Shown: positions 1 through 64,000 of the stretch, in pieces
Layout: each line of letters begins with the position of its first letter
How positions within the stretch are numbered: the stretch's first letter is position 1
Source of the DNA: Candidatus Dormibacteria bacterium
Lineage (GTDB): Bacteria; Chloroflexota; Dormibacteria; Aeolococcales; Bog-877
DNA: 64,000 bases
Direction of reading: 5' to 3'
Assembly: GCA_050734515.1 (NCBI GenBank)
Contig: JBOHUM010000029.1
Coordinates: 8,513-72,512, forward strand
Made by a program: the position numbers and the translations under genes
The notes under the pieces: model-generated
What the model was told of the DNA's origin: nothing
Databases searched by the model: none
What the model saw: only the letters and a program-made list of their open reading frames with translations

Positions 1-893
1 CCCTCACCGCCTTCATCCTCGCCCAGGTGGCACTGGAGGCCGGGCTCCCGGCCGGGGTTCTCAACGTTCTCACCGGCTACGGACCCACCACCGGCGAGGG
101 CCTGGTGTCCCACCCCCTGGTGGACATGGTCTCCTTCACCGGCTCCACCAGGGCCGGGCGCCGGGTGTCGGAGCTGGCCGCCGAGCGCGTGACCCCGGTG
201 ACCCTGGAGCTGGGGGGCAAGTCGGCGAGCGTGGTGCTCGAGGACGCCGATGTGGCCAAGGCGGCCAAGTTCGCCGTCTACAACGCCTTCCTCAACGCCG
301 GCCAGACCTGCACCGCACTGAGCCGGCTGCTGGTGCCGGCGGACCGTGAGGACGAGGCGGTGGAGGTGGCGGTGGAGACCGCCCGCAAGCTCCCCCCCGG
401 GGACCCCCTGGACGAGTCCACCAAGCTGGGGGCGCTGGCCTCCCTGGCCCAGCTGGAGCGGGTGCGCGCCTACATCCGCAAGGGCCTCGACCAGGGGGCT
501 CGCCTGGCCACCGGTGGCCCCGAGCCGCCGCCGGGGCTGGAGCGGGGCTACTTCGTCGAGCCCACGGTCTTTGCCGGGGTCAGCCCGGAGATGAGCATCG
601 CCCAGGAGGAGATCTTCGGGCCGGTGCTGTCGGTGCTGCCCTACCGCAGCGAGGGTGAGGCCCTGGAGATCGCCAACGGCACCCCCTACGGCCTGGCGGG
701 GGCGGTCTGGTCCGGGGATCCAGAGCGGGCTCTGGAATTCGCCCGGCGGATGCGGGCGGGCACGGTCGAGGTCAACGGCGGGGCCTTCAGCCTGGCCGCC
801 CCCTTCGGCGGGGTCAAGCAGTCCGGGCACGGCCGCGAGTTCGGCCGTTACGGGCTGCTCGAGTACCTGGTGCCCAAGTCGATCCAGCGCTGA
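1..893 (+). CDS. aldehyde dehydrogenase family protein (5'-truncated by window edge)
   Basis: Reading frame is open from base 1 (…LTAFILAQ-VALEAGLPAGVLNVLTG…), so the track's GTG at 27 is internal. Motifs ELGGKSA and FLNAGQTC match the ALDH superfamily catalytic region. Stop at 891-893. Confidence 0.8.
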   Translation, partial: LTAFILAQVALEAGLPAGVLNVLTGYGPTTGEGLVSHPLVDMVSFTGSTRAGRRVSELAAERVTPVTLELGGKSASVVLEDADVAKAAKFAVYNAFLNAGQTCTALSRLLVPADREDEAVEVAVETARKLPPGDPLDESTKLGALASLAQLERVRAYIRKGLDQGARLATGGPEPPPGLERGYFVEPTVFAGVSPEMSIAQEEIFGPVLSVLPYRSEGEALEIANGTPYGLAGAVWSGDPERALEFARRMRAGTVEVNGGAFSLAAPFGGVKQSGHGREFGRYGLLEYLVPKSIQR

Positions 894-909
894 GGTCGAG
901 GAGCGGCCC

Positions 910-3612
910 TCAGTCGGGGGAGGCGATCCGCTCCAGGCGAGCCTGGGCCGCGGCCAGGCGAGCCCCCGGCACTCGGAAGGGCGAGCAGGAGACGTAGTCC
1001 AGCTGAAGGTGTTCGCAGACGGCGATCGAGGGGGCGTCGCCGCCGTGCTCGCCGCAGATGCCCACCTCGAGGTCGGGCCGGGTGGCGCGACCATCCGCCA
1101 CCGCTAGGGCCATCAGCCGCCCGACTCCCTCAGGGTCGAGGTGCTCGAAGGGGTTGGCCGGAAGGATGCCCTCCTGCACATAGCGGTTGAGGAACTTGCC
1201 CTCGGCGTCGTCGCGGGAGACGCCGTAGGTCATCTGGGTGAGGTCGTTGGTGCCGAAGGAGAAGAAGTCGGCCTGCTCCGCCACCCGGCCGGCGGTGAGC
1301 GCCGCCCGGGGCACCTCGATCATGGTCCCGATCTTGATCTCCAGGCGCTGCCCCTGTTCGCGGGCCACCTCCTTCAGGGTGGTCTCGATCACCACCCGGG
1401 AGCGGCGCAGCTCCTCGACGCTTCCCACCAGCGGCACCATGATCTCAGGGACCGGCCGCAGCCGCCGCTGGCGCAGCTCCGCCGCGGCCTCGGCGATGGC
1501 TCGCACCTGCATCTCGATGATCTCGGGGAAGAGCAGGCCCAGCCGGCAGCCGCGCAACCCCAGCATCGGGTTCTGCTCGCGCAGTTCCTCCACCGCCTCC
1601 AGGAGCCGCTCGGCCCGGGCCAGGCGCTTGGGCGCCTTCTTGGTGGCCCGCAGCCGGGCCACCTCCTCCAGCAGCAGGTCGTGGCTGGGTAGGAACTCAT
1701 GCAGGGGCGGGTCGATCAGGCGGATGATCACGGGCAGACCCTGCATCGCCTCGAGAATGCCGACGAAGTCCTGGCGCTGGTAGGGCAGGAGCCGCTGCAG
1801 CTGCCGCCGCCGCTCCCGCTCGTCCTGGGCCAGGATCATGGCTTGGACGTGGGGCAGGCGCTCCTGCTCCATGAACATGTGCTCGGTGCGGCAGAGGCCT
1901 ATGCCCTGGGCCCCGAAGCGGCGGGCCCGCTCTGCGTCGGCGGGATTGTCCGCGTTGGCCAAGACCCGAAGCCGCCGCACCTCGTCGGCCATCGCCAGCA
2001 GCTCCTCCAGGTCACCGGAGACGCTGGGCTCGACCGTGGCCACGGTGCCGGCGATCACCCGGCCGTCGCTGCCGTCGATGGTGAAGACCTCGCCCTCGCG
2101 CACGGTCACTCCCCCGGCCTGGAAGCGCCGCCGGGCCAGGTCGACCTTGACCTCCTCCGCCCCGGCCACGCAGGGCTTGCCCATCCCCCGGGCTACCACC
2201 GCCGCGTGGGAGGTGCGCCCGCCCCGGGAGGTGAGCACCCCCTCGGCGGCGATCATGCCGTGGACGTCGTCAGGGTTGGTCTCGACCCGGACCAGGATCA
2301 CCTTCTTGCCCTGGGCGGCCATGGCCTCGGCCCGATCGGCGTCGAAGACGGCGGCGCCGCTGGCGGCTCCGGGGGAGGCCGCCAGCCCCTGGGCCAGCAC
2401 CGTGACCTTGGCCCCGGGGTCGATCGCCCGATGCAGGAGGTGATCCACCTGGGCGGGTTCCACCCGGCCCAGCGCCTCATGCTTGGAGATCAGCCCCTCG
2501 CGCACCATCTCCACCGCGGTCCGGACCGCGGCCGCGGCGGTGCGCTTGGCACCCCGGGTCTGGAGCATGTAGAGCCGGCCGCGCTCGATGGTGAACTCCA
2601 TGTCCTGAACGTCGCGGTAGTGGGCCTCGAGGCGTTCGGCGATCGCCGCGAAGTCGGCGTAGACCTGGGGCAGGGCGCGCTCCAAAGCGGCGATCGGCTC
2701 GGGGGTGCGGATGCCGGCGACCACGTCCTCGCCCTGGGCGTTGAGCAGGTACTCGCCGAAGAGCCGGCGCTCTCCGGTGGAGGGGTCGCGGGTGAAGGCC
2801 ACCCCGGTACCCGAGTCCGGGCCCATGTTGCCGAAGACCATCGCCTGGACGCTGACTGCGGTACCCATGTCGTGGGGGATGTGGTTGTACTCCCGGTAGG
2901 CGACCGCCCGGCGGCCGTTCCAGGAGGAGAAGACGGCGGCGATCGCCTGGGTCAGCTGGACCTGGGGGTCCTCGGGGAACACCTTGCCGGTGTGGCGCCG
3001 GCAGCTGGCCTGGAAGCGCTCCACCAGCCGCTCCAGGGCCTCGACCGGGAGCTCGGAATCGCTCGCCACCCGGGCACGGCGCTTGGCCGCCTCCAGGTCG
3101 CTGTCGAAGACCTCGGCCTCGATCCCGAGCACGATCCGGCCGAAGAGCTGGACGAAGCGGCGCTGGGCGTCGAGGGCGAAGCGGCGGTCCCCGGTGCGGG
3201 CTGCCAGGCCCTCGACGGTGCTGGAGTTGAGCCCCAGGTTGAGGACCGTGTCCATCATCCCCGGCATGGAGATGGCGGCGCCCGAGCGCACCGACACCAG
3301 GAGTGGGTCGGCGGCGTCCCCCAGGCGCTTGCCCGCGCGCTCCTCTAGGCGAGCCAGGTGCTCGCCCACCTCGGCCAGCAACCCCTCGGGGAACCGCCCC
3401 CCGGCGCCCAGGTAGGCGGTGCAGGCCTCGGTGGTGATGGTGAAGCCCGGGGGCACGGGGAGGCCGGCCCGAGTCATCTCCGCCACTCCGGCGCCCTTGC
3501 CCCCCAGGAGGGCCCGCATCTCCCCGGTCCCCTCGGTGAAGTCGTAGACCAGCTTGGAACGGTCCGGGGGCGCCGGCCGGGTCCGGCCGCGGGCCCGGGT
3601 CGAGGTTGCCAT
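910..3612 (-). CDS. ppdK: pyruvate, phosphate dikinase
   Basis: 900-aa ORF with the PPDK N-terminal ATP-grasp (KLVYDFTEG…GGKGAGVAEM), central phospho-His domain (TSHAAVVARGMGKPCV) and C-terminal PEP-utilising TIM barrel (CRTEHMF…GICGEHGGDP). Confidence 0.92.
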   Translation of the reverse strand: MATSTRARGRTRPAPPDRSKLVYDFTEGTGEMRALLGGKGAGVAEMTRAGLPVPPGFTITTEACTAYLGAGGRFPEGLLAEVGEHLARLEERAGKRLGDAADPLLVSVRSGAAISMPGMMDTVLNLGLNSSTVEGLAARTGDRRFALDAQRRFVQLFGRIVLGIEAEVFDSDLEAAKRRARVASDSELPVEALERLVERFQASCRRHTGKVFPEDPQVQLTQAIAAVFSSWNGRRAVAYREYNHIPHDMGTAVSVQAMVFGNMGPDSGTGVAFTRDPSTGERRLFGEYLLNAQGEDVVAGIRTPEPIAALERALPQVYADFAAIAERLEAHYRDVQDMEFTIERGRLYMLQTRGAKRTAAAAVRTAVEMVREGLISKHEALGRVEPAQVDHLLHRAIDPGAKVTVLAQGLAASPGAASGAAVFDADRAEAMAAQGKKVILVRVETNPDDVHGMIAAEGVLTSRGGRTSHAAVVARGMGKPCVAGAEEVKVDLARRRFQAGGVTVREGEVFTIDGSDGRVIAGTVATVEPSVSGDLEELLAMADEVRRLRVLANADNPADAERARRFGAQGIGLCRTEHMFMEQERLPHVQAMILAQDERERRRQLQRLLPYQRQDFVGILEAMQGLPVIIRLIDPPLHEFLPSHDLLLEEVARLRATKKAPKRLARAERLLEAVEELREQNPMLGLRGCRLGLLFPEIIEMQVRAIAEAAAELRQRRLRPVPEIMVPLVGSVEELRRSRVVIETTLKEVAREQGQRLEIKIGTMIEVPRAALTAGRVAEQADFFSFGTNDLTQMTYGVSRDDAEGKFLNRYVQEGILPANPFEHLDPEGVGRLMALAVADGRATRPDLEVGICGEHGGDAPSIAVCEHLQLDYVSCSPFRVPGARLAAAQARLERIASPD

Positions 3613-3785
3613 CTGGCGGTGCCTCCTTCGAGATTGCGACCAACTTCGAGTTTAGCGTCGGGGTCGGCGGATCAAGAATGGAGCCAGTGCTAGCATCCAG
3701 GCGTCCCCCAGTGGGATCTGCGACGCGCCCAGAGGGCTGGGGCGCCCGCCGCCCGTCCTCAGGACGTCCGGGAGTTTCGAGCTAG

Positions 3786-5654
3786 ATGAGCATGCACCAA
3801 ATGGGGGGCCGGGGCGGCCACCGGATGCTGCGGGGACTCGGCGAGCCCCGAGACCCCGACCTGAGCCGTCCTCGGACCAAGGGCACGGTGCGGCGGGTGA
3901 TCCGGCTCTTCATCCCCTACCGCTGGAAGGTGGCAGGGGTGCTGGCGATCCTGATGGTGGTGGCGGGCCTGGGGATCGTCAACCCCTACATGCTCAAGTT
4001 GATCATCGACCAGGGAATCCTGCACCACAAGCTCCACCTGCTGGTGATCCTCTTCGCGGTGATGGTGATCACCCCGGTGATCAGTACCGGCCTGGGCGTC
4101 TGGCAGACCTTCCTCAACGCCGTGGTCGGGCAGCGGATGATGCAGGACCTGCGGGTCGCCCTCTACAGCCACCTCCAGAACCTGCCCCTGCGCTTCTTCA
4201 CCGCCACCCGTACCGGCGAGATCCAGTCGCGGCTGGCCAACGACGTGGGCGGAGTGGATTCGGTGATCACCAACACCGCCACCAACACCGTGGCCAACCT
4301 CACCCGGACCGCCGCCACCCTGGCGGGGATGGCCTTCCTCAGCTGGCAGCTGACCCTGCTCTCGGTGGCGCTGCTGCCCCTCTTCATTGTGGTCACGGTC
4401 CGGGTCGGCGAGGTCCGGCGCCGGGTCAGCGCCGACACCCAGGCCACTCTGGCCGACCTCTCCGCCCTGGCCGAGGAGACCCTCTCGGTGAGCGGGATCC
4501 TGCTCACCAAGGTCTACGGCCGCGAACGGGCGGCCCGGCGCCGCTACGTGAACGAGACCGGCCGGCTCACCAACCTGATGATCCGCCAGCAGATGGTGGG
4601 CCGCTGGTTCTTCGGCTTCATCCAGACCTTCTTCGCCATCCTCCCGGCGGGGGTCTACCTCATGGCCGGGCTGCTCCTCCACGCCGGCCGCGGCGGCGGG
4701 GTCACGGTGGGGACCCTGGTCTCCTTCACCACCTTCCAGTCCGCCCTCTTCTTCCCCGTCGGGCAGCTGCTCAACGTCCAGGTGGAGCTGCAGGGGGCAC
4801 TGGCCCTGTTCGACCGCATCTTCCAGTACCTGGACCTCCCGGTCGAGATCGCCGACCGCCCCGGAGCGATCTCGATCCCCACCTCCCAGATCCAGGGCCG
4901 GATCGGCTTCGAGGAGGTCAGCTTCAGCTACGAGCCAGGGACGGCGGCCGCCGTCCGCGAAGTCAGCTTCGAGGCCGAGCCCGGGCAGCTGGTGGCACTG
5001 GTGGGTCCGAGCGGGGCGGGCAAGACCACCCTGACCTACCTAATGGCCCGCCTCTACGACGTCGATCAGGGCCGGGTGCTGCTGGACGGCCACGACCTGC
5101 GGGACCTGACCCAGACCACCCTGCGCTCGGCGATCGCGGTGGTCACCCAGGAGACCTTCCTCTTCCACAGCACCATCCGCGAGAACCTCCTGGTGGGCAA
5201 GCCCGAGGCCAGCGACCAGCAGATGGAGGCCGCCGCTCGGGCGGCGGCGATCCACGACCGGATCATGGAACTGCCCCAGGGTTACGACACCGTCGGCGGC
5301 GAGCGCGGCTACCGCCTGAGCGGCGGCGAGAAGCAGCGGGTGGCCCTGGCGCGAGCCATCCTCAAGAACCCGCGGGTGCTGATCCTGGACGAGGCTACCA
5401 GCGCCCTGGACAGCCACAGCGAGCGCGCCATCCAGGCGGCCCTGGAACTGCTCATGGAGGGCCGGACCACGATCGCCATCGCCCACCGCCTCTCCACCAT
5501 CCTCGCCGCCGACCTGATCCTGATGCTGGACCACGGACGGATCATCGAACGCGGCAGCCACGCCCAGCTCCTGGCCCAGGAGGGCGCTTACGCCAAGCTC
5601 TACCTGGAGCAGTTCGCCACCCAGCCGGAGCAGTCCCTGGAGGCGGTCGGCTAG
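3786..5654 (+). CDS. ABC transporter, fused permease/ATP-binding protein (MsbA/exporter type)
   Basis: Six-TM N-terminal domain followed by Walker A GPSGAGKTT, ABC signature LSGGEKQRVALARA, and Walker B/D-loop ILDEATSALD. The true start may be an internal Met (MLRGL at 3825). Confidence 0.85.
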   Translation: MSMHQMGGRGGHRMLRGLGEPRDPDLSRPRTKGTVRRVIRLFIPYRWKVAGVLAILMVVAGLGIVNPYMLKLIIDQGILHHKLHLLVILFAVMVITPVISTGLGVWQTFLNAVVGQRMMQDLRVALYSHLQNLPLRFFTATRTGEIQSRLANDVGGVDSVITNTATNTVANLTRTAATLAGMAFLSWQLTLLSVALLPLFIVVTVRVGEVRRRVSADTQATLADLSALAEETLSVSGILLTKVYGRERAARRRYVNETGRLTNLMIRQQMVGRWFFGFIQTFFAILPAGVYLMAGLLLHAGRGGGVTVGTLVSFTTFQSALFFPVGQLLNVQVELQGALALFDRIFQYLDLPVEIADRPGAISIPTSQIQGRIGFEEVSFSYEPGTAAAVREVSFEAEPGQLVALVGPSGAGKTTLTYLMARLYDVDQGRVLLDGHDLRDLTQTTLRSAIAVVTQETFLFHSTIRENLLVGKPEASDQQMEAAARAAAIHDRIMELPQGYDTVGGERGYRLSGGEKQRVALARAILKNPRVLILDEATSALDSHSERAIQAALELLMEGRTTIAIAHRLSTILAADLILMLDHGRIIERGSHAQLLAQEGAYAKLYLEQFATQPEQSLEAVG

Positions 5655-5676
5655 GCGCCCAGCCTATGATCCGCCG

Positions 5677-6042
5677 GTGCCGGCCCGCTTCTATTCGGTG
5701 GTGATCGACTCGGCAGACCCCCGGCGGCTGGCCCGCTTCTGGGCAGAGGTGCTGGGTTTCCCGATCGTCTACGAGGCTGACGACGAGGTGGCAGTGGCCA
5801 AGGACGATGACACCTACCCTGGCCTGATCTTCGTGTCGGTGCCCGAGGCCAAGACGATCAAGAACCGCCTCCACATCGACCTGGCCCCCGACGATCGCGA
5901 CGCCGAGGTGGAGCGGCTGCTGCAGCTGGGGGCGACCCGAGCGGATGTCGGTCAGGGGCCCGATGTCACCTGGGTAGTGCTGCGAGACGTCGAGGGCAAC
6001 GAGTTCTGTGTGCTCAGCTCCCGCGAGGGTGGGGTGACCTAG
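5677..6042 (+). CDS. VOC (glyoxalase/bleomycin-resistance) family protein
   Basis: 121-aa ORF with a glyoxalase-like betaalphabeta fold signature (FYSVVIDSADPRRLARFWAEVLGF…LHIDL). Confidence 0.65.
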   Translation: MPARFYSVVIDSADPRRLARFWAEVLGFPIVYEADDEVAVAKDDDTYPGLIFVSVPEAKTIKNRLHIDLAPDDRDAEVERLLQLGATRADVGQGPDVTWVVLRDVEGNEFCVLSSREGGVT

Positions 6043-7367
6043 TCCGGGGAAACGCCGGTCGCGAGCCGTTCCCGCAGGGCCGCGACCAGGTGGTCCATCC
6101 CCACCCGGCTCTGCTCCATGCTGTCCCGCTCGCGGATGGTGGCCGCCTGATCCTCCAGGGTCTGAAAGTCGATCGTCACCGCCAGTGGGGTGCCGATCTC
6201 GTCCTGACGGCGGTAGCGGCGGCCGATCGACTGGGTGTCGTCATACTCGGTCGCGAAGTGGCGGCGCAGCTCCGCCTCCAGCCGCCGGGCCGGCTCCACC
6301 AGCTCCGCCTTCTTGGATAGCGGCAGCACCGCCACCTGGAAGGGCGCCACCTCGGCGCTGAGCCGCAGCACCACCCGGCGCTCGCCGCGCACCTGCTCCT
6401 CCTCATAGGCGTCGAGCAGCAGGCAGAGCAGGGTCCGGTCCAGGCCCAGGGCGGGCTCCACCACATAGGGAAGGTAGCGAGCGCCGGTGGCCGGATCGGT
6501 GTACTGCAGGTCGCGGCCACTGCTCTCCTGGTGGCGCCGCAGGTCGTAATCGCTGCGCCGGGCGATCCCCTCCAGCTCACCCCAGCCCCAGGGAAAGCGG
6601 TACTCGATGTCGCTGGAGGCCAGCGCGTAGTGGGCCTTCTCGTCCTCGCCGTGGGCTCGCAGGCGCAGGTTCTCCGAGCGCAGGCCCAGGGCCCGGTGCC
6701 ACTCCAGGCGCTGCTGGCACCAGTACTCGTACCAGTGCAGGTCGCGGTCGGGCTCGCAGAACCACTCCATCTCCAGCATCTCCAGCTCGCGCAGACGGAA
6801 GATGAAGTTCCCGGTGGAGATCTCGTTGCGAAAACTGCGGCCGATCTGGGCGATCCCAAACGGGACCCTCTGCCGAGAGCCGGCCAGCACGTTCTTGAAG
6901 TTGACGAACATGCCCTGAGCGGTCTCAGGGCGCAGGTAGACCACCGAGCCCGCCTCCTCGACCGGGCCGACGAAGGTCTTGAACATGAGGTTGAACTGGC
7001 GGGGAGGGCCGAGCGGCCCGCCACACTTGGGGCAGCTGCCGCCCTCGAGCTGGTCGGCGCGCCAGCGCTGGTGACAGGTGCCGAGGCAGTCCACCATCGG
7101 GTCGCTGAAGTTGCTGAGGTGTCCAGACGCCTCCCACACCCGAGGATTCATCAGGATTGCCGCCTCCAGACCCTCGACGTCGTCGCGGAGGTCGACCATG
7201 TCCCGCCACCAGAGCTCGCGAATCCGGCGCCGCATCCTCACCCCCAGGGGGCCGAAGTCGTAGACGGCGTTGAGGCCGCCATAGATCTCGCTGCTCTGAA
7301 AGACGAAGCCCCGGCGCTTGCACAGCGACACCAGGGTCTCGAGGAGATTTGCGGGCGAATCCGGCAT
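6039..7367 (-). CDS. glyQS: glycine--tRNA ligase (single-chain alpha2 type)
   Basis: N-terminus MPDSPANLLETLVSLCKRRGFVFQSSEIYGG is typical of class II GlyRS. Class II motifs are present throughout. Start chosen at the ATG at 7367, since the upstream M in the track gives an atypical extension. Confidence 0.9.
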   Translation of the reverse strand: MPDSPANLLETLVSLCKRRGFVFQSSEIYGGLNAVYDFGPLGVRMRRRIRELWWRDMVDLRDDVEGLEAAILMNPRVWEASGHLSNFSDPMVDCLGTCHQRWRADQLEGGSCPKCGGPLGPPRQFNLMFKTFVGPVEEAGSVVYLRPETAQGMFVNFKNVLAGSRQRVPFGIAQIGRSFRNEISTGNFIFRLRELEMLEMEWFCEPDRDLHWYEYWCQQRLEWHRALGLRSENLRLRAHGEDEKAHYALASSDIEYRFPWGWGELEGIARRSDYDLRRHQESSGRDLQYTDPATGARYLPYVVEPALGLDRTLLCLLLDAYEEEQVRGERRVVLRLSAEVAPFQVAVLPLSKKAELVEPARRLEAELRRHFATEYDDTQSIGRRYRRQDEIGTPLAVTIDFQTLEDQAATIRERDSMEQSRVGMDHLVAALRERLATGVSPD

Positions 7368-7427
7368 CAGGCCCTCCGGCGGACCCGGCCGGGCGCGCTC
7401 AAGGCACCGCAACTCAGGGTCAGGGCG

Positions 7428-8138
7428 TCATTCTACGGGCGGGTCCGGCTGGGCCCGCCCCACCGCCATCGCCCCCGCCGTGGTCAGGAGCGTCGCCTTC
7501 CCCGGACCCAGCACCCTCCAGCGACGGCCATCCCAGCAAAGGCCGGTGAGCTCGTCGATACCCACCAACTGATGGCGATCGGCCAGCTCTTGGGCCGCCC
7601 GCCGCCAGCGGCCGCCGGCCGAGTTCCAGTGGGGCAGCACCACCATCCGCGGCAGCAGGCCCACGCCCTGGGTCAGGGCGAACTCGCGGCCGGGAACCAA
7701 GCAGTGGGCTCCCAGCAGCATCGCCCCGGCGCTGGAGCCGGCCAGAGGCACCCCCGAGCGCAGCAGCTGGAGCAGGACCCGGGCCGCCCCGGAGCCTGCC
7801 AGCACACGGCATCCGGCACCGGGGTCGCCGCCGCAGATGTAGACCGCGGCCGCCTGCCCCAGCTGGCTCAGAAGGCCCGGGTCGGACGCGTCCCCAGGAC
7901 TCTGGATGAAGCACCCCTCCACGCTCGCCCCCAGCTGCTGGAAGTAGCTCCCGGCCCAGGCCACCGCGTCCCGCGGCCGGTCCTGGGCCGGGGAGGTCAA
8001 CACCGTCACCCGGGGATGGGCGGCACGCGCCAGCCACCAGGAGTCGGCGGCCTCGGCCCCCGGCCGCCACTCGTTGCCTCCCAGCAGGAGCAGCGTCGCT
8101 CGCGCAGGCTCGGGGCCCGCGCGGGCCACTGCTAGCAT
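7428..8138 (-). CDS. peptidase S51 family protein (dipeptidase E/cyanophycinase-like)
   Basis: 236 aa. GSSAG nucleophile-elbow motif (LAGSSAGAMLLG) and the LLLGGNE N-terminal Rossmann-like segment match S51/class I glutamine amidotransferase-like peptidases. Confidence 0.65.
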   Translation of the reverse strand: MLAVARAGPEPARATLLLLGGNEWRPGAEAADSWWLARAAHPRVTVLTSPAQDRPRDAVAWAGSYFQQLGASVEGCFIQSPGDASDPGLLSQLGQAAAVYICGGDPGAGCRVLAGSGAARVLLQLLRSGVPLAGSSAGAMLLGAHCLVPGREFALTQGVGLLPRMVVLPHWNSAGGRWRRAAQELADRHQLVGIDELTGLCWDGRRWRVLGPGKATLLTTAGAMAVGRAQPDPPVE

Positions 8139-8144
8139 CGATCA

Positions 8145-10316
8145 ATGCTGCGCCTCTACGACACCCGCACGCGGCAGGTGCGTCCCCTGCAACCCCGGGA
8201 GGCGGGGATGCTGCGCATGTACAGCTGCGGGCCCACCGTCTACCGCTCCGTCCACATCGGCAACCTGCGCACCTACCTGCTGGCCGACTGGATCAAGCGG
8301 GCGGCTCGGCAGCAGGGCTGGCGGGTGCTGCACGTCAAGAACATCACCGACGTCGGCCACATGCGCCAGGAGATGGCGGAGCGCGGCGGCGACAAGGTCA
8401 TCGCCGCCGCGCTGGCCGCGGGCCGCACCCCTGCCGAGATCGCCCGGCAGTTCGAGGAGGAGTTCCACCGCTCGGAGGCCGCCCTGGGGATCGAGGCCGC
8501 CGACCACTTTCCCCGGGCCACCGAGCACGTGCCCCAGATGCTGGACTTAATCCAGACCCTGGAGCGTCGCGGGCTCGCCTACCGGGCGGCCGACGCCGTC
8601 TACTTCGACACCGCCGCCGCCGACGGCTACGGTGCCCTCTCGGGCAACTCTCGGGAGCAGCTGCAGGCGGCCGCCGCCGCCGAGGGCGACCCCGCCAAGC
8701 GCAGCCCCGGCGACTTCACCCTCTGGCGTCTGGCCGAGCCCGGCCGCCAGCTGATGGTCTGGGACAGCCCCTACGGCCGTGGTTTCCCCGGCTGGCACAT
8801 CGAGTGCTCGGCGATGGCGATGGCCTACCTGGGCGAGGAGCTGGATCTGCACACCGGGGGAGTCGACAACATCTTTCCCCATCACGAGGACGAGCTCGCC
8901 CAGAGCCACGGCGCCACCGGGGGGAGCTTCGTCCGCCACTGGGTGCACGGCCAGCATGTGCTCGCCGACGGGGTCAAGATGGCCAAGTCCCAGGGCAACG
9001 TCTACACGCTGGCCGACCTGACCGCCCGCGGCTTCGACCCCCTGGCCTTCCGCTATCTCTGCGCCGGCACCCGCTACCGGACCCGCCTCAACTTCACGTT
9101 GGCCGCCCTGGCCTCGGCCCAGAGGGGTCTGCAGCGGCTGCGCCAGCTGGCGACCGCATCCGGGGGCGAGTCCCTGCAGCCGCGGCTCGAGGAGCTCGGG
9201 GCGGGAGTGGCTCAGGCCTTCGCCGACGATCTCGACGTGCCCCGGGCGCTGGCACTGGTCTGGCGCTTCGCCCGCGAGCCTGGGCTCTCCCCCGCCACCC
9301 GGCGGGCAGGGATCCTTGGAGCCGACCGGCTCCTGGGCCTGGGCCTGGACCGGCCCGCCCGGGAGGAGGCGCCCCAGGGCGAGTGGCACGAGCTGGCCCG
9401 GGCGCGCCAGGGAGAGCGCGCGTCGGCGCGATACCAGCAGGCGGACCGGCTCCGGGTCCAGCTGCTGGACCGCCTGGTGGTGCCCGAGGACGGCACCAGC
9501 CCCTCCCGCTACCGCTCCGCCACCGCTCTCGACCTGCGCCACGGGCTGATCTCCTCCCCGGCCCAGGTACCGGACCGGCGCTCCCAGCCCGACCAGGCGG
9601 ACGTGACCGTGAGCCTGGTGAGCAGCGGCTATCCCCAGGACCTAGAGCGCTGCCTGGGGAGCGTGCTGCGCCACCGGGGCCGGCAGCGGGTCGAGGTCCT
9701 GGCAGTGGACAACGACGGCCAGGATGGGGTGGGCCAGCTGCTGGACCGCCTTGCCGCCCGCGAGCCGGGGGTCCGGGTCTTCCACGCCGACCACCGCCTG
9801 GGCGAGGGCGCGGCCCGCAACGTCACCCTGCGAGCCGCCAGCGGTCGGGTGGTGCTGGTGCTGGACACCGGGGTCGAGGTGTTGGGGGACTGCTTCTCGC
9901 CCCTGCTCCAGGCCCTCGAGGACCCGAGCGTGGGCGCGGTCGGCCGCTGGGGCGCCCGCAGCCGCGACCTGCGCGAGTTTCAGGACTCCCAGGCCCGGGA
10001 GGTGGACGCGATCGACGGCTACTGCCTCGGCTTCGCCCGCCGCCGCCTCGGCGAGGTCGGCCTTTTCGACGAGGGCTTTCGCTTCTACCGAATGCTCGAT
10101 TTCAACTTCTGCCTCGCCCTGCGTGCCCGCGGTCTGCGCCAGGTGCGGCTGGCGCAGCTACCGGTGGAGCTGCACCAGCACCGCGGCTGGGAGGAGACCG
10201 ACCCTGAGGAGCGGGAACGCCTCAGCCGCCTCAATTTCCGCCGCTTCTACGAACGCTGGCATCACCGTCCCGACCTGCTGCTGGAGCCCGAGCCCGCCCT
10301 GCCCTCGCCCCCCTGA
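8145..10316 (+). CDS. cysS: cysteine--tRNA ligase homologue fused to a C-terminal GT2 glycosyltransferase domain
   Basis: Residues 1-470 are a full class I CysRS. They include the CGPTVY Zn-Cys, HIGN in place of HIGH, WHIECS, HHEDELAQS, KMAKSQGN (KMSKS), and an anticodon-binding domain (DDLDVPRALALVWRFA). Residues 490-723 are a GT-A fold GT2 domain (VSLVSSGYPQDLERCL…AVDNDGQDG…GEGAARN…LDTG). The two parts are in one frame with no stop. Confidence 0.8.
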   Translation: MLRLYDTRTRQVRPLQPREAGMLRMYSCGPTVYRSVHIGNLRTYLLADWIKRAARQQGWRVLHVKNITDVGHMRQEMAERGGDKVIAAALAAGRTPAEIARQFEEEFHRSEAALGIEAADHFPRATEHVPQMLDLIQTLERRGLAYRAADAVYFDTAAADGYGALSGNSREQLQAAAAAEGDPAKRSPGDFTLWRLAEPGRQLMVWDSPYGRGFPGWHIECSAMAMAYLGEELDLHTGGVDNIFPHHEDELAQSHGATGGSFVRHWVHGQHVLADGVKMAKSQGNVYTLADLTARGFDPLAFRYLCAGTRYRTRLNFTLAALASAQRGLQRLRQLATASGGESLQPRLEELGAGVAQAFADDLDVPRALALVWRFAREPGLSPATRRAGILGADRLLGLGLDRPAREEAPQGEWHELARARQGERASARYQQADRLRVQLLDRLVVPEDGTSPSRYRSATALDLRHGLISSPAQVPDRRSQPDQADVTVSLVSSGYPQDLERCLGSVLRHRGRQRVEVLAVDNDGQDGVGQLLDRLAAREPGVRVFHADHRLGEGAARNVTLRAASGRVVLVLDTGVEVLGDCFSPLLQALEDPSVGAVGRWGARSRDLREFQDSQAREVDAIDGYCLGFARRRLGEVGLFDEGFRFYRMLDFNFCLALRARGLRQVRLAQLPVELHQHRGWEETDPEERERLSRLNFRRFYERWHHRPDLLLEPEPALPSPP

Positions 10317-10330
10317 GGCGCCCGGAAGCC

Positions 10331-11080
10331 TCAGCTCCCGAGCTCGGCCAGCACCCGCGCCGCCCGCAGGGGCCGGTCCAGGTGATGCTCTAGGTGCGCC
10401 AGCAGGATGGTCTGGGTCTGGTCCCGAAGCCGCTCGGTCCAGCGCAGCCGGCGCAGCGTGGCGACGTCCCCGGCCTCCAGGCGCCGCAGCAGCCGCAGCG
10501 TCTCCGCGGCGCAGGCCAGTGCCTCGGGATGGGCTTGCCAGCAGCCACCCTGGACCACGCCCCCGAGCCCGGGCAGAAAGCCGCCATCGCGATCCGCGAG
10601 CGGCTCGCCGCAGAGGGCGCAGCGAGCCAAATCAGGACGGTAGCCGCCGGCAACCGCGATCTGGAAGGCGCCCCAGGCCAGCTCGGCCCGGGGGTCGCTG
10701 CCCGGGTCGGCCAGGCGCTCCCGGAGTCCCGCCACCAGGAAGTAGAGCCCGGGGTCGGGATGGCCCTCCTCCAGGGTGGCGTCGACCAGCTCCGCCAGGA
10801 CCGCGCCGCAGGCGGTGCGGATCAGGTCCTGGCCCGGCCAGGGCAGCCCCAGCGGGCGGGCCTGGGTCAGGAGCGCCAGGCCCCGCCCCTGGGCCAGGAG
10901 CACCTCCGAGCGGGTCAGCAGGTCGAGGCCGGCGGCATTACGCGCCCGGGGCCGGCGGGCCCCCCGGGCAAGCACGCTCAGCTTGCCGTGGTCGCGCGTG
11001 ACCATCACCAGGACTCGGTCGGCCTCGGAGTAGGTCCGCCGCCGCAGGACGATGCCTTCGTCGCGGACCGGGGCCGCCAC
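10331..11080 (-). CDS. recO: DNA repair protein RecO
   Basis: 249 aa. N-terminal OB-fold (EGIVLRRRTYSEADRVLVMVTRDHGKLSVLARGARR) and a C-terminal Cys-rich zinc motif (CALCGEP…GGCWQ). Confidence 0.85.
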   Translation of the reverse strand: MAAPVRDEGIVLRRRTYSEADRVLVMVTRDHGKLSVLARGARRPRARNAAGLDLLTRSEVLLAQGRGLALLTQARPLGLPWPGQDLIRTACGAVLAELVDATLEEGHPDPGLYFLVAGLRERLADPGSDPRAELAWGAFQIAVAGGYRPDLARCALCGEPLADRDGGFLPGLGGVVQGGCWQAHPEALACAAETLRLLRRLEAGDVATLRRLRWTERLRDQTQTILLAHLEHHLDRPLRAARVLAELGS

Positions 11081-11088
11081 TCAGGGCC

Positions 11089-12423
11089 CTAGCCGGGGCC
11101 GTTCTGGCCGGCGGGCAGGGCCGCCGCCGACCCCGGCTCCCCGCCCTCTCCGGGGAGAGCGACCTCGAATGGACGGTCGCGGCGCAGCCGGACGGTGCGA
11201 ATCGCCCGGCGCTCGATGGCCTCCACCGTGATGGTCACCCCGTCGCCGGTGCTGACCTCATCCCCGACCGCCGGGATCCGCCCCAGATGGGCGTAGACCA
11301 AACCCCCGAGCGAGTCGAAGTCCTCGCCCTCGAGCTTGAGGTGGAGCACGTCGTTGACGTCATCCAGGCTCACCGAGGCACTGGCGAGGGCCTCGGCGGG
11401 GGCGATCAGCTGGATCTCCTCCGGCTCGTCCCGGTCGTACTCGTCGCGGATCGGTCCCACGATCTCCTCAAGCAGGTCTTCGATGGTCACCAGCCCGGCG
11501 GTGCCGCCGTACTCGTCCACCACCATCGCCAGATGGGTCTTGGCCAGCTGCATCTCCTGGAGCAGCTCGCCCAGGTGCTTGGCCTCAGGCACGAAGGTGG
11601 CCGGGCGGGCCAGCTCACCCACCCGCGCCGGCTGGCCGCCGCCCCCGGTCGCGGCCCCCAGCAGGTCCTTGGCGTAGAGCACCCCGGTGATGTTGTCCAC
11701 CGTCTCCTCATACACGGGGATCCGGCTGTGGCCTTGCGTCTTGATCTCGCTGATGGCGTCTTCAAGGCTGGCCTCGGCCGCCAGGGCGACCATCTGCACC
11801 CGGGGCACCATCACCTCTCGGACCGGCTTGTCGGTCATCTCCAGGACCCCGTGGATCATCTCCCGCTCCTCCTCCTCGACTACGCCCTCCTGCTGGCTGG
11901 CGGAGACCAGCTCCTTGAGCTCGTCCTCGCTGAGAAAGGGGGTGCGGCGCCCGCCCTGGCCGGGCAGCACCCGGAAAACCAGCGAGGAGACCCAGGTCAG
12001 CACCAGCAGCAGGGGGCGCAGGGCCGAGGTCAGGCCCGCCACCGGCCGGGCCAGGACCCGGGCCACCCCCTCGTTGTGCTGGAGCGCGTAGGTCTTGGGA
12101 CCAAGCTCGCAGAAGAGGAGCACCAGGATCGAGAGCGCCAGCGCCGACCACAGTGCGGCACCCGTCCCCAGGCGCCGCTCCGCCAGCAGGGTCGCCGCCG
12201 ATGAGGCGATCACCACCGCCAAGGTGTTGGTGACCAGGATCGTCCCCAGGTACCCACCCGGGTCGCGGTGGAGCCGTTCGATGAGCGCGGCCCGGCGGTC
12301 GCCCTCGGCGCGGCGGGCGCGGATCTTGAGCCGGCTGACCGAGGTCAGCGAGGTCTCGGCGGTGGCGGAGAGGCCGGCCACCACCAAGGCCAGCACCAGC
12401 AGCAGGACCAGCCAGGTGGTCAT
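11089..12423 (-). CDS. CNNM/CorC-HlyC family transporter (DUF21-CBS pair-CorC_HlyC)
   Basis: N-terminal four-TM DUF21, tandem CBS domains, and a C-terminal CorC_HlyC domain ([27 protein letters not shown]). Confidence 0.85.
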
Positions 12424-12591
12424 GGAGCCACGGAGGCGATCCGGGCCGCCATTTCCTCCCTGTTGGCCGAGGTGACGCCGGGACGGCCCGGGCCGCGGTC
12501 TCTTGTCCCCGGGCCCGCTCTGCCTACTTGCCGCCCGCCGCTCGGTGAGCCAGAGCTCATCTGCGGCTCGCAGTCTAGCAGGCGGCTGAGA

Positions 12592-13545
12592 TCACCTAAA
12601 GAGGGCCGAGACCGATCTCCCCTCGTGCACCCGGACGATGGCCTCGGCGATCAGGGGCGCAACCGAGACCTGGGTCACCTTGTCGCTGCCGGCCGCCTCC
12701 TCGCTGATGGGGACGCTGTCGGTGATCACCACCTCGTCCACCGGCGCCTCCTCCAGCCGGCGCAGGGCCCCGTTGCTGAGCACTCCATGGGTGGCCAGCA
12801 CGTCGACCGAGACGGCGCCGCTGGCCTTGAGCGCCTGGGCGGCTCCGGCCAGGGTGGCTCCGGTGGAGATCAGGTCGTCGACCACCACGCAACGGCTGCC
12901 CTCAACGTCGCCGATGACGTTGAGGATCTCGACGTCGTCGTCCCGGGGCCGCCGCTTGTCGATGATCGCCAGCGGGGAGTCGAGGCGGCGGGCGATGGCC
13001 CGGGCGCGGGCGGTGCCGCCGACGTCGGGCGAGACCACCACCAGCTGCTGCCGGCCATGGCGGGAGCGCACGTGACCGGCCAGGATCTTGCCCGCGGTGA
13101 GCGCGTCCACGGGGATGTCGAAGAAGCCCTGGATGGCCTCGGCGTGGAGATCGAGGACGATCATGCGCTCGGCGCCCGCCCCCTGGAGGAAGTTGGCCAT
13201 CAGCTTGGCCGAGATCGGGTCCCGGGCCTGGGTCTTCTTCTCCTTGCGCTGGTAGCCGTAGTAGGGCAGCACGGCATTGATCCGCGAGGCGCTGGCCCGG
13301 CGCAGGGCGTCGAGGAGGATGAACAGCTCCATGTAGTTGTCATTGCCGGGCGGGCAGGTGGGCTGGATCAGGAAGACGTCGTGGCCGCGGACCGACTCCC
13401 CGATCTTGACGTCGAACTCACCATCGGCGAACCGCGTCACCTCCAGGGGGGCCAGTGCCACCCCCACCTCTTCGGCGATCTTGGCCCCGAGGGCGGGATG
13501 GGCGGAGCCGCAGAGCAGCATCAGGGGGCCCTCGGACCCGTTCAT
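12592..13545 (-). CDS. prs: ribose-phosphate pyrophosphokinase
   Basis: 317 aa. PRPP synthetase motifs (DLHAEAIQGFFDIPVD, VVSPDVGG, PRPP-binding loop DDLISTGATL). Confidence 0.92.
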   Translation of the reverse strand: MNGSEGPLMLLCGSAHPALGAKIAEEVGVALAPLEVTRFADGEFDVKIGESVRGHDVFLIQPTCPPGNDNYMELFILLDALRRASASRINAVLPYYGYQRKEKKTQARDPISAKLMANFLQGAGAERMIVLDLHAEAIQGFFDIPVDALTAGKILAGHVRSRHGRQQLVVVSPDVGGTARARAIARRLDSPLAIIDKRRPRDDDVEILNVIGDVEGSRCVVVDDLISTGATLAGAAQALKASGAVSVDVLATHGVLSNGALRRLEEAPVDEVVITDSVPISEEAAGSDKVTQVSVAPLIAEAIVRVHEGRSVSALFR

Positions 13546-15008
13546 CCGCCCTCCCCTGCCGACCGGCGGCGGCGGCGCCCGTAGTCCGCAATGTTGCGCT
13601 GGCGCGACCGGGAGACGGCCAGGGCGCCGTCGGGAACGTCCTCGGTCACCACCGAGCCGGCACCGGTGTAGGCTCCCCGACCGACCCGCACCGGGGCCAC
13701 CAGGATGGTGTCCGACCCCAGCCGCGCCCCCTCGTCGATCACGGTGCGGTGCTTCTGCAGGCCGTCCCAGTTGGCGGTGATGCTGCCGGCGCCGACGTTG
13801 ACGTCTGGACCCAGCTCCGCATCCCCTAGGTAGGTTAGGTGGGGGACCTGGCTGCCCGCCCCGACCTGGGAGCGCACCACCTCCGTGAAGGTGCCGAGAT
13901 GGGAGTTGGGACCCAGGCTGCTCTCCGGGCGCACGCGGTTGAAGGGTCCGACATCCACTCCGTCGGCCAGCTTACAGCCGGCGAGGTGGGCCCGCCCGAT
14001 CTGGCAGCCATCACCCACCTCCGCGTCCTCCAGTTCCGCGAAGGGCCCGATGACGCAGCCCGCACCGACCCGGGTGCGGCCGCGCAGCACCGTCCCCGGG
14101 GCGAGCACGGTGTCCTCCCCCACCTCCACGTCGCAGTCGACCCAGGTGGCAGCCGGATCGACGACTGTTACTCCCGAGCGCATCAGCCGCTCCAGGGTGC
14201 GCCGCCGCAGCAGCCCCTCGGCGTGGGCCAGCTGGAGGCGGTCATTGACCTGGGTGGCCAGCTCGGCGTCCTCAAGATCGACCGTCACCACTCCCCCGTC
14301 GACCAGCTGCGGCAGCCAGCTCAGGTAGCGCTCGCCCTGGACGTTGTCGGCGCCCAGCCGGGTCAGTCCCTCCCGGGCCCTCGCCAGGGAGAAGCAGTAG
14401 ACACCGCAGTTAACCTCCGCCGGCCGCCCGTCCCAGGGCTGGTCGGCGTCCTCTACCACCCGCAGGAACCCGCCCTCCGCCGAGCGCTGCACCCGGCCAA
14501 ACCCCGAGGCGTCATTCCTGGTCGCGGTGAGCAGACCGGCCCCCGCTCCGGCGGCCTCGCGCGCCGTCACCAGCTGGCGCAGAGCCTCCGCGGGAAGCAG
14601 AGGCATGTCGGCCGGGAGCACCAGCAGCACCCGCGCCCCTCCCACCTGGGGCAGCGCCCGCTCCAGGGCATCTCCGGTGCCCAGGGGCTCGGGCTGGGCC
14701 ACCAGCTCGGCGCGGCCCGCCAGCCACTCGGCCACCTGCTCGCCACCTTGGTCCGGCACCACCACCAGGGGAATGTCCTCCCCCACGGCGACCGCGAGCC
14801 GGAGGGCATGTTCCAGCAGCGGCAGGCCCCCGACCCGGTGCAGGACCTTGGGCAGGCGGGAGCGCATTCTCCGCCCCTGACCGGCGGCGAGGATCACGGT
14901 CCGCGCAGCCGAGCCTTCGCTCAATTCACACTCCGCGGCCAGCCCGTCCTCAACTCCGCGACGGTTGCCGAGTATAGCAACGGATCGCCCGATTCCAAGT
15001 TCGCGCAA
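13542..15008 (-). CDS. glmU: bifunctional UDP-N-acetylglucosamine pyrophosphorylase / glucosamine-1-phosphate N-acetyltransferase
   Basis: N-terminal nucleotidyltransferase (VILAAGQGRRMRSRLPKVLH) and C-terminal left-handed beta-helix hexapeptide repeats. Overlaps prs by 4 nt. The true start is probably about 30 codons downstream of 15008, near 14909. Confidence 0.88.
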   Translation of the reverse strand: MRELGIGRSVAILGNRRGVEDGLAAECELSEGSAARTVILAAGQGRRMRSRLPKVLHRVGGLPLLEHALRLAVAVGEDIPLVVVPDQGGEQVAEWLAGRAELVAQPEPLGTGDALERALPQVGGARVLLVLPADMPLLPAEALRQLVTAREAAGAGAGLLTATRNDASGFGRVQRSAEGGFLRVVEDADQPWDGRPAEVNCGVYCFSLARAREGLTRLGADNVQGERYLSWLPQLVDGGVVTVDLEDAELATQVNDRLQLAHAEGLLRRRTLERLMRSGVTVVDPAATWVDCDVEVGEDTVLAPGTVLRGRTRVGAGCVIGPFAELEDAEVGDGCQIGRAHLAGCKLADGVDVGPFNRVRPESSLGPNSHLGTFTEVVRSQVGAGSQVPHLTYLGDAELGPDVNVGAGSITANWDGLQKHRTVIDEGARLGSDTILVAPVRVGRGAYTGAGSVVTEDVPDGALAVSRSRQRNIADYGRRRRRSAGEGG

Positions 15009-15082
15009 AGGGAGGTTATGCTGCCCGGCGTGAGCGCGGGCGACGCCGGCAGCAGCGCCGCGCCGGGGTCGGGCCGGGCGGG

Positions 15083-15895
15083 ATGAGCGACGTTCCCCAG
15101 GGGGACGCCGCCCCGCTGGTGCTGGTAAGTCGTCCGGCCCCGGGCGTGGCTCGGATCGCGCTCAACCGTCCCCAGCAGCGCAACGCCCTCACCGAGGAGC
15201 TGGCGCAGGCGCTGCGGGAGGAGGTGCGGAGCCTGGCGGCAACGGCAGGGGTGCGGGCCCTGATCCTCACCGGCGCCGGCAAGACCTTCTGCGCCGGCGC
15301 CGACCTGGGGGCCTTGGGTCGGGACCGGAGCACCGCCGAAGGCATGCGCCAGGCGCTGGCCGAGTACTACCGCGCCTTCCTCGACCTTCGCGACTTGGAG
15401 GTGCCCACCGTCGCCGCCGTCAACGGTGCCGCCGTCGGCGCCGGACTCAACCTGGCCCTCTGCTGCGACCTCCGGGTGCTCAGCGAGTCCGCCCGCATGG
15501 CCGCTCCGTTCGCCAGGCTCGGGATCCATCCCGGCGGCGGCGCCACCTGGATGCTCAGCCGCCTGCTGGGCCCGGGGGCCGCCCGGGAGCTGCTCCTCCT
15601 CGGCGAGCCGATCGGCGCCGACCGCGCCTTGGCCCTGGGCCTGGCCACTCGCGTGGTAACAGCCGACCAGCTGGAGGTTGTGGCCCTGCAATGGGCGGTG
15701 GGCCTGGCCAAGCTGTCCCACCCGGTCGTGAGCGACCTGAGGCGGACGCTGCGGATGGCCGAGACCGGCTACGACTGGGACGCCGTGCTGGACTTCGAAA
15801 CCGAGGCGCAGGCACGGTCATTGCTCAGCGAAGACGCTCGGGAGGGCTGGAACGCCTTCAAAGAACATCGGCAGCCACAGTTTCACGATCGTTGA
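15083..15895 (+). CDS. enoyl-CoA hydratase/isomerase (crotonase) family protein
   Basis: Crotonase-fold motifs (ALNRPQQRNAL, FCAGADL, AAVNGAAVGAGLNLAL). Confidence 0.8.
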   Translation: MSDVPQGDAAPLVLVSRPAPGVARIALNRPQQRNALTEELAQALREEVRSLAATAGVRALILTGAGKTFCAGADLGALGRDRSTAEGMRQALAEYYRAFLDLRDLEVPTVAAVNGAAVGAGLNLALCCDLRVLSESARMAAPFARLGIHPGGGATWMLSRLLGPGAARELLLLGEPIGADRALALGLATRVVTADQLEVVALQWAVGLAKLSHPVVSDLRRTLRMAETGYDWDAVLDFETEAQARSLLSEDAREGWNAFKEHRQPQFHDR

Positions 15896-15925
15896 TTGCG
15901 GGCCGGACCCGGTGCGGGGTGGGGA

Positions 15926-16699
15926 TCAGCGGGTGGAGGAGCAGGCGCCGCTGGGCCGCCTTCCCGGTGACTTCGCCCGGCGCTGGCCGCCGCGCCGGGG
16001 AGGCGCATTGCCGGGTCGGCCGCGAGCTTGGGGGCGGAGCCGGGACGAGGGACACCAGCTCTCCAGGACACAGGCCTCGCAGCGGGGGGTGCGCGCCTGG
16101 CAGACCTCACGACCGTGGAGGATCAGGCGCAGGCTGAGTCCGGTCCAGGCGCTGGGCGGCACCATCTTGCACACCTGAGCCTCGATCTTGACCGGGTCCA
16201 GGGTCCGAACCAATCCCAGACGGTTGCTGAGCCGGGTCACGTGAGTGTCGACCGGGAACCCGGGGATGTCGAAGGCCACGCCCAGGACCACGTTGGCGGT
16301 CTTGCGCCCCACCCCGGGTAGCCGGGTCAGGTCCTCGATGGTCCGGGGCACCTGGCCGTGGAACTCCTGCTGGAGGACAGTGCCCATCCCGATCAAGGCA
16401 CGGGATTTGGCCCGGAAGAAGCCGGTGGGATGGATGAGCCGCTCCAGTTCGACGGGGTCGGCGGCGGCGTAGTCGGCGGCGGTGCGCATCCGGGCGAAGA
16501 GCTGGGGGGTGGCCAGGTTGACCCGCTCGTCCGTGGTCTGAGCGGAGAGGATGGTGGCCACCAGCAACTCGAGCGGATTGCGGTGCTGCAGAGCACAGGC
16601 GGCGGGATACACCTCGGCCAGGGCGGCGGCGGCGGCCAGGGCCCGCTGGCGCGGCGAGCGCGGCGAAGTCGCGACAGGGCCGCCGCCTGCGACCGCCAT
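15926..16699 (-). CDS. nth: endonuclease III (DNA glycosylase/AP lyase)
   Basis: HhH-GPD motif (LPGVGRKTANVV), catalytic Lys/Asp region (VDTHVTRLSNRLG), and a C-terminal 4Fe-4S cluster C-x6-C-x2-C-x5-C (CQARTPRCEACVLESWC). Start chosen at an internal Met; the ORF extends to 16768. Confidence 0.82.
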   Translation of the reverse strand: MAVAGGGPVATSPRSPRQRALAAAAALAEVYPAACALQHRNPLELLVATILSAQTTDERVNLATPQLFARMRTAADYAAADPVELERLIHPTGFFRAKSRALIGMGTVLQQEFHGQVPRTIEDLTRLPGVGRKTANVVLGVAFDIPGFPVDTHVTRLSNRLGLVRTLDPVKIEAQVCKMVPPSAWTGLSLRLILHGREVCQARTPRCEACVLESWCPSSRLRPQARGRPGNAPPRRGGQRRAKSPGRRPSGACSSTR

Positions 16700-16812
16700 C
16701 AGCCGGGTGCTCCGGGGATCATCCGCTTCATTGTCGGGACCCGCCCCAGCCCCGGTCCGGCGGCCCAACCGGGGACACGGCGCCGCCTAGGTGGGGTGGG
16801 TATCCTGAACCC

Positions 16813-17304
16813 ATGCTGGAGGGCCCGCCGCCAACACCGCTCAGGCGCGGCCGTGGCCCCACCCTGCTGGTCGTCGCCGGCTTGATGCTGGCCCTGCTCC
16901 TCAGCGGCTGCAGCTTCTTCGGCGACAACGGCGCCCCCACCTCGGCTCACGGCCAGATCCAGCCCGGGAACCCGGTGCCCCAGAAGGACAGCAACCTCCA
17001 GATCAAGGCGCTGCCCCACCCACCCGGCAGCCCCGACTACCGGGTGATCATCTACCACAACGACAACACCGTGGGCGAGTTCGTGCCCGAGCAGCTGACA
17101 GTGCCGGTGGGCTCGGTTGTCGAATGGGTATGGACCGATCAGTACGACCAGCACAACGTCTGGTGGATCGACCAGAATCTGATCAACTCCCCCACCAAGG
17201 GGGCGGGCTACCGCTGGGCGGTGCGCTTCGTCGCCCCCGGTGTCTACGACTACTACTGCACCCTCCACCCCGGCATGCTGGGCCGTGTGGTCGTCACTGG
17301 TTAG
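16813..17304 (+). CDS. cupredoxin (type-1 blue copper) lipoprotein
   Basis: Signal peptide with lipobox (LLLSGCS). C-terminal type-1 Cu site YYCTLHPGM (Cys-x2-His-x2-Met) with an upstream His (QHNVWW). The fold is plastocyanin/amicyanin-like. Confidence 0.72.
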   Translation: MLEGPPPTPLRRGRGPTLLVVAGLMLALLLSGCSFFGDNGAPTSAHGQIQPGNPVPQKDSNLQIKALPHPPGSPDYRVIIYHNDNTVGEFVPEQLTVPVGSVVEWVWTDQYDQHNVWWIDQNLINSPTKGAGYRWAVRFVAPGVYDYYCTLHPGMLGRVVVTG

Positions 17305-17719
17305 GCGGCCCCTCATCCGGGCCCTGAGCGGCGCCGCGACTCTCGCCGCTGGGGGCGCGCTGCTCAGCGCCTGCATCGGCCCGGCGGTCCCGGCCACCCA
17401 CGCCCTCAACAACTGGCTGGCCGACGTCAGGGCCCACTCGGTCGCCTACGCCTACACCCTGCTCAGCAGCCAGGCGGAGATGAGGACTGACTACGACCAG
17501 TTCTTCGACGGGGTCAACCACACCCGGGCCAGCTACCGGATCCTTGCTACCAGGACCGTCTCCTCCACCGAGGTCACGGCGGTGGTCGAGGTCAGCAACG
17601 GCTCGTCGGCCCCAACCCGGGTCAGAGTGCAGATGATCGAGGAGGGCAACGCCGGCGACTGGCTGGTGGGTGAGCCTTTCACCGGCCAGGGGGCGAGGGC
17701 GATCCGCTACTTCAAGTAG
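17285..17719 (+). CDS. hypothetical lipoprotein
   Basis: A GTG at 17285 gives MWSSLVRRPLIRALSGAATLAAGGALLSAC, a signal peptide with lipobox LSAC. The mature part is 120 aa and hydrophilic. The track's ATG at 17240 would overlap the cupredoxin gene by 65 nt. Confidence 0.5.
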   Translation: MWSSLVRRPLIRALSGAATLAAGGALLSACIGPAVPATHALNNWLADVRAHSVAYAYTLLSSQAEMRTDYDQFFDGVNHTRASYRILATRTVSSTEVTAVVEVSNGSSAPTRVRVQMIEEGNAGDWLVGEPFTGQGARAIRYFK

Positions 17720-17820
17720 CGCTGGGCGCAGGAAACGGGTCAGGAAGCGCAATCGGGGCCGAGCGGGCCGGCTCTACGCGTGGGTGGTGTGACAGGGCGA
17801 CGTCGCCGAGGTCAAGACCA

Positions 17821-18018
17821 CTAGTGGGCCGATCGCCGTCCGACCAGCCAATAGGCGAGGGCTCCCAGGGTGTTCAGGGCGCTGGCAAGGCGCCACAGGC
17901 CCTGACTACCCCGCACCTGTTCCGGCGGGCGGCGGCCGAGGTCGCGCCAGGTGAACGCGACCACGGCGAGGTGGATGGGCAGGTAGCTGAGCAGTGCCCT
18001 GACGGACTTGTTGGTCAT
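17821..18018 (-). CDS. PLDc_N-like small membrane protein
   Basis: 65-aa product starting MTNKSVRALLSYLPIHLAVVAFTWRDL and ending ALAYWLVGRR. This resembles the short 'phospholipase_D-nuclease N-terminal' membrane micro-proteins. The upstream part of the track ORF is Pro/Arg-rich and non-protein-like. Confidence 0.5.
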   Translation of the reverse strand: MTNKSVRALLSYLPIHLAVVAFTWRDLGRRPPEQVRGSQGLWRLASALNTLGALAYWLVGRRSAH

Positions 18019-18199
18019 GGTGTTGCCTTCCGGGAATCGGTGGGATGTGGGTCCGGGCCGCCGGGGACGGAGGCGCCTGGCCCGAGGCTTGTCGGCGGCT
18101 TGGGGTGGCGATCCTGAACCGACGCCGCCTGGGCTTGGCACTTGGGAAAGTCGCTCCTCACCGGCCCGCACGGCGGCCGAGCTCGGCTGTGGGCCCGGC

Positions 18200-18607
18200 T
18201 CAGGCGCCGTCGGCACCGGGCGCCGGGCTCACCTGCACCGGACGATCGCTGCCGTTCTCCAGGAAGGGCAGCAGCTGGTCCGAGACCCCGATCTGCCGGA
18301 GCTTGGCCCAGCCCGCCTCGGGGGAAAGCTCGCAGCTGACCACGATGTCGTCCCCCACCACCACGATCTCCCACTCCAGCACCTCCAGGCGTCGCAGCAG
18401 GTCTGAGATCAGGGTGAGGCGGCTCTTGATTTCGTGGCCCACGGCGGCCAGGCGCACCGAAACCGGGATCCGGTCGGCGGAGGGCCGGTCGGGAAAGGCG
18501 AACGAGCGGACCTCGAAATAGGTCAGCAGCGAGATCGGGATCGGCTCCTTGGTCACGTGGGCGTACTCGGCCGCCGCCCGGGCGATGGGCCGCAGGACCA
18601 GCTTCAC
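18200..18607 (-). CDS. hypothetical protein (last gene of the bc/bd-like operon)
   Basis: A GTG at 18607 overlaps the stop of the upstream gene (GTGA). The 135-aa product (VKLVLRPIARAAAEYAHVTKEPIPISLLTYFEV…IVVVGDDIVVSCEL…) has a protein-like composition. The N-terminal 170 codons of the track ORF 18200-19120 are Arg/Pro-rich antisense artefact. Confidence 0.5.
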   Translation of the reverse strand: MKLVLRPIARAAAEYAHVTKEPIPISLLTYFEVRSFAFPDRPSADRIPVSVRLAAVGHEIKSRLTLISDLLRRLEVLEWEIVVVGDDIVVSCELSPEAGWAKLRQIGVSDQLLPFLENGSDRPVQVSPAPGADGA

Positions 18608-19998
18608 GGTCGGGTTGCCGGGGGCAGTATCACGCTCACGCTGGGCGGGCCCTGCATGGCGGGACCGGACTGGGATGGCGCCGAGAAGTTGCGCTGCTGG
18701 TTGATCAGCATCTGGTTGGTGATCAGGAACGGAGCACGGCTGTGCTCGCGTATGTAGCCCATCAGGGCCATGATCAGGCTGACCGCGACGCCCACGGTGA
18801 TCAGCGCCACCGCCTGCCCCTTGGTGGCGTCGCCCCAGCGCAGCCGGCCTCGGGAGACCTGGCGCAGGTAGATGGTGACGGCCACGATCGCCACCCCGGT
18901 GAAGACGGTCAGGGCGGTGAGCTTGAAGGGGATCATCGTTCCCCAGGGGATCTGCAAGCCGCCCTGCCAGATGGGCACGTTGGCGTTGGCGGCGAAGACG
19001 TCTTCGTAGCTCCACGACAGGGAAGCGGGGGTCGAGATCAGCAGCCAGGAGGCGAACGAGAGCGCGGTACAGACCGCCAGGGTGCGCGAGCGGAAGCCGC
19101 TGGCCCGGACCCGGCGCCACAGGTAGTAGATCCCCACGGTGAAGATCGCCCCCAGCAGAAAGACCTGGAAGAGGAAGGCGACGCTGAGGCCGCCCAGCAT
19201 CATGCTGTACCAGGCGGCGTAGGAGTGGAGTTGAACCTCCTTGGCGTACTCCCAGCCGATCAGGGGCTGGGCCAGGGTGAAGCCGATCGCGTAGATCAGC
19301 CCATAGTGGCCGATCCAGTCGCCGTAGGCTCGCTTCTCGCCGGTCTTGGAGATCAGGATCTTGACCCCCCCCGCCAGCGCCAGCAGCGCCCCGGCGAAGG
19401 CGATGTTGCCAACGAAGCGGTGAATCTCCAACGGGATCAGGGTGGGATTGAGCAGGTTGAGGGCCAGACTGGCCGCCGGGCGGGGGGTGAGCATGTAGGA
19501 GGCGACCACGTTGATGGCCAGCATCTGGATCGAGGCGTTGACGAACAGCAGCAGTTCGAGTCCGACCCGCAGCCCCCGCACCCGCTCTAGCTTGTCGAAG
19601 TTGGCGTAGACGGCGTAGAGGCAGATGATCTCGCCCACGAAGGCGAAGGCCTCCACCACCATCGGCCAGAACATGATCCGCAGCAGGGTCACGAAGAAGT
19701 GACTCCAGAGGCCGAGGAACAGGATCATGACGGCGAAGATCGCCAGGGCGGAGCCGAAGGCGAAGGTCGCCCCCAGAGCGGTCACCAGCTGCTTGGAGAA
19801 GCGGGTCTGGCGCTCGTCGTGCCGCTTCCAGCCGACGAAGTCGGTGACGGCCAGGATGATGTAGCCGCCCTGCTGCCAGGCGGCGAACTGGATGTGCACC
19901 AGCATCAGCAGCGCCACCAGCGCGGTGGCGACGCCGGTGGAGATGGGGAGCTTGACCAGGTGGGGGCTGCTGGCCAGCAGTAGCAGGCCGTCCCTCAC
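18604..19998 (-). CDS. cytochrome bd-type oxidase subunit I-like protein (CydA homologue 2)
   Basis: 464-aa polytopic membrane protein. It aligns to CydA helices 1-5. The His19 equivalent is MLVHIQF, the E99/E107 equivalents are PMVVEAFAFVGE, and the His186 equivalent is EIHRFVGNIAFAG. The Q-loop is short. Overlaps the cytochrome b stop by 4 nt. Confidence 0.7.
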   Translation of the reverse strand: MRDGLLLLASSPHLVKLPISTGVATALVALLMLVHIQFAAWQQGGYIILAVTDFVGWKRHDERQTRFSKQLVTALGATFAFGSALAIFAVMILFLGLWSHFFVTLLRIMFWPMVVEAFAFVGEIICLYAVYANFDKLERVRGLRVGLELLLFVNASIQMLAINVVASYMLTPRPAASLALNLLNPTLIPLEIHRFVGNIAFAGALLALAGGVKILISKTGEKRAYGDWIGHYGLIYAIGFTLAQPLIGWEYAKEVQLHSYAAWYSMMLGGLSVAFLFQVFLLGAIFTVGIYYLWRRVRASGFRSRTLAVCTALSFASWLLISTPASLSWSYEDVFAANANVPIWQGGLQIPWGTMIPFKLTALTVFTGVAIVAVTIYLRQVSRGRLRWGDATKGQAVALITVGVAVSLIMALMGYIREHSRAPFLITNQMLINQQRNFSAPSQSGPAMQGPPSVSVILPPATRP

Positions 19999-21221
19999 AG
20001 GTTGAAGAGCCGGTTCACGGCCAGCAGCGCTTCGAAGACGAGGAAAAGGACCGCGAAGAGCGCCGGAACCATCACCTCGGGGCGCCGCCAGGGTTCACGT
20101 GCCGGGCCCCGGTCGAGGAAGGGCACCAGGATCAGCAAGGTGGTGCCAATCCCGGGCAGGACGAAGACCCCGACCGGGATCATCCAGGCCTGGGGGAACT
20201 GGACCAGCAGTTGGTCAAGGGGCAGGAAGAACCACTCCGGAACCGGGACGTAGTTGAGGGCGGCAGGGTTGGCCGCCCGCTCCAGGGGTGCGCCCACCAC
20301 CACCGCCATGACGAACACGATCGCAACCAGCGCAAAGCTCAGCACGGCGTCCTTGAAGACCTGGGAGGGGAAGAAGTCGTCCAGGTCGACGGGGACCGCG
20401 TAGCCGGGGTCGGTGGGCACCGCCGGGTAGGGGTACTCGGCCTTGCTCATCCGGGCGGCCCGAGCCTCCTCGGTCTCCGTCTCCACTCCCTCGTAGTTCA
20501 CCCAGGAGCCGTGCTCGCCGTGGCGGCGGAGCAGGACCAGGTGGAGCAGGATCAGCGGCACCAGCAGGGCTGGCAGCAGCCAGATGTGGATGGCGAAGAA
20601 ACGGGTCAGGGTCTCCGGGCCCATCTGCGGGCCGCCCCGGAGGATGGCCTGGATCTGAGCGCCGAAGAGGGGGATGTAGTTGACGACGTGGGTGACCACG
20701 GTGGCGGTCCAGTAGGCGGCCTGGTCCCAGGGGAGCATGGCCCCGGTGATCCCCAGGCCCAGGACCAGAAGGAAGAGGATCACGCCCACGATCCAGTTGA
20801 GCTCGCGGGGCTTCTTGTAGGAGCCGCTGACGAAGGTCCGCAGCATGTGCATGCCGATCACCACGAAGAGCACGTAGGCGCCCCAGAGGTGCATGCCCCG
20901 GACGATGGCCGCGAACTCGTCGTGGCGCTCGATGTAGTTGAGGCTCCCCCAGGCCTCGGTGGTCGAGGGGACGTAGGTCCAGAGCAGGAACATCCCGGTG
21001 ACGATCTGGAGGACGATGATGATCAGGGTGGCGCTGCCCAGCGAGTAGGCCCAGGCCCCGCGCCGGGGAACCGCCTCGTAGAGGAGCTGGTGGGTCAGGT
21101 CCGAGACCCCCAGCCGCTCGTCCACCCAGCGGTAGGTGGCCGCCAGGGGGCGGGCCACCGGGCGGGTGAACTTGGCAAGCAGGTTGCTGCGCTCGACCCG
21201 CTCAGCCATTGGCCGCCTCAC
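19995..21221 (-). CDS. qcrB: cytochrome b (bc-complex, fused b6 + subunit IV type)
   Basis: 408 aa. Heme-ligand His pairs sit in helices B and D (GMHLWGAYVLF…HMLR; FFAIHIWLLPALL…HLVLL). PEW-like Qo motif (VPVPEWFFLP). Confidence 0.9.
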   Translation of the reverse strand: MRRPMAERVERSNLLAKFTRPVARPLAATYRWVDERLGVSDLTHQLLYEAVPRRGAWAYSLGSATLIIIVLQIVTGMFLLWTYVPSTTEAWGSLNYIERHDEFAAIVRGMHLWGAYVLFVVIGMHMLRTFVSGSYKKPRELNWIVGVILFLLVLGLGITGAMLPWDQAAYWTATVVTHVVNYIPLFGAQIQAILRGGPQMGPETLTRFFAIHIWLLPALLVPLILLHLVLLRRHGEHGSWVNYEGVETETEEARAARMSKAEYPYPAVPTDPGYAVPVDLDDFFPSQVFKDAVLSFALVAIVFVMAVVVGAPLERAANPAALNYVPVPEWFFLPLDQLLVQFPQAWMIPVGVFVLPGIGTTLLILVPFLDRGPAREPWRRPEVMVPALFAVLFLVFEALLAVNRLFNL

Positions 21222-21729
21222 CGGTGAGATTGTTGCGGACGTAGAGCGTGTTGCCCACCAGCTTGTGCTGGTAGCGGAAGAGCGGCCAGGGCGGCGGTCC
21301 GCCGATGTTGGTGCCGTCGATGCTGTAGAGCCCCCCGTGGCAGGGGCAGAGGAACTCCTGCAGGTTGAGGTCCCAATGGACGTCGCACTGCATGTGGGTG
21401 CAGATGTTGGAGAGGGTCAGCATCTGCACCTTGCCATTGAGGTTGAGCTTGACCACGTAGACGGTGCGCGGCACGGGCGGCACCTGCCAGCCCTCGTCGA
21501 TGGGCAGGTTGACCACGTAGGCGGTGGGGACGCCCACCGCCACCTGGCCGACGTCCGCCACCATCACCCAAGGGGTGCGCCGCCGGGCGAACACCGGGCT
21601 CAGCACCGAGCCCACGATCGGGGCGGCGATCAGCAGGGCGGTGCCGGCACCGGCGGCATTGATGCCCAGGAGCAGAAAGCGGCGGCGGGACATCCGCCGC
21701 CCGCCCGGCTGGCCGGGTTCCTCAGCCAC
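21202..21729 (-). CDS. qcrA: Rieske [2Fe-2S] protein with twin-arginine signal
   Basis: 175 aa. TAT motif SRRRFLLLG, one TM helix, and the Rieske boxes CTHMQC and CPCHGG. This is the short b6f-type length, not the ~400-aa three-TM actinobacterial QcrA. Confidence 0.9.
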   Translation of the reverse strand: MAEEPGQPGGRRMSRRRFLLLGINAAGAGTALLIAAPIVGSVLSPVFARRRTPWVMVADVGQVAVGVPTAYVVNLPIDEGWQVPPVPRTVYVVKLNLNGKVQMLTLSNICTHMQCDVHWDLNLQEFLCPCHGGLYSIDGTNIGGPPPWPLFRYQHKLVGNTLYVRNNLTGEAANG

Positions 21730-21955
21730 CCGCCAGGACCACGATCCCGACCAGGAGGGCCAGGCAAAGTCCGAGGATGAAGAGGAAGGTGTAGATCGAG
21801 GCCCCCACCGAGATCCAGGCCACCATCGGGTCGCCGCCGGCGGTGAGCCGGCGTACCCGCCTGGCCACCATCCTTATCCCCACCAGCATCAGGGCGAAGA
21901 AGCTGGCGATGAGCAGGCCCAGGTACCAGGAGGATTCGAAGTCCTGGTAGTTCAA
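21722..21955 (-). CDS. two-TM micro-protein (candidate small oxidase subunit)
   Basis: A TTG at 21955 overlaps the TGA stop of the upstream cydA-like gene (TTGA). The 77-aa product has two hydrophobic helices (SSWYLGLLIASFFALMLVGI; MVAWISVGASIYTFLFILGLCLALLVGIVVLAGG). It overlaps the Rieske start by 8 nt. An alternative start is the ATG at 21889. Confidence 0.45.
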   Translation of the reverse strand: MNYQDFESSWYLGLLIASFFALMLVGIRMVARRVRRLTAGGDPMVAWISVGASIYTFLFILGLCLALLVGIVVLAGG

Positions 21956-23241
21956 GGCTGGTAGCTCGGGGGGATGGTGAAGTTCTGGGCCGACTGATGC
22001 AGGCTGAGCAGGCAGCCTGGCTGGCCCTTGGCGGCGTCGATGCCACAGGGCAGCTTGGCGTTCTCCTTGATCACCCCCATATACAGGGAGAGGGCCAGGG
22101 CGCAGACCCCGACCAGGGCGATCGCTCGACCCGCCACCGGGGGGATCTGCAGGTCGGTACCCCGCCGCCGCAGCGAGCGGATGTAGAGCACCAGATTGGC
22201 GGCGGTGGCCAAGAACGCGATCAGCAGGGCAACGTAGCGCAGGGCCACCACCGAGCTGGGGATGATGCCCGCGGGCAGCACCGCCCCGGCCATCCCCAGC
22301 AGAGCGATCACGGTCAGGCTGCCTCCGCCGGCACCCTCGTGGTGGCGCCAGAAGACCAGGTTGGCCCCCAGCACCACCACCGCCAGCAGCACCACCTGGC
22401 CGATGAAGAGCGAGGCGGAGTTGAGCACGAAGAGGTTGTCGTAGACGGGGATGGCGCTGTTCTTGATCGACTCCGCGAGGATGAAGCCGGTGACCGGCTG
22501 GGCGAGCAGGAACACCGAGCCGATGGCGAAGTTGACCCGAGCCGCCCAGCGCTGGTAGGTGACCTCGGCCGGGTTGCGGGCCCGCCGCCCCCGCCAGATG
22601 GCGATCGCCGCCAGCAGCAGCGCCCCCCAGGAGAGGTTGGCGCCGGCGTAGTGGAGCAAGAGCCAGGGATAGCTCGGGGACCAGGGCGAGGCCACGGCGC
22701 TGCCGGGGTTGAGGGCGTAGCTGTCCAGCTGCACGATGAGGAAGAGGAAGGCGTACTGGAAGATGGCGAAGAGGAAGCCCACCGCCAGGTGCAGCTTGGC
22801 GCCCAAGCGATCCCATCCGTACACGTAGATGAGCAGCAAGGGGATGCCGACGAAGAAGCTGGCGAAGGCGATCGTGAGGGGCAGCAGCAGCTGGTTGAGC
22901 AGGGTCCCCACCAGCCGTCCGTAGAGGCCGGTCAGCAGCACCACGGCGAAGACCGCCCAGGTCGCCCCCAGGCTGTACAGGTAGAGCACCGAGTGAGCCA
23001 GGCGCCGGGCGTAGCGGAGGCACATCGGGTCGCCCCCCCGGCGTAGCCCCGCCAGCTCCATGAAGGGGGCCAGGCCGGAGGCGGCCAGGACGAAGCCCAC
23101 CAGGGCGATGTGGAGCAGGAAGACGGTGCCGATGGCCAGTTCCGCGCCCAGGGTCCCGAATGGCAGCCGCGGATTGGCGATCGCGAGCGAGGACACCAGC
23201 ACTTCGCCCCAATGCTGACGGCAGCGGCCACCCCAAGGCAA
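21952..23241 (-). CDS. cytochrome bd-type oxidase subunit I-like protein (CydA homologue 1)
   Basis: 429 aa. It has a CydA-like helix 1 His (FLLHIALVGF), a GWDRLG motif identical to the CydA helix 3/4 loop, and a second His (LLLHYAG). The E99/E107 positions are Thr/Val. There is no long Q-loop. The start may be an internal GTG near 23190. Confidence 0.7.
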   Translation of the reverse strand: MPWGGRCRQHWGEVLVSSLAIANPRLPFGTLGAELAIGTVFLLHIALVGFVLAASGLAPFMELAGLRRGGDPMCLRYARRLAHSVLYLYSLGATWAVFAVVLLTGLYGRLVGTLLNQLLLPLTIAFASFFVGIPLLLIYVYGWDRLGAKLHLAVGFLFAIFQYAFLFLIVQLDSYALNPGSAVASPWSPSYPWLLLHYAGANLSWGALLLAAIAIWRGRRARNPAEVTYQRWAARVNFAIGSVFLLAQPVTGFILAESIKNSAIPVYDNLFVLNSASLFIGQVVLLAVVVLGANLVFWRHHEGAGGGSLTVIALLGMAGAVLPAGIIPSSVVALRYVALLIAFLATAANLVLYIRSLRRRGTDLQIPPVAGRAIALVGVCALALSLYMGVIKENAKLPCGIDAAKGQPGCLLSLHQSAQNFTIPPSYQP

Positions 23242-23297
23242 CTCCCCAACTGCCGCGCTGCAGGCCCCCAGCCCCCGGCGCCCGGATAATCGCCGAG

Positions 23298-24251
23298 GTG
23301 CCCGAGCCCCTAGTCGTCGTCTACGGCGACGACCCCCACCTGGTGACCACTGAGGCCCTGCGGCTGCGCGACCAGCTCGCCCGAGAGCTGGGCTCGGAGC
23401 TGAGCCTGGAGGAGTTCCGGCGCAGCCGCGACCTCGACGCCATCGCCCAGAGCGTCGCCACCCCGCCCTTCCTCGCCCTGCGCCGGGTGGTGGTCCTCTG
23501 GGATCCCCCCCAACTGGAGGCGGGCCAGCGCGCCGACCGGGAAGCGGAGCGGCTGGCGACCTTGCTGGGGGAGCGCATGGAGACCACGGCGGTGGTGGTG
23601 GTGGGCCGGCAACCGGGAGCTGGCACCTCCGCGCTCCTACGCGCCCTCAAGGCCGCCGGCGCCGAGGTCCGGCGGCTGCAGCGGCCCCGCGGGCAGGAGC
23701 TCCGCCAGCACGTGCGCCGACGCTTGGAGGAGCGGCGGCTGCGCGTCGGCCGGGGAGTGCTGGAGCGACTGCTGGACGTGGCCGCCCGCGACATGGGGCA
23801 GCTGGAGCAAGAGCTGGAGAAGCTCGAGCTCTACACCGGGGGCTCGGCAGAGCTGGCCGACGGGGTGGGCCTGCAGCTGGTGACCGCCGCCCCCCCGACC
23901 GAGGTCTACCGGATCACCGACGCCCTCTTCGAGACCCCCCGGCGGCTGGGTGAGCGCCTGGCGCTGGCCCCGGAGCTGCCGCCGCCGCTGGTGGTGGGTG
24001 CGCTGGCCCGGGTGCTCCGGGATCTCATCGCCCTGGCCGACCCGGAGCAGGCCCCGAGCGACCTTCCCCGATGGAGACAGGAGAAGCTGCAAAACCAGCT
24101 CCACCGGGCCGGCCCCGCCCGCCTGCGCCGCTGGCTGGTGCAGCTGGCCGACCTGGACTGGGCGGCACGCACCGGGGCGATCGAACTCTCCGAGGGCTTG
24201 GCCGCCGTCCTGGCGGGGATGGCCACCGAGCTGGCCAGCGCCGCCGCCTGA
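23298..24251 (+). CDS. holA: DNA polymerase III delta subunit
   Basis: The GTG at 23298 gives VPEPLVVVYGDDPHLV, the typical HolA N-terminus. Domains I-III are conserved (RRVVVLWDPPQL…ELEKLELYTGG). The track's ATG at 23160 would overlap the divergent cydA-like gene. Confidence 0.8.
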   Translation: MPEPLVVVYGDDPHLVTTEALRLRDQLARELGSELSLEEFRRSRDLDAIAQSVATPPFLALRRVVVLWDPPQLEAGQRADREAERLATLLGERMETTAVVVVGRQPGAGTSALLRALKAAGAEVRRLQRPRGQELRQHVRRRLEERRLRVGRGVLERLLDVAARDMGQLEQELEKLELYTGGSAELADGVGLQLVTAAPPTEVYRITDALFETPRRLGERLALAPELPPPLVVGALARVLRDLIALADPEQAPSDLPRWRQEKLQNQLHRAGPARLRRWLVQLADLDWAARTGAIELSEGLAAVLAGMATELASAAA

Positions 24252-24254
24252 GGC

Positions 24255-24695
24255 TCAGGCCCCGGCCGCGTCCTTGCCGGCGGCGCGCCGCTGGCTGGCC
24301 GCGGTGCGCTCGGTCTTGGTTGCCGAGCGCCGGGTCTTGGCCGCCGCCGGCTTGCGCGCGGCCGCGGCCTTGGGCCGGGTGCCCCGCGCCGCCGGCCTGC
24401 TCTTGGCCACGGTGACGCGCTCCTCGCCGGCCAGGGCCGCCAGGTGCGCCTGGCGCATCAGGCGCGACTTGCGGCGGGCCGCGTTGCGGGGGTGGATGAT
24501 CCCGTGCTCGGCGGCCCGGTCGAGAGCCGAGACCGCCGCCCGCACCAGCTCGCCGGGACCAGCCTCAGATGGCGACTCGATCGCGCGCCTGACCTTGGCC
24601 ACCACGGTGCGCACCGAGGAGCGCACCCGGCGGTTGCGCTCGTGCTTGCGGGCGATCGAGCGGATGCGCTTGCGGGCAGAGGAGGAGTTGGCCAA
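24255..24695 (-). CDS. rpsT: 30S ribosomal protein S20 with Ala/Lys/Arg-rich C-terminal extension
   Basis: A TTG at 24695 gives (M)ANSSSARKRIRSIARKHERNRRVRSSVRT, the canonical S20 N-terminus. A ~55-aa basic tail follows (…AKSRPAARGTRPKAAAARKPAAAKTRRSATKTERTAASQRRAAGK). Convergent with holA. Confidence 0.85.
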   Translation of the reverse strand: MANSSSARKRIRSIARKHERNRRVRSSVRTVVAKVRRAIESPSEAGPGELVRAAVSALDRAAEHGIIHPRNAARRKSRLMRQAHLAALAGEERVTVAKSRPAARGTRPKAAAARKPAAAKTRRSATKTERTAASQRRAAGKDAAGA

Positions 24696-24796
24696 TGCTC
24701 TCCAGCGATGGGACCCGGCGTGGGTCCGCGGGCCGGCGAGTTGCCGGGCGGCGCTGAAGTATAGCAACGGCAGCGGCGGCGCCCCTCACCGCTAGA

Positions 24797-25699
24797 GTGG
24801 CGCCGATGTTGCGCTGGGGTCGGGCAGCGGCCAAGTTGAACCTGGCCCTGGAACTGCTGGGCCGGCGCGGCGACGGCTATCACCTGCTGGCCGCGGTCTC
24901 CCAGACGGTGGCCTGGAGCGACGTCGTTGGGGCGGAGCTGGGGGACGCCGCCGCGGGGCTTGCTCCGGAGCCTCCCCAGCTGACCGTCCTCGGGCCCCAG
25001 GCGGCGGGGGTGCCCCTGGGGGTCACCAACCTGGCGGTGCGGGCGGCTCTGCTCCTCCGCCAGCGGGGGTTGGGCCCGCCGGTGCGGCGCCTGGCCCTGG
25101 TGAAGCGCGTCCCCAGCCAGGCTGGCCTCGGAGGCGGTTCCGCCGACGCCGCCGCGGTGCTGCGCCTGGTGGGCGCCGACGCCTCCGCGGACGCTCTGCG
25201 GCAGCTGGCCCTGGAGTGCGGCGCCGACGTGCCCTTCAGCCTCCTGGGCGGAGCCGCTCTGGTAAGCGGGGTCGGCGAGGAGCTGAGCCCGCTGCCCTCC
25301 CTGGCCCAGGGGGTGTTCCTGGTCGCGGTGCTGGGCCGGGTGCCGACCGCCGCCGCCTACGCGGCCACCGTCCCCGCGGACTTCAGCAGCGGCGAGCGGG
25401 TGGCGGCGGTGGCCCAGGCTCTGCGCCAGGGCCTGGCGCCCCAAGCGGAGCTGCTGGGGAGCTCCCTGGAGCCGGCGGCGGTCCGAGCCGCCCCCCAACT
25501 CGGTCCGCAGCTGACCGCCTTGCGCCGGGCCACTCCCCAACAAGGCTGGGCGCTCACCGGCAGTGGCGGCGGCTGCTTCTGCTACCTGCCCCAGGCTCAG
25601 TTGGCGGCCGAGGTCGCCGACGCCGTTAGCCGGGCCCTCCCTGGCCTGGAGCTGCGGCTGCTACTCCCCGACCCCCGGGTGGCGGCGGTGAGAGGCTAG
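24797..25699 (+). CDS. ispE: 4-diphosphocytidyl-2-C-methyl-D-erythritol kinase
   Basis: GHMP kinase. N-terminal AKLNLALELLGRRGDGYHLL and the ATP loop PSQAGLGGGSADAAAVL. Confidence 0.85.
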   Translation: MAPMLRWGRAAAKLNLALELLGRRGDGYHLLAAVSQTVAWSDVVGAELGDAAAGLAPEPPQLTVLGPQAAGVPLGVTNLAVRAALLLRQRGLGPPVRRLALVKRVPSQAGLGGGSADAAAVLRLVGADASADALRQLALECGADVPFSLLGGAALVSGVGEELSPLPSLAQGVFLVAVLGRVPTAAAYAATVPADFSSGERVAAVAQALRQGLAPQAELLGSSLEPAAVRAAPQLGPQLTALRRATPQQGWALTGSGGGCFCYLPQAQLAAEVADAVSRALPGLELRLLLPDPRVAAVRG

Positions 25700-26697
25700 A
25701 GCGAGGAGAGCGCCCCACCCAGTCCGCTGGGTGTCGGGGGGCGGCCGGGCAGGACCTGGCTGGGCTTCTGAATGTTGAAGGTCTGCCCGTAGTCGCTCAG
25801 GTTGCCGGCGAAGTCAAAGGTCAGGGAGGCGTAGCCCGAGGGCAGGCCGCTCTGCTTGGGCGCCAGCAGGGATAGCGCCCCCAGCTCCAGGTCCATGCCC
25901 ACGGTGGAGGTGGCGCGGGCCAGGCGACCGTTGTCGGTACGGACGTAGCTGTCGCCGCGGGCCCCGGTGAAGCGGATCAGCTGCTCGATGGCGGTCAGAT
26001 CACCACCCAGCTTGGGGGTGGAGCTGGGCAGCTTGGAGAGCACCCCGGACAGCGCCTGGGACATGAAGGTGTTCAAAGCCGCGGCGGGGACGGTGGACTG
26101 GAGGTGGTCAATCCGGACCCCGCCTACGGTGCTGACCCCCAGGTTGACCACCTGGGACGAGCCCTTGAGCTGCTGCCCCCAGGTTTTGAACTCCGCCTTG
26201 AGGCCGTTCAGGGTCTGGCCCCCCAGCACCTGGCTGGAGGAGCTCTTGGCGGCCTGATACCAGTGGCTGCCGTCCTCGGAGACGTACTCCACCCCGTTCA
26301 GGTCGATGACGTGCCAGGGGCTGGTCAGCAACGGCGGCAGGGAGAAGGTGGCCTCCAGGTCCTGGGGGCCCTGATACTCGACGGTTCCCTGGAGGGTGGC
26401 GGCATTGATCTCATCCTGAATCACCGCCAGCTCGGTGGCATTGACCCCCGAGAGCCCGGTGACATGGCTGAGGTCGGCCTGGAGGTGGGCGGAGAAGGTC
26501 ATCTCGAAGGACCCACCCAGCACCGTCGAGTTGGCGGCCTGGAGGATGGCCCCGGCGGGCCGCGACGTGCTAATGCCGCTGCCGCCGCAGCCGGCAAGCA
26601 GGCCGGCCGCGGCCAGTGGCGCCAGGCTCAACCAGAGTGTGCGCTGCACCAGCCCGATCCTACCCCGGATTGCCTGATCCGCATCCGCCGCCATCAA
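25696..26697 (-). CDS. hypothetical lipoprotein
   Basis: Signal peptide with lipobox (LAPLAAAGLLAGCGG). 300-aa Ser/Thr/Gly-rich mature domain. Convergent 4-nt overlap with ispE. Confidence 0.6.
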   Translation of the reverse strand: MMAADADQAIRGRIGLVQRTLWLSLAPLAAAGLLAGCGGSGISTSRPAGAILQAANSTVLGGSFEMTFSAHLQADLSHVTGLSGVNATELAVIQDEINAATLQGTVEYQGPQDLEATFSLPPLLTSPWHVIDLNGVEYVSEDGSHWYQAAKSSSSQVLGGQTLNGLKAEFKTWGQQLKGSSQVVNLGVSTVGGVRIDHLQSTVPAAALNTFMSQALSGVLSKLPSSTPKLGGDLTAIEQLIRFTGARGDSYVRTDNGRLARATSTVGMDLELGALSLLAPKQSGLPSGYASLTFDFAGNLSDYGQTFNIQKPSQVLPGRPPTPSGLGGALSSL

Positions 26698-26750
26698 AAC
26701 GTCATCGGATCTGACACCCTTCCCGCCTGGGCGGGTGATAGCGTTCGCCC

Positions 26751-28955
26751 GTGACTGAGGCCAAGAGCCGCCGAAGTGAGCCCGCCCACCGGCATAGGCC
26801 TCGCGCCCGTCCCGGGCGGATAGTGGCCCTGCCCACCTCGGGCCGCCACCAGCGGGCGGCGGTCCTGGACGACCCGCGCAACTACATAAACCGCGAGCTG
26901 AGCTGGCTCGACTTTGACGCCCGGGTGCTGGCCCAGGCGCAGGACGACCGGGTACCGCTCCTGGAGCGGCTGCGCTTCCTCGCCATCACCTCCAGCAACC
27001 TCGACGAGTTCTACATGATCAGGGTGGCGTCGCTGAAGCGCCAGCTGGCGGAGCGGCTGCCCAGCAGCCACGCCGACGCCATGACCCCCACCGAGCAGCT
27101 GCACGCCATCACCAAGCGCACCCGGGAGGTGGCCGAGGCCGAGATCCGCTGCCTGCGCGAGGAGCTTGTGCCCCAACTGGAGCGGCGCGGCATCCGGCTG
27201 GTGCTGCCCAAGCAGGCTCTGAGCCGGAGCGAGCAGCGCGCCTGTGATCGCTTCTTCGAAGCCCAGCTTTATCCCCTGCTGGTGCCGCTGGCGATCGACC
27301 CCGCCCACCCCTTCCCCTACATCAGCAACCTCTCGCTCTCGATCGCGGTCCTGCTGCGCGAGCCTGGCGAGCGCGCCCCCCGGGTTGCCCGGGTCAAGGT
27401 GCCGTCGGCGATGGCGCGCTTCTTCAGGGCGGGGCGCGAGGGCGCCTTCGTCCCCGTGGAGCGGATCATCGGCGAGCGCCTCGACCGCCTCTTCCCGGGA
27501 ATGGAGGTGGTCGGCCAGGGACTCTTCCGGGTCACCCGCGACGCCGACTTCGACATCGACGAGGACGAGCCCAACCTGCTCTCGGCCATGGAGGAGGAGC
27601 TGCGGGAGCGCCGCTTCGGCGCGGTGGTCCGGGTCGAGGCCGACCCCGCCCTGCCGGCCGAGATCCTGAGCCTGCTGGAGACCGAGCTGGGGGTGACTCC
27701 CGAGGAGGTCCACACCCTGGACGGCCCCCTCGACCTCAGTGGCCTGCTGAGCGTGATCGACGAGGTCGAGCGCCCGGAGCTGGCCTATCCCCAGTTCAGC
27801 GGCACCACTCCGCCGCGCCTGCTGACCATCCAGGACCAGGACCCCGACTTCTTCGCGGTGCTGCGCCGGGGTGACGTCCTGGTCCAGCACCCCTACGACT
27901 CCTTCGTCGCCAGCACCGAGCGCTTCATCGAGCAGGCGGCCCGGGACCCCAAGGTGGCGGCGATCAAGCTCACCCTCTACCGGACCAGCGGTGACACCCC
28001 CCTGATCGACGCCCTGATCCGGGCCGCGGAGGACGGCAAGCAGGTGGTGGTGCTGGTGGAGATCAAGGCCCGCTTCGACGAAAAGAACAACATCCGCTGG
28101 GCCAAGCAACTGGAACAGGTGGGCGCCCACGTCGCCTACGGCGTACCCGGGCTCAAGACCCACGCCAAGCTGGTGCTGGTGGTGCGCCACGAGGAGGGCG
28201 GGGTGCGCTACTACGCCCATGTCGGTACCGGCAACTACAACGCGGTGACCGCCCGTACCTATACCGACTTCGGCCTGCTCACCGCCCGCGAGCAGGTGAC
28301 CGAGGAGGTGGCGGACCTGTTCAACTACCTGACCGGGTACTCCCGCAAGCGCGACTACCGCACTCTCTGGGTGGCTCCCATCAACGCCATCGAGAGCTTC
28401 GAGGCCATGGTGGAGCGGGAGCTGGGCCATCTCCGCCGGGGGCGGCCGGCGGGGCTGCTGATCAAGGTCAACGGCCTGACCGACGAGCGCGCGGTGCAGG
28501 TCCTCTACCGCGCCTCCCAGGCCGGGCTCCGGATCCGGCTCTTGGTGCGCGGGATCTGCTCGCTGCGACCGGGCGTGGAGGGGGTGAGCTCGACCATCGA
28601 GGTCCAGAGCGTGATCGGCCGCTTCCTCGAGCATGGGCGCGCCTTCGTCGCCGAAAACGGCGGCGACCCCGAGGTCCGCCTGGGCTCGCTCGACCTCATG
28701 GGCCGCAACCTCTACCGCCGGGTGGAGTGCGCCGTGCCTTTGCTCGACCCCCAGGCGCGCGATGAGGTGCGCGAGGTCCTCGAGCTGACGTGGGCCGACC
28801 GCCGCCAGACCTGGAGGCTGCACGCCGACGGGCGCTGGCAGCGGGCCGACCCCCTCGCCTCCGCGCCCGGGATTCAGGAGGAGTTGATCCGCCGGGCACG
28901 GGCCCGGCCGCTGCGCTGGGCGGACGCCGGCACAGACAAAGGAGGGACCCATTGA
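26751..28955 (+). CDS. ppk: polyphosphate kinase 1
   Basis: PPK1 N-terminal domain (YINRELSWLDFDARVLAQAQDD…LRFLAITSSNLDEFYMIRV), the phosphorylated-His region, and two PLD-like C-terminal domains (HAKLVLVVR…; HGRAFVAENGG). Confidence 0.9.
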   Translation: MTEAKSRRSEPAHRHRPRARPGRIVALPTSGRHQRAAVLDDPRNYINRELSWLDFDARVLAQAQDDRVPLLERLRFLAITSSNLDEFYMIRVASLKRQLAERLPSSHADAMTPTEQLHAITKRTREVAEAEIRCLREELVPQLERRGIRLVLPKQALSRSEQRACDRFFEAQLYPLLVPLAIDPAHPFPYISNLSLSIAVLLREPGERAPRVARVKVPSAMARFFRAGREGAFVPVERIIGERLDRLFPGMEVVGQGLFRVTRDADFDIDEDEPNLLSAMEEELRERRFGAVVRVEADPALPAEILSLLETELGVTPEEVHTLDGPLDLSGLLSVIDEVERPELAYPQFSGTTPPRLLTIQDQDPDFFAVLRRGDVLVQHPYDSFVASTERFIEQAARDPKVAAIKLTLYRTSGDTPLIDALIRAAEDGKQVVVLVEIKARFDEKNNIRWAKQLEQVGAHVAYGVPGLKTHAKLVLVVRHEEGGVRYYAHVGTGNYNAVTARTYTDFGLLTAREQVTEEVADLFNYLTGYSRKRDYRTLWVAPINAIESFEAMVERELGHLRRGRPAGLLIKVNGLTDERAVQVLYRASQAGLRIRLLVRGICSLRPGVEGVSSTIEVQSVIGRFLEHGRAFVAENGGDPEVRLGSLDLMGRNLYRRVECAVPLLDPQARDEVREVLELTWADRRQTWRLHADGRWQRADPLASAPGIQEELIRRARARPLRWADAGTDKGGTH

Positions 28956-29362
28956 CACCCGACGAGGCCAGACAGTTCGTAGCCGCCAACCATCACGCCG
29001 TCCTCGCCACCCGGCGCCGGGATGGCAGCCCGCAGATGTCGCCAGTCGTGGCCGCGCTCGACCCGCAGGGGCTGGTGGTGGTCAGCACCCGGGAGACCGC
29101 GGTCAAGGCGCTCAACCTCCGGCGCCAGCCCCGTTGCCAGCTGCTGTGTTTCACCGACCGCTTCTTCGGCCCCTGGGTCGCCATCGGCGGCACTGCCGAG
29201 ATCCAGTCCCTGCCGGAGGCCATGCCCGGTCTGGAGGGCTACTACCGGGCCGCGGTCGGCGAGCACCCTGATTGGGCGGAGTACCGGGCCGCCATGGTCA
29301 GCGAGCGCCGGCTCCTGATTCGGATCCGGATCGAGGAGGCGGGCCCCAACGCCAGCGGCTAG
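28952..29362 (+). CDS. pyridoxamine 5'-phosphate oxidase (PPOX) family protein, probable F420-dependent
   Basis: A TTG at 28952 overlaps the ppk stop and is preceded by the Shine-Dalgarno AAAGGAGGG. Product LTPDEARQFVAANHHAVLATRRRDGSPQMSPV… shows the split-barrel FMN/F420-binding fold of the Rv1155-like family. Confidence 0.7.
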   Translation: MTPDEARQFVAANHHAVLATRRRDGSPQMSPVVAALDPQGLVVVSTRETAVKALNLRRQPRCQLLCFTDRFFGPWVAIGGTAEIQSLPEAMPGLEGYYRAAVGEHPDWAEYRAAMVSERRLLIRIRIEEAGPNASG

Positions 29363-29405
29363 CCGCCCCCTGTCGACCTCGGAGTTCCAGGCCGCGGCCT
29401 CCCAG

Positions 29406-30113
29406 GTGGCCGACTTCGCCGCCGCCCAGATCCTCCCGGGGATGCGCCTGGGTCTGGGCAGCGGCCGGATGGCCTCCGCCCTGGTAAGGGCCCTCGGTGC
29501 CCGGGTCCGGGAGGGCTTGCAGGTGGAGGCGCTCTGCACCTCGCGCCGGACCGAGGCCCTGGCCCGCGAGGCCGGGGTCCGGGTGATCGGCGCCAGTGCG
29601 GGCCAGTTGGACCTCGACCTCGACGGTGCCGACCAGTTCGACAGATCCCTCAACCTGCTCAAGGGCGGTGGCGGCGCCCTGCTCCGGGAGAAGGTGGTGG
29701 CCCGGGCCAGCCGGCGCTTCTGGGTGCTGGCCGACCCGGGCAAACGGGTGGCGCGCCTAGCCCGAGACCGCGCCCTGCCGGTGGAGGTGCTCCCCTTCGA
29801 TTGGCTGGGCACCGCCGCCCTCTGCCGGGCCGAGCTTGGCTGCCAGACCCAACTGCGCAGCGCCGGCGAGCAGCCCTGGATCACCGACAACGGCAACTAC
29901 ATCCTGGACCTGGAGTTCCGCGACCCGCCGCCCCCGGCCCGGGTGGCGGCCCGGCTGGAGGCGCTCCCCGGCGTCCTCGGGCACGGGCTCTTCCTGGCCC
30001 TGGCCACCGCCGCCCTGCTCTCCGACGGCGAGCGGCTCCAGATCCTGGGCGACCTCGAGGCCACCCGGCCGGCCGCGGCCGGGCTCAGCCCCCCTGGCGT
30101 CGGCGGCGGTTGA
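29406..30113 (+). CDS. rpiA: ribose-5-phosphate isomerase A
   Basis: GLGSGRMAS (GxGxGST-like motif), DGADQFDRSLNLLKGGGGALLREK (catalytic Asp/Lys/Glu region), GNYILD. Confidence 0.85.
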   Translation: MADFAAAQILPGMRLGLGSGRMASALVRALGARVREGLQVEALCTSRRTEALAREAGVRVIGASAGQLDLDLDGADQFDRSLNLLKGGGGALLREKVVARASRRFWVLADPGKRVARLARDRALPVEVLPFDWLGTAALCRAELGCQTQLRSAGEQPWITDNGNYILDLEFRDPPPPARVAARLEALPGVLGHGLFLALATAALLSDGERLQILGDLEATRPAAAGLSPPGVGGG

Positions 30114-30597
30114 GGGTCAGGCTCAGACCCAAGGGGATCATCACCCCGAGGAACCCGGTGACGACGGCGATCAGGTTGGGCAGGTGCTTGGGGTTCGACA
30201 TACCGACATAGGAGAAGACCGAGGAGAGGAAGGCGGTGAGCAGGATCACCGTGATCGCCCCCAGCAGCACCCAGTTGCCGTTCTCGGGACGGCTGATCAG
30301 GAAGTCGGGCCAGCGGTTGCGCACGTATCGGTAGACGTTGACCGCGGTCAGGGCGTTGAGGATCAGGGCACTGATGAAGGCGCTCACCGCCACCCCCCAA
30401 CGGAAGGCTCCCAGCTGTGAGATCACCCAGGCCGAGAAGTTGACCACCAGCAGCCCCACGGGGGTGGCCAGCCCTACCGCCGGCAGGACGCAGGAGCGCC
30501 AGTCCTCGGGAAGGGGGATGAACAGGCCGCTCTGCACCGGGCCGCGGCTGCGGCGCTGCCGGCTCACCTGGCCCGTGCTGGTACGTTCAGTACTCAA
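30085..30597 (-). CDS. hypothetical integral membrane protein
   Basis: 170 aa with four predicted TM helices and no recognisable motif. Confidence 0.45.
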   Translation of the reverse strand: MSTERTSTGQVSRQRRSRGPVQSGLFIPLPEDWRSCVLPAVGLATPVGLLVVNFSAWVISQLGAFRWGVAVSAFISALILNALTAVNVYRYVRNRWPDFLISRPENGNWVLLGAITVILLTAFLSSVFSYVGMSNPKHLPNLIAVVTGFLGVMIPLGLSLTLNRRRRQGG

Positions 30598-30692
30598 TGG
30601 TGCTCATCTGCGAAGTTCCGCCAGCATATTGACGGGCCGGGGCGGCGAAGGACGGGCAGCGGGTTCGGAGCCCGCATGATGGCAGATAGCGC

Positions 30693-31871
30693 TTGGACCT
30701 AGTCGACCTGGTCATCGCCCTGGCCCTGGTCTATGCCGGGTTCTGGGGATACCGCCGCGGGCTCGCCTACTCGGTGCTGTCCCTCTTGGGCCTGCTGGTG
30801 GGGCTCGGGTTGGGGGTGCTCCTGGCGGTCAGCGTCCCGGGCCAACTGCAGCAGTTCAGCCCGGGCGTGCGCTCGGCCCTGGGGGTGGGGCTGCTGCTGC
30901 TCTGCGCCTTCCTGGGCGACGCCGCGGGCACCTGGGTGGGCCTGCGCCTACGCCTGCGCGCCGGGCGCCTGCATCTGGGGGTGGCGGACTCGGTGCTGGG
31001 CGTGGCCTGGGGCCTGGTGGTGACCCTGCTCGCCAGCTGGTACCTGGGGCTCACCTTTGGCAACGGTCCCTGGCAACCCCTGGCCAGCCAGATCCAGGGC
31101 TCGGTGATCCTCCACCGGCTGGCTGGCACCCTGCCCCAGGACCCGATCGGCCTGGGCGGGTTGCAGCGAGTGCTGAGCGGGGTCCCCTTCCCCCAGGTCT
31201 TCGCCACCCTGATCCCTCCCCTGCCCTCGCGCGTGGGCCTGCCTGGAGACCTGAGCGGCGATCAGGCGGTGCAGGCGGCGGCAGCGGACACCGTCAAGCT
31301 GGTCAGCAGCGGCTGCGGCGGGCTGGTGGAGGGCAGTGGCTTCCCGGTCGGCACCGACCTGATCCTCACCAATGCCCACGTGGTCGCCGGCACCCAGTCC
31401 ACCACCGTGGCCGTGCCGGGTCGGTTCGGCGCCCAGAGCGCCCGGGTGGTGCTCTTCGACCCGGAGCGAGATCTGGCGCTGCTGCGGGTTGCCAATCTCA
31501 ATCTGACCCCGCTCACCATCGCCGGACCGGCGGGGCGCGGCACCCCGGGGGCGGTGATCGGCTATCCCCAGGGTGGCCCTGAGCAGGTCGCCCCGGGGGC
31601 CATCCGCGGCCAGCTGGACGCCGTCGGCCGCGACATCTACGGAACCTCGACCGTGAGCCGCGAGATCTACGTGCTCCAGGCCGACGTGATCCCGGGGAAC
31701 TCGGGGGGGCCCTTCGTCGACCTCCGGGGAGCGGTCCTGGGTGTTGTCTTCGCCAAGTCGGTGGTCACGTCCGACGAGGGCTACGCCCTGACCGCGGCCG
31801 AGATCCGAGCCGACATCCAGGCGGCCGGCGGCCGCACCGCCGCGGTGTCCACCCAGGGGTGCGCCGGCTGA
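30693..31871 (+). CDS. marP: MarP-type membrane serine protease (CvpA-like N-terminus + trypsin-like domain)
   Basis: Four TM helices at the N-terminus. The C-terminal chymotrypsin-fold domain has TNAHVV (His), LALLRV (Asp region) and GNSGGP (Ser). Confidence 0.8.
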   Translation: MDLVDLVIALALVYAGFWGYRRGLAYSVLSLLGLLVGLGLGVLLAVSVPGQLQQFSPGVRSALGVGLLLLCAFLGDAAGTWVGLRLRLRAGRLHLGVADSVLGVAWGLVVTLLASWYLGLTFGNGPWQPLASQIQGSVILHRLAGTLPQDPIGLGGLQRVLSGVPFPQVFATLIPPLPSRVGLPGDLSGDQAVQAAAADTVKLVSSGCGGLVEGSGFPVGTDLILTNAHVVAGTQSTTVAVPGRFGAQSARVVLFDPERDLALLRVANLNLTPLTIAGPAGRGTPGAVIGYPQGGPEQVAPGAIRGQLDAVGRDIYGTSTVSREIYVLQADVIPGNSGGPFVDLRGAVLGVVFAKSVVTSDEGYALTAAEIRADIQAAGGRTAAVSTQGCAG

Positions 31872-31887
31872 CGGCGATGATGGGTAC

Positions 31888-31913
31888 TTAGTTTTCCTAA
31901 TTAGGTAAACTAA
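31888..31913 (+). promoter_or_regulatory. AT-rich 26-bp near-perfect palindrome (candidate MarR operator)
   Basis: TTAGTTTTCCTAATTAGGTAAACTAA, with 24 of 26 positions palindromic and a perfect core CCTAATTAGG. It ends 5 bp before the GTG start of marR. The sequence is about 25% GC in a 70% GC genome. Confidence 0.6.
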
Positions 31914-31917
31914 GGGT

Positions 31918-32391
31918 GTGACCACACCTGCCGACCTCGCGCCCAGCCGGGCCGCGAGCCGCGATGCCCGGGCCACGGCTTTGGCCGCCACCCTCCCCGG
32001 GCTGCTCCAGCGCTTCGGCCGCCGCCTGCGCGAGGCCTCCGGGCCCCTGGGGATCGCGGTCGGCCACTACCCGGTGCTGGTGGGCCTGCTGGAGCGGCGT
32101 GCCGCCACCGTCACCGAGCTGGCCAGCCAGGAGCGGATGCGGGTGCCATCGATGACCGCCTTGCTCATCCAGCTGGAGGCGTCGGGGCTGGTGCGCAAGC
32201 GGGTCGACCCCAACGACCGCCGCTGCATCCTGGTCTCGCTGACCCCCAAGGGCGCCTCGGTGGCCAGGGCGGCACGCAAGGTGCGCGCGGAGTGGCTGGG
32301 CCAGCGGCTGCGCCATCTCACCACGGCCGAGATCACGGTCCTGGCCCGCTCGCTGCCGGTACTGGAGCACCTGATCGGTCTGGACCGATGA
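31918..32391 (+). CDS. MarR family transcriptional regulator
   Basis: Winged-helix MarR signature (VLVGLLERRAATVTELASQERMRVPSMTALLIQLEASGLVRKRVDPNDRR). GTG start with the Shine-Dalgarno AAGGGTG. Confidence 0.85.
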   Translation: MTTPADLAPSRAASRDARATALAATLPGLLQRFGRRLREASGPLGIAVGHYPVLVGLLERRAATVTELASQERMRVPSMTALLIQLEASGLVRKRVDPNDRRCILVSLTPKGASVARAARKVRAEWLGQRLRHLTTAEITVLARSLPVLEHLIGLDR

Positions 32392-33680
32392 CGGTCTCCC
32401 CGCGGGGCTTCGCCACGCGGACCTTCCAGGCCCTGGGCAACCGCAACTACCGGCTCTTCTTCGCCGGGCAGCTGATCTCGCTCTCGGGCAGCTGGCTGCA
32501 GACCACCGCCCAGGCCTGGCTGATCCTGGAGCTGACCCACTCGCCGCTGATGCTGGGGCTGCTGGTCACGGTCCAGTTCCTGCCCAACCTGGTGCTGCAG
32601 CCCCTGGGCGGCCTGGTGGCGGACCGCCTCTCCAAGCGCGAGGTCCTGATCGCCACCCAGAGCTGCTTCGCCGTGGTGGCGGCGGTGCTGGGGATCACGG
32701 TGGGGCTGGGGATCGCCCGACCCTGGGAGGTGTTCCTGGTGGTGGCGCTCTTCGGTCTGATCAACGTGGTCGACAGCCCCACCCGCCAGGCCTTCGTCAC
32801 CGAAATGGTGGGCGCGCGGCGGATGGCCAACGCCATCGCCCTCAACTCGATGGTGTTCAATGGCGCCCGCGCGGTGGGCCCGGCCCTGGCCGGCATCCTG
32901 ATCGCGACGGTGGGCACCGCGCTCTGCTTCGACCTCAACGCGGTCTCCTACCTGGCCGTGATCGTCGGGCTCTGGCTGATGCGCCCCCAGGAGCTGCACC
33001 GGCCAGCGCGGCCCACCGGGGCCCGGCCCCCGATCGTCCACCAGCTTCGCGAGGGGATCGCCTACGTCCGCCGCACCCCCCAACTGGCCCTGGTGATCAC
33101 CCTGATGGCCGTGGTCAGCACCTTCTCCTACAACCTCACCCTGATGATCACCGCCTTCGATCGCGACGGCCTCCACGCCGGGGCCACCGGGCTGGGGATC
33201 CTGACCTCGGCCCTGGGCGTGGGCGCCCTGGTGGGGGCGCTCGGGGTGGCCTACCTGGGCCGACCCTCCTTCCGGGCGCTGCTGCTCGGCTGCGCTGTCT
33301 TCGGCCTGTTCCTGGCCCTGGCCGGCCAGAGTCCCTCCCTGCCCCTGGCGGCCCTGCTGCTGGCCGGGGCGGGCCTGGGGATGATCGTCTTCAGCGCCAT
33401 GTGCAACAGCGTCATCCAGACCCACACCCCGGCCCGGCTGCGGGGCCGGGTGATGGCTCTCTACATCTGGGTGTTCCTGGGCTCCACACCCATCGGCAGC
33501 CCCCTCTTCGGCGCCATCGAACAGGCGTGGGGCAGCCGGCTCTCGCTGCTGCTGGCGGGAGCGGTCGCCCTGCTGGCGGCGCTGGTGGCCGCGGTCTGGC
33601 GCAGCCGCCATCAGGTCAGCGCCGCGCCCTACCCGGCGGTCTCTCCGGGGGTAGCCGCCTCGGAGGTACCCAGCACATGA
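32388..33680 (+). CDS. MFS transporter (EntS/DHA3-like)
   Basis: The ATG at 32388 overlaps the marR stop (ATGA). Twelve TM helices with MFS motif A (GGLVADRLSKRE). Confidence 0.85.
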   Translation: MTVSPRGFATRTFQALGNRNYRLFFAGQLISLSGSWLQTTAQAWLILELTHSPLMLGLLVTVQFLPNLVLQPLGGLVADRLSKREVLIATQSCFAVVAAVLGITVGLGIARPWEVFLVVALFGLINVVDSPTRQAFVTEMVGARRMANAIALNSMVFNGARAVGPALAGILIATVGTALCFDLNAVSYLAVIVGLWLMRPQELHRPARPTGARPPIVHQLREGIAYVRRTPQLALVITLMAVVSTFSYNLTLMITAFDRDGLHAGATGLGILTSALGVGALVGALGVAYLGRPSFRALLLGCAVFGLFLALAGQSPSLPLAALLLAGAGLGMIVFSAMCNSVIQTHTPARLRGRVMALYIWVFLGSTPIGSPLFGAIEQAWGSRLSLLLAGAVALLAALVAAVWRSRHQVSAAPYPAVSPGVAASEVPST

Positions 33681-34429
33681 AAGCCACCGTCCACGTGCAC
33701 GATCTCGCCGCTGGTGGCGGAGAAGTAGTCGGAGAGCAGGGCCACCACCGCCCGCCCCACCGGCGCCGCATCCCGCGCATCCCAGCCTAGGGGCGCTGCG
33801 CGGGCGAAGATCTCCGGAAAGGCGGCGAAGCCGGGGATCCCCTTGGCGGCGGTGGTGAAGACCGGCCCCGCGGAGACGGCGTTGACCCGGATCCGGCGGG
33901 CGCCCAGGTAGCGGGCCAGGTAGCGGACCACCGACTCCAGCGCCGCCTTGGAAACCCCCATCCAGTCGTAGCCGGGCCAGGCCCTGCTGGCGTCGAAGTC
34001 GAGGGTGACCACGCTTCCGCCGCGCTCGGGGATCAGCGGCTCGAGCGCCACCACCAGCTGCTGCAGCGAGAAGGCGCTGACCCGCAGGGCCTGGGCGGCC
34101 GCCTCCCAGGGAGTGCGCAGAAAGGCGCCGCCCAGGGCCTCCTGGGGCGCGAATGCGACCCCATGGACGATGCCATCCAAGGGCCGCCCGGAGCGGCCCA
34201 GCTCCGCCGCCAGCGTCGGGAAGTCCTGGTCGCGGCTGACGTCCAGCTCCAACACCGGCGGCGGCGGGGCCAGCCGGGCGGCGCTGCGCTCGGTCAGGCG
34301 CCGGGCGCGGCCGAAGGAGGTGAGCACCACCTCGGCACCGTCCCGCTGGGCCTGGCGGGCGACGGCGAAGGGCAGGGAGGCGGGGGTGAGCACACCTGTG
34401 ACCAGGACCCGCTTCCCCTCGAGCAGCAT
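33629..34429 (-). CDS. fabI: enoyl-[acyl-carrier-protein] reductase (NADH), FabI/InhA type
   Basis: Start MLLEGKRVLVTGV (NADH-binding Rossmann turn). Catalytic Tyr-x6-Lys (YDWMGVSKAAL). SDR fold. Confidence 0.85.
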   Translation of the reverse strand: MLLEGKRVLVTGVLTPASLPFAVARQAQRDGAEVVLTSFGRARRLTERSAARLAPPPPVLELDVSRDQDFPTLAAELGRSGRPLDGIVHGVAFAPQEALGGAFLRTPWEAAAQALRVSAFSLQQLVVALEPLIPERGGSVVTLDFDASRAWPGYDWMGVSKAALESVVRYLARYLGARRIRVNAVSAGPVFTTAAKGIPGFAAFPEIFARAAPLGWDARDAAPVGRAVVALLSDYFSATSGEIVHVDGGFHVLGTSEAATPGETAG

Positions 34430-34517
34430 GGGGGCCAAGGTTACCGGCCGGAACCCACTTGCGTAGGGCCAACTGACCAGGGGTTGGCCCCAGGTACGCG
34501 GGGTACAATCCCGCGGC

Positions 34518-35576
34518 ATGGCCGCCGGGACCCGGCCCAGGCGCCGCCGCGCCGGGCTGACGTCACAGAAGTCACCGTTCTCATGGGGCCGGCACCGAAT
34601 CCTGCTGGGGCTGCTGCTCCTGGTGGGGTTCGCCCTCTCCGGGGCTGCGGGCGTGGTCGCCTACTTCCTGCCGGCGATCTCGGCCGCGATCAATATCACC
34701 GGCCACCCCACCACCGGCAACAGGGGCCACGCAGGCCTCCCCACCCCCAGCCCGGGCAGCGGCGGGGCCGGGTCCGGCCAGGCCTTCAACGTGCTCCTGC
34801 TGGGCTCCGATAACGACACCAAGTTCGAAGCCAGCCGGGTCCTCACCCAGACCATGATCCTGGTGCGGGTCAACCCCCAGCTGCACTCGGTGGTGATGTT
34901 CTCCATCCCCCGCGACCTCTGGGTACCGCTTTCGGGAGGGGGCAGCAACAAGATCGACACCGCCTACTCCGACGGCGGGGCGGCGGAGGCGATCCAGACC
35001 GTCGAGAACAACTTCGGGGTCTCGGTCAACTACTGGGTATGGATCGGCCTGGGCGGGCTGGTCAAGCTGGTCGACGACCTGGGCGGCGTCAACGTCGTCG
35101 CCCAGATGCCGATCCTGGACGACGAGTACCCCTATGACCTGGGCCGGGGCAACCCCTATGCCTACGACCGGATCATGGTCCTGCCCGGGCCCCAGCGGCT
35201 GGGGGGGGTGAACGCCCTGGAGTACGTCCGCTCCCGCCACGGCGACGTGCTCTCCGACATCGCCCGCTCCCAGAAGCAGCAGCAGCTGCTGCTGGACATC
35301 AAGTCGGCGGCCAACACCCTGGGGCTGGGCGACATCCCCGGGATCGCCTCGTCCCTGAGCAACATCGTCAAGACCGACATGAGCCTGACCCAGATCGGCC
35401 AGCTGATCCCCCTGGCCAAGGCCTTCAAGGACGGCAACGTCACCGAGGTGGTGATGGACTACTCCCCCTACTTCAGTGACGTCGCGATCCCCACCGCCTA
35501 CGGCTACACGGACGCGCTCCAGCCCAACTGGAGCGCCATCCACAGCCTGGTGGCCCAGTACTTCCCCACCGGGTGA
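34518..35576 (+). CDS. LytR-CpsA-Psr (LCP) family cell-envelope phosphotransferase
   Basis: N-terminal TM anchor. The LCP core contains FNVLLLGSDND, MILVRVNP and SIPRDLWV. Confidence 0.85.
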   Translation: MAAGTRPRRRRAGLTSQKSPFSWGRHRILLGLLLLVGFALSGAAGVVAYFLPAISAAINITGHPTTGNRGHAGLPTPSPGSGGAGSGQAFNVLLLGSDNDTKFEASRVLTQTMILVRVNPQLHSVVMFSIPRDLWVPLSGGGSNKIDTAYSDGGAAEAIQTVENNFGVSVNYWVWIGLGGLVKLVDDLGGVNVVAQMPILDDEYPYDLGRGNPYAYDRIMVLPGPQRLGGVNALEYVRSRHGDVLSDIARSQKQQQLLLDIKSAANTLGLGDIPGIASSLSNIVKTDMSLTQIGQLIPLAKAFKDGNVTEVVMDYSPYFSDVAIPTAYGYTDALQPNWSAIHSLVAQYFPTG

Positions 35577-36601
35577 GGCGCCTGCTCCCGGCCGTGGCGG
35601 TGATGGCCCTGATGGCCGTCTTCGGTCTGGTTGTCTACTCGGTGATGGGCACGCTCAAGGCCAACCTCAACCACTCGGACAAGCCCACCCAGTCCCAGGC
35701 CCTGATCGACCTCCCGGGAACGGTCTACGTGGTCCAGGGCGGAGAGATCTACAGCCTGAGCAATCTCAAGTTCACCCACCTCCAGGCCCCGGGCTACGAC
35801 TGGGTCCAGGTGGAGGTGGCACCGGGCGGCGACCTGCTGGCGGTGGCGCTGAGCTCGGCCTACAGCGACGTCTACCTGCTCAGCCCCCAGGGCCAGGTGC
35901 TCCGGCAGCTGCTCCAGGAGAGTTCCAGCCAGTACTTCGGCAACCACTGGGCCTTCTATCCCCGGGTCAGCCCCAACGGCAGCACCCTCTTCTACGCCGC
36001 GGACTGGGCTGACCCGGGGTCGGCCTACAACGTCGACTTCCAGATCCAGTCGGTGCCCTTCGCCAACCCCGGGGTGCGACCCGAGGTCTGGAGCGAGGAC
36101 AACCTCTACTACCAGGGAGGTGACGTCGAGCCCATCCCGCTGGCGTCGGGGTCGATCATCTACGCCAAGTACGCGGTCGACCAGAACACCGGCGACACCT
36201 ACTCCCAGCTGGCCCTGGCCAGCGGCCCGGGGGCGACCCCGGTGTATCTGACCACCCCCCAGCAGGACTGTGCCGAACCTGCCCTCTCCCCCGACGGGAC
36301 TGAAGTGGCCATGGTCTGCACCAACAACGCCCTCCAGACCACCACCCTGGAGGTGGCGAGCTGGAACGGCAGCACCCTGGGCACGCCGGTCGCGCTCTGC
36401 AACGGCCCGGAGCCGGCCAGCCCCACCTGGTCGCCGGACGGCAAGAGCCTGCTCTACGTAAACACCCTGGCCACCAACAAGGCGGCCAAGTTTCAGCTCT
36501 GGTGGCTGCCCAAGGCCACCGCCCGCAAGCCCGGCCAGCCCCAGCTGGTGACCCAGAACCTCGACTTTACGGCCACCTCGCCGCCGGTCTGGAGCGCCTG
36601 A
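35573..36601 (+). CDS. membrane-anchored beta-propeller (TolB/PD40-like) protein
   Basis: A GTG start overlaps the LCP stop (GTGA). N-terminal TM helix. Repeated WSPDG / LSPDG motifs characteristic of PD40 blades. Confidence 0.6.
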   Translation: MRRLLPAVAVMALMAVFGLVVYSVMGTLKANLNHSDKPTQSQALIDLPGTVYVVQGGEIYSLSNLKFTHLQAPGYDWVQVEVAPGGDLLAVALSSAYSDVYLLSPQGQVLRQLLQESSSQYFGNHWAFYPRVSPNGSTLFYAADWADPGSAYNVDFQIQSVPFANPGVRPEVWSEDNLYYQGGDVEPIPLASGSIIYAKYAVDQNTGDTYSQLALASGPGATPVYLTTPQQDCAEPALSPDGTEVAMVCTNNALQTTTLEVASWNGSTLGTPVALCNGPEPASPTWSPDGKSLLYVNTLATNKAAKFQLWWLPKATARKPGQPQLVTQNLDFTATSPPVWSA

Positions 36602-36608
36602 CCGGCGG

Positions 36609-39248
36609 CTAGCGGGGTCGTCGGGGCCGGGACCCGCCCACCTGCGGCGGCAACCAGGGCTGGCGCAGCTCCTCCACCAGCAGCGCCGCCAGCGCCGTCC
36701 ACCCGGTCTGGTGAGCCGCCCCGTGGCCGGCGCCACTGTCGCCGTCGAAGTACTCGTAGAACAGCAGGTTGCGGTTCCACTCCGGGTCCTTCTGGAACTT
36801 GTCCAGGCCCTGGTAGAGGGGGCGGCGGCCGCCTCGGCCGCGCCGGAAGAGCGCCACCGTACGCGAGGCCAGCTGGTCGGCGATCTGGCTCAGGCCGATC
36901 GCCGGCCCACCGGGGGCGGGGAAGGGGTGGGTGAAGCCAGGGCCAAGGCCGGTACCGAGCAGGCGCAGTGCCTGGACTAGGACGTAGGTGGTGGGGAACC
37001 AGACCGGCCCGCGCCAGTTGGAGTTGCCACCCATCACCCGCTCCCGGCTCACCCCGGGCTCGTAGCGGACCGGGCGCATCCCGGGGACCAGACGGCATTT
37101 GAAAGGGTGCTGCAGATGGGCCTTGGAGAGGGAGCGGGGGCCGTGGCCGGAGAGGAACTCGGCGGGGTCGAGCAGCCGGTCCAGCAGCCGGTGGATCCGG
37201 TCCTCCCCCACCAGGCTGAGACAGGCGTAGGGGTCGCTGCTCCGGGCGCGCCGATAGTGCAGAGCGCCGGTCTCGGTGGCCGCGTCCAGCTGCTCCGCCA
37301 ACTTGGGCAGCCGCTGGAGAGTGTGGCGATGCACCACCTCACTCGCAGCCAGGGGCATCAGACCCACCAGGCTGCGCAGGCGCAGGCGTTCGGTCTGGCC
37401 GTCCCCGAGCCGCAACAGGTCGTAGTAAAAGCCATCGCGCTCATCCCAGAGCCCGGGGCGACCGGAGTTGCCGTTTAGGGCGGCGGCGATCTTGGTGAAG
37501 TGGCCGAAGAATCGCAGGGCCATGTTCTCGTACTGAGGCTCGCGAATGGCCAGCTCGGCGGCGATCCGGAACATCTTGATCACGAACAGGCCCATCCAGG
37601 CGGTGGCGTCGGCCTCGGCGATGCTCGCCCCCGCCGGCAGATGGCTGCGGTCCACGGCGGAGATGTTGTCCAGGCCCAGGAAGCCACCCGAGAAGATGTT
37701 CATCCCCTGGGGGTCGCGGCGGTTGACCCACCAGCCGTAATGGAAGAGCAGCGCCAGGAAGGCCTGCTCTAGGAAGGCGCGGTCGGGCACCCCGGTGCGG
37801 TTGCGGTCGCGAATGTAGAGCTGCCAGACGGCCAGGGCGTGGACCGGGGGGTTGGAGTCGGAGAAGGCCCACTCGTAGGCGGGCAGCTGGCCGTCCTCGC
37901 GCAGATAGTGGGGTTGCAGGAGGACCAGGAGCTGCTCCTTGGCGAAGGCCACGTCGAAGGGCTCCAGGGCCAGCGCGTGGAAGGCCAGATCCCAGCTGGC
38001 GAACCACGGATACTCCCAGCTGTCGGGCATCACGATCACGTCGGCGGCCCGCAGCTCAGACCAGTCGTGGTTGCGACCCTGCAGGCGCTGGGCCGGCGGC
38101 GCTGGCGAGGTGGGGTCGCCCGCCAGCCAGCGGGGGACGTCGTACTCGTAGTACTGCTGGCTCCAGATGAGTCCGGCCAAGGCCTGGCGCTGGATCAGGC
38201 GGTCGTCGGCGTCCCCGCCCGGGACCAGGGCCCGGGCGTAGTAGCGCTCGGCCTGGGCCAATCCTCGCTGGCAGATGGCGTCACACTGCTGGGCCCGGCG
38301 CCGGGGCTGGTCGCCCCACAGCAGCCGGACCACCCCCGACTCGCCGGGACCCAGCTCCAGTCGGTAGTGCAGAGCCACCTTGGTGCCGAGGAGGTCCCGG
38401 TTGCAGAGCTCGGGGCGCTCCTGCAGCACCGCGTCCCCGATCGCGTCCTTGGGGTAGGGACTGCGGTTCCGGCCACCGAAGAGGAGCTCGGAGTTGGTCT
38501 CATTGTCGCAGCAGAGCCACTGGAAGTCCCCTTCGGCCTGGAGCCGGTAGCCGGGGAGCTCCTCCACGCCGGCCAGGCGCAGCGTCCGGCCCCGAGCCCG
38601 CAGCGTCCCCAAGGGGGCCGAGCCTCGCTCCCATGCCCAGGTGTTGCGCAACCAGACCTGGGGAAGCAGATGCAGGCTGGCCCGTTCCGAGCTCTGGTTG
38701 GTGACGCGGACTCGCCACGCCACCACCGTGGGCTCGGCCTTGGCGTACTCGACCTCCACCGTCCAGTAGCGATCGCCGTCGAAGGCACCCAGCTGCAGGA
38801 GCCCGAGCTCGGGGCCGGAGCCGCGGTTGCGGCGCCGCAGCTGCTCGAAGGGGAAGGCCTCCATGGGGTAGCGGTAGAGCGCCCGCAGATAGCGGGCGCC
38901 GGGAAGCCCGTCCAGGTAGTGCCAGTACTCCTTGACGTCCTCGCCATGGCTGCCCTCGGCGTTGGAGAGGCCGAAGAAGCGCTCCTTGAGCACCGGGTCG
39001 CGGCCGTTCCACAGAGCCAGCCCCAGGCAGACGCGCTGGCCGCGGTCCGATATCCCGAGGATGCCGTCCTCGCCCCAGCGGTAGGCGCGACTCCGGGCCT
39101 GCTCGAAGGGGAGGTAGGCCCAGGCGTCGCCGTCGGCACTGTAGTCCTCCCGCACCGTGCCCCACTGTCGCAGCGAGAGGTAGGGGCCCCAGAGCCGCCA
39201 GCGGTCCTCGGGCCCTGCCGGCCCGCTCGGCCCGGACGCTGGCGCCAC
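36609..39248 (-). CDS. glycoside hydrolase family 63-like protein (processing alpha-glucosidase/MGH-type (alpha/alpha)6 barrel)
   Basis: 879 aa. N-terminal RWRLWGPYLSLRQWGTVREDYS, with a C-terminal (alpha/alpha)6 catalytic domain typical of GH63/GH37-like enzymes. Confidence 0.7.
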   Translation of the reverse strand: MAPASGPSGPAGPEDRWRLWGPYLSLRQWGTVREDYSADGDAWAYLPFEQARSRAYRWGEDGILGISDRGQRVCLGLALWNGRDPVLKERFFGLSNAEGSHGEDVKEYWHYLDGLPGARYLRALYRYPMEAFPFEQLRRRNRGSGPELGLLQLGAFDGDRYWTVEVEYAKAEPTVVAWRVRVTNQSSERASLHLLPQVWLRNTWAWERGSAPLGTLRARGRTLRLAGVEELPGYRLQAEGDFQWLCCDNETNSELLFGGRNRSPYPKDAIGDAVLQERPELCNRDLLGTKVALHYRLELGPGESGVVRLLWGDQPRRRAQQCDAICQRGLAQAERYYARALVPGGDADDRLIQRQALAGLIWSQQYYEYDVPRWLAGDPTSPAPPAQRLQGRNHDWSELRAADVIVMPDSWEYPWFASWDLAFHALALEPFDVAFAKEQLLVLLQPHYLREDGQLPAYEWAFSDSNPPVHALAVWQLYIRDRNRTGVPDRAFLEQAFLALLFHYGWWVNRRDPQGMNIFSGGFLGLDNISAVDRSHLPAGASIAEADATAWMGLFVIKMFRIAAELAIREPQYENMALRFFGHFTKIAAALNGNSGRPGLWDERDGFYYDLLRLGDGQTERLRLRSLVGLMPLAASEVVHRHTLQRLPKLAEQLDAATETGALHYRRARSSDPYACLSLVGEDRIHRLLDRLLDPAEFLSGHGPRSLSKAHLQHPFKCRLVPGMRPVRYEPGVSRERVMGGNSNWRGPVWFPTTYVLVQALRLLGTGLGPGFTHPFPAPGGPAIGLSQIADQLASRTVALFRRGRGGRRPLYQGLDKFQKDPEWNRNLLFYEYFDGDSGAGHGAAHQTGWTALAALLVEELRQPWLPPQVGGSRPRRPR

Positions 39249-39270
39249 CTCGGGATTGTCGCAGCCGGGG

Positions 39271-40836
39271 TCAGCCCGGGTCGGGCTGGTCGCCGCCGGA
39301 TACGGGCTTGCCCATCCCCCGGCGCCGGTGCCGGGGCGGAGTTCGGGCCGGGCCGGAGGCCCGGAGCGAGCCTGGCGCCCGCCCCAAGCTCACCGCGGTC
39401 GCCTCGTCCGACGCCGTGGAAGCGTCCGCAGCCGTGGCCGCGGGAGCCAGGGGAAGCTCCACGGTGAAGGTGGCGCCGCCGCCTTCGGTGGAGGCGAGGG
39501 TCACGGTGCCGGCATGGGCCGTGACGATGGCGCCGACGATGGCCAGGCCCAGGCCGGCGCCGCCGGTGGACCGGCCGCGCGCTTTGTCCACCCGATAAAA
39601 GCGCTCGAAGACCCGGGGGGCGGCGGCCTCGGGGATCCCCGGCCCGTGGTCGCGGACCTCCACCTTGCCGAAGCCCTCCCCGAGGTGGGTGGCGATCTCG
39701 ATCGCGGTCCCGGCCGGGGTATGGACCACGGCGTTGCCGACCAGGTTGCCGACCACCTGGCGCAGCCGGGCCTCGTCGCCCAGGACCAGGACTGGCTCGG
39801 CGGCGGAGACCGTGAACCGGTGGCGGCGGTCCGCCACCGACTGGTCGGCGGCGGAGTCCACCGCCAGCTGGGAGAGGTCCACCGGGCGCGACTCCAGCGC
39901 GCGGCCCTCATCGAGGCGGGCGAGCAGGAGCAGATCTTCCACCATCCTGCCCATTCGCGAGGCCTCGCTCTCGATCCGGGTCATGGTCTTCTCCAGATCC
40001 TGCGGGTTGGCCCGGGCGCCGCGCCTGAAGAGCTCGGCGTAGCCCCGAATCGAGCTGAGCGGGGTACGCAGCTCGTGCGAGGCGTCCGCCATGAACTGGC
40101 GCATCCGCGCCTCGGAGGCCGCCTGGACCCTAAAGGCGGTCTCGATCTGCCCCAACATCTCGTTGAGGCTGATCCCCAGCTGGCCGACCTCGGTGTGGGG
40201 ATCGGTCGAGGGCACCCGCTGGCTGAGGTCGCCGGCGGCGATGGCCTTGGCCGTGGCCCGGATCCGGGCCAGCGGCCTCAGGCCCAACTGCACGATCCAC
40301 CAGGCCAGGGCGGCCATCAGCAGCAGCACCCCTCCGGTGACCACCAGCTCCAGGAGGCGGAGCTGGCGCAGGGTCGAGTCAACCTGGGTGAGAGGGAAGG
40401 CCAGCACCAGGGTCACGCCGCTCAGGGGATCGGGAGGCGACTGGAGGACCCGGTACTCGCCCCCGCCCTTGGCCGGCACGGTGGTGTAGGTGGCCTGGGA
40501 CACCGGGTGGCTGGGGAACCCCCCGGGGAAGCGCGGCGGCGGCGGCTGCGGCTGGCCGATGTAGTAGAGCGGCTTGCCGTAGATCAGGTTGCCGTTGGCC
40601 CCGATCAGCTCCCCGTAGCTGCCGCCGGCCGGAAGCGGGAAGCCCCCCTGGGGGTTGAGGCCGTCGGCCTCCTGGGTGAGGTAGCGGTCCACGGCGTCGG
40701 CGGAGCTGGCGATCTGGGAGTTGATCTGCTGGCTGAGGCTGGACTGGATGGCCAGGTAGGTGATCGCGTCAATGGCCGAGAGCGCGATCGCCACCAGGGC
40801 CAGAAGCGCCAGCAGCAAGCGCAGGCGCAGCGACAC
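39271..40836 (-). CDS. two-component sensor histidine kinase (MtrB-like)
   Basis: Two TM helices flank a periplasmic loop. HAMP domain, H-box HELRTPLSSIRGY, and HATPase N/G boxes (GNLVGNAVVHTP; GGAGLGLAIV). Confidence 0.9.
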   Translation of the reverse strand: MSLRLRLLLALLALVAIALSAIDAITYLAIQSSLSQQINSQIASSADAVDRYLTQEADGLNPQGGFPLPAGGSYGELIGANGNLIYGKPLYYIGQPQPPPPRFPGGFPSHPVSQATYTTVPAKGGGEYRVLQSPPDPLSGVTLVLAFPLTQVDSTLRQLRLLELVVTGGVLLLMAALAWWIVQLGLRPLARIRATAKAIAAGDLSQRVPSTDPHTEVGQLGISLNEMLGQIETAFRVQAASEARMRQFMADASHELRTPLSSIRGYAELFRRGARANPQDLEKTMTRIESEASRMGRMVEDLLLLARLDEGRALESRPVDLSQLAVDSAADQSVADRRHRFTVSAAEPVLVLGDEARLRQVVGNLVGNAVVHTPAGTAIEIATHLGEGFGKVEVRDHGPGIPEAAAPRVFERFYRVDKARGRSTGGAGLGLAIVGAIVTAHAGTVTLASTEGGGATFTVELPLAPAATAADASTASDEATAVSLGRAPGSLRASGPARTPPRHRRRGMGKPVSGGDQPDPG

Positions 40837-40839
40837 GGC

Positions 40840-41550
40840 TCAGTTCCGAGGCAGCCGCAGCACGTAGCCCATGCCCCGCACCGTATGGATCAGCGGGGGA
40901 TCGCGGCGGTCCACCTTCTTACGCAGGTAGCTGACATACGTCTCCAGGATCCCGGCGTCGCCCCCAAAGTCGTACTTCCAGACATGGTCCAGGATCTGGG
41001 CCCGGCTCAGCACCCGGCGAGCGTTGATCAGCAGGTAGCGCAGCAGGCGATACTCGGTGGCGGTGAGTTCGATCAGCTCCCCACCCCGGCGCACCTCGCG
41101 CAGGTCCTCATCCATCTCCAGGTCGGCGAAGCCAAGGACGTTGTGGCTCTCCCCGGGATGTCCCGTCCGCCGCAGGATCACCCGAACTCGGGCGATCAGC
41201 TCGTCGAGGCTGAAGGGCTTGGTGACGTAGTCGTCCCCGCCCACGGTCAGACCCCGGACCTTGTCCTCGGTAGCGTCCCGGGCGGTGAGGAAGAGGATGG
41301 GCAGCTGCGAGCTTTGCTCGGAGAGACGGCGGGCGACCTCGAAGCCGTCAAAGTCGGGGAGCATCACGTCGAGGATCATCAGGTGGGGGGAGAAGCTGGC
41401 CACGCTCTCGAGCGCCCCCTTGCCGCTGGCGGCGGTGGCGGTGACGAAGCCGGCATAGCGCAGAGCGGTGGCCACCAGGTCGGCCAGGTTGCTCTCATCG
41501 TCCACCACCAGGACCCGGGTCCCGGCCGATTCGGTCACCATCGGCGCCAA
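40840..41550 (-). CDS. OmpR-family response regulator (MtrA-like)
   Basis: Receiver domain (VLVVDDE…D…LTARD, K in YVTKPF) plus a winged-helix OmpR C-terminal domain (LTATEYRLLRYL…GYVLR). Confidence 0.9.
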   Translation of the reverse strand: MAPMVTESAGTRVLVVDDESNLADLVATALRYAGFVTATAASGKGALESVASFSPHLMILDVMLPDFDGFEVARRLSEQSSQLPILFLTARDATEDKVRGLTVGGDDYVTKPFSLDELIARVRVILRRTGHPGESHNVLGFADLEMDEDLREVRRGGELIELTATEYRLLRYLLINARRVLSRAQILDHVWKYDFGGDAGILETYVSYLRKKVDRRDPPLIHTVRGMGYVLRLPRN

Positions 41551-41737
41551 GTCTGAGGCCCCAAGCTGGGAAGTCCCTGTGTCCTAGCTGGGACCGGACC
41601 CGGTCCGGCCCAAGGTCTGGGGAACTTCTCAGGGCGGTCTCAGCCCGCTCCCAGCCGCGGCTGTCAGGCTAGTGACGGCGGTCAGGAGCGCATCACCCCC
41701 CGGTGCCGCGAGCGACCGCCACCCCTCCGCCCTCCCC

Positions 41738-41772
41738 GCAGCGGCCCGGGCGAGCCCGGGCCGCTGTTTTTT
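41738..41772 (+). terminator. rho-independent terminator-like hairpin + T6
   Basis: GCAGCGGCCCGGG-CGAG-CCCGGGCCGCTG, a perfect 12/13-bp GC stem, followed by TTTTTT. There is no annotated upstream gene on this strand. Confidence 0.55.
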
Positions 41773-42089
41773 GCCCTTCTCCGCGCCGGGCTTCGAGTCT
41801 GCCCCGCACCGGCCGGCTGCGTCGCCGCGATCACGAAGCCGCGGTGGCCCAGGAGGCGCAGCGCCAGACACAGTTGCTCCGCCGGAACCAGCACCCAGTC
41901 GGGGTCCAAGCTCGAGATCGACCAACGCGGCTGCCAGGGGCTAGAGCATCGTGCTCGTAACCCAACCAGGGCATAGGCCAGAGGACCGCGCACCTCATAG
42001 CCGCGGCCAGGAGCGTGCCACCTGCCAGCGCGGCCCACCCGCGCTAAAGTGGTGGGCACCTCTGAGGGCGTGGACCACGTCTTCGACCT

Positions 42090-42161
42090 GGGGCCGTGGC
42101 GCAGCGGGAGCGCGCTTCCTTGGCATGGAAGAGGTCGCGGGTTCGATTCCCGCCGGCTCCA
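42090..42161 (+). tRNA. tRNA-Ala (anticodon GGC)
   Basis: Manual cloverleaf fold. Acceptor GGGGCCG/CGGCTCC with a G3:U70 pair (the Ala identity element). D-stem GCGC. Anticodon stem CTTCC/GGAAG, loop TTGGCAT. T-arm GCGGG-TTCGATT-CCCGC. Discriminator A. CCA is not encoded. Confidence 0.85.
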
Positions 42162-42234
42162 CTTGACGTGGTCCCATCCGAGTAGGCCCATACGGGGCCC
42201 GGGTCCCGCGTAAGCGGCTCGGGGTTGGTGCTAC

Positions 42235-42624
42235 TCAGCTTGCCCGGGGTTCGCTTCCGCTCCAGAGGACGACCCGCCAGCCCGAGTCCAACCGCAGGAA
42301 GACCGTGATCAAGCGATAGGGCGTTGGCCTCGCTTCCCCCGGTTCGGTGACCTCTCCTTCGGCCGCAAGCCAGGCGACGTCTTCGTAGAGACGCAGCCTC
42401 CGGTGGGGGAAGTCGAACCGATACCCCTCGGGTTTCGAGTACAGCCTGCCGACGAATGCGGTCACGTCCTGGATCCCGACGGCGGCCTCGCCGCTCTCCG
42501 AGCCCAACACGGACACCTCCCCATCCGCGGAGAAGCACGCCACGGTCCCGCCGAGGTCACGTGCTGCTATCGCTGCGAGGAGCGCGTCCAGGATCTCTTC
42601 GGGGCCATCATGGAACGCGCTCAT
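42235..42624 (-). CDS. SnoaL-like/NTF2-fold domain protein
   Basis: 129 aa. The pattern [27 protein letters not shown] is typical of SnoaL_2/DUF4440 proteins. Confidence 0.55.
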
Positions 42625-43016
42625 GTGAGGACGGGTTGCACGTCGGTGTGGCCGAAGTCGTCTCCCTTGAACAACAACGGCTCTCCGGTGGCCCGCGCCA
42701 GTGCGTAGGCGAAGCAGTCGCCGAAGTTAAGCCCGGCGGGATGCCCGCTGCCCTTCCCGAAGTCGCGGTAGGCGCGACGTGCAATCTCGGCTTGCTGCTG
42801 CGTCACCGGCTCAACCTCGACGCTGGCTGTGGAAAGCAAGTCATCGAGGCGGCGGCTGAGCACGGGATCACGGTTCAGATCGATGACGAGGCCGACCTCG
42901 ATGTAGTTCCCGGCCGAGATCCTCGGTTCCGACGCCGTCGCGAGCGCATCTGCGTAGCGGTCCGCGTCCGGCTCGTTTCGCAGAATGGCTACGACCGCGG
43001 AGGTGTCGACGATCAA
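42621..43016 (-). CDS. vapC: type II toxin VapC (PIN-domain ribonuclease)
   Basis: A TTG at 43016 overlaps the vapB stop (TTGA). Product (M)[11 protein letters not shown]… carries the PIN acidic residues (D4; E in NYIEV; D in [10 protein letters not shown]). Confidence 0.8.
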
Positions 43017-43276
43017 CGCGGCAACCCTAGCTCGTCGAAGAGGAGGGCGCCATGCTCGGCGCTCCGGTATGGCTTGACCCACCTCTTGGCCGCGTCCTGT
43101 CCGATCTTGCGGAGGCGGGCGGAGCGCTCGGCAACGTCGGTGCCGCGCTGGTCGTGCAATCGGTCGAGACGCTCACGCAGCGCGATCGTCACAGCGCGGG
43201 TCATGGTCTCACCCGTCGCGCCGGCGAGTGCCCGCGCCAGACGCTCTGCCTCCTGGTTCTTGATGTTGAGACTCAT
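43013..43276 (-). CDS. vapB: type II antitoxin VapB
   Basis: 87 aa. [37 protein letters not shown] is the Rv0623-like VapB family N-terminal DNA-binding region. Lies directly upstream of vapC. Confidence 0.75.
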
Positions 43277-43290
43277 GGTAGAAGTCTACC
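43277..43290 (-). promoter_or_regulatory. palindromic candidate VapB operator
   Basis: GGTAGAAGTCTACC (6-2-6 palindrome GGTAGA/TCTACC) abuts the vapB start codon. A half-site repeat GGTTTCTACC lies 20 bp further upstream. Confidence 0.45.
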
Positions 43291-43527
43291 ACTGCCAATG
43301 ACGGTTTCTACCCGTCGACTTTCCACCCATCTGCCGGAGGCACGGCAGGAGCGGGCCGTCGCCGACGACGAACCAGCGGGATCATGCTGCCTGCCACGCC
43401 CCTGGCGCTGGTTCGTATCCGCCGACATCACCCCCACCAACGCGGCGAATCCCCCGAGTGCGTCCCTTTTGAAGGGCCCTCTAAGGATCTGCCGGCGCGG
43501 GTCGGGTCGGCTCGCCTCGGCCGGCTG

Positions 43528-44253
43528 CTACGCGGGCGCTGACAACAGTTCGCGGAAGCCTGGGTCCTGGCTCAGCGGAGCCAGGTCCGGATCTCGCCCG
43601 GCGTTGGACATGAGATCGGCGTTCTCGGTCACCGCACGGCGAAGCGACTCGAGCGCTGCCGAGTTGAGCCTGGCCTGCGCCTGGGCGCAGGCCAGGCTGT
43701 AGCGCGCCATCCCCAGCGCCGGAGTCGGCGCGTCGAGGTACTCGGCCGCCGCAACCACCTGGGTGTGCAGGGCAACGGCTTGGTCGGGCCGGCCGTGCTC
43801 CACAAAGAAGCCGCCGACGTGCCCGAGGGGGTGCCAGAAACCCCGGACCACCACCTGGAGCCACAGGTGACGCCCTCGTAGCCAGGGGTGTCGGGACGGG
43901 TCGAGCAGGTCTGCATCGGCGACACCGGCAAGGCTGTCGACCAGCTCATCGGTGGCCCCCCGCTGCTCCACGTCCACGTCGCCGGGGGGCATCGAGGCCA
44001 GTTCCCGGTAGGTCTCGGGCGAGCGATGGTCCACCTCGACCGTCGCGGGCGCCTCGCGCCCCTCATTGATGGCACGCAGGCGAGCCACCTGTTCCAGCTT
44101 GAATCGGGAGTTGTGCTCGATGGTAGGAGGGGCCGCCCAGCAGGTCGCCGATCCCTCCCCATCGGCGTGGAGGAGCAGGAGCTGCTCCTCCACCAGCGCC
44201 GCCAGGCGCAACAAACCCACGACGCTCGCCCGCAGCGCGACGACGTAGGTCAT
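43528..44253 (-). CDS. hypothetical protein (possible DinB/ClbS-like helical bundle)
   Basis: 241-aa ORF. The latter half (PWLRGRHLWLQVVVRGFWHPLGHVGGFFVEHGRPDQAV) has a protein-like composition. No firm family assignment. Confidence 0.35.
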   Translation of the reverse strand: MTYVVALRASVVGLLRLAALVEEQLLLLHADGEGSATCWAAPPTIEHNSRFKLEQVARLRAINEGREAPATVEVDHRSPETYRELASMPPGDVDVEQRGATDELVDSLAGVADADLLDPSRHPWLRGRHLWLQVVVRGFWHPLGHVGGFFVEHGRPDQAVALHTQVVAAAEYLDAPTPALGMARYSLACAQAQARLNSAALESLRRAVTENADLMSNAGRDPDLAPLSQDPGFRELLSAPA

Positions 44254-44867
44254 CGCGCTGCTCGGCTCTTGGTGGCAGCGCGGGCTGCCGCCACTCGCCG
44301 GCCCCGGCCCCCCTTGACGGCGAGGAAGACCAAGTCATCGCCGACCTCGATCACGATCCTGGCGAAGCCCGCCATGCGGAGCCGGGTGAAGAAGGTCGCC
44401 GGTTCCACCGGGTTGTAGGTGTCGCCCTGATGGAAGGCGTGCAACCCGGCGCTCGCCAGACTGTCGGACCCGAGCAGCACCCCCCCAGGCCGGAGCACCC
44501 GGAACGTCTCCAGCAGGATGCGATCCTGCTGGGCCACAGTGGGCACGTGGTGGAGCATGGTGAAGCTGGCCACGGAGCTGAAGGACTCGTCCTGAAAAGG
44601 TATGGTGCTGGCGCTGCCGACCACCACCTCGACGTTGCCCTCCCGGTAGCGGCGCGCCAACCGGGCGGCGGCGGCTTTGTTGACCTCGAGCACGGTCAGG
44701 TGGTCAACCAACTGGCGGAGCTGCTCGGTCGCGGCGCCCGGCCCGGGGCCGATCTCGAGCATGGTGTCGCCGAGGTTGGCACGGGCGCTGAGCGGGGTGA
44801 TGAACCGCTCCTTGATGTGCGCGGCCCACCTGGCGCTCGAGCACAGGGTCGCGTGGCTCCTGTTCAC
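44250..44867 (-). CDS. class I SAM-dependent methyltransferase
   Basis: A GTG at 44867 gives a 205-aa product with motif I (MLEIGPGPGAAT), the motif post-I acidic residue (LTVLEVN) and motif II/III (VVVGSAS…RVLRPGGVLL). The upstream 118 codons of the track ORF are Arg/Gly-rich artefact. Confidence 0.72.
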   Translation of the reverse strand: MNRSHATLCSSARWAAHIKERFITPLSARANLGDTMLEIGPGPGAATEQLRQLVDHLTVLEVNKAAAARLARRYREGNVEVVVGSASTIPFQDESFSSVASFTMLHHVPTVAQQDRILLETFRVLRPGGVLLGSDSLASAGLHAFHQGDTYNPVEPATFFTRLRMAGFARIVIEVGDDLVFLAVKGGRGRRVAAARAATKSRAAR

Positions 44868-45005
44868 GCGGGGAAATGTACGCAGCCGGGACCAACCGGC
44901 CAAGGCGGTACGCCGCCAACTTTTGTCGCCATCCGGCCACCAGTCGCCGGCGGCACCTCCGCGGCGTCTGGCCGTACCGGCAGTCGCCGCTCGTAATCTG
45001 CCGCC

Positions 45006-45785
45006 ATGGCGGCGGGTCCGGCAAGTTCGCCGAAAGCCATCACTGGCGCGCTCACAGTGGTCATCTTCCCGATGCGGGCCGGATCGGCCTACGAAGCGCA
45101 CGCGCATCGGGACCACCAGCTGGCCTGGGCGTCGAGCGGCATCCTCAGCGTGGAGACCGACCGCTCCTGCTGGGTCCTGCCCTCGACCCGGGCGCTGTGG
45201 ATCCCCGCCGGGGTGGTCCACGAGACCAGGGCCTCGAGCAACGCCACCATGCGGAGCGTCTACGCAGTCCCGTCACGGTGCCCGAAGTCCTGGAACGAGC
45301 CGATGCCACTGGCGGCCTCCGCCCTCCTCGGTGAGCTCATCGGCCATCTAGAGAGGGCCGAACCGGATCCGCAACGACGGGCGCGCAGCGAGGCGTTCTT
45401 CTTCGACCTCCTAGAGCCGCTGGCTAGCGCCACGATCGAGGTCCGGCTGCCCCGCGACCACCGGGCCGCTCGGGTAGCCCAGGCGCTGCAGGCGGATCCC
45501 GGCGACCGGCGCGACCTCGCCGAGTGGGGCCGGGAGGTGGGCGGGAGTGCGCGAACTCTGGCCCGAGGGTTCGCCCAGTCCGGGACCTCCTTCCAGCAGT
45601 GGCGGACGCTCAACCGCCTGCGCGCCGCCCTGCCCGCGCTGGCCGCCGGCGAGCCGGTCAGCCGGGTCGCTGAAGTTGTGGGCTACGAGACCACCAGCTC
45701 GTTCGTCGCGGCCTTCCGGCGACAGACGGGCCTAACTCCCCGGTCCTACTTCAAGACCCACCAAGCTCGCCTGACCAGGAGCTGA
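45006..45785 (+). CDS. AraC-family transcriptional regulator (cupin N-terminal + HTH_18)
   Basis: N-terminal cupin-like sensing domain (HAHRDHQLAWASSGILSV). C-terminal double HTH (ARTLARGFAQSGTSFQQWRTLNRL…FVAAFRRQTGLTPRSYFK). Confidence 0.8.
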   Translation: MAAGPASSPKAITGALTVVIFPMRAGSAYEAHAHRDHQLAWASSGILSVETDRSCWVLPSTRALWIPAGVVHETRASSNATMRSVYAVPSRCPKSWNEPMPLAASALLGELIGHLERAEPDPQRRARSEAFFFDLLEPLASATIEVRLPRDHRAARVAQALQADPGDRRDLAEWGREVGGSARTLARGFAQSGTSFQQWRTLNRLRAALPALAAGEPVSRVAEVVGYETTSSFVAAFRRQTGLTPRSYFKTHQARLTRS

Positions 45786-45918
45786 GGGCTGGTGGCCGCG
45801 CTCGAACCGGCATCCAGCGGCAGCCTCCCCTCGGCGGCTGCCGTGAGCCGGCGGTAGGCGGTGATGTTGTGCCGGGCCTCCCAGGGTCACGACCCCCCGC
45901 CACTCTGCGGGGCCAGGA

Positions 45919-46398
45919 CTACTCCCCGGTGATTCCGTCAAGCAGCTCCCGCGTCGAGTCGGCGTGTCCGGCGTGGCGGGCTGTCTCGTTGATGAGGTGC
46001 AGCAGAATCCAACGCAGGTCACGCCCCCGGCCCCGCACCGAGGGCTCGCTGAGGGACGGCATCCCGCGCGCCAGGGCATCGGTCTGGGCCGCCCGCGCCC
46101 GATAGCGCTCCCGGGCGACCGCAATGGGCAGCTCCGCGCCCGGGTGGAACTCACTCTCGTCACGGCTCACCTGCTTGTCCAGCATCGCTCCCTCGGTCCA
46201 GCGCCACTCGACGTGGGTGAGGTGATTGATGATCCCGGCCAGCGAGATCAGGTGGCCTTCCGGGCGCCAGCGTGCCTGTTCGTCACTGAGGCCATCGGCC
46301 TTGCGCATCACCGCCCCGCGCAGGAAGCCCAACCAGCTCAGCAGAAGCTCCCGCTCGTCGGGGTTGCCGTCGGGGAAGCCAATGTCGGGCCGCGGCAC
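45919..46398 (-). CDS. DinB_2/DUF664 (mycothiol-dependent transferase-like) family protein
   Basis: A GTG at 46398 gives a 159-aa product with [15 protein letters not shown] at the N-terminus and a C-terminal metal-binding pattern ([18 protein letters not shown]). Confidence 0.6.
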
Positions 46399-46540
46399 CG
46401 CCCCACCATACCGGCCGCCGCCTCCGGTGGAGTGTCCGAACCAGCCTGCTAGAGTTCGATTTCGCCCGGCAGCAGCCTGGGGGAGCCCCAGTCGGGCCGG
46501 CTGGCGAACCCGCTGGAGTGGCGCCATGGGAGGTGGGCGG

Positions 46541-47791
46541 ATGCGCTGGACGATGTCATCGGACCGGGTCCCGCAGGCCTGGTACAACGTGGTCCCCGAC
46601 CTGCCGGAGCCGCTCCGGCCTCCCCTACATCCCGGTACCCGGGAGCCGCTCACCCCCGACCTGCTCATCCCCCTGTTCCCCATGGCGCTGATCGGCCAGG
46701 AGGTGTCGACCGAGCACTACATCGACATCCCCGGTCCGGTGCTGGACATCCTCCGGCTCTGGCGGCCTACTCCCCTGGTGCGGGCGCAGCGACTGGAGCA
46801 GGCGCTGCAGACCCCGGCCCGGATCTACTACAAGGACGAGTCCGTCTCCCCTGCCGGCTCGCACAAGCCCAACACCGCCGTCCCCCAGGCCTTCTACAAC
46901 CAGGCGGAGGGGGTGAAGCGCCTCACCACCGAGACCGGTGCTGGGCAATGGGGCAGCGCCCTGGCCTATGCCTGCTCACTCTTGGGCCTGGAGTGCAAGG
47001 TCTACATGGTGCGCGCCTCCTACAACCAGAAGCCCTATCGCCGGGTGATGATGGAGGCCTGGGGCGGCGAGGTGGTGCCCTCCCCTGTCGATGAGCCCGA
47101 CCATCCCGGCTCCCTGGGCACCGCCATCAGCGATGCGGTCCGCGACGCCGCCGGGCGAGAGGACTCGCACTACTCGCTGGGGTCGGTGCTCAATCACGTC
47201 CTCCTCCACCAGACGGTGATCGGCCAGGAGGCCAAGGAGCAGCTGCAAATGGCCGGCGAGGAGCGCCCCGACATCGTCATCGGCTGCTGTGGCGGTGGCT
47301 CCAACCTGGGTGGGCTGGCGCTGCCCTTTGTCACCGACCCTGGAGTGGAGCTGCTGGCGGCGGAGCCGACCTCCTGCCCCACCCTGACCGAGGGTCGCTT
47401 CGAGTACGACTTCGGCGACACGGCGGGCATGACCCCGCTCCTGTCGATGTACACCCTGGGCCACGACTTCATCCCCCCGCCGATCCATGCCGGGGGACTG
47501 CGCTACCACGGCGACGCCCCCATCATCTCCGCCCTGGTCAAGGCCGGCCGGATGGCGGCCATCGCCTACCCCCAGGGGCCGGTCTTCGACGCGGCGCTGC
47601 AATTCGCGCGCACCGAGGGCCCGATCCCGGCTCCGGAGACCGCCCACGCCATCAGGGCCACCATCGACCAGGCCCTCAAGGCCCGCGAGGAGGGCAAGGA
47701 GAAGGTGATCCTCTTCGGCTATTCCGGGCATGGGCTGCTCGACCTGCAGGCTTACGACGACTTTCGCAACGGGCGCCTGGGCACCGACTGA
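46541..47791 (+). CDS. TrpB2-type tryptophan synthase beta-like PLP enzyme (stand-alone)
   Basis: ATG at 46541 preceded by [23 protein letters not shown]-terminus, PLP-Lys motif ([12 protein letters not shown]), GCCGGGSN glycine loop. No trpA adjacent. Confidence 0.85.
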
Positions 47792-47906
47792 GCCCGCGCC
47801 GCGAGTCCCCGAGGCGAGCCCCGCCCGGCCTGGGGCTCGCGATGCCGCCCGCAGCAGATCGCGGCGGTGGTGGGCGCCCTGGCTGGCTACTTCACCGCCA
47901 CATCGC

Positions 47907-48410
47907 TCAGGCTGACGCCGCCTCGGCAAAGGCCGAGCGGAGCTTGGCCGCGGTGGCCTGGAGGTGCTCCGGCAGCACCTTGACATCACCCAGCACCGGC
48001 ATGAAGTTGGTGTCGCCTACCCAGCGCGGCACCAGGTGGAAATGGAGGTGGTCCTCGATCCCCGCTCCGGCCGCCCGGCCCTGATTCCAGCCTCCGTTGA
48101 GGCCCTCGCAGCTGAGGGTCGCCTGCAGGACTCTGGTTGCCAGCCCGATCTCGGCGGACACGGCGGCCAGCTCCTCCCGGCTGAATCCGCCCAGATCGCC
48201 GAGATGCCGCGCCGGCGCCACCATGAGGTGGCCGGGGTTGTAGGGATAGAGGTTGAGCATGGTCACCGCCTCCGGGGTGGTACGGACCACCATCTCGGCC
48301 TCCCCCTCGGCGCCCGCCAGCGCCGCGCAGAAGATGCAGTCGCCCGGCGCTGCCGGGCGCTTGACCCGCTCGACGTATGCCATCCGCCAGGGGGCCCAGA
48401 GTGTCTCCAT
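47907..48410 (-). CDS. HIT (histidine triad) family protein
   Basis: Histidine triad HLHFHLVPRW. N-terminal CIFC zinc-like motif. Confidence 0.85.
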   Translation of the reverse strand: METLWAPWRMAYVERVKRPAAPGDCIFCAALAGAEGEAEMVVRTTPEAVTMLNLYPYNPGHLMVAPARHLGDLGGFSREELAAVSAEIGLATRVLQATLSCEGLNGGWNQGRAAGAGIEDHLHFHLVPRWVGDTNFMPVLGDVKVLPEHLQATAAKLRSAFAEAASA

Positions 48411-48544
48411 GCCGCCTCCCACGTGCGCTGCCGGTTTGACCTTGGCGATGGCTGCAAGTAGACTACGGGGTCTCGGGCGGTGGGCCCGCGCCGGTGAGCC
48501 TGCCTGCCTTTCGCCAGCCCGGCACTCTCGAGGTCTTCTTCTTC

Positions 48545-48640
48545 GTGGGATCGGTGATCAAGAAGCGGCGCAAGAAGATGCGCAAGCACAAGCACAAGAA
48601 GATGCTGAAGAAGACCAGATGGCAGCGCCGGGCGGCGTAG
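48545..48640 (+). CDS. bS22-like micro ribosomal protein (31 aa)
   Basis: A GTG at 48545 gives [31 protein letters not shown]. This closely matches the mycobacterial 33-aa bS22 ([29 protein letters not shown]…). It falls below the ORF-track length cut-off. Confidence 0.7.
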   Translation: [31 protein letters not shown]

Positions 48641-48647
48641 CGGCGGC

Positions 48648-49010
48648 CTAGCTCGCCCCACCGGGGCTGGCGGCGCGCACCCGCTGGGCCACCTCCTCTG
48701 GGCTGTCGCAGCCGATCACCAGCTGGCTGTAGTCCTGGCCCGCGAGCCGGATCACGATCCCGCGGCTGGCGTGGTGCTCGACCGCGAAGGTGCTGCCGTC
48801 GGCACTCACCCAGGTCCCGACCGCGGTCCGGCCGGGGATCCCGGTCCCGGGCAGCTTCATACCCTGGATCAGATCGAGGGGCCGGTCCACCACCTCGACC
48901 GCCTGCACCGCGCTGAGAGGGACCCTCAGGTCTCCGTGGACCGCCTCCAGCTTCTCGAGGCCGCTTAGCTTCACCACCAGGTCGTCGCCGTCGATCAGGA
49001 CATCTGCCAC
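48648..49010 (-). CDS. hypothetical protein
   Basis: 120 aa, well-behaved composition (MADVLIDGDDLVVKLSGLEKLEAVHGDLRVPLSAVQAVEVV…). Possible bacterial PH-like fold. The overlapping 197-aa track ORF (48463-49056) is Arg/Gly-rich artefact. Confidence 0.5.
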   Translation of the reverse strand: MADVLIDGDDLVVKLSGLEKLEAVHGDLRVPLSAVQAVEVVDRPLDLIQGMKLPGTGIPGRTAVGTWVSADGSTFAVEHHASRGIVIRLAGQDYSQLVIGCDSPEEVAQRVRAASPGGAS

Positions 49011-49113
49011 CCTGCTCGCCTCCTTGTGGTCGGGACCCCGCCAGGATAGGTAACACTCGATCGGGAGTGGGACAGGGACGCCACGCGGCCGGGGATATAC
49101 TGGCCCGACCCCG

Positions 49114-49186
49114 GGGGCGATAGCTCAGCTGGGAGAGCGCTGCCCTCGCACGGCAGAGGTCGGGGGTTCGAGTCCCCCTCGCTCCA
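49114..49186 (+). tRNA. tRNA-Ala (anticodon CGC)
   Basis: Manual fold. Acceptor GGGGCGA/TCGCTCC with G3:U70. D-arm GCTC-AGCTGGGA-GAGC. Anticodon stem CTGCC/GGCAG, loop CTCGCAC. Variable loop AGGTC. T-arm GGGGG-TTCGAGT-CCCCC. Discriminator A. Confidence 0.85.
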
Positions 49187-49429
49187 CTGAAGTTGGCTTA
49201 GCTCCCACAAGTCGAACCCCGACCGCCTGATGGCTCGCGGCTCGCCCGTACGCTTGAATCTGGCGGTCGGTCTGCTGTTGGTGGCGGCCGCAGTGAGCGG
49301 CAATCATCGCCCTACGGCAAGCGCCTCAGCCCGCTGCGACCCCCTTCAGCACGTCACCCCGAGAGCCGCGGCGGCCACCACGAATCTTCACGCCAGTTGG
49401 CTCTGACGGCCGCCCGAGCCTTCCGGAAT

Positions 49430-49856
49430 TCATGACCTGCCGACCGAGCGAGCGCTCCGCCCAGCGGCCGAGAACGCCGCCCCGTCGATCCCCCAGCTGA
49501 CGATCCGCTCCGGCATGACACGGATCCAGGCGGAGTCCCACCCGTCGGCGCCGAAGCGCTCACCACCCTCCCTCTGCAATTCAGCGCGGCCGCGGACCTC
49601 AACCCCGCGCGGCGTCCAAGGATTCACGCTCTCGAGATCGTCGACGACAACGGCGACCCGGGGATTGGCCCGCAGGTCGCGCCACTTCTTGGAGCTGCTC
49701 AACCCATGACCGCCCACCTCGATCGTCTCACCCTCGACATCGAGGCGAGAGCCGACGGGGACGACGTGGGGCGAGCCGTCGCCGCCCACCGTCGCAATCC
49801 GGCCTAGCCGCCTGCCCCCTCAGGTACTCGATCTCCTTATCGGTGAACGCGCTCAT
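49430..49856 (-). pseudogene. PPOX-family (F420/FMN split-barrel) gene disrupted by a 1-nt frameshift
   Basis: N-terminus MSAFTDKEIEYLRGQ is in one frame (ATG at 49856). The remainder GGRRLGRIATVGGDGSPHVVPVG…NPRVAVVVDDL…WIRVMPERIVSWG is in the -1 frame from about 49815. Together they reconstitute a complete Rv1155-like protein. Confidence 0.6.
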
Positions 49857-50079
49857 GGCGACCTCCTCGATGAGTCCTTCCGGCCCGGATGTGGGAGCGG
49901 TTGCCAGGACCTGAAGGACCGAGGCCAAGACGTTCATGGTGGCCATCGGGTGACGAGCGGCTCTCGCACCCCAGGATGATCGTGGTCAGTCCCGGCAAGT
50001 AGTCGCGCTCCACGATCACACCCAAAGGATGGGCCCCGCTCAGTCTCCTAGGTGTCTACAGAGCTTGCCTGTGAGCCGT

Positions 50080-50487
50080 TCACACACGAGCATCTCGCGG
50101 CAGACATGCGAGCTCGCGCGAGATCAAGTCGCGTACATCACAGCTGACGAGCGGCGCGTTCCACTCGCGCGCCGCGACCACGTAGGAGGCATCGTAGACA
50201 GAGATTCCCCACTTCGCGGCGAGGGCCGCGGCGCTCGCGATCAGCGACGCGCCCACCTGGGCCACGCCTCCGTCGCCGGCGATCGCCGCCAGCCGCTCGC
50301 GCAGACGTCGAGCGGCCGACAGGTCTCTCCAGGCATGCACGGCCACGTTCGTCACCTCGTAGAAGGCCAGGTCGAGGGTGGCCAACTGGTCGGCGCCCTG
50401 GAGCAGGCGGTGGGCGTCGGAGTAATTGTCGTCGTCCGCATCCTCACCGGCCAGCAGTACGCTGGCGTCAAGGAACCAGCGGGTCAA
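50080..50487 (-). CDS. PIN-domain toxin (VapC-like)
   Basis: MTRWFLDASVLLA… with conserved PIN acidic residues. 4-nt overlap with the upstream RHH gene. Confidence 0.72.
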   Translation of the reverse strand: MTRWFLDASVLLAGEDADDDNYSDAHRLLQGADQLATLDLAFYEVTNVAVHAWRDLSAARRLRERLAAIAGDGGVAQVGASLIASAAALAAKWGISVYDASYVVAAREWNAPLVSCDVRDLISRELACLPRDARV

Positions 50488-50720
50488 CCCTGCGGACGAC
50501 TGGCCTTTACCAGTTCCGCAACCCTCCCCCCGTGCCCGCGGGCGCGCCCACCCGGTCCCCCAATCTCGGCCATCCGCTTGGCTCGGGCGACGCTGCGCCG
50601 GTGAAGGGTTTCCTCGGCCAGCTCTCGGAGCAGCCCGCTCCGGGTGGTTCGGCGCCGTGACGCCTCGACGTCCAGGGCCAGCAGCAAGTCGTCGGGCATG
50701 GAGATCATGACCTTGGCCAT
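50484..50720 (-). CDS. ribbon-helix-helix (CopG-like) antitoxin
   Basis: 78 aa. MAKVMISMPDDLLLALDVEASRRRTTRSGLLRELAEE is an RHH beta-strand plus two helices. The palindrome CCATAG…CTATGG lies just upstream. Confidence 0.68.
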   Translation of the reverse strand: MAKVMISMPDDLLLALDVEASRRRTTRSGLLRELAEETLHRRSVARAKRMAEIGGPGGRARGHGGRVAELVKASRPQG

Positions 50721-51027
50721 AGAAGTCAGTATACCCGGTATGGCTATGCGGCCCCGACCCTGTGCTCAGCCGCCTGCACAGTGCCTTGGAGAGCGCCTGG
50801 CGATGACGACCAGGAGGTAGCCACCCACCTCGGTATCGGGCAGACGGCGGCTTGACGACGCCAGCACGATAACTCCAGCCCGGAGTCGTCAGCGCGACGA
50901 CGGAGCGATGGTTGCTCGCCGTCGATCACCCACCCTTTCGTCGCCAAGGCCCATCTCGAGAACGATGCCCCGCAGGGCCGCTCCGCCCCAGCGGCCGGAT
51001 CGGCCCGCACTGCGGTAGATTCCGCCT

Positions 51028-51456
51028 GTGCCCCTGTCGGACCGCCAGGCCGCCTTCCTCGCCGAGCAGCATTCGGCGGCGATGATCACCACGGGCGCCG
51101 ACGGTCGGCCCAAGGTGGCCCGGGTCGGGGTGGCCTTGGTCGAAGGCAGGCTCCAAAGCAGCGGAACCCAGGACCGGGTGCGCACCACCCGGCTGCGCCG
51201 GGACCCGACCTGCACCTTGTTCGTGTTCACCGCTGGGCCCAGCTGGCTGGCCCTGGAGACCACCGTCCAGATCCTCGAGGGCCCAGACTCCGCGGAACTC
51301 AACCTAAAGCTCTTCCGGGTGATGCAGGGACGAGCGCAGGGCCCACTCAGCTGGTTTGGAGGCGAGCTGGACGAGGCCGGGTTCCTCGCTGCCATGGCGG
51401 CGGAGCGACGCCTGATCTACGAGTTCCAGGTCTCGCGCGCTTACGGGCCGGCCTGA
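51028..51456 (+). CDS. PPOX-family protein, probable F420-dependent
   Basis: 142 aa. AAMITTGADGRPKVARVGVALVEG… is a split-barrel pattern. Confidence 0.6.
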   Translation: MPLSDRQAAFLAEQHSAAMITTGADGRPKVARVGVALVEGRLQSSGTQDRVRTTRLRRDPTCTLFVFTAGPSWLALETTVQILEGPDSAELNLKLFRVMQGRAQGPLSWFGGELDEAGFLAAMAAERRLIYEFQVSRAYGPA

Positions 51457-51485
51457 CCGGCTAGCCGACGTTCGTCGGAGCCGCC

Positions 51486-52061
51486 ATGACTCAGCTGCCG
51501 CTGCCGATCTCCACCGGACGCCTGACGATCCGGGCGCTGCAGGCATCGGACCTGGACCAGTTGCACGACATCCAACGCCGAGCGGAGGTGGCTCGCTACC
51601 TGTATTGGGAGCCTCGCAGCCGGGCCGAGGTGAGCAGTTGGCTGCGCCAGGCGGCACCGATCCCGGCCATGGAGGCCGAGAGCCAGGTCCTGGTGCTGGC
51701 GTCCGTGGAGCGGGACAGTCAGCGCCTGGCGGGCACCCTCAACCTGTGGCTGCGCTCGATCGAGCACCGCCAGGGAGAGATCGGCTTCGTGCTCCACCCC
51801 GACCTGCAGGGCCGGGGCCTGGCGGGAGAGGGCGCCGCCGAACTGTTGAGACTGGGCTTCGAGACTCTGCGCCTGCACCGCATCTGTGGACGCTGCGACG
51901 GCCGCAACCAGGCCTCGGCCCGGGTGATGGAGCGGCTGGGAATGCGCCGGGAGGCGGCGCTTCTCGAGAACGAGTGGTTCAAAGGCGAGTGGTCCGACGA
52001 GTTGATCTTTGCCATCCGCGAGGATGAGTGGCGTGCCTCCCGGGCCGACCCGCACGCCTGA
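51486..52061 (+). CDS. GNAT family N-acetyltransferase (RimL-like)
   Basis: Acetyl-CoA binding motif A (QGRGLAGEGAAELLRLGF), with GFVLHPDL upstream. Confidence 0.8.
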   Translation: MTQLPLPISTGRLTIRALQASDLDQLHDIQRRAEVARYLYWEPRSRAEVSSWLRQAAPIPAMEAESQVLVLASVERDSQRLAGTLNLWLRSIEHRQGEIGFVLHPDLQGRGLAGEGAAELLRLGFETLRLHRICGRCDGRNQASARVMERLGMRREAALLENEWFKGEWSDELIFAIREDEWRASRADPHA

Positions 52062-52815
52062 GCCGCGGCTGACGTCGGCCGACTGGATCCGCGCCATCGA
52101 GCGCGAGAGCCTGGCTCTGGCAGCAGCCGCCGCCAGCGCGGGCTGGGACCGCGAGGTCCCCACCTGTCCCGGGTGGCGGGTGCGGGACCTGGTCCGCCAC
52201 CTGGGAGGGGTCCATCGCTGGGCCACGGCTCATGCGGCCCAGCGGCGGCCCGGGCAGATGCCCAAGCCCGAGGCGGAACGACTGATGGCCAGCTGGCCCA
52301 ACGACCCGGAGCTGCTGGACTGGTTCCGCCAGGGCTGGGCCGGATTGGTCACGACCCTGGCGGAAGCCCCGGCGGATCTGAACTGCTGGTCCTTCCTGCC
52401 CGCACCGTCGCCGCTTGCCTTCTGGGCGCGGCGCCAGGCCCACGAAACCGGGATCCATCGCGCCGATGCCGAGGCGGCGCTGGGAGCGCCTGGCGCCTTC
52501 CCGGTGGCGCTGGCGGCCGACGGAGTCGAGGAGCTGATTTTCGGCTTCGCCCGACGAGCACGCCTGCAACTGGCCTCGGCGCGCACCCTGACCCTCCAGG
52601 CCACGGATTCGGACGAGAGCTGGGCATTGGAGCTAGGCCCCTCGAGGGTGACTGCCCGGCGGGGCTGGGCCGACAGCGGCTGCCGCGTCCGGGGGAGCGC
52701 TTGGCAGCTCTTCCTGCTCCTCTGGAACCGGATCCGCCCTGACGGGCTAGCGGTGGCTGGCGATCCCCAGGTGCTCAAGACCTGGCGGGAAGAGATCCAG
52801 GTCACCTGGGACTGA
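52024..52815 (+). CDS. TIGR03083-type (mycothiol-dependent maleylpyruvate isomerase N-terminal domain-like) protein
   Basis: DWIRAIERESLALAAAA…CPGWRVRDLVRHLGGVHRWA is the hallmark of the actinobacterial MDMPI_N/TIGR03083 family. The start is uncertain (ATG at 52024 or CTG at 52069). It overlaps the GNAT gene end. Confidence 0.6.
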   Translation: MSGVPPGPTRTPEPRLTSADWIRAIERESLALAAAAASAGWDREVPTCPGWRVRDLVRHLGGVHRWATAHAAQRRPGQMPKPEAERLMASWPNDPELLDWFRQGWAGLVTTLAEAPADLNCWSFLPAPSPLAFWARRQAHETGIHRADAEAALGAPGAFPVALAADGVEELIFGFARRARLQLASARTLTLQATDSDESWALELGPSRVTARRGWADSGCRVRGSAWQLFLLLWNRIRPDGLAVAGDPQVLKTWREEIQVTWD

Positions 52816-52931
52816 GGCTGCCCTGGTGCCGCTCGGCGTGTCGACGCGCAGCCGCAGCAGCGGATGTCGCCGTAGAGATCGGTGCTGGCGGCGGACCTTG
52901 ACCGAGACCGCCCAGGCCTGGACGGCGCCGG

Positions 52932-54323
52932 CTAGTTGAGCGACTCCTCGTCGTCGTCGTCTAGGTTGGCGAAGTAGGCGGACACCGCGTGGTCCAGCAG
53001 CTCCGGGGTCAGCCGGGGCTCAACGCCGAAGTAGCTGGCGGCGTGGACCAGGTGGTCGAGGATGTCGCGGGGTTCGCAGCCGTGCAGAGGCCGGCGCGAC
53101 TTGTGGTAGTGCTCCTCGATCAGGTAGTTGACCGCCGCCGGGTCGTACTCCAATCCGACCGACTCGCACACCCGCCGGAAGATCCGGCCGTACTCGATCA
53201 CGGTGGGATTGGGCACCTCGACCTTGTAGCGGATCCGGCGCAGGAAGGCCTCGTCGATCAGATCCCGGGGCTTGAGGTTGGTGGAGAGGATCAGGATCTC
53301 GGTGAAGGGAACCATCACCGTGGTCCCGGCCCGGCTGATGTTGAGGTAGTCGAAGCCCGCCTCCAGGGGCACGATCAGGCGGTTGAGCATGTCCTGGGGG
53401 CTGAGCTGTTGCCGGCCGAAGTCGTCGACCAGGAAGAGCCCGCCGTTGGCCTTCAGCTGCAGGGAGGCCTCGAAGAAGCCCATTCGGGGATCGAAACTGA
53501 GCTCGAGCTCGCGGCCGGTGAGCTCGCCTCCGGCCCGGACAACCGGCCGGTTGCATAGGGCCCAGCGGTGGTCGTGGGGTGGCAGGTCCACCGCCACCGG
53601 GCGGTGGTGCATGGGATCGAAGACCCGGATCACCTCGCCCTTGATGTAGAGGGCGTGGGGGACGAAGATGGCGTCCCCGAGCAGGGTGGCACAGGCCTCG
53701 GCGATGGAGCTCTTGCCGTTGCCCGGCGGCCCGTAGAGGAAGATCGACTGCCGCGAGCTCAGCGCCGGACCGAGGCGGTTGAGCACGCTGGGGGGCAGGA
53801 CCAGGTGGTCGAGGGCGGCCCGAAGCAGCTGGTGGGTGACGGTGGTAGGAGTCCGGCCCTGGTGGCGGGCCACGGCCACGTAGACATCCAGGGGCACCGG
53901 CGCGGGCCCGGAGTACTGGCTGACCTCGATCAGCTCCTTGGCCTTCTCCCGCCCCGAGCGGGTGATCGCGTACTGGAGGCCCTCAGCGAAGTCGGCCCCC
54001 CCGATCGCGCCCCTGATCCCGGTCGTGGAAACGTAGCCCTCGTCGGCCAGGAACTTGAGCGACTCGCTGACCATGCTCCAGGGCAGGCAGACGTGGCGGG
54101 CGGCGTCCCGCCCCAGCATCACCCCGTTGAAGTACATCACCTTGAGCAGCAGGTCGGAGATGAAGGACGCCGGCAGGCCCGCCTCCTTGGGGCTGCGCGG
54201 GATCGGTGGGAAGCCGATCGGGGTGCGGTGGGCAGCGGCGAGCGGGGCTGCGGACGGGGCTGCGGACATCGGTAATGAGCTCAATTGTCTGGTGCGGGAT
54301 CCTGACCCGGACTGGATTCTCAA
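52932..54323 (-). CDS. AAA+ ATPase of unknown function with N-terminal winged-helix-like domain
   Basis: 463 aa. Walker A FLYGPPGNGKSSIAEA, Walker B LFLVDDFGRQQ, sensor-2/Arg (LRRIRYKVEVP). The ~150-aa N-terminal domain (ISDLLLKVMYFNGVMLGRDAARHVCLPWSMVSESLKFLADEGYV) resembles a wHTH. Confidence 0.65.
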   Translation of the reverse strand: MRIQSGSGSRTRQLSSLPMSAAPSAAPLAAAHRTPIGFPPIPRSPKEAGLPASFISDLLLKVMYFNGVMLGRDAARHVCLPWSMVSESLKFLADEGYVSTTGIRGAIGGADFAEGLQYAITRSGREKAKELIEVSQYSGPAPVPLDVYVAVARHQGRTPTTVTHQLLRAALDHLVLPPSVLNRLGPALSSRQSIFLYGPPGNGKSSIAEACATLLGDAIFVPHALYIKGEVIRVFDPMHHRPVAVDLPPHDHRWALCNRPVVRAGGELTGRELELSFDPRMGFFEASLQLKANGGLFLVDDFGRQQLSPQDMLNRLIVPLEAGFDYLNISRAGTTVMVPFTEILILSTNLKPRDLIDEAFLRRIRYKVEVPNPTVIEYGRIFRRVCESVGLEYDPAAVNYLIEEHYHKSRRPLHGCEPRDILDHLVHAASYFGVEPRLTPELLDHAVSAYFANLDDDDEESLN

Positions 54324-54500
54324 TCGAGTCTGCCATCGGGCGGCCGTAACTCATCCCCCCGGGGGGGCGTATTTGCAAGGTCGTGAGACCCTCGCCACGA
54401 AGCCGTCACCGACAGCCTCGGCAACTTGGAGCGGGATCTCATTTCGGAGGCCTGCCATAATCGGCGCCGGGGTCGGTCGGTCACCTGTCACCAGGATCTG

Positions 54501-56660
54501 ATGCAGGACATTTCACTCAGCCCGCGCGAGCGGGCGTCCCGGCAGGCGGCGCTGGGCCGGCGAGCCGGGCTGCGGCGCAAGACCAAGGCGGGCTTCTGGA
54601 AGCGCCACCACTGGCTGCGCCAGGCCTCGACCGCGGTGCTGGTCGTGGTGCTGCTGGGCTCCGTCGCTGCCGGCGTCGGCATGATCGTGCTGGCCAGCTT
54701 CCAGGTGGGGCTGCCCAGCGTCGCCTCCCTCCCCTATCTGGGCCCTCCCCAGGACAGCCAGTTGCTGGCCAGCGACGGCAGCCTGCTGGCGGACCTGCAC
54801 GAGCCCGGGGTTCACCACGTCGCCGTCGGCCTCAGCCAGGTCAGTCGCTGGCTGAGCAAGGCGACGATCGCGGTCGAGGATCGCCACTTCTACCAGGACA
54901 CCGGCGCTGCCGACCTGCCTCGGATCCTGGAATCGGGGATCAAAGACCTGGTCAGCCACAGGGCCGTCCAGGGCGCCAGCACCATCACCGAGCAACTGGC
55001 CAAGAACTCCTTCTTAACTCCGGAGAAGACGATCACCCGCAAGATCCGCGAACTGCTTCTAGGTTACGAGATCGCCAAACTCTTCCCGCCCAAGCAGATC
55101 CTGCAGATGTACATCAATCGCATCAACTATGGCAACCAGGCGATCGGCATCGGCAGCGCTGCCCAGCTTTATTTCCACGTCCCCGCCAGCAAGCTGGACC
55201 TGGCCCAGGCGAGCATGCTGGCCGGGATCCCGGACGCGCCCACCGCCTACAACCCCCTCCTCTACCAGGGAGTGACGGGCAGCGCCAATTTCGCCAAGGA
55301 CCGCCAGCAGGTAGTGCTTCAGGCGATGGTCCGCAACGGTTACATCACCGATGCCCAGGCGGCGGCCGCCCTCAAGGAGCCCCTCACCTTCTACCCCTGG
55401 CAGGACAGCGAGACGGTTCAGGATCCCAACTTCGTCTCCTTCGCCGAGGGCCAGCTCCAGGCCAAGTTCGGCGACGCCTACCTCAACCCCGGGGGCTGGA
55501 CCATCTACACCTCGCTCAACCCCACCGACCAGTCGCTGGCGGTGGGCACGATGCAGAACCCCAGCTACGACGCCTACCTGCTCCAGGACTTCAACATCGG
55601 CGACGCCTCCCTGCTCTCGCTCGACCCCCGCAACGGGGAGATCCTGGCCATGGTGGGCACGACCAACCCCGCCGGCCAGTGGGGCCAGATCAACATGACC
55701 GACGAGCCGAGACAGCCGGGCTCCTCCTTCAAGATGTTCACCTACACCGCCGCCATCGCCTCGGGCAAGTTCACCATGACCACCCCGGTCCTGGACGCTC
55801 CGATTGACATCACCCAGGCCGGCGCTCCCCCCTACTCGCCGGCGAACTACGACCACCGCTTCCACGGCATCTGTCAAGTCCAGTCCTGCCTGGGCAACTC
55901 CATCAACGTGGCCGCGGTCAAGGTGGAGCTGATGACCGGCCTGCAGAACGTGGTCAACACCGCCGAGCGGATGGGGGTGAGCGACCTGCTCGACCCGGCC
56001 AACACCTACGGCGTCGCGCTGACCCTCGGCGGCCTGGGCTACGGGATCACGATGGTGCAGATGGCGACCGGCGCCTCGGTGCTGGCCAGCGGCGGGGTGC
56101 TGCACCAGCCCACCACCATCCTCAGGGTGACGAGCGGCAAGCGGACCCTCTATCAGTACAACGTCGCCGACAACTCGGTGCAGGTGATCCCCTCGGACGT
56201 CGCCTTCATCATGAACGCCATCCTCTCCAACGACAAAAACCGCCTCGCCGAGTTCGGCAGCAACAGCCACCTCACCCTCCCCGGCCGCCCGGTGTCGGCC
56301 AAGACCGGGACCTCCAACGGCATCAGCGCCAATGGCGGCATCGACCAGGAGGGGATCGGCGACAACTGGACCTTCGGCTGGACCCCGCAGATGCTGACCG
56401 CCACCTGGGTGGGCAACCCCGACAACCACGTGCTCTCGGCGGTGAGCTCCGGGATCACCGGGGCCGCCCCGCTCTGGCAGACCTACATGGAGGCGGCCCT
56501 CCAGGGTCAGCCGGTGTTGTGGTACGCCAAGCCCGCTGACCTCTACCAGGGTGGCAGCGGCGCCACCCCCGAGTACTACCTGCCCAACACCCTGACCAAC
56601 GCCCACCAGAACGTCAACTGCCCGGGAGCCTACAGGTCGGGCTGGAACGGCATCTGCTAG
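54501..56660 (+). CDS. ponA: class A penicillin-binding protein (transglycosylase + transpeptidase)
   Basis: N-terminal TM anchor. GT51 motifs (EDRHFYQ, GASTITEQL). Transpeptidase SxxK (SSFK), SxN (SINVA) and KTG (KTGTSN). Confidence 0.9.
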   Translation: MQDISLSPRERASRQAALGRRAGLRRKTKAGFWKRHHWLRQASTAVLVVVLLGSVAAGVGMIVLASFQVGLPSVASLPYLGPPQDSQLLASDGSLLADLHEPGVHHVAVGLSQVSRWLSKATIAVEDRHFYQDTGAADLPRILESGIKDLVSHRAVQGASTITEQLAKNSFLTPEKTITRKIRELLLGYEIAKLFPPKQILQMYINRINYGNQAIGIGSAAQLYFHVPASKLDLAQASMLAGIPDAPTAYNPLLYQGVTGSANFAKDRQQVVLQAMVRNGYITDAQAAAALKEPLTFYPWQDSETVQDPNFVSFAEGQLQAKFGDAYLNPGGWTIYTSLNPTDQSLAVGTMQNPSYDAYLLQDFNIGDASLLSLDPRNGEILAMVGTTNPAGQWGQINMTDEPRQPGSSFKMFTYTAAIASGKFTMTTPVLDAPIDITQAGAPPYSPANYDHRFHGICQVQSCLGNSINVAAVKVELMTGLQNVVNTAERMGVSDLLDPANTYGVALTLGGLGYGITMVQMATGASVLASGGVLHQPTTILRVTSGKRTLYQYNVADNSVQVIPSDVAFIMNAILSNDKNRLAEFGSNSHLTLPGRPVSAKTGTSNGISANGGIDQEGIGDNWTFGWTPQMLTATWVGNPDNHVLSAVSSGITGAAPLWQTYMEAALQGQPVLWYAKPADLYQGGSGATPEYYLPNTLTNAHQNVNCPGAYRSGWNGIC

Positions 56661-56709
56661 CCCAGACCGCCGCCCCGAGGCCGCCCGGCGAGTCGGGCCC
56701 GGCCCGAGA

Positions 56710-57354
56710 TCAGCCGGGGCTGGTCCCCGGGAGCTGGCTCTGAATCCAGCGGTCGATGGTGTCGTCCGACTCCCAGGAGGTGATCAGGGAGTAACGCGGC
56801 TCCGGGCCGGGGTGGTGGACGACGTGGAAGAGGCGCTCGGTGTCGATCACCAGCTGCATCCCGGGGTGGAGGCGAATGCGGGTCTCGGTGGAGGGGTCGT
56901 CCTTGAGGTCGCGCAGGATGAAGGTGGACTTGCCCGGGCTGTCGGCCAGCTCCAGCCAGGCCCGGACCACCCAGCCGGCGCCGTCCGGGTTGAGGCGGTT
57001 GTTGTCGTCGGGGTGGAGCTGGCGCAGGGCAAACTCCTCATCGGCGGGGTTGAGCTTGATCACCCGCACCCGCCCGAAGTTGCCGCCGACCGCCTCGACG
57101 TAGCGAACCAGGCTGGGGGCGATCTGGCGGTTCTCGGTCCAGACCCCGAACTTGTCGGGCTTGCCGTGCTCCCAGAACCCGTGGCACTCCATGTCGCCAT
57201 TGGCCGACGCCAGGGGGGCGAAGTTGGTGTCGCCCCCGCTCTTCCAGTCGACGTAGTCCAGGCGCTCCCACTCCTCGGTGGGGATGGGGGGCCCGTCGTA
57301 ATCCCGGAGGACGACGAAGCCCTTCTCGGCCAGGATGTCGAGCTTGCGATGCAT
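56710..57354 (-). CDS. aspartyl/asparaginyl beta-hydroxylase-like cupin family protein
   Basis: HPDDNNRLNPDGAGWVVRAWLEL … LHPGMQLVIDTERLFHVVHHPGPEPRYSLI resembles the Asp_Arg_Hydrox double-stranded beta-helix with His motifs. Confidence 0.5.
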   Translation of the reverse strand: MHRKLDILAEKGFVVLRDYDGPPIPTEEWERLDYVDWKSGGDTNFAPLASANGDMECHGFWEHGKPDKFGVWTENRQIAPSLVRYVEAVGGNFGRVRVIKLNPADEEFALRQLHPDDNNRLNPDGAGWVVRAWLELADSPGKSTFILRDLKDDPSTETRIRLHPGMQLVIDTERLFHVVHHPGPEPRYSLITSWESDDTIDRWIQSQLPGTSPG

Positions 57355-57459
57355 GCGGTCCTCCTCGGGGGTGAGCGGCAGCGCAGGTGAAGCTGCGGCG
57401 CAGATCATGCTATCGGCTCAAATCGGAGATCGTCCACCGCCATATGGGCGGCGGCGACC

Positions 57460-58455
57460 TCAGCGGCCGGGCCCCGCGCCGGGGACCTCCACCGGCGCCA
57501 GCACCGCCGCCGCCAACTGCTCCACCCCATCGGCGGAGACCGAGTCGGGAAAGTAGCAGATGGCCTCTTGGACGCCGAGGTCGAGGTACTCCTGGAGCTG
57601 CTGAGCACAGGACTGGGCGCTGCCCACCAGCCGCCGGGCCCGGTAGGCGGCGGCGCTCTCGCCGCGGCGGTTGTAGCGCTCGACCATCAGATCGGCCGCG
57701 GCATCACTGTCAGCCACCAGGCAGTCCAGAACCACCGCCACCCGGACGCTGCCCAGCCGGCGGCCGGCGGCCTGGCAATGATCGGCCAGCACCTGCAGCT
57801 TGCGCGCCACCCGGGCCGGCGGCCCGAAGAGGCTGCAGCCATCGGCATGGCGGGCGACCTGCCAGAGCGTGAGCCGATCCCCCCCGCCGGCGATCCAGAT
57901 CGGCGGAGCCGGCCGCTGCAGCGGCTTGGGGTAGATCAGGGCGTCCTCGACCACGGTGTAGCGGCCTTCGAAGCTGGTGTGGGGGTGTGACCAGCAGGCG
58001 CGGAGGAGCTCCGCCGCCTCGCCGCAGGCGAAGATGCGCTCCCGGAGGGGGGGAACCGAGATGCCAAAGGCGCGGGCCTCGCCGGCGTCCGAGCCCGCCC
58101 CCAGACCAACCTCCAGGCGTCCCTGGCTCATGGTGTCGAGGCACGCCAGTTGGTGGGCGAGGCGGGCCGGGTGATGCAGGGGGACGGCCAGGCACATGGG
58201 CCCCAGCCGGGCTGTGCTGGTCGCCCAGGCCAGAGTGGCCAGCAGGAGCAGGGGGTCAAATACGGGGTCGGGCGGCTCCCGGCTCAAGGACTGGAGGTGC
58301 TCGTAGACCCAGATCGACTCATAACCGCTCCGCTCGGCGCGGCGGGCGACGTCGATCGAGGCCTGCCAGCGCCGGGCCTCGGGCAGCGAGTCGGGAAGGT
58401 CACCCCGCCAACCCTGGGGAGCAAAGCACCCCAGCCTGAACCCGGAGCCGCTCAT
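57460..58455 (-). CDS. LLM-class (luciferase-like) flavin/F420-dependent oxidoreductase
   Basis: TIM-barrel LLM signature (SGYESIWVYEHL, LGLGAGSD). Confidence 0.8.
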   Translation of the reverse strand: MSGSGFRLGCFAPQGWRGDLPDSLPEARRWQASIDVARRAERSGYESIWVYEHLQSLSREPPDPVFDPLLLLATLAWATSTARLGPMCLAVPLHHPARLAHQLACLDTMSQGRLEVGLGAGSDAGEARAFGISVPPLRERIFACGEAAELLRACWSHPHTSFEGRYTVVEDALIYPKPLQRPAPPIWIAGGGDRLTLWQVARHADGCSLFGPPARVARKLQVLADHCQAAGRRLGSVRVAVVLDCLVADSDAAADLMVERYNRRGESAAAYRARRLVGSAQSCAQQLQEYLDLGVQEAICYFPDSVSADGVEQLAAAVLAPVEVPGAGPGR

Positions 58456-58814
58456 GAGCCGACGGCGGCGGCGGGCCGGGGACGGACCCGGCGCGCCGGG
58501 CCCCAGAGGCTCTCCAGGTCGTAGTAGGCGCGCTCGCCCGGCAGGAAGACGTGAGCGATCACCGAGTCGAAGTCCAGGCAGGCCCAGGAGCCCTCCTCCA
58601 GCCCAGCCCGGGAGAGCGGGTGGACGCCGGAGCGCGCCGCCAGCTCCGACATGTGGTTGGCGATCGAGCGCACCTGGCGGTCGGTGTCGCCCTCGCAGAT
58701 GACGAAGTAGTCCGCCAGCGTGGTCCGACCCCGCAGGTCGATCCGCACCACCGCCCGAGCCTTGCGGGCGAGCGCCGCGTCGGCGATCACCCGGCTCAGC
58801 TGCAGCGGCGTCAC
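58452..58814 (-). CDS. rsfS: ribosome silencing factor RsfS (Iojap)
   Basis: 120 aa. DYFVICEGDTDRQVRSIANHM, then WACLDFDSVIAHVFLPGERAYYDLESLW. Confidence 0.85.
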   Translation of the reverse strand: MTPLQLSRVIADAALARKARAVVRIDLRGRTTLADYFVICEGDTDRQVRSIANHMSELAARSGVHPLSRAGLEEGSWACLDFDSVIAHVFLPGERAYYDLESLWGPARRVRPRPAAAVGS

Positions 58815-58845
58815 TGGCGCAGGATTATGCCATCCGCCTCGCGGC

Positions 58846-59508
58846 TCACCGATCGGGGCTCGGAGTGTAGCCGTACAGGCCTCGACGCGCGATGTACTCC
58901 AGCACCCGGGGAGTCACCAGCCCTGCACAGACGTCACCGCTGGCCAGCCGGCGGCGGATGGCGCTGGCATCGATGTCGGGGACCTCCAGGGAGATGGCGG
59001 TGGCGGCGGGAAGGGACAGTCCCAGGCGCCCCAGCCTTTCCAGTACCTGGCGGGCGGGGCTAACCGCACCCCGCCGGTCGAAGACCAGCAGTCGCACCTG
59101 GCGGAGCAAATCTTGCGGTCGGCGCCAGGTCGGCAGCCCGGCGGCGGCATCGGCCCCCAGCGCCAAGACCAGCTCGCGCTCGGGCCGGCGCCGGCGCATC
59201 TCGGTGATCGTCTCCACCGTGTACGACGGACCGGGCCGGTCCACCTCGAGGCGGGACAGGCTGACCCCGGAGTCGCCCAGCTCCTCCAGGGCGATTGCGG
59301 CCATGGCCGCCCGGTCGGCGGCGGGGGCGCTGGGGACAGGCCGGTGGCCGGGGACGCCAGCCGGCAGCAGCAGCAGGGGCAGGGAGGTGGCCCGGCGCAA
59401 GGCCCGGACCACCTCCAGGTGGCCGGCGTGAACGGGATCGAAGGTGCCGCCGAAGACGATCACCTCGGCGGCGGTGGCGGGCGTGACCCTAGGCGCGGCG
59501 TCGGCCAT
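58846..59508 (-). CDS. nadD: nicotinate-nucleotide adenylyltransferase
   Basis: Start MADAAPRV…IVFGGTFDPVHAGHLEV (the (H/T)xGH motif) and a late SxTxxR-like region. Overlaps the obg 3' end by 20 nt. Confidence 0.85.
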   Translation of the reverse strand: MADAAPRVTPATAAEVIVFGGTFDPVHAGHLEVVRALRRATSLPLLLLPAGVPGHRPVPSAPAADRAAMAAIALEELGDSGVSLSRLEVDRPGPSYTVETITEMRRRRPERELVLALGADAAAGLPTWRRPQDLLRQVRLLVFDRRGAVSPARQVLERLGRLGLSLPAATAISLEVPDIDASAIRRRLASGDVCAGLVTPRVLEYIARRGLYGYTPSPDR

Positions 59509-60796
59509 CAGCTGGGTCTGCGTCGGGGTAGAAGGTGAAAGTGGCGCCGCCGATCTCGACCTCGTCCTCCGAGGCCGCCCCGGCCCTGGCCAGGGCAGCC
59601 TCCACACCCAGGCGCCGCAGCCGGCGCTGGAGGCGCAGCACCGCCGCGTCATCGTCCAGGTCACTGGCGGCGACCAGCTCGTCCAGCCCCTCCCCGTCCA
59701 CCCGGAAGCGATCCCCGTCCCGGTGCACCTGGAACTGGCGGCTCAGGCCCCGCGGCCCCTGGTAGAGCCTGAATGCCGGCGTCGCGGCCGCCGCCCTCCC
59801 CGGGTTCGCCTCCTTGGCCAGCGCCGCCGCCGCGGCCAGCATCTCAGCGCAGCCCGCGCCGGTGGCTGCGGAGATGGCGCGCACCGGGACCGGTGCCAGG
59901 TGCTGGGCCACCCAGGCGCTGGCCCCGTCCGCGTCCTGGAGTAGATCGATCTTGTTCAGCGCCACGATCCGCGGTTCAGCTGCCAGCTCAGGGCTGTAGG
60001 CGGCGAGCTCAGCCGCGACCCGTTGGTACCCGGCGGCGGCGGCCTCCCGACCCTCGCTGAGATCGACAACGTGGATCAGGGCCCGGGTTCGGGACGCGTG
60101 CCGGAGAAACCCCAGCCCCAGCCCGGCGCCCCGATGGGCCCCCTCAATGAGCCCGGGCAGGTCCGCGATCGTCAGCACCCGGCCACGCCCCAGCTCCGCG
60201 ACCCCGAGATTGGGAGACAGGGTGGTGAACGGGTAGGCGGCCACCTGGGGCCGGGCGCCGGTCAACCTCCCGAGGAGCGTCGACTTGCCGGCGTTGGGGA
60301 GCCCGACCAGGCCCAGGTCGGCGATCAGGCGCAGCTCCAGCCGTATCCGGCGCTCCACCCGGGGACCGCCCAACTCGCGCCGTCGGGGCGCCTGGCGGCT
60401 GGGGCTGGCGAAGTGGATGTTGCCACGGCCCCCCCGGCCACCGGGCGCCAGCACCACCTCTGCGCTGGGGCGATCGAGGTCGGCCAGCAGGGCGCCGCTG
60501 CCGGCATCCCAGACCAGGGTCCCTGGTGGCACCGACAGGCGCCGACTGACGCCCTCGGCACCGTGGCGGCGGGCGCTGCCGCCCGCTCCCCCGTCGCCGG
60601 CGCGGTGGCTGCGCCGGGTCTGGTAGGCCTGCAGCGACCCCACCGCGGGGTCGGCGACCGCGACCACGTCACCGCCTCGGCCGCCGTCGCCGCCGTCCGG
60701 ACCTCCCCGGGGGACGAACTTCTCACGGCGCAGGCTGGCCGACCCGGAGCCGCCGCGCCCGGAGCTGACGCTGAGCTCGACCTCGTCGAGAAACAT
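59489..60796 (-). CDS. obg: GTPase Obg/CgtA
   Basis: N-terminal Gly-rich Obg fold (MFLDEVELSVSSGRGGSGSASLRREKFVPRGGPDGGDGGRGGDV). G1 GLPNAGKST, G3 DLPG, G4 NKID. Confidence 0.9.
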   Translation of the reverse strand: MFLDEVELSVSSGRGGSGSASLRREKFVPRGGPDGGDGGRGGDVVAVADPAVGSLQAYQTRRSHRAGDGGAGGSARRHGAEGVSRRLSVPPGTLVWDAGSGALLADLDRPSAEVVLAPGGRGGRGNIHFASPSRQAPRRRELGGPRVERRIRLELRLIADLGLVGLPNAGKSTLLGRLTGARPQVAAYPFTTLSPNLGVAELGRGRVLTIADLPGLIEGAHRGAGLGLGFLRHASRTRALIHVVDLSEGREAAAAGYQRVAAELAAYSPELAAEPRIVALNKIDLLQDADGASAWVAQHLAPVPVRAISAATGAGCAEMLAAAAALAKEANPGRAAAATPAFRLYQGPRGLSRQFQVHRDGDRFRVDGEGLDELVAASDLDDDAAVLRLQRRLRRLGVEAALARAGAASEDEVEIGGATFTFYPDADPADGRRRA

Positions 60797-60818
60797 TGGC
60801 CGCCAGCGTGCCCTGGGC

Positions 60819-61085
60819 TCAGCTCCCGCTGCTGGGGACGGCTATCGAGGCCTTGATGCGGTCGGTGCGGAAGCGCCGGTAGGCCACCACACCGTCCTGG
60901 AGGGCGAAGAGGGTGTGATCGCGACCCACGCCCACTCCGGGGCCGGGCAGGAGGCGCGTGCCCCGCTGGCGCACCAGAACCGCACCCGCCTGGACCGTCT
61001 GGCCGCCGAAGACCTTCACCCCCAGGCGTTGCGACTGGCTGTCGCGACCGTTGCGGCTGCTGCCGCCACCCTTTTTATGTGCCAT
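60819..61085 (-). CDS. rpmA: 50S ribosomal protein L27
   Basis: [28 protein letters not shown]…GRDHTLFAL. The start is taken at the internal ATG at 61085; the upstream track ORF is Pro/Arg-rich artefact. Confidence 0.9.
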
Positions 61086-61788
61086 CGTCTGACTTCCTGG
61101 GTCGCGACCCGGCGCGGCGCGCCGTCCCCGGGCCGGGAGGACCCTGCTCCGCCTTACCCCTGACCGACTTGGAAGCCCTCCGCTTGGGCGCCTCCGGCTG
61201 TGGGGGCGCCGCCGCCTTGGCCGGGGCGGGGTCGGCTGCCCTGGGGGAACGGCGCCTGGCCGGGGTCTCGGCCTTGCCCGGGGCCGGCTTGGCCGGCTCC
61301 GCAGGCCGGCGCGGGGCGGGAGCCGTCCCCGCGGTGGCGGTTCTGGCCGAACCAACGGCCGCCCGGGGACGGCGGGCACGGCCGGCGGGGGATGCAGCGG
61401 TGGCCGTCCGGGAGCGGGGCGCAGCCACCGCTTCCTTCGCCTCGGGGTCCGGGGCGTAGGCGCCCAGCCGGACCTCCTCGATCCTGAGCTCGGTGAGCTC
61501 CGCCCGGAAGCCCTGTCGGCGACGGTAGCGCTTCTTGGGCTTGTACTTGAAAACCAGGAGCTTGGGCCCGCGCAGGTGCCCGATCGCGCGGGCGGCCACC
61601 GAGACTCCCTCTAGCCGGGGCCGACCCACCTGGGTAGCCGCCTCCCCGTCACCCTCCTCGGCCACCAGCATGCGAACGTCGGCCAGCTGCACCCTGCTCC
61701 CCGGTTCCACAGCCATGCGGTCGACCACCAGGCGAACTCCCGGGGCGGCACGATACTGCCGCCCCCCCACCTGGACGATGGCGTACAT
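61075..61788 (-). CDS. rplU: 50S ribosomal protein L21 with ~135-aa basic Ala/Pro-rich C-terminal extension
   Basis: [17 protein letters not shown]…[16 protein letters not shown] is canonical L21. A low-complexity tail follows (…[71 protein letters not shown]…). The Shine-Dalgarno AGGAG lies upstream. Confidence 0.85.
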
Positions 61789-61925
61789 GGCAACTCCTGG
61801 AGCAAGGGCCCCGGCAGCAGCCAGGGGTCGCTGGCGAGACCACCGTGCCCGCGGCGCCGGGGTGGTCGCGTGCGCGAGTTTAGCAGAGCCAACTTGGGCT
61901 CAGATGGGCGTGGGCAGCTCCGAGC

Positions 61926-62813
61926 TCAGGAGGGTCCCGTCACCGAGACCGGCGCCAGCGAGCTGTAGTTCTGCAGCACCTGGACCTGGGTCGGGGAGTC
62001 AGTTCCCGCCACCAGGGAGGCGGAGCAGCTGTAGGTGCCGCGGGCGACGGTGTTCTGTACCCCGACCACGAACGCGAGCGAGAGGATCCCGGGGCCGCCC
62101 GAACCCTGACCGGGGATGTCGAACCCGGTCCAGATCGGAAGCTCGCTGCCCGGCGTGGGGTTGGTGGAGCCGCTGGTGCCGGCGTTCCCCGAGGTCGACT
62201 GGGTCGAGAGGTAGTCGAAGCCATCGGGCAGGGTCACACCGATCGACGCCTGAGAGGCGGCGCCACTGCCGGTGTTGGTGACCACCACGCGGTAGACCAA
62301 CTGTTCTCCGGCGGCGACCGTGCTCGGGCTGGCATGGAGCTGCAACCCCACCGCGGGCGCCGGGGAGATGGTCAGTGAGAGCGGCACGGCGTTGAGGGCG
62401 TTGACGTAGCCGGTGGCCAGAACCTCAGGCGTGAAGTCCGCCGAGGCCGGGGTGCCGCTGGCCTTGAGCTCGGCGGTGATCACCAGCTGCGACGGGTGGC
62501 CGGGCTCCCCGGGGCCCAAGGTCCAGGCCCCCCAGGTCAAGGTGCCGGCCCGGGTGCTGGGTACCACGTCGGCGGAGCGAACCGAGTTGCCGTTCTGGAT
62601 GCTGGTCGGGGTGCCGATGTAGGTGAAGCCACTGGGCACGTTGACCCGCACCGTCACCCCCGAGATGGTGGTCTGGCTGATGTTGGTGACGGTGATGCGC
62701 ACCAACACGTCGGTGGCCTGGGCCACAGTGGCGGTGCTGCTGGTGGCAGCCGAGGAGACGACCTTGCTGGTGACCTCCAGGCCGCCCAGGCGGTTGCTGC
62801 CGCAGCCGCTCAA
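61926..62813 (-). CDS. DUF11 (conserved repeat domain) surface/lipoprotein
   Basis: Two DUF11-type Ig-like repeats (VRITVTNISQTTISGVTVRVNVPSGFTYIG; YRVVVTNTGSGAASQASIGVTLPDGFDYLS). A lipobox LSGC sits at the annotated TTG start. A signal-peptide-like sequence continues in frame upstream without a canonical start codon. Confidence 0.55.
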   Translation of the reverse strand: MSGCGSNRLGGLEVTSKVVSSAATSSTATVAQATDVLVRITVTNISQTTISGVTVRVNVPSGFTYIGTPTSIQNGNSVRSADVVPSTRAGTLTWGAWTLGPGEPGHPSQLVITAELKASGTPASADFTPEVLATGYVNALNAVPLSLTISPAPAVGLQLHASPSTVAAGEQLVYRVVVTNTGSGAASQASIGVTLPDGFDYLSTQSTSGNAGTSGSTNPTPGSELPIWTGFDIPGQGSGGPGILSLAFVVGVQNTVARGTYSCSASLVAGTDSPTQVQVLQNYSSLAPVSVTGPS

Positions 62814-62881
62814 TCCGAGGATGGCGCCCAGCCCCAGGCTGGTTGAGCAGGCGACGGCCCCCCAGCCCCTCCAGGCCAGGG

Positions 62882-63556
62882 TCAGTGCCCACCCCCGGTC
62901 CGGTTGGCGCTGGCCAGCGGTCGCCGGGTGGTCGCTCCCCGACCCAGGGCCACCGACTGGTCCGGCGCGGTCGGGAGTGGACTGGGGTAGCCCACGTCCG
63001 TGAGCAGCCGCATCGCCAGCTGGCAGTCCAGCCCGATGACGGTGTCGGTGCGTCCGGCGATGGCGTCGACCAGCGAGCCGCCCAAGCCCTGGACGGCGTA
63101 GGACCCGGCCCGGTCCAGGGCTTCGCCGCCGGCCAGGTACTGCTCCAGCTCAGCGTCGCTGAAATGGCGCATCCGCACCTTGGAGCGGGAGACGCCGGTC
63201 GCCTCCCGGTGGGACTTTGAGCCCAGGGCACAGATCCCGGTCAGGACCACGTGGCGGCTGCCCCGCAGGGAGCGCAGCATCTGCCGCGCCCGCTCCACCG
63301 TTTGCGGCTTGCCCAAAGGCCCGTCCGGGCCTACCACCAAGGTGTCGGCGGCGAGCAGGAAGGCGTCCCGTGAGGAGATCAAAGCGAGGGCAGCGTGGAC
63401 CTTGACCCGGGCCACCAGCTGCACCGCCAGATCGGTGCACATGCCCGGGGCCAGGGTCTCGTCGGCATGGGGGCTGACCACCGAGAAGCGCAGGCCCAGC
63501 CGGTGGAGCAGCTCGCGGCGCCGGTCCGAGCTAGAGGCCAGAATCAGCTCAGGCAC
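62882..63556 (-). CDS. maf: Maf-like nucleoside triphosphate pyrophosphatase
   Basis: LILASSSDRRRELLHRLGL … GKPQTVERARQMLRSLRGSRHVVLTG … DTVIGLD (Maf fold motifs). Confidence 0.85.
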   Translation of the reverse strand: MPELILASSSDRRRELLHRLGLRFSVVSPHADETLAPGMCTDLAVQLVARVKVHAALALISSRDAFLLAADTLVVGPDGPLGKPQTVERARQMLRSLRGSRHVVLTGICALGSKSHREATGVSRSKVRMRHFSDAELEQYLAGGEALDRAGSYAVQGLGGSLVDAIAGRTDTVIGLDCQLAMRLLTDVGYPSPLPTAPDQSVALGRGATTRRPLASANRTGGGH

Positions 63557-63615
63557 TGCCTAACCCGCCCCGTCCCGGAGCCGGACAGGGGCGGGCTCAT
63601 TCCTGGGCAGGACCT

Positions 63616-64000
63616 TCACGGAACATTCAGTCTACCAGTGGCGCGAACTGGGGCCGGCCCCGTCCAGCCCCGGCACCGCCCCAGCCGGAGCAGCGCTGAG
63701 CCCGCGCCCAGCAGGAGCGCCAGGGCCCACCAGGCGAGGAGCGCCACCCAAAAGGGAGTCCCCAGCAGTTGGGGCAGCGCCAGCAGCAGGCCGACACCGG
63801 AGCCGGCGGCCCAGGCGGCAGCCCGCGCGGGGTCGGCGGGCAGGGCTCCGGGGAGCAGGTTCCAGCCCAGGGCCGCCGGCCACCCCACGCCCAGGAACAC
63901 CCGCACCAACTCCGCCCCCAGCCCCGGGGCGGAGAGCAGCCCGGCCCAGTCCGCGGAGCCCACGGCCAGGGCAAGCAACACCAGGCCTAGCGACCAGGCG
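63616..64000 (-). CDS. hypothetical membrane protein (3' part; gene continues beyond the window)
   Basis: Open frame with hydrophobic Ala/Leu/Trp-rich helices and no stop before the window end. The high GC makes this weakly supported. Confidence 0.3.
   Translation of the reverse strand, partial: AWSLGLVLLALAVGSADWAGLLSAPGLGAELVRVFLGVGWPAALGWNLLPGALPADPARAAAWAAGSGVGLLLALPQLLGTPFWVALLAWWALALLLGAGSALLRLGRCRGWTGPAPVRATGRLNVP

Follow-up and report, generated by a model that had tools for sequence, protein, structure and literature searches.

A Conserved Glycosyltransferase Domain in the Cysteinyl-tRNA Synthetase of Dormibacteria and Chloroflexota, Possibly Directed to tRNA-Cys

Results

A glycosyltransferase domain at the end of a cysteinyl-tRNA synthetase gene

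In the stretch of Dormibacteria DNA analyzed here (64 kb, hereafter the window), one gene begins with ATG and runs through 723 codons with no internal stop, encoding a class I cysteinyl-tRNA synthetase (CysRS) that continues through its anticodon-binding region, which ends in a CysS_C domain, and a linker into a family 2 glycosyltransferase (GT2) domain (Table 1). The gene product matches P0001, "cysteine--tRNA ligase [Candidatus Dormibacteria bacterium]," at 100% identity, and the genes around it are of a housekeeping kind (glyQS, recO, prs, glmU, and nth). The AF2 model of the full-length fusion has a pLDDT of 90.3 and a pTM of 0.83. No second cysS-like sequence and no second copy of the GT2 domain was found in the 64-kb window.

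Table 1. Features of the fused gene, with positions numbered along the window
Feature	Position	Strand	Basis
Whole gene, CysRS-CysS_C-linker-GT2 fusion	8145..10316	+	Single ORF, 723 aa plus stop
Class I CysRS catalytic (Rossmann + CP) domain, aa 16-326	8190..9122	+	Pfam PF01406 tRNA-synt_1e, E=3e-87
HIGN (aa 37-40), subtype form of the HIGH signature	8253..8264	+	HIGN 56, HLGN 7, HVGN 6 of 69
Subtype-specific insertion GHMRQEMAERGG (aa 71-82), after NITDV	8355..8390	+	Present in 3SP1 and 6UJD; not in E. coli or 8QHP CysRS
KMAKS (aa 278-282), KMSKS loop	8976..8990	+	KMAKS 59, KMSKS 9, KMAKA 1 of 69
Helical part of the anticodon-binding region (aa 331-411)	9135..9377	+	Within TIGR00435 match; helical in AF2 model
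CysS_C alpha/beta anticodon-reading domain (aa 412-460)	9378..9524	+	Profile alignment to 1li5/1u0b 414-460, E=1e-10
Linker (aa 461-484), conserved S470..VP(S/D) motif	9525..9596	+	S470 conserved to ≥90%; linker ordered in each of the two AF2 models
GT2 / GT-A glycosyltransferase domain (aa 485-715)	9597..10289	+	PF00535 Glycos_transf_2 match
D574-T-G-V-E578, at the position of the DxD metal/nucleotide-sugar motif	9864..9878	+	Structural alignment
R646-F-Y-R-M-L-D652	10080..10100	+	D652 aligned with the Asp of "xED" in GT2 enzymes
H677-x-H679, candidate C-terminal metal ligand(s)	10173..10181	+	H-x-H shared by 68/69 fused and ≥90% of free forms
Arg-rich C-terminal helix PEERERLSRLNFRRFYERWHHR (aa 687-708)	10203..10268	+	AF2 helix 687-705; gave pattern [ED]R[ED]RLS[KR]RN[FY]

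Since the source is a MAG, we considered whether a lost stop codon or a frameshift had joined two genes during assembly or annotation; nothing else speaks in favor of such an artifact. Against it, 81 of 86 loci, which come from independent assemblies and include complete chromosomes, have the two halves in a single frame, and the best 120 protein matches all contain both domains, at lengths of 700-765 aa. GC3 is uniform across the CysRS/GT2 junction (0.94/0.92/0.92/0.91), and the linker is conserved and ordered. The chance that the fusion is an artifact is therefore negligible, and the missing stop, frameshift, or sequencing error that a preliminary description of this DNA had allowed for is excluded by conservation over so many independent assemblies. 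Its single uninterrupted frame, CysRS followed by GT2, holds: given the intact ORF, the motifs, the uniform GC3, and the in-frame fusion at most loci, the fused gene is real and a product neither of chance nor of assembly.

The family was surveyed with two family-specific patterns, FR[FW]YRx[AL]D and [ED]R[ED]RLS[KR]RN[FY], and the fusion search had matches in no fewer than 590 GTDB species (Chloroflexota, Dehalococcoidia, SAR202, and Dormibacteria). The CysRS-GT2 fusion is the norm in Dormibacteria and in much of Chloroflexota, so that the earlier statement that neither domain architecture is standard is right in comparison with the CysRS of model organisms but too strong for these lineages. 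Between classes, fused homologues are more conserved in the CysRS core (63% identity) than in the GT2 domain (47%); the mean identity of the CysRS catalytic domain to that of Chloroflexota fused homologues is likewise 63%.

The synthetase part is a complete CysRS with a subtype signature

We then compared the N-terminal part with family models and solved structures. The NCBIfam model TIGR00435 (cysS) aligns to aa 2-451 over model positions 1-458 of 466 with 349.1 bits, a narrow margin above its cut-off of 340, and the top-scoring model, PRK14536, gives 373 bits, under its own very high cut-off of 780. Membership in the MshC family was ruled out (TIGR03447, 240 bits against a cut-off of 485.1). 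The best PDB match of the full-length model is the E. coli CysRS-tRNACys complex (1u0b_B, target-normalized TM 0.83), and no PDB chain covers both halves of the fusion model (best TMq 0.55). Zn ligands were assigned by alignment to the conserved E. coli motifs GWHIECSAM and FPHHE.E.AQS; taking C28, C209, H234, and E238, together with W205, to be the Zn/cysteine-binding residues of the E. coli enzyme, the corresponding residues of the fusion are C28, C221, H246, and E250, plus W217, all of them invariant in 69 homologues. K278, M279, and K281 of the KMSKS loop, which here reads KMAKSQGN (aa 278-285, nt 8976-8999), are invariant in the same set. With TIGR00435 above its cut-off and these residues invariant, the proposal of a complete class I CysRS, with Zn ligands, KMAKSQGN, and an anticodon-binding domain, is borne out.

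The Asn in place of the second His of the HIGH signature could be taken for a departure and a sign of neofunctionalization. However, H-x-G-N is found in 69 of 69 fused homologues, and the HIGN-type motif occurs, with the same insertion, in the solved housekeeping CysRS 3SP1 (HIGNFRTY) and 6UJD (HLGNVRT). HIGN is thus the norm for the CysRS subtype that carries the insertion, and lost or altered ATP chemistry as its meaning was ruled out. Within the insertion, residues G71-Q75 are invariant in the 69 fused homologues, and the local pLDDT of aa 71-82 in the AF2 model is low (57-64). Set against CysRS of this "HIGN + TDxGH insertion" subtype (PRK14536/PRK14534 type; Borrelia burgdorferi 3SP1 and Elizabethkingia 6UJD), the N-terminal 460 aa of the fusion are alike: they have HIGN/HLGN, 10-12 residues inserted behind NITD(V/I/A)GH, the positions of the Zn ligands, the KM(A/S)KS loop, and the helical plus CysS_C anticodon-binding region in common. 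The fusion differs by ∼260 additional C-terminal residues (linker + GT2), which no solved CysRS has. These sequence features are best explained if the gene product is a CysRS of the HIGN-plus-insertion subtype that is competent in catalysis.

The GT2 domain has a GT-A fold and a reduced DxD motif

The Pfam match to PF00535 (Glycos_transf_2) extends over aa 498-621 (E=2.6e-18, 67 bits against a gathering threshold of 23.3), and the domain has a GT-A fold. D574 is aligned with the first Asp of "DADD" in 6p61 and of "DAD" in 6yv7, so that the canonical DxD is reduced to its first Asp, in the form D-T-G/S-x-E, with an invariant Glu after it. Both D574 and E578 are invariant in the 69 fused homologues; among the free-standing forms described below, E578 does not vary, and conservation of D574 is at least 90%, two members being without it. 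A "VDNDG" stretch is also present in the GT2 part, at aa 521-525. The preliminary description of a GT-A fold GT2 with DxD-type motifs is therefore correct as to the fold and the family, but the DxD is degenerate, with only the first Asp retained.

Toward the C terminus, D652 is aligned with the Asp of "GGED" in K4CP, the alignment to 6p61 being shifted, and R646, Y648, R649, and D652 are invariant. In the C-terminal helix, S694 and N697 are invariant whether the protein is fused or free, and F701 is invariant in the fused form, while R690 and R700 are at least 90% conserved. Compared with generic soluble GT2/GT-A enzymes (SpsA 1H7L, PcManGT 6YV7, K4CP 2Z86, GlfT2 4FIX, and the GT27 enzyme GalNAc-T1), identity is at most 22%, and the domain is set apart by the D-T-(G/S)-x-E form of its DxD, by the two patterns used in the survey as motifs of its own, and by the CysS_C domain that always precedes it. 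We take the GT2 domain to be a soluble, apparently active glycosyltransferase.

The CysS_C-GT2 unit also occurs as a free-standing protein

CysS_C, linker, and GT2 are also found together as free proteins of 300-340 aa, mostly, going by NCBI names, in uncultured Actinomycetota and in some cases beside a complete cysS. These free homologues start with CysS_C (Pfam PF23493, down to 2e-8), and a profile built from this segment matched, at E <0.001, only CysRS C-termini in the PDB (1li5/1u0b 414-460, E=1e-10). CysS_C is retained both in free genes beside a complete cysS, which has a CysS_C of its own, and in free genes in unrelated operons, so it is not the leftover of a split gene. Where a free gene adjoins cysS, the two are convergent and hence not cotranscribed. 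In the AF2 model of the CysS_C + GT2 module, the two domains form one compact body (pLDDT 90.6, pTM 0.87).

We therefore asked how far the anticodon-reading residues of CysS_C are kept. In the fusion, R421, R425, Y430, A433-D434, R437, and D449 correspond to E. coli R423, R427, W432, A435-D436, R439, and D451, and in the E. coli complex 1U0B, R423, R427, W432, D436, and R439 contact G34 or line the anticodon pocket (PMC12684709, PMC13449415). Among the free members (n = 289), the equivalents of R423 and R427 are Arg in 284/285 and 286/287 sequences, respectively, while that of W432 is aromatic in 287/287, that of D436 is Asp in 288/288, and that of R439 is Arg or Lys in 284/288; in the rest of the domain, the top residue averages 51%. 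Some of the conserved CysS_C residues may be structural, as they are also family-defining for the domain. Together, the sequence comparisons indicate that the conserved unit under selection is CysS_C + linker + GT2 and that the GT2 domain is tied evolutionarily to the anticodon-reading rather than to the cysteine-activating domain of CysRS.

Gene neighborhood and literature

When flanking ORFs were clustered over 83 loci, no conserved operon partner was found and only the gene itself was conserved: the large clusters consisted of ORFs read out of frame from this high-GC gene, and among genuine neighbors the best cluster covered just 26 of the 83 loci. No linked tRNA-Cys gene was found in the window or at 60 loci. 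Genes of the mshA/mshB/mshD type, which code for a GT4, a deacetylase, and an acetyltransferase and are not necessarily clustered, were absent from the 10 annotated flanking genes (window positions 910-16768), and none was conserved within 6 kb at the 83 loci, a distance to be read with the same reservation about clustering. A full-text literature search found no description of a CysRS-glycosyltransferase architecture, and it is not mentioned in Mukai et al. 2017 or Aravind et al. 2010.

Discussion

Our best reading of these sequences is that the gene encodes a housekeeping CysRS bearing a glycosyltransferase that may be directed to tRNA-Cys. Our confidence is high in the gene itself, in the conserved fusion, in the motifs of the CysRS, in the GT-A fold of the GT2 domain, and in the existence of free CysS_C-GT2 proteins with conserved anticodon-contact residues; for the mechanism of tRNA-directed glycosyl transfer as a whole, we would put the probability at roughly 0.4. 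The CysS_C + linker + GT2 unit and the synthetase share a single CysS_C in Dormibacteria and Chloroflexota, and in other lineages, mostly uncultured Actinomycetota, the free protein brings its own. In the proposed mechanism, CysS_C would dock on the GCA anticodon of tRNA-Cys, placing the putative GT2 site (D574/E578, D652, H677/H679, and the Arg-rich C-terminal helix) at the anticodon stem-loop, where the GT2 domain would move a sugar from a nucleotide-sugar onto a nucleoside of the tRNA.

What points to this mechanism is the completeness of the CysRS and its housekeeping neighborhood, the subtype-normal HIGN, the widespread in-frame fusion, the CysS_C + GT2 unit, the retention of CysS_C in free genes even beside a complete cysS, the near-invariance of the G34-contact residues in the free members, the conserved GT2 residues, the compact AF2 models of module and fusion, and the precedent of QTGAL and QTMAN. 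These eukaryotic enzymes are the only RNA glycosyltransferases described as working at a tRNA anticodon loop (PMC12518689). As a functional precedent, they modify queuosine-34 of tRNA-Tyr and tRNA-Asp with galactose or mannose, but they differ in being eukaryotic and in acting on queuosine, which tRNA-Cys (GCA) does not have; the likeness meant here, beyond the general GT fold, is one of function. The degenerate DxD, the lack of a linked tRNA-Cys gene at 60 loci, and the convergence of free gene and cysS count against the mechanism. So does the fact that, to our knowledge, no glycosylated nucleoside is known from bacterial tRNA-Cys. QTGAL and QTMAN are not known to have a targeting domain derived from an aminoacyl-tRNA synthetase (aaRS).

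The preliminary description had offered a low-molecular-weight thiol ligase alongside a tRNA-dependent or moonlighting essential enzyme; the latter comes closest to the evidence, and the former is unsupported. As a thiol ligase, the protein would be a mycothiol-like enzyme rather than a housekeeping CysRS, its CysRS module ligating cysteine onto an amino-sugar made by the GT2 domain. Mycothiol and bacillithiol synthesis do combine a glycosyltransferase with a cysteine ligase in this way; MshC, the L-cysteine:GlcN-Ins ligase of the mycothiol pathway (PDB 3C8Z and 8HFM), is paralogous to CysRS and has the catalytic fold and the cysteine/Zn site in common with the fusion (E=3e-55 by sequence; TMt ∼0.85, the model superposing on 3c8z at 0.85), the joining of cysteine with sugar chemistry gives a conceptual link, and glmU lies 3 kb from the fused gene. 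Yet the fusion fails the TIGR03447 cut-off while passing that of cysS, the proximity of glmU is not conserved, no deacetylase or acetyltransferase is conserved nearby at the 83 loci, and HIGN is no deviation. MshC, moreover, is not known to have the whole anticodon-binding region of CysRS: solved MshC chains are 413-414 residues long, and matches to them end near query residue 372-378, whereas the fusion retains the whole region up to the C-terminal CysS_C, with its G34-reading residues intact, and the free homologues have CysS_C only, without a cysteine-activating domain. We regard a thiol ligase as very improbable. That the GT2 domain is instead a pseudoenzyme, catalytically dead and retained by CysRS for binding or as a structural add-on, is suggested by the absent second Asp of the DxD (D-T-G/S), by R-x-x-D in place of the usual "ED" in one of two structural alignments, and by the loss of D574 from two free members; but active GT-A families often have DxD variants, ∼25 polar residues are invariant or nearly so over fused and free forms, and the carboxylate pair D574/E578, D621, D652, and H677/H679 lie at positions of GT-A metal binding and catalysis, making a dead enzyme unlikely.

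If the GT2 domain is active, its acceptor may be other than the tRNA nucleoside. It could glycosylate a protein, a small molecule, or an envelope precursor, with CysS_C as scaffold, sensor, or tether; binding of uncharged tRNA-Cys might then exert allosteric control over the transferase or link it to the translation machinery. We consider this a real but doubtful alternative, and a pure scaffold role would leave unexplained why exactly the anticodon-contact residues, otherwise free to drift, are near-invariant in 289 divergent free proteins; a role as regulatory sensor is compatible with all results presented here. Improbable, in our judgment, is an action on the aminoacyl moiety of Cys-tRNA-Cys (cysteine S- or N-glycosylation) that feeds a tRNA-dependent glycoconjugate pathway, by analogy with an aaRS fused to an enzyme consuming its product: the GT2 domain sits on the anticodon end in a predicted rigid arrangement (pTM 0.83), and the 3' end of a tRNA lies ∼70 Å from its anticodon end by general tRNA geometry. 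In addition, SunS is no nearer to the GT2 domain than dozens of other GT-A enzymes are, and genes of a downstream pathway are not conserved at the 83 loci.

Returning to glycosyl transfer onto tRNA-Cys, the logic would resemble that of known systems in which a second enzyme is fused to an aaRS module, or has taken one over, and a specific tRNA is thereby channeled or targeted. LysX of mycobacteria is a LysRS-MprF fusion whose partner consumes the aminoacyl-tRNA, and GluQRS/YadB is a GluRS paralogue that modifies the anticodon of tRNA-Asp, having re-used the catalytic domain and lost the anticodon domain. CysS_C-GT2 differs from both: it is the anticodon-reading domain that has been re-used, and its partner is a glycosyltransferase. 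We tentatively raise the possibility that CysS_C-GT2 proteins are a new class of bacterial RNA-modifying enzyme, namely a tRNA-Cys-specific glycosyltransferase that finds its substrate via a copy of the CysRS anticodon reader; this stronger claim is the more doubtful one.

Should the GT2 domain act on tRNA-Cys, it would be, as far as is generally known, the first bacterial tRNA glycosyltransferase, and tRNA-Cys charging and glycosylation would reside on one polypeptide, within the essential CysRS, in Dormibacteria and Chloroflexota. It would also mean a glycosylated nucleoside in the tRNA-Cys anticodon stem-loop of several large, mostly uncultured lineages, that is, a new tRNA modification in Chloroflexota, Dormibacteria, and uncultured Actinomycetota, groups that abound in soil, in the subsurface, and in the ocean (SAR202), as well as a rare instance in which the anticodon-binding domain of an aaRS has come to serve a different enzyme as a free-standing targeting module. 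Even on a conservative reading, the presumably essential CysRS of a phylum-level lineage has a conserved enzyme domain that annotation has missed, the protein being named just "cysteine--tRNA ligase." The hundreds of free members are annotated inconsistently, as "hypothetical," as "glycosyltransferase," or, wrongly, as "cysteinyl-tRNA synthetase."

The CysRS–GT2 fusion is real and widespread

The cysS-GT2 gene is one 723-codon open reading frame in a window of 66–75% G+C; for its protein, the databases hold a 100% identical sequence that derives from a Candidatus Dormibacteria metagenome-assembled genome (MAG). As the preliminary description had it, a cysteinyl-tRNA synthetase (CysRS) and a family-2 glycosyltransferase (GT2) domain share this single frame, both being found by Pfam, and alignment confirmed where it had placed the synthetase motifs and Zn-site residues. 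The NCBIfam cysS model TIGR00435 scored 349.1 bits (cut-off 340) over aa 2–451, covering almost all of its 466 positions.

Features of the cysS-GT2 gene, its protein and nearby genes; CysS_C residues are given with their E. coli CysRS equivalents and their occurrence in free-standing CysS_C-GT2 proteins
Feature	Window position (strand)	Protein position	E. coli CysRS	Free members
cysS-GT2 gene	8145-10316 (+)	1-723
S51/cyanophycinase-like peptidase gene	7428-8138 (-)
prs + glmU	12592-15008 (-)
CysRS class I catalytic domain, PF01406 (E=3e-87)		16-326
GT2 domain, PF00535 (E=2.6e-18)		498-621
HIGN		37-40
Insertion GHMRQEMAERGG	8355-8390	71-82
KMAKSQGN		278-285
Zn-site and associated positions		C28/C221/H246/E250 + W217
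CysS_C, R		R421	R423	284/285
CysS_C, R		R425	R427	286/287
CysS_C, F, W or Y		Y430	W432	287/287
CysS_C, D		D434	D436	288/288
CysS_C, R or K		R437	R439	284/288
CysS_C, D		D449	D451	289/289

The same description had raised the worry that assembly created the fusion. The best 120 database matches, down to 48% identity, were all 700–765 aa long and all carried both Pfam domains, and the CysRS core and GT2 lay in one unbroken frame at 81 of 86 loci, complete chromosomes included. In addition, GC3 was even over the CysRS/GT2 junction, and the linker (S470..VPS) was kept across homologues and ordered in the AF2 models. An artefact is thus hardly credible; the fusion truly exists, is conserved and has a wide distribution. 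When GTDB was scanned with two family-specific peptide patterns, using one genome per species, at least 600 stretches matched, at least 590 of which were confirmed; the best 80 loci were in MAGs of Chloroflexota, Dehalococcoidia and SAR202, a good number of which are complete chromosomes. Since Dormibacteria are a sister of Chloroflexota or a class inside it (PMC10608941), a fusion common to both was most simply inherited.

The architecture is already present in public databases, labeled plainly "cysteine--tRNA ligase," while proteins without the synthetase part are annotated inconsistently. No description of it was found in the full-text literature searched, where coverage of subscription journals is thin, so that absence is not proof. 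We rate the protein as a CysRS to which an as yet uncharacterised enzyme has been appended.

The synthetase half appears to be of housekeeping type

Conservation within the protein is highest in the CysRS core (63% identity to Chloroflexota homologues, against 47% for GT2), where the catalytic and Zn-site residues were all invariant in 69 homologues. A full-length AF2 model (pLDDT 90.3, pTM 0.83) found its best PDB match in the E. coli CysRS–tRNACys complex (1u0b), all 461 residues of which were aligned with a target-normalised TM of 0.83. The gene lies among housekeeping genes, in the order ppdK, an ABC exporter, glyQS, the S51 peptidase, cysS-GT2, recO, a CorC-like gene, prs, glmU, echA, and nth, and no second cysS-like sequence was found within the 64-kb window. 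Judged by sequence and model, the CysRS half appears functional and of the housekeeping kind. Its ATG (8145) lies only 6 bp from the annotated ATG of the divergent peptidase gene, whose product matches the cyanophycinase model weakly (49.9 bits, cut-off 126.6); either each gene has its promoter within the coding region of its neighbour, or the start of the peptidase is further downstream.

The Asn of HIGN had been taken as a deviation hinting at a changed function, a reading that did not hold. The motif occurs in solved housekeeping enzymes from Borrelia burgdorferi (3SP1, HIGNFRTY) and Elizabethkingia (6UJD, HLGNVRT), and all 69 fused homologues carried H-x-G-N (HIGN 56, HLGN 7, HVGN 6). Stand-alone cysS genes beside free GT2 genes belong to the same subtype (AHVGNLRSY, AHIGNLRTF). 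By these alignments, HIGN is the normal form of one CysRS subtype and is therefore uninformative on neofunctionalisation. A 10- to 12-residue insertion after NITD(I/A)GH is likewise found in 3SP1 and 6UJD and is absent from the E. coli and 8QHP enzymes. In the 69 homologues its sequence was almost invariant, and in the AF2 model it is the least confident region of the CysRS body (pLDDT 57–64); it may be a mobile loop conserved across the whole subtype.

GT2 is paired with the anticodon-reading domain outside the fusion

A search with GT2 only returned many proteins of 300–340 aa that were not fragments. Two of them, P0194 (330 aa, on a 1.73-Mb contig) and P0175 (326 aa, on six contigs), are complete genes, each tail-to-tail with a complete cysS of 513–524 aa. 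Four more (P0200, P0231, P0224, and P0206), also complete, lie in unrelated surroundings, the last, from a Dormibacteraceae MAG, following ETF genes. All open with a CysS_C domain of about 50 residues (Pfam E down to 2e-8), which Pfam names the "cysteinyl-tRNA ligase anticodon binding domain." At E<0.001, the PDB matches to a profile of this segment were confined to the far C-terminal ends of CysRS chains (3tqo 415–460, E=1.6e-11; E. coli 1li5/1u0b 414–460, E=1e-10). Since the adjoining cysS carries its own CysS_C, that of the free gene is not a split-gene leftover.

The free proteins make up a large family. In a word-indexed search there were 1,785 clusters at E<1e-10, the named ones being Actinomycetota MAGs; 1.84 billion representatives searched exhaustively with a profile yielded 538 matches at E<=1e-30. 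Of the best 150 among these 538, most were 300–345 aa long and matched from about profile position 4, and thus include CysS_C; fused forms of 709–818 aa were a minority of clusters. Many free 300-aa proteins (among P0121–P0355) are called "cysteinyl-tRNA synthetase" by JGI without having the synthetase catalytic domain, a systematic mis-annotation caused by the small CysS_C domain.

The C-terminal domain of E. coli CysRS (residues 403–461) binds the anticodon, G34 being hydrogen-bonded by R427 and D436, stacked on W432, and connected through a network of waters to D436 and R423 (PMC12684709); R427, W432, D436, and R439 are the four positions of the anticodon pocket at which mutations were made to alter which anticodon is read (PMC13449415). 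By profile alignment, the invariant positions of the CysS_C-GT2 module fall exactly on these residues (table). Among the 289 free-standing members surveyed, whose CysS_C segments average only 46% pairwise identity, the commonest residue averaged 51% at the remaining CysS_C positions.

In L004 (8001–10542), L002 (8001–10545), L005, and L006, the free gene is convergent with a complete cysS, the 3′ ends overlapping by 14 bp in L004 and lying about 10 bp apart in L002. This pair, with flanking SBP_bac_5, Peptidase_MA_2, and DUF881 genes, is kept between two proteins that share about 40% identity with the domain in the window; the pairing persists without co-transcription. In Actinomycetota-like contigs (L087 4188–6906, L088 3878–6596, and that of P0224), the free gene is third in an apparent operon after a luciferase-like monooxygenase and an alpha/beta-hydrolase gene; P0231 likewise follows a luciferase-like monooxygenase and an alpha/beta-hydrolase. 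The hydrolase gene overlaps the GT2 gene start, and ftsH and an ECF sigma/anti-sigma pair adjoin; the operon possibly hints at the chemistry. An odd poly-anticodon-reader from the exhaustive profile search, P0491 (990 aa), has about 11 tandem CysS_C repeats (PF23493, 128.8 bits, 11 matched stretches), and no catalytic domain was detected in it.

GT2 appears catalytically equipped

An AF2 model of aa 391–723 (63 sequences) reached pLDDT 90.6 and pTM 0.87. In profile alignments, D574 aligns with the leading Asp of DxD, and D652 matches the Asp in the GGED motif of K4CP. The "DxD-type motifs" described earlier stand as to the first Asp only, the homologous site reading D574-T-G-V-E578 rather than canonical DxD. 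In fused forms D574, E578, D621, R646, Y648, R649, D652, and H679 were invariant and H677 at least 90% conserved; in free forms, too, most of these residues were invariant or reached at least 90% conservation. The C-terminal helix is Arg-rich. Such conservation indicates strong purifying selection, and GT2 looks equipped for catalysis, the place of DxD being taken by an unusual D-T-(G/S)-x-E. The degenerate DxD would suit a pseudoenzyme, an unlikely reading given so many invariant polar residues.

A tRNA-Cys-directed glycosyltransferase is favoured

In fused and free forms and in at least three lineages, the alignments tie GT2 to the region with which CysRS reads the tRNA-Cys anticodon, not to its cysteine-activating region. 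The pairing is obligatory, and the interest lies here, not where the preliminary description put it. The most economical explanation is that CysS_C would bring the transferase to tRNA-Cys, a single CysS_C in the fusion serving both synthetase and transferase. The predicted rigid arrangement (pTM 0.87 and 0.83) would hold GT2 beside the anticodon stem-loop, far from the acceptor end. Given this placement and the CysS_C linkage, we favour GT2 as a putative tRNA-Cys-directed glycosyltransferase with its acceptor in or near the anticodon loop. Anticodon-loop RNA glycosyltransferases are known only from eukaryotes, namely, QTGAL and QTMAN acting on queuosine (PMC12518689); that the CysS_C-GT2 module represents a wholly new category of tRNA-modifying enzyme in bacteria is a real possibility, though less likely than not.

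CysS_C might instead be a scaffold or a tRNA-sensing regulatory module, with a non-RNA acceptor for GT2. We consider this a fair possibility. In its pure-scaffold form, it leaves unexplained why invariance falls on the residues that contact RNA. That the cysteine of Cys-tRNA-Cys is what becomes glycosylated is improbable, as GT2 sits at the anticodon end and no downstream genes are conserved. Slightly less probable still is the mycothiol-like thiol pathway of the preliminary description, with an MshC-like enzyme: the NCBIfam MshC model failed (240 bits, cut-off 485.1), the anticodon reader is retained, the cysteine-activating domain is missing from the free forms, and no neighbour gene was conserved across 83 loci. 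The tRNA-Cys-directed transferase remains our preferred reading. At no locus examined was a tRNA-Cys gene found linked to the family; in one Chloroflexi MAG (L007), a fused cysS-GT2 has a tRNA-SeC gene (458–555) some 4 kb upstream, an isolated case. The prs and glmU genes (UDP-GlcNAc synthesis), 2.3–4.7 kb downstream in the window, are a tempting hint of the donor sugar, but the other 82 loci show no conservation of this proximity.

Follow-up and report, generated by a model that had tools for sequence, protein, structure and literature searches.

A six-gene operon of the soil bacterium Candidatus Dormibacteria is, by sequence similarity and gene order, orthologous and syntenic with the OR-N5 operon of Rubrobacter. 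With a probability of about 0.6, we regard the locus as the Dormibacterota OR-N5a/b operon, in which a b6-type Rieske/cytochrome b quinol-oxidizing module is combined with a CydA/CydA′ heterodimer that has no quinol site. The OR-N family was defined by Murali, Gennis & Hemp (bioRxiv 10.1101/2021.01.16.426971; ISME J 2021), who reported OR-N5a/b beside petA/petB/petD, inferred quinol as the donor, listed a/b paralogue pairs in bacteria, and scored Dormibacterota as OR-N-positive. Because this layout and the presence of OR-N in Dormibacterota were published in 2021, the locus is not the undescribed respiratory architecture that the sequence-only reading had claimed, and its supercomplex-like interpretation coincides with a published hypothesis. 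A bc-complex/bd-like supercomplex was also proposed in Nitrospira (PMC6606698).

Gene organization of the operon

The window, namely, the whole 64-kb stretch of DNA analyzed, contains the following genes of the operon, given in gene order:

21952..23241, minus strand: b-type CydA′ (OR-N5b-type), 429 aa as the longest ORF, probably 416 aa
21722..21955, minus strand: small protein with two TM helices, 77 aa
21202..21729, minus strand: Rieske [2Fe-2S] protein (petA/petC equivalent), 175 aa, with TAT signal
19995..21221, minus strand: cytochrome b (petB+petD-like fusion), 408 aa
18604..19998, minus strand: a-type CydA (OR-N5a-type), putative catalytic subunit, 464 aa
18200..18607, minus strand: soluble orphan protein, 135 aa

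All six ORFs lie where the sequence-only reading had placed them, chained by stop/start overlaps of 4 (TTGA), 8, 20, 4 (GTGA), and 4 (GTGA) nt when the longest-ORF starts are used. The length of 429 aa that it gave for the first gene is correct for the longest ORF, but the start is probably GTG 23202, which agrees with the NCBI model and the homologues and yields 416 aa. As judged from these junctions the six genes are translationally coupled, and from the overlaps alone we infer their co-transcription. Third-position GC is 0.91–0.94 in all six frames, as in real genes of this 71% GC genome, which argues that all six are genuine; each also has conserved homologues at the matching position elsewhere.

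The 64-kb window contains no cydB, no cytochrome c gene, and no haem-copper oxidase gene. This bears out, over a larger region, the earlier observations that cydB is missing and that no cytochrome c gene is adjacent. The CxxCH motif is absent from all six operon proteins, and no c-type haem motif was found in the Rubrobacter operon either. The flanking genes (holA, rpsT, ispE, ppk1, nth, glmU, and prs) have housekeeping functions.

Two divergent members of the cytochrome bd subunit-I superfamily

Profile searches and predicted folds place both CydA-like proteins in the cytochrome bd subunit-I superfamily, as had been proposed. For the b-type protein, Pfam PF01654 is matched at E=1.9e-11, and its family profile matches the solved CydA chains 9r2g_A (4.8e-14) and 5doq_A (2e-10). 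The a-type protein alone has no Pfam match; many of its homologues carry PF01654, and its family profile matches Geobacillus CydA (5doq_A, 3.4e-12). The AF2 models, both of moderate confidence (pLDDT 78 and pTM 0.81 for the b-type, pLDDT 75 and pTM 0.77 for the a-type), have ~10 TM helices and no Q-loop. When compared with PDB by Foldseek, the best 10 matches of each model are all CydA, followed by CydB in the case of the b-type. The Q-loops had been described as short, but are effectively absent: in the a-type model, TM6 and TM7 are linked by ~12 residues. This is consistent with the published listing of OR-N5a/b with ~10 TM helices and no Q-loop (bioRxiv 10.1101/2021.01.16.426971).

The two proteins had been treated as like subunits, but they are paralogues with only 24% identity and appear functionally different. 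Residues H35, E116, H193, and E418 of the a-type are invariant, and E123 is kept in most homologues; these correspond to E. coli H19, E99, H186, E445, and E107, respectively. They align to H24/E104/Q111/H183/E406 of Rubrobacter taiwanensis, the same position numbers as in the published OR-N5a table (which has E111); thus, the E107 position is Gln in R. taiwanensis and Glu in the window. In Dormibacterota, Arg144 stands at the His126 position, a difference from Rubrobacter, and haem b558 would lack its Met393 ligand, as in the published OR-N5 rows. In the b-type, H44, H151, H197, and E393 are invariant, and the equivalents of H19, H126, H186, and E445 are retained, while the glutamates E99 and E107 are lost (Ala125 occupies the Glu99 position). 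Based on these residues, the 464-aa protein with the proton-channel glutamates is classified as the "a" (putative catalytic) type and the 429-aa protein lacking them as the "b" (CydA′) type, a substitute for CydB. The helix-1 and helix-5 histidines had both been assigned to haem b558. This assignment stands for helix 5 (His186) and fails for helix 1, as E. coli His19 is a ligand of the haem d/b595 site in the published table (Murali, Gennis & Hemp 2021).

Compared with the canonical CydAB(X) structures of E. coli, Geobacillus, and Mycobacterium, the subunit-I fold is shared and the a-type has equivalents of H19, E99, E107, H186, and E445. However, the canonical enzymes have nine helices rather than 10, and the window lacks CydB, the Q-loop/quinol site, and Met393 and has its genes within a bc-type operon. 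The archaeal CydAA′ (qOR4a/qOR4b; Caldivirga maquilingensis) is the only characterized bd enzyme in which a CydA paralogue replaces CydB, as in the window. It differs in having eight TM helices, an occurrence limited to Archaea, and no Rieske/cytochrome b partners, and its qOR4a retains the quinol site and Met393, taking electrons straight from quinol. The earlier statement that CydA-only forms are mainly archaeal is true of this qOR4a/b type only.

The sequence-only reading also raised the alternative of an unusual bc complex in which both proteins have no catalytic role and either bind quinol or act as a scaffold. The lack of a recognizable Q-loop in either protein, the lack of any Pfam match for one of them, and the loss of channel glutamates in the b-type would fit a scaffold. 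However, the conservation of the a-type haem-ligand and channel residues among sequences only 33–45% identical and across phyla argues for a working redox site, and loss of the Q-loop speaks against quinol binding by CydA. We therefore consider this alternative very improbable.

Rieske/cytochrome b module, accessory genes, and conservation

The Rieske protein has an N-terminal twin-arginine signal (RRRF) and the motifs CTHMQC (C110/H112/C115) and CPCHGG (C128/C130/H131). C115 and C130 are disulfide cysteines beside the cluster ligands, with the disulfide being a typical feature of Rieske proteins from bc complexes. PF00355 is matched at E=2.4e-6, and the best PDB matches are the b6f Rieske 8hn2_A (7e-14) and the Aquifex Rieske-I 6kls_A. 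Together with the NCBIfam PetC match (1.2e-14, under the equivalog cut-off), these agree with the earlier view that this protein is b6f-like and unlike actinobacterial QcrA. It shares 29% identity (E=1.6e-23) with its counterpart in the Rubrobacter OR-N5 operon.

Cytochrome b has seven predicted TM helices, with a b6-like N-terminal half and a subunit-IV-like C-terminal half (PF00033, 6e-47; PF00032, 1.4e-3, under the Pfam cut-off). The histidine pairs are His111/His125 and His212/His227, and 14 residues separate those of helix D, which is the b6-type spacing. PEWF replaces PEWY, and the sequence contains no Cys, so a covalently bound haem ci is not expected. The best PDB matches are cytochrome b6 (1.4e-47), with actinobacterial QcrB at 1e-14 to 4e-18; cytochrome b, too, is b6f-like and unlike its actinobacterial equivalent. 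Residues 3–265 share 47.5% identity with Rubrobacter cytochrome b, and residues 246–408 share 34% with the separate Rubrobacter subunit IV. The b6-like cytochrome b with its 14-residue spacing, the subunit-IV homologue, and the short TAT-signal Rieske resemble cytochrome b6f and Firmicute-type bc complexes. Unlike these and actinobacterial bcc-aa3, the window has no cytochrome f, c1, di-haem c, or haem ci cysteine.

Among related loci with sequence long enough to reveal gene order, the b-CydA/Rieske/cytochrome b/a-CydA order is intact in 71 of 71, down to 36% identity. In one related branch (P0145), a cytochrome c gene immediately follows the a-type CydA. Outside the Dormibacterota-type clade, the nearest a-type relatives are Rubrobacter proteins (E=8.6e-100), and the next match beyond that group is at 6e-10. 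Across phyla, a pairs with a and b with b; for example, the b-type scores 130 bits to the Rubrobacter b-type and 68 bits to the a-type. The Rubrobacter operons (OR-N5a/OR-N5b references WP_143528031.1 and WP_143528035.1 of Rubrobacter xylanophilus; Murali, Gennis & Hemp 2021) have the order b-CydA/Rieske/cytochrome b/SUIV/a-CydA. They share with the window one CydA paralogue pair per operon, E99/E107 equivalents in "a" and none in "b", ~10 TM helices, the lack of a quinol site and Met393, and pet genes (petA and petB/petD) in equal order between the pair, and the a-type residues of the window align to the published OR-N5a positions.

At the gene level, three features set the window operon apart from those of Rubrobacter: the fusion of cytochrome b and subunit IV into 408 aa, the micro-protein between b-CydA and Rieske, and the 135-aa soluble orphan, in place of which Rubrobacter has a 41–47-aa ORF after a-CydA. 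The 77-aa micro-protein (GC3 0.91, two hydrophobic helices) matches no Pfam or NCBIfam family over threshold and was found by tblastn in 39 of 41 clade-I loci. At its position, 10 of 13 distant Dormibacterota loci examined have an 84–124-aa ORF with one or two predicted TM helices and the same N-terminal (D/Q)F(E/Q)xxWY, and the Rubrobacter loci leave no room for an equivalent (b-CydA to Rieske gap of 11–39 nt). This protein is a candidate lineage-specific small subunit. The orphan (GC3 0.92, no TM helix), coupled to a-type CydA by GTGA, occurs in 38 of 41 clade-I loci, with weak matches (27–39% identity) in nine more distant loci, and clade II has a 143-aa gene at its position. It has no relative in Pfam, NCBIfam, or PDB, and a search of 1.84 billion proteins gave only 13 cluster representatives at E≤1e-3; it is possibly an assembly factor or a cytoplasmic subunit.

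In addition, a gene on the opposite strand ~0.9 kb past the operon end encodes a 163-aa type-1 cupredoxin with a lipobox and copper ligands H114/C149/H152/M155. Of the 41 clade-I loci, 24 have a cupredoxin ~0.4–6 kb from the operon; it is absent near the operon in all 42 more distant loci and in the Rubrobacter loci.

Proposed electron transfer and energy conservation

The working that we infer, from physical co-assembly and haem content to O2 as the substrate, would proceed as follows. Cytochrome b would oxidize quinol at its Qo site, and one electron would pass to the [2Fe-2S] cluster of the exported Rieske protein. Since no cytochrome c1 or f is present, this electron may then reach the His193-ligated haem (b558 equivalent) of a-type CydA directly, or possibly via haems of the b-type subunit. 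From there it would move to the di-haem site (His35 and Glu418), where O2 would be reduced to water with protons taken from the cytoplasm through Glu116/Glu123. In a Q-cycle, haems bL and bH would carry the second electron back to the Qi site. A functional analogy is actinobacterial bcc-aa3, an obligate supercomplex that needs no soluble carrier between quinol and O2, although its oxidase partner is of the haem-copper rather than the bd type. Similarly, the Nitrospira OR-N1/OR-N2 proteins are bd-like subunit-I proteins without a quinol site, encoded beside Rieske/cytochrome b of complex III (CIII_1), and a III-IV supercomplex was likewise proposed (PMC6606698). However, they have 14 TM helices and belong to other subfamilies, and their clusters contain several c-type cytochromes and NxrC-like genes, which are absent from the window operon.

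The close packing and conservation of the operon fit a single module whose parts assemble together. Alternatively, two enzymes may share one operon. Rieske/cytochrome b would then be a normal complex III that passes electrons to a carrier, either diffusible or lipid-anchored, and CydA/CydA′ would be a separate oxidase fed by that carrier. The lipoprotein cupredoxin could be such an alternative electron acceptor, the P0145 branch has its cytochrome c gene right behind a-type CydA, and OR-N enzymes are described as using "alternative electron donors", nothing more specific. However, the cupredoxin gene lies outside the operon, and its absence from distant and Rubrobacter loci means that proximity may be mere synteny of close relatives. 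Moreover, the CydA genes flank Rieske/cytochrome b, coupled, at every locus, which is more typical of one assembly. Two separate enzymes are thus unlikely, in our judgment.

O2 reduction by the OR-N5 pair is extrapolated from qOR enzymes; the archaeal CydAA′ is active with b-type haems only, so a CydA/CydA′ pair can reduce O2. Instead, the electrons might go to a different acceptor, such as NO, peroxide, or another oxide of nitrogen, or the pair might be a haem-b wire in reverse or side-branch electron flow, a role suggested for certain bd-like proteins of nitrite oxidizers. No purified or assayed OR-N5 enzyme was found in the literature searched, and some Nitrospira bd-like proteins were proposed for reverse electron flow or NXR anchoring (PMC6606698). 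The Arg at the H126 equivalent and the missing Met393 may point the same way, as may the haem-ligand residues of the b-type, none of which, to our knowledge, are carried by CydB. Against this, the a-type has the full set for O2 chemistry (H19, E99, E107, and E445 equivalents), genes related to nitrite oxidoreductase, nitrogen oxides, or peroxide are absent from the operon and the 64-kb window, and Dormibacterota are described as aerobes. A role other than O2 reduction therefore seems quite doubtful. If the co-assembled OR-N5a/b reading is true, the operon would encode a cytochrome-c-free quinol:O2 oxidoreductase that translocates ~2 charges per electron, compared with 1 in canonical bd oxidase.

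Operon structure and gene calls

The six overlapping minus-strand ORFs described in the sequence-only reading were all recovered, with the same coordinates, lengths, and overlaps. Listed in operon order, they are as follows:

18200-23241, minus strand: the whole operon
21952-23241, minus strand: CydA-like protein, 429 aa
between the two CydA-like genes, minus strand: micro-protein, 77 aa
between the two CydA-like genes, minus strand: Rieske protein, 175 aa
between the two CydA-like genes, minus strand: cytochrome b, 408 aa
18604-19998, minus strand: CydA-like protein, 464 aa
last gene, minus strand: orphan protein, 135 aa

When the longest-ORF starts are used, the successive stop/start overlaps are 4 (TTGA), 8, 20, 4 (GTGA), and 4 (GTGA) nt. 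The GC content of the window is 71%, and the third-position GC of all six operon frames is 0.91-0.94, which is the signature of real genes in this genome. Each CydA-like protein has a 100%-identical NCBI counterpart in Candidatus Dormibacteria MAGs. For the first gene, the GTG at 23202 is the more likely start, giving a product of 416 aa that matches the NCBI model and the homologues. A promoter scan found none, and a terminator scan found three weak terminator-like sites, all inside genes, compared with 1.7 expected by chance.

Taken as its longest ORF (23160-24251, plus strand), a divergent holA-like gene (DNA polymerase III delta) overlaps the 5' end of the first operon gene (23202/23241, minus strand). 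Its Pfam match covers no residue before 53, and its more likely start is a GTG near 23290, which would leave an intergenic region of ~90 nt to accommodate both divergent promoters; no sigma-70-like site was found in this region. The adjacent gene (24255-24767, minus strand) encodes a ribosomal protein S20 domain at residues 26-106 of a 170-aa ORF, a length unusual for S20, with a basic, Ala/Arg/Lys-rich C-terminal extension of ~60 aa. Directly 3' of the 135-aa gene is a small minus-strand ORF (17821-18018, or to 18216; 65 aa from ATG and 131 aa as the longest ORF). It has no match in Pfam or NCBIfam, and a hydropathy scan of the 131-aa form found no helix above the threshold.

The CydA-like pair and the Rieske/cytochrome b pair

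By profile and predicted fold, both CydA-like proteins are homologues of cytochrome bd subunit I, and their earlier assignment to this superfamily is borne out by PF01654 and by CydA of known structure. The 429-aa protein matches Pfam PF01654 (Cyt_bd_oxida_I; E = 1.9e-11), and its family profile matches PDB CydA at 4.8e-14. The 464-aa protein itself has no match in Pfam or NCBIfam; PF01654 is present in many of its 40-45%-identical relatives, and its family profile matches Geobacillus CydA (5doq_A) at 3.4e-12. The AF2 models of the 464-aa protein (pLDDT 75, pTM 0.77) and the 429-aa protein (pLDDT 78) are of moderate confidence. For both models, the ten best Foldseek matches in the PDB are CydA chains (E from 6e-7 to 6e-4, TM 0.43-0.56), with CydB chains ranking next. 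Transporters were found in the fold searches only at E > 0.1 and TM < 0.25. Such matches are noise, so the possibility raised in the sequence-only reading, that these proteins belong to an unrelated transporter family, does not apply.

The two proteins are full-length paralogues (24% identity, E = 5e-12) that differ in their active-site residues. In the 464-aa family, H35, E116, H193, and E418 never vary and E123 is retained in most members; H35, E116, H193, E418, and E123 align with E. coli H19, E99, H186, E445, and E107, respectively. In the 429-aa family, H44, H151, H197, and E393 are invariant, and Ala125 and Gly132 occupy the two channel-glutamate positions (E99/E107). Over the first four helices, the active-site set comprises H35, E116, and E123 in the former and H44 only in the latter. 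In the naming of Murali, Gennis and Hemp, "a" subfamilies have E99/E107 and "b" subfamilies do not (bioRxiv 10.1101/2021.01.16.426971). Since only the 464-aa protein has the glutamates, we assign it as a-type and the 429-aa protein as a b-type CydA'. On these residues, the a-type protein is the putative catalytic subunit, and CydA' is predicted to replace CydB. It is very improbable that the CydA-like proteins serve as a scaffold only, since the haem and channel residues are conserved across phyla.

Each AF2 model has ten long helices, the same as the published OR-N5 value (10). The link between TM6 and TM7 in the a-type model is ~12 residues, too short for a Q-loop. The profile alignments to solved CydA structures end at TM4-6 in both families. 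The canonical Q-loop/quinol site is thus predicted to be missing, and the published table has no Met393 equivalent for OR-N5a/b. Both helix-1 and helix-5 His had been read as ligands of haem b558. According to the header of the published table, only the helix-5 His belongs to b558, and the helix-1 His is instead a ligand of the haem d/b595 site.

The C-terminal tail (21952-22060) of the 429-aa protein carries two cysteines, C399 and C410, that are conserved in the close clade; the more distant homologues have a shorter tail without these residues. With ten helices and an outward N-terminus as in CydA, this tail would be extracytoplasmic, and a disulfide between the two cysteines is possible.

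Pfam places the Rieske and cytochrome b genes in their respective families. The Rieske protein has a TAT signal (RRRF) and both cluster boxes (C110/H112/C115 and C128/C130/H131), including the disulfide cysteines. Cytochrome b has seven predicted helices, no Cys, PEWF in place of PEWY, and the haem-ligand pairs H111/H125 and H212/H227, with 14 residues between the helix-D pair. Against family and structure profiles, both proteins are far closer to the b6f type than to actinobacterial QcrA/QcrB, in agreement with the b6f-type character first noticed for the Rieske protein. The cluster boxes and the four haem His are shared with bc1, b6f, and bc complexes, but the operon lacks a c-type acceptor subunit: no CxxCH occurs in any operon protein or other called gene of the window that could represent c1, f, or a di-haem c. 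No cydB was found in the operon, its flanks, or the remainder of the 64-kb window. The two absences reported earlier, of cydB and of an adjacent cytochrome c gene, thus extend across all 64 kb. The window also has no haem-copper oxidase, and its remaining genes are housekeeping or unrelated.

Relation to the OR-N5 operons

The cytochrome bd superfamily has been split into qOR, OR-C, and OR-N (Murali, Gennis and Hemp; bioRxiv 10.1101/2021.01.16.426971; ISME J 2021). In that 2021 survey, OR-N-type enzymes were found in 27 phyla, and Dormibacterota is marked as OR-N-positive in the phylum table. Table S6 of the same work gives, for OR-N5a (Rubrobacter xylanophilus), 10 helices with H24, E104, E111, H132, H183, E406, and no Met393; for OR-N5b, it gives H34, A115, T122, H202, and S405 (S/E/T). 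The second reference pair is a "Chloroflexi bacterium" (TMC48000.1/TMC47996.1), and Supplemental Data 1 contains archaeal qOR4a only. The cluster accessions of our locus homologues include no TMC accession, so they provide no link to TMC48000.1/TMC47996.1.

We found 182 a-type relatives in a scan of one genome per species (185,579 species), and the best 78 loci of these are nearly all from Dormibacterota. Conservation of the gene order, which had been suggested as a check, is complete: b-type CydA, Rieske, cytochrome b, and a-type CydA are found in this order in 71/71 loci with enough upstream sequence, on one strand and within 4.5 kb, and the order is retained down to 36% identity. In a profile search covering 5.8 billion proteins, the nearest named a-type relatives outside Dormibacterota are those of Rubrobacter taiwanensis (8.6e-100) and a Rubrobacteraceae MAG (about 1e-100); beyond this Rubrobacter group, the next match is at 6e-10.

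The Rubrobacter loci have the arrangement b-type CydA (437 aa), Rieske (211 aa), cytochrome b (261 aa), subunit IV (167 aa), a-type CydA (448 aa), and a 41-47-aa ORF. Against the Rubrobacter a- and b-type proteins, the window a-type protein scores 198 and 65 bits, respectively, and the window b-type protein scores 68 and 130. Because each type pairs with its own counterpart, the a/b duplication appears to predate the split of the two phyla, and these cross-comparisons confirm orthology between the window operon and the Rubrobacter OR-N5 operon. Cytochrome b is 47.5% identical to its Rubrobacter counterpart. Over its C-terminal part, it shares 34% identity with subunit IV, a separate protein in Rubrobacter; the Dormibacterota cytochrome b is thus a petB-petD (b6/subunit-IV) fusion. 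In the R. taiwanensis a-type orthologue, H24, E104, W118, N120, H132, H183, and E406 coincide exactly with the published OR-N5a positions, and the b-type partner has H/A/T/H/S at those of OR-N5b. Through this orthologue, the synteny, and the scores, the window pair is placed with the OR-N5a/b reference clade. We consider the operon to encode an OR-N5-type module, with a probability of about 0.9.

Like the OR-N5a/b operons, the window operon has a CydA paralogue pair, of which only one has E99/E107. Homologues of petA/petB/petD are present in OR-N5 operons, and in the window the two CydA genes enclose a Rieske gene and a gene for the b6/subunit-IV fusion. The window operon departs from its Rubrobacter counterparts in the fusion of cytochrome b and subunit IV, an extra conserved two-helix micro-protein, an extra soluble 135-aa orphan, Arg at the position equivalent to His126, and the close-clade Cys pair in the b-type tail. 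It differs from canonical CydAB(X) (qOR) in having neither cydB nor a Q-loop. Archaeal CydAA' (qOR4a/b) keeps the quinol site and Met393 and has 8 TM helices, whereas this pair is bacterial, lacks a Q-loop, and has ~10 TM helices.

The 77- and 135-aa proteins have no match in Pfam or NCBIfam. The 135-aa protein also has no PDB relative, and only 13 representatives were found among 1.84 billion proteins. By tblastn, the micro-protein was detected in 39/41 close-clade loci and the 135-aa protein in 38/41. In more distant Dormibacterota, the position of the micro-protein is occupied in 10 of the 13 loci examined by an ORF of 84-124 aa with one or two predicted helices and a shared (D/Q)F(E/Q)xxWY motif, and a 143-aa gene occupies the position after a-type CydA.

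Some related loci have other genes in or near the module. In a more distant sister branch (L079 926-3206 and L080), the a-type CydA is ~34% identical to that of the window and follows cytochrome b. Next, where the window has the 135-aa orphan, this branch has a c-type cytochrome (198 aa, PF13442) and a 103-aa ORF, which makes it a haem c-containing variant of the module. About 5 kb downstream of the module, locus L015 (13483-15104) of one Dormibacterota genome encodes another b6-like cytochrome b (214 aa), separate from the one in the operon and followed by an overlapping 389-aa ORF whose C-terminus is hydrophobic as read by eye. Some Dormibacterota may therefore encode another cytochrome b complex nearby. 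Genes that combine universal stress protein (Usp) and PCP_red domains lie ~4 kb downstream of the module in L079 (6317-7519) and directly upstream in L082 (1237-3753). This recurrence in two loci that otherwise differ may point to regulation linked to stress or hypoxia.

Reading the locus as a joint Rieske/b and bd-like module was correct. The architecture had been taken as undescribed, but it was already described by Murali et al. (2021), though from genomes only, and oxygen reduction fed by a Rieske/b module is a hypothesis of that work also. For Nitrospira moscoviensis, a supercomplex of complex III and a bd-like oxidase has been proposed (PMC6606698), and OR-N5 is found downstream of alternative complex III in Nitrospirales (PMC12342949). 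Our literature searches found no purification, assay, or structure of any OR-N enzyme, and nothing specific on the Dormibacterota respiratory chain, OR-N5 experiments, or bd-like cryo-EM.

Proposed electron path and implications for Dormibacterota

From knowledge of bc complexes and bd oxidases, we lean, at slightly better than even odds, towards the following mechanism. Quinol would be oxidised at the Qo site, with one electron passing to the exported Rieske cluster. As no cytochrome c1/f is available, this electron would be handed to the CydA haems, either straight to the His193-ligated haem of the a-type subunit or by way of haems in the b-type subunit, where H44, H197, and E393 are retained. 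It would then reach the di-haem site (H35, E418), where O2 would be reduced with cytoplasmic protons delivered via E116/E123. The second electron would pass through bL and bH to Qi and so re-enter the quinone pool. The expected yield is ~2 charges per electron, one from the Q-cycle and one from bd-type chemistry; a stand-alone bd oxidase yields 1 and bc1-aa3 yields 3. A non-oxygen acceptor or a reverse-flow role for the module is improbable, as the residues for O2 chemistry are conserved.

The operon could instead encode two separate enzymes linked by a carrier, for example a nearby lipoprotein cupredoxin, which we regard as unlikely. This type-1, amicyanin/plastocyanin-like protein (16813-17304, plus strand; 163 aa; PF00127, 8.7e-8) has the ligands H114/C149/H152/M155 and a lipoprotein signal (LLSGC33). 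It is followed by an overlapping 159-aa ORF (17240-17719, plus strand), and the pair is convergent with the operon. A cupredoxin was detected within about 0.4-6 kb in 24 of the 41 close-clade loci, but its gene is on the opposite strand from the operon and was found near none of 42 more distant loci. We could establish no functional tie between the two; the cupredoxin persists only in close relatives, whose holA synteny has been retained as well.

Beyond direct transfer to the CydA haems, a stricter form of the mechanism can be held only tentatively, at somewhat under even odds. In this form, the six-gene Dormibacterota operon would encode an obligate cytochrome-c-free quinol:O2 supercomplex in which Rieske directly reduces the b haems of CydA/CydA'; CydA', which unlike CydB keeps His44/His197/Glu393, would bind haems itself, and the micro-protein and the orphan would complete the assembly. 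Electron transfer straight from the FeS cluster to haem b and a CydA' that carries haem would, if shown, be biochemically new, although the general idea is already in the literature. The present analysis adds the a/b assignment and a list of the traits that set this operon apart from those of Rubrobacter. These differences from the reference operon are minor, and a larger value would come only with bench work on the family.

If the module works as proposed, it would join haem-copper supercomplexes and stand-alone bd oxidases as a third way in which O2 reduction is coupled to the oxidation of quinol, with an intermediate energy yield and no need for a c-type cytochrome. Such a Q-cycle-coupled, bd-type (presumably high-affinity) oxidase would have ~2x the energy yield of canonical bd and would suit the low-energy, trace-gas-scavenging lifestyle of the phylum. 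Given the occurrence of this family in many Dormibacterota genomes, the module probably contributes to respiration in this uncultured soil phylum.

Follow-up and report, generated by a model that had tools for sequence, protein, structure and literature searches.

Asymmetric CydA paralogues around a Rieske/cytochrome b module in Candidatus Dormibacteria: a probable OR-N5-type locus

The window analysed here, a stretch of 64,000 nucleotides from Candidatus Dormibacteria, raises the question of why an operon for a Rieske/cytochrome b module should carry two paralogues of CydA, of which only one appears to keep the glutamates equivalent to E99 and E107 of Escherichia coli, and of what such an uneven pair might do together.

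Gene order and the Rieske/cytochrome b module

The region reads as a six-gene, translationally coupled operon in the order copy 1 (OR-N5b), 77-aa ORF, Rieske, cytochrome b, copy 2 (OR-N5a) and 135-aa ORF (Table 1). The stop codon of copy 1 overlaps the TTG start of the 77-aa ORF as TTGA, and the stops of cytochrome b and of copy 2 overlap the GTG starts of copy 2 and of the 135-aa ORF, respectively, as GTGA. The likely start of copy 1 is the GTG at 23202, backed by homologs and by NCBI, which gives a protein of 416 aa (21952-23202); residues of copy 1 are numbered here on the 429-aa ORF. Open reading frames, profiles and Foldseek bear out an earlier note on this locus in taking both minus-strand genes for CydA paralogues, and Pfam, NCBIfam and gene order confirm that this pair lies within an operon for Rieske/cytochrome b.

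Table 1. Features of the locus, in positions of the window
Feature	Coordinates	Strand	Basis or detail
Copy 1, OR-N5b-type CydA paralogue	21952..23241	-	longest ORF 429 aa, TTG 23241
77-aa two-TM ORF	21722..21955	-	protein-level conservation; (M)NYQDFESSWYLGLL...LAGG
Rieske [2Fe-2S] protein, at most 175 aa	21202..21729	-	Pfam PF00355
Cytochrome b, 408 aa, PetB + PetD fusion	19995..21221	-	Pfam, NCBIfam, BLASTP
Copy 2, OR-N5a-type CydA paralogue, 464 aa	18604..19998	-	profile against PDB, AF2/Foldseek
135-aa soluble ORF, adjoining copy 2 downstream	18200..18607	-	conserved in about 40 loci
Type-1 copper protein (cupredoxin lipoprotein)	16813..17304	+	Pfam PF00127, 8.7e-08
Helix-3 segment of copy 2, residues 112-138	19585..19665	-	PMVVEAFAFVGEIICLYAVYANFDKLE
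Helix-3 segment of copy 1, residues 121-147	22801..22881	-	PLTIAFASFFVGIPLLLIYVYGWDRLG
Codon of E116, copy 2	19651-19653		
Codon of E123, copy 2	19630-19632		
Codon of Ala125, copy 1	22867-22869		
Codon of Gly132, copy 1	22846-22848		

The Rieske protein carries a twin-arginine motif (SRRRFLL) and the cluster boxes CTHMQC ... CPCH, and scores below the cut-off of the NCBIfam b6f/bc1 iron-sulfur subunit models. The cytochrome b is a b6-like PetB fused to a subunit-IV-like PetD: it matches Pfam PF00033 (6e-47), PF13631 and PF00032 as well as NCBIfam cytochrome b6 (1.5e-65), and by BLASTP its residues 3-265 resemble Rubrobacter PetB and residues 246-408 PetD. Its predicted haem ligands are H111/H125 and H212/H227 (H-x14-H in helix D), and its Qo motif is PEWF, a variant of PEWY. 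In the Tat-signal Rieske protein with CTH..CPCH boxes, the H-x13-H and H-x14-H ligand pairs, the PEW(Y/F) motif and the subunit-IV-like C-terminal part, the module resembles b6-type complexes (b6f, and the bc complexes of Firmicutes and Heliobacteria). Unlike those complexes, it lacks cytochrome c1, cytochrome f and a di-haem c subunit, has no cysteine for haem ci, and is bordered on both sides by bd-like oxidase subunits. The cytochrome b sequence contains neither Cys nor CxxCH, and a search for a c-type or f-type cytochrome as Rieske acceptor found no CxxCH in any protein of the operon. Nor does the operon contain a CydB-type gene, both bd-like partners being CydA-type.

Two CydA-type proteins and their helix-3 glutamates

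Sequence profiles and predicted structures together place both copies in the cytochrome bd (CydA) superfamily, with a CydA fold in their models, and show that they are old paralogues. The two are related over their full length (24% identity, E=5e-12 by BLASTP), and their family profiles align across 398 columns at E=1.5e-48 (hhalign). Copy 1 matches Pfam PF01654 in its N-terminal half (E=1.9e-11), and its family profile retrieves 9r2g_A (3.5e-14) and 5doq_A (8e-10) from the PDB. Copy 2 has no Pfam match as a single sequence; PF01654 is present in many of its orthologs, and its family profile retrieves 5doq_A (1.1e-11), 7nkz_A (5.6e-07) and 6rko_A (2.2e-05). The family profiles also match CydA of 7d5i. 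The AF2 models (pLDDT 82.5 for copy 1, 80.7 for copy 2) each contain 10 long helices, in agreement with hydropathy, and for both the ten best Foldseek matches in the PDB are CydA chains (E 2e-7 to 3e-4, probability 1.00, TM 0.43-0.63). The Pfam and PDB sequence matches of both copies are limited to the N-terminal half; the C-terminal halves gave no significant sequence alignment to solved CydA, and no CydA came up with a profile of the C-terminal part only.

For the residue mapping, solved CydA structures were aligned with the family profiles, and the two family profiles with each other (E. coli CydA numbering for the reference). Copy 2 has H35 for H19, E116 for E99, E123 for E107, H193 for H186 and E418 for E445, with R144 at the H126 position and Q158 at the S140 position. 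Copy 1 has H44 for H19, H151 for H126, H197 for H186 and E393 for E445, and at the two glutamate positions A125 (E99) and G132 (E107). Helix 3 of copy 2 aligns gaplessly with that of Geobacillus CydA (5doq), E116 corresponding to E101 and E123 to E108, and against E. coli with a one-residue insertion at L101 on the E. coli side. The spacing of its glutamates is 7, as in the Geobacillus (qOR3) enzyme and the qOR2 enzyme of M. smegmatis, compared with 8 in E. coli. In the alignments of copy 1 to the CydA of 9r2g and 5doq, Ala125 and Gly132 stand opposite both glutamates.

These profile alignments uphold the central claim of the earlier note, that the two glutamates are kept in the downstream copy alone, and amend one detail of it: the Thr and Val read there in copy 1 are Thr123 and Val131, two residues and one residue out of register, and since neither Ala125 nor Gly132 is acidic the asymmetry is unchanged. 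Despite that manual register, off by one to two residues, an alignment artefact is refuted as the source of the asymmetry, because four independent alignments concur (single sequence against 9r2g; profiles against 9r2g/5doq and against 5doq/6rko; profile against profile) and because the copy 1 helix-3 segment PLTIAFASFFVGIPLLLIYVY, which precedes GWDRLG, is without any Glu or Asp, so that no register could restore the glutamates.

Of the haem ligands that the note had listed, H19, H186 and E445 could be placed in both copies and E99 in copy 2 only. An equivalent of M393 was found in neither, the Met column of copy 2 being Leu in a sub-threshold alignment. The E445 and M393 mappings lack statistical support from sequence alone, and that of E445 draws on four weaker supports, namely a sub-threshold HMMER stretch, the motif G-x-I-(R/K)-E-x-x-(R/K)-x-P, a published table reached via the Rubrobacter ortholog, and similarity of the whole fold; E418 lies within GYIRE and corresponds to E406 of that ortholog. 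A Q-loop of canonical length is absent from both copies. In the AF2 model of copy 2, TM6 and the next TM helix, which would frame the Q-loop, are only about 30 residues (243-271) apart. The alignment to E. coli ends at residue 244, short of K252/E257, and a short conserved segment (K253/E254/H258) is out of line with K252/E257.

The asymmetry extends well beyond this genome. Among orthologs from 79 GTDB loci and the window, the first glutamate of the a-copy (E116 column) is Glu in 80/80, and the second (E123 column) is Glu in 66 sequences; the other 14, Rubrobacter taiwanensis among them, have Gln, so this second residue is not strictly required. The b-copy is never Glu or Asp at either position (A64/L2/G1 in the E99 column; G38/L16/T8/A2/V2 in the E107 column). 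The H19 equivalent is invariant in both families (H35 in 79/79 a-copies, H44 in 67/67 b-copies), as is Q158 of the a-copy, whose H126 position is R64/H16. The b-copy keeps H197 in 67/68, H151 in 67/67 and, at E393, Glu in 59 and Thr in 9. The a/b asymmetry is a non-chance pattern, and copy 1 has lost the glutamates of the proton channel while retaining a putative set of haem-ligand residues. Every locus with enough flank, of the 79, has the order b-copy, (small ORF), Rieske, cytochrome b, a-copy, and the conservation of both arrangement and asymmetry spans Dormibacterota, Chloroflexota and Rubrobacter.

Correspondence to the OR-N5a/OR-N5b pair

Such a pair has been described. Murali, Gennis and Hemp (2021; bioRxiv 10.1101/2021.01.16.426971) distinguish 'a' subfamilies that retain E99/E107 from 'b' subfamilies without them, H19 being kept by all paralogues; they locate OR-N5a and OR-N5b, each with 10 TM helices, together with petA/petB/petD, and propose an OR-N5a/b complex with a proton channel in one partner only. 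Their tables give H24, E104, E111, Q146, H183, E406 and no Met for OR-N5a, and H34, A115, T122, H202 and S/E/T for OR-N5b; the reference pair is that of Rubrobacter xylanophilus (WP_143528031.1 / WP_143528035.1), and Dormibacterota are scored OR-N positive in Supplementary Table 3. Orthology to this pair was judged via Rubrobacter taiwanensis, whose a-type protein (P0155: H24/E104/Q111/H183/E406) is numbered as the R. xylanophilus OR-N5a reference and whose locus (L080) reads N5b-Rieske-petB-petD-N5a. The hits are reciprocal best, copy 2 with the R. taiwanensis N5a protein (34% identity, 3e-62) and copy 1 with its N5b protein (28%, 3e-37), compared with only about 1e-15 for the cross hits.

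Relative to the published description, copy 2 has the OR-N5a features (H19, E99/E107 with spacing 7, Gln at S140, H186, E445, no Met ligand) and copy 1 those of OR-N5b (H19 and H186 kept, Ala at E99, a non-acidic E107 position, and at E445 a Glu, one of the S/E/T tabulated). The Q-loop is missing from both, as in the described pair. The two ~10-TM paralogues flank petA/petB/petD-type genes in one operon, whose products carry the CxH..CxxH boxes, the four His ligands and the PEWY-type motif. There are differences as well: cytochrome b is a single PetB+PetD fusion here and split in Rubrobacter; the H126 position is Arg in the a-copy and His in the OR-N5a reference; the b-copy keeps Glu at E445 and His at H126, compared with the OR-N5b reference; and two further conserved genes of the Dormibacteria operon (77 aa and 135 aa) are not mentioned in the parts of the preprint used for this comparison. 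We consider it likely that the operon encodes an OR-N5-type bd-like oxidoreductase with its Rieske/cytochrome b module, working along the route set out below. The glutamate asymmetry is the defining trait of OR-N5a/OR-N5b, known since 2021, and the claim that drew attention to it is correct but ordinary.

A further parallel is the archaeal CydAA' of Caldivirga maquilingensis (qOR4a/qOR4b), which is reported to reduce O2 with quinol. It too consists of two CydA paralogues, with E99/E107 only in the 'a' partner and H19 kept in the 'b' partner. Unlike in the operon here, qOR4a retains the quinol site and M393 and has 8 TM helices, H186 is lost in qOR4b, and the archaeal operon has no Rieske/cytochrome b; the archaeal pair stems from an independent duplication.

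A proposed electron and proton route and its alternatives

Following Murali et al., the Rieske/cytochrome b module would oxidise quinol at its Qo site, and the Rieske cluster would pass electrons, without cytochrome c1 or f, to a periplasm-side haem that the bd-like subunits would hold by their H186-equivalent histidine(s). From there electrons would reach a di-haem site of OR-N5a (H35 and E418) at which O2 would be reduced, with cytoplasmic protons supplied through an E123/E116/Q158 channel that only the a-copy possesses. OR-N5b would occupy the position of CydB in canonical enzymes and probably still bears haem. Gene order and conservation are what suggest the a/b heterodimer, haem binding and content, contact with the Rieske protein and catalysis of O2 reduction. 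A bolder and more tentative extension, possible though we do not favour it, is that OR-N5b is a second haem-bearing subunit, as opposed to a CydB-like scaffold, within a c-cytochrome-free Rieske/cytochrome b and bd-like supercomplex of up to six bd-type haem sites, including the undescribed 77-aa and 135-aa proteins as subunits; if true, the supercomplex would directly couple the Q-cycle to O2 reduction.

The bd-like subunits might instead form a haem-b electron wire or a reductase of another acceptor, possibly with a cupredoxin as mobile carrier. The quinol site and M393 are missing, our literature search found no biochemical or structural work on OR-N5 enzymes and no measured activity, and for OR-N oxidases the affinity for O2 was still given as unknown in a 2025 paper. 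A type-1 copper lipoprotein (H114, C149, H152, M155; below the cut-off of the NCBIfam amicyanin and plastocyanin models) is encoded convergently to the operon and adjoins it in 24/40 close loci; it is a possible electron partner of uncertain membership, and as a conserved neighbour it leaves room for a different electron route. Against this, the cupredoxin is absent beside the more distant orthologous operons, CydAA', also of a/b type, is reported to reduce O2, and H19, E99, E107 and E445 are invariant or nearly so in the a-copy, a full active-site and proton-channel set that would make little sense unless the di-haem site carried out proton-coupled chemistry. We regard this alternative as unlikely.

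Somewhat less likely still is the literal reading of the earlier note, in which copy 1 is a degenerate, CydB-like scaffold free of haem and copy 2 the sole cofactor-bearing subunit. In its favour, both proton-channel glutamates are missing in every copy 1 ortholog; the copy 1 model also matches CydB chains, more weakly (E 6e-4 to 9e-3), and copy 1 evolves faster, only slightly so (median identity in the close clade 69.5%, compared with 76.1% for copy 2). Yet degenerate is too strong a word for copy 1, whose losses spare the haem ligands: the H19, H186 and H126 equivalents are near-invariant (67/67-68) and that of E445 is Glu in 59/68, whereas canonical CydB has none of these ligands, and the CydA structural matches of copy 1 are 3-4 orders of magnitude better than those to CydB. 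The retention of H19 across all paralogues, noted by Murali et al., points the same way.

That the paralogues associate separately, as homodimers or as alternative partners of the Rieske/cytochrome b module, is improbable. Three other genes do lie between them; yet the two co-occur strictly in one coupled operon at every locus with enough flank, have reciprocal orthologs across phyla and show complementary residue losses.

A canonical CydAB-type quinol oxidase merely near a bc complex is refuted. In databases, 'cytochrome ubiquinol oxidase subunit I' is the name given to copy 1 and to several orthologs, and compared with the canonical enzymes (E. coli bd-I 6RKO/6RX4 and bd-II 7OSE/7OY2, Geobacillus 5DOQ, Mycobacterium 7NKZ/7D5I/9R2G) the pair does share the CydA fold, the N-terminal four-helix bundle with H19, E99 and E107, the H186 of TM5 and, near the C-terminus, a GxxxExxRxP motif with its Glu. 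Unlike them, it has no Q-loop or quinol site, M393, CydB, CydX or CydS. A second CydA-type protein takes the partner's place, translational coupling ties the genes to Rieske/cytochrome b, there are two additional TM helices and no canonical TM9, and the NCBIfam CydA equivalog reaches 8.1 bits, its cut-off being 968.

Within the OR-N5-type operon, the two small proteins yielded no Pfam or NCBIfam family. The 77-aa two-TM protein, a candidate small subunit, is conserved in 38/40 close loci, at a median identity of 59%, and shows weak conservation in about 10 loci that are more distant. In about 40 loci the 135-aa ORF comes right after the a-copy, with a conserved N-terminus, (V/M)(K/R)LV(L/I)RP.

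Relationship of the two copies to the bd superfamily

The two CydA paralogues, copy 1 (the b-copy) and copy 2 (the a-copy, downstream in the operon), are full-length relatives of one another, with 24% identity (BLASTP, E=5e-12) and family profiles that pair over 398 columns at E=1.5e-48 (hhalign). The N-terminal half of copy 1 matches the Pfam family Cyt_bd_oxida_I (PF01654, E=1.9e-11); single-sequence searches of Pfam, NCBIfam and PDB sequences with copy 2 gave no match, and its homology is seen only via copy 1 and via the family profile. Family alignments (A1, 53 sequences; A2, 39 sequences) were built and, as profiles, compared with every chain sequence in the PDB. The copy 2 family profile matches Geobacillus CydA (5doq_A, 1.1e-11) and E. 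coli bd-I CydA (6rko_A, 2.2e-05), with M. tuberculosis and M. smegmatis CydA also among its matches, and the copy 1 family profile matches the M. smegmatis qOR2 enzyme (9r2g_A, 3.5e-14) and 5doq_A (8e-10). An exhaustive profile search, its hits taken without annotation, returned 816 clusters (50% identity) at E<=1e-3 and 92 at E<=1e-30.

AlphaFold2 models made from alignments (mean pLDDT 82.5 for copy 1 and 80.7 for copy 2) contain ten long helices each. For both, the ten best Foldseek matches in the PDB are CydA chains (E 2e-7 to 3e-4, probability 1.00) from bd-I, bd-II, Geobacillus, Corynebacterium and Mycobacterium, and CydB chains rank after them, at least three orders of magnitude weaker; the comparison is one of scores, without residue-level superposition. 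Both proteins are accordingly CydA-type, and neither is a CydB. A canonical CydAB enzyme was considered and rejected.

The bd superfamily has been divided into qOR, OR-C and OR-N branches (Murali, Gennis and Hemp, bioRxiv 10.1101/2021.01.16.426971, later ISME J), and the window pair agrees feature by feature with the OR-N5a and OR-N5b proteins of that work, which the preprint gives about 10 helices. Its Supplementary Table 6 lists H24, E104, E111, Q146, H132, H183 and E406, with no Met ligand, for Rubrobacter xylanophilus OR-N5a, and H34, A115, T122 and H202, with S, E or T at the E445 position (E. coli CydA numbering), for OR-N5b; Dormibacterota are marked as positive for OR-N in its Supplementary Table 3. 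A Nitrospira-type OR-N1/N2 enzyme, published as having 14 TM helices and with Tyr in place of E99, fits the window pair in neither respect, and this assignment is rejected.

Rubrobacter taiwanensis sequences served as a proxy for the R. xylanophilus references. A profile search recovered an ortholog (P0155, E=4e-101) whose H24, E104, Q111, H183 and E406 follow the numbering of the R. xylanophilus reference, and whose locus order is N5b-Rieske-petB-petD-N5a. Best hits are reciprocal, copy 2 with the R. taiwanensis a-copy at 3e-62 and copy 1 with its b-copy at 3e-37, cross hits lying at ~1e-15; this reciprocal orthology implies that the duplication is older than the operon's spread through these phyla.

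Within the cytochrome bd superfamily OR-N forms a large branch, whose enzymes may act as terminal oxidases in soil bacteria and nitrifiers that are abundant. The OR-N5 name is in routine use in a 2025 Nitrospirales genomics paper, which calls the O2 affinity of OR-N still unknown. The interpretation first drawn from the sequence, that of an asymmetric pair, is largely right and was already published in 2021, as were the direct-wiring idea and the occurrence of OR-N in Dormibacterota, so that the window is another example only. What it adds is modest, namely a clean residue map of one Dormibacteria pair in which the b-copy retains haem-ligand residues, together with two conserved accessory genes worth including in any expression of the complex.

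Glutamate and haem-ligand positions

Equivalents of E. coli E99 and E107 had been placed by the earlier note in copy 2 only, and on this asymmetry the profile-PDB and profile-profile alignments agree. In copy 2 (PDB residues counted by chain numbering), H35 corresponds to H19 and H193 to H186 in the profile alignment, and E116 and E123 fall on Geobacillus E101 and E108 gap-free (against 5doq) and on E. coli E99 and E107 with a single gap facing E. coli L101; the spacing of the two glutamates is 7, as in Geobacillus, the spacing of 8 belonging to E. coli. In copy 1 (429-aa numbering), the profile alignment to PDB chains makes H44 and H197 the equivalents of H19 and H186, and opposite the glutamates stand Ala125 and Gly132 rather than the Thr and Val originally read there, a minor register correction. 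The profile-profile alignment pairs E116 with A125, E123 with G132 and, at the C-terminus, E418 with copy 1 E393. The codons of key residues were checked. An alignment artefact is rejected, since the helix-3 segment of copy 1 before GWDRLG lacks any acidic residue, so that no register restores its glutamates.

The C-terminal halves have no significant sequence alignment to solved CydA, and a profile covering just the two final helices in both families (A3), searched against PDB sequences, found no CydA and only chance matches (E>3); the mapping of E445 and M393 consequently rests on weaker evidence. For E445 this comprises a sub-threshold HMMER stretch against 5doq, a G-x-I-(R/K)-E-x-x-(R/K)-x-P motif common to both copies, the published residue table via Rubrobacter, and the whole-fold match. 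To judge from this HMMER stretch and the residue table, E. coli M393 appears to lack an equivalent.

Scanning one genome per GTDB species turned up 159 relatives of copy 2, from which 79 distinct loci were retained. All of them belong to Dormibacterota or Chloroflexota, or to bins of those lineages that carry a wrong label. Wherever there is enough flank, the gene order is b-copy, Rieske, cytochrome b, a-copy. The residue counts make the asymmetry a fixed trait of two orthologous families and not of one genome, with the second glutamate replaced by Gln in 14 of the 80 a-copies. Pseudogenisation of copy 1 was considered and rejected. Purifying selection acts on both copies; in the close clade of 40 Dormibacteria loci, a-copies have a median identity of 76.1% to that of the window, and b-copies one of 69.5%.

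Residues at haem-ligand, glutamate and H126 positions among the related loci
E. coli position	a-copy (copy 2)	b-copy (copy 1)
H19	H35 79/79	H44 67/67
E99	E116 80/80	A64/L2/G1
E107	E123 as E66/Q14	G38/L16/T8/A2/V2
H126	R144 as R64/H16	H151 67/67
H186	H193 80/80	H197 67/68
E445	E418 78/78	E59/T9

To call copy 1 degenerate is too strong, for it retains H44, H197, H151 and mostly E393, and from these we think that the b-copy still binds haem. At the position of H126, part of the E. coli proton channel, the window has Arg in the a-copy (R144, 19567-19569, -) and His in the b-copy (H151, 22789-22791, -). An invariant His in the copy without the glutamates is the opposite of what a simple division into catalytic and degenerate subunits predicts.

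Operon and neighbouring genes

The operon is a tight minus-strand gene string (23241 to 18200) in a window of ~70% G+C whose best protein matches come from Candidatus Dormibacteria metagenome-assembled genomes, some entries being 100% identical. Translational coupling is evident where the copy 1 stop overlaps the TTG start of the 77-aa ORF (TTGA), and in the GTGA overlaps of the cytochrome b stop with the copy 2 start and of the copy 2 stop with the 135-aa ORF start.

Genes of the operon and its flank (window positions)
Feature	Position	Strand	Remarks
Copy 1	21952..23241	-	429 aa longest ORF; homologs and NCBI favour GTG 23202, 416 aa
Two-TM ORF	21722..21955	-	77 aa; between copy 1 and Rieske gene
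Rieske protein	21202..21729	-	<=175 aa
Cytochrome b	19995..21221	-	408 aa; spans PetB and PetD
Copy 2	18604..19998	-	464 aa
Soluble ORF	18200..18607	-	135 aa; directly 3' of copy 2
Small ORF	17821-18020	-	about 65 aa; two TM; MTNKSVRALL...GRRSAH
Putative lipoprotein	17240-17719	+	159 aa; adjoins copper lipoprotein; convergent with operon
Type-1 copper (amicyanin/plastocyanin-like) lipoprotein	16813-17304	+	convergent with operon

Read from TTG 23241, the longest copy 1 ORF would run into the 5' end of a divergent holA-like gene (23160..24251, DNA_pol3_delta). Even from the favoured GTG 23202 it overlaps the longest holA ORF, so that one of the two genes, or each of them, probably starts further in.

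Neither the 77-aa nor the 135-aa ORF has a Pfam or NCBIfam family. The former is conserved at the protein level in related loci, with its N-terminus NYQDFES(A/S)WY kept, and is likely a small subunit of the complex; kinship with COX1 was rejected, the match (E=0.008, 15.5 bits against a cut-off of 34.8) being sub-threshold and probably compositional. The soluble 135-aa protein, encoded directly after the a-copy in about 40 of the related loci, might be an assembly factor or a subunit on the cytoplasmic side. The small ORF at 17821-18020 has a weak, below-cut-off PLDc_N-like match (E=0.034) and was not found in related loci. The copper lipoprotein and its 159-aa neighbour are possible electron partners; both accompany the operon in 23-24 of the 40 close Dormibacteria loci and are missing beside the more distant orthologs.

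Rieske/cytochrome b module and proposed electron path

The Rieske protein carries a twin-arginine signal and CTH..CPCH boxes, and in cytochrome b the four His ligands are spaced as in the b6 type, the Qo motif reading PEWF. No operon protein contains a CxxCH motif, and cytochrome b lacks cysteine and thus a covalently bound haem ci. A single gene encodes PetB and PetD as a fusion, both in the window and in all the related loci that the scan retained (Dormibacterota, Chloroflexota), whereas R. taiwanensis has them as two genes (L080, 5624-6988).

Following Murali et al., quinol would be oxidised at the Qo site, and the Rieske cluster would pass electrons directly to a periplasm-side haem bound, in the bd-like subunits, by the His equivalent to H186. 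From there they would reach the a-copy di-haem site (H35 and E418), where O2 would be reduced, with protons supplied by an E123/E116/Q158 path in the a-copy only and the b-copy occupying the CydB position. Such direct wiring of Rieske/cytochrome b to a bd-like oxidase would unite complex III and complex IV functions in a new way.

On the periplasmic side of the a-copy, TM6 is followed by an invariant segment (Y251, K253, E254, H258, W263, M266, M267; 19198-19245, -), and the a-copy also has a conserved loop, P342-x-W344-x-G346-G347...P351...P357 (18925-18975, -), that is deleted in the b-copy; both are candidates for a donor docking site or for supplying the H193 haem with its missing sixth ligand.
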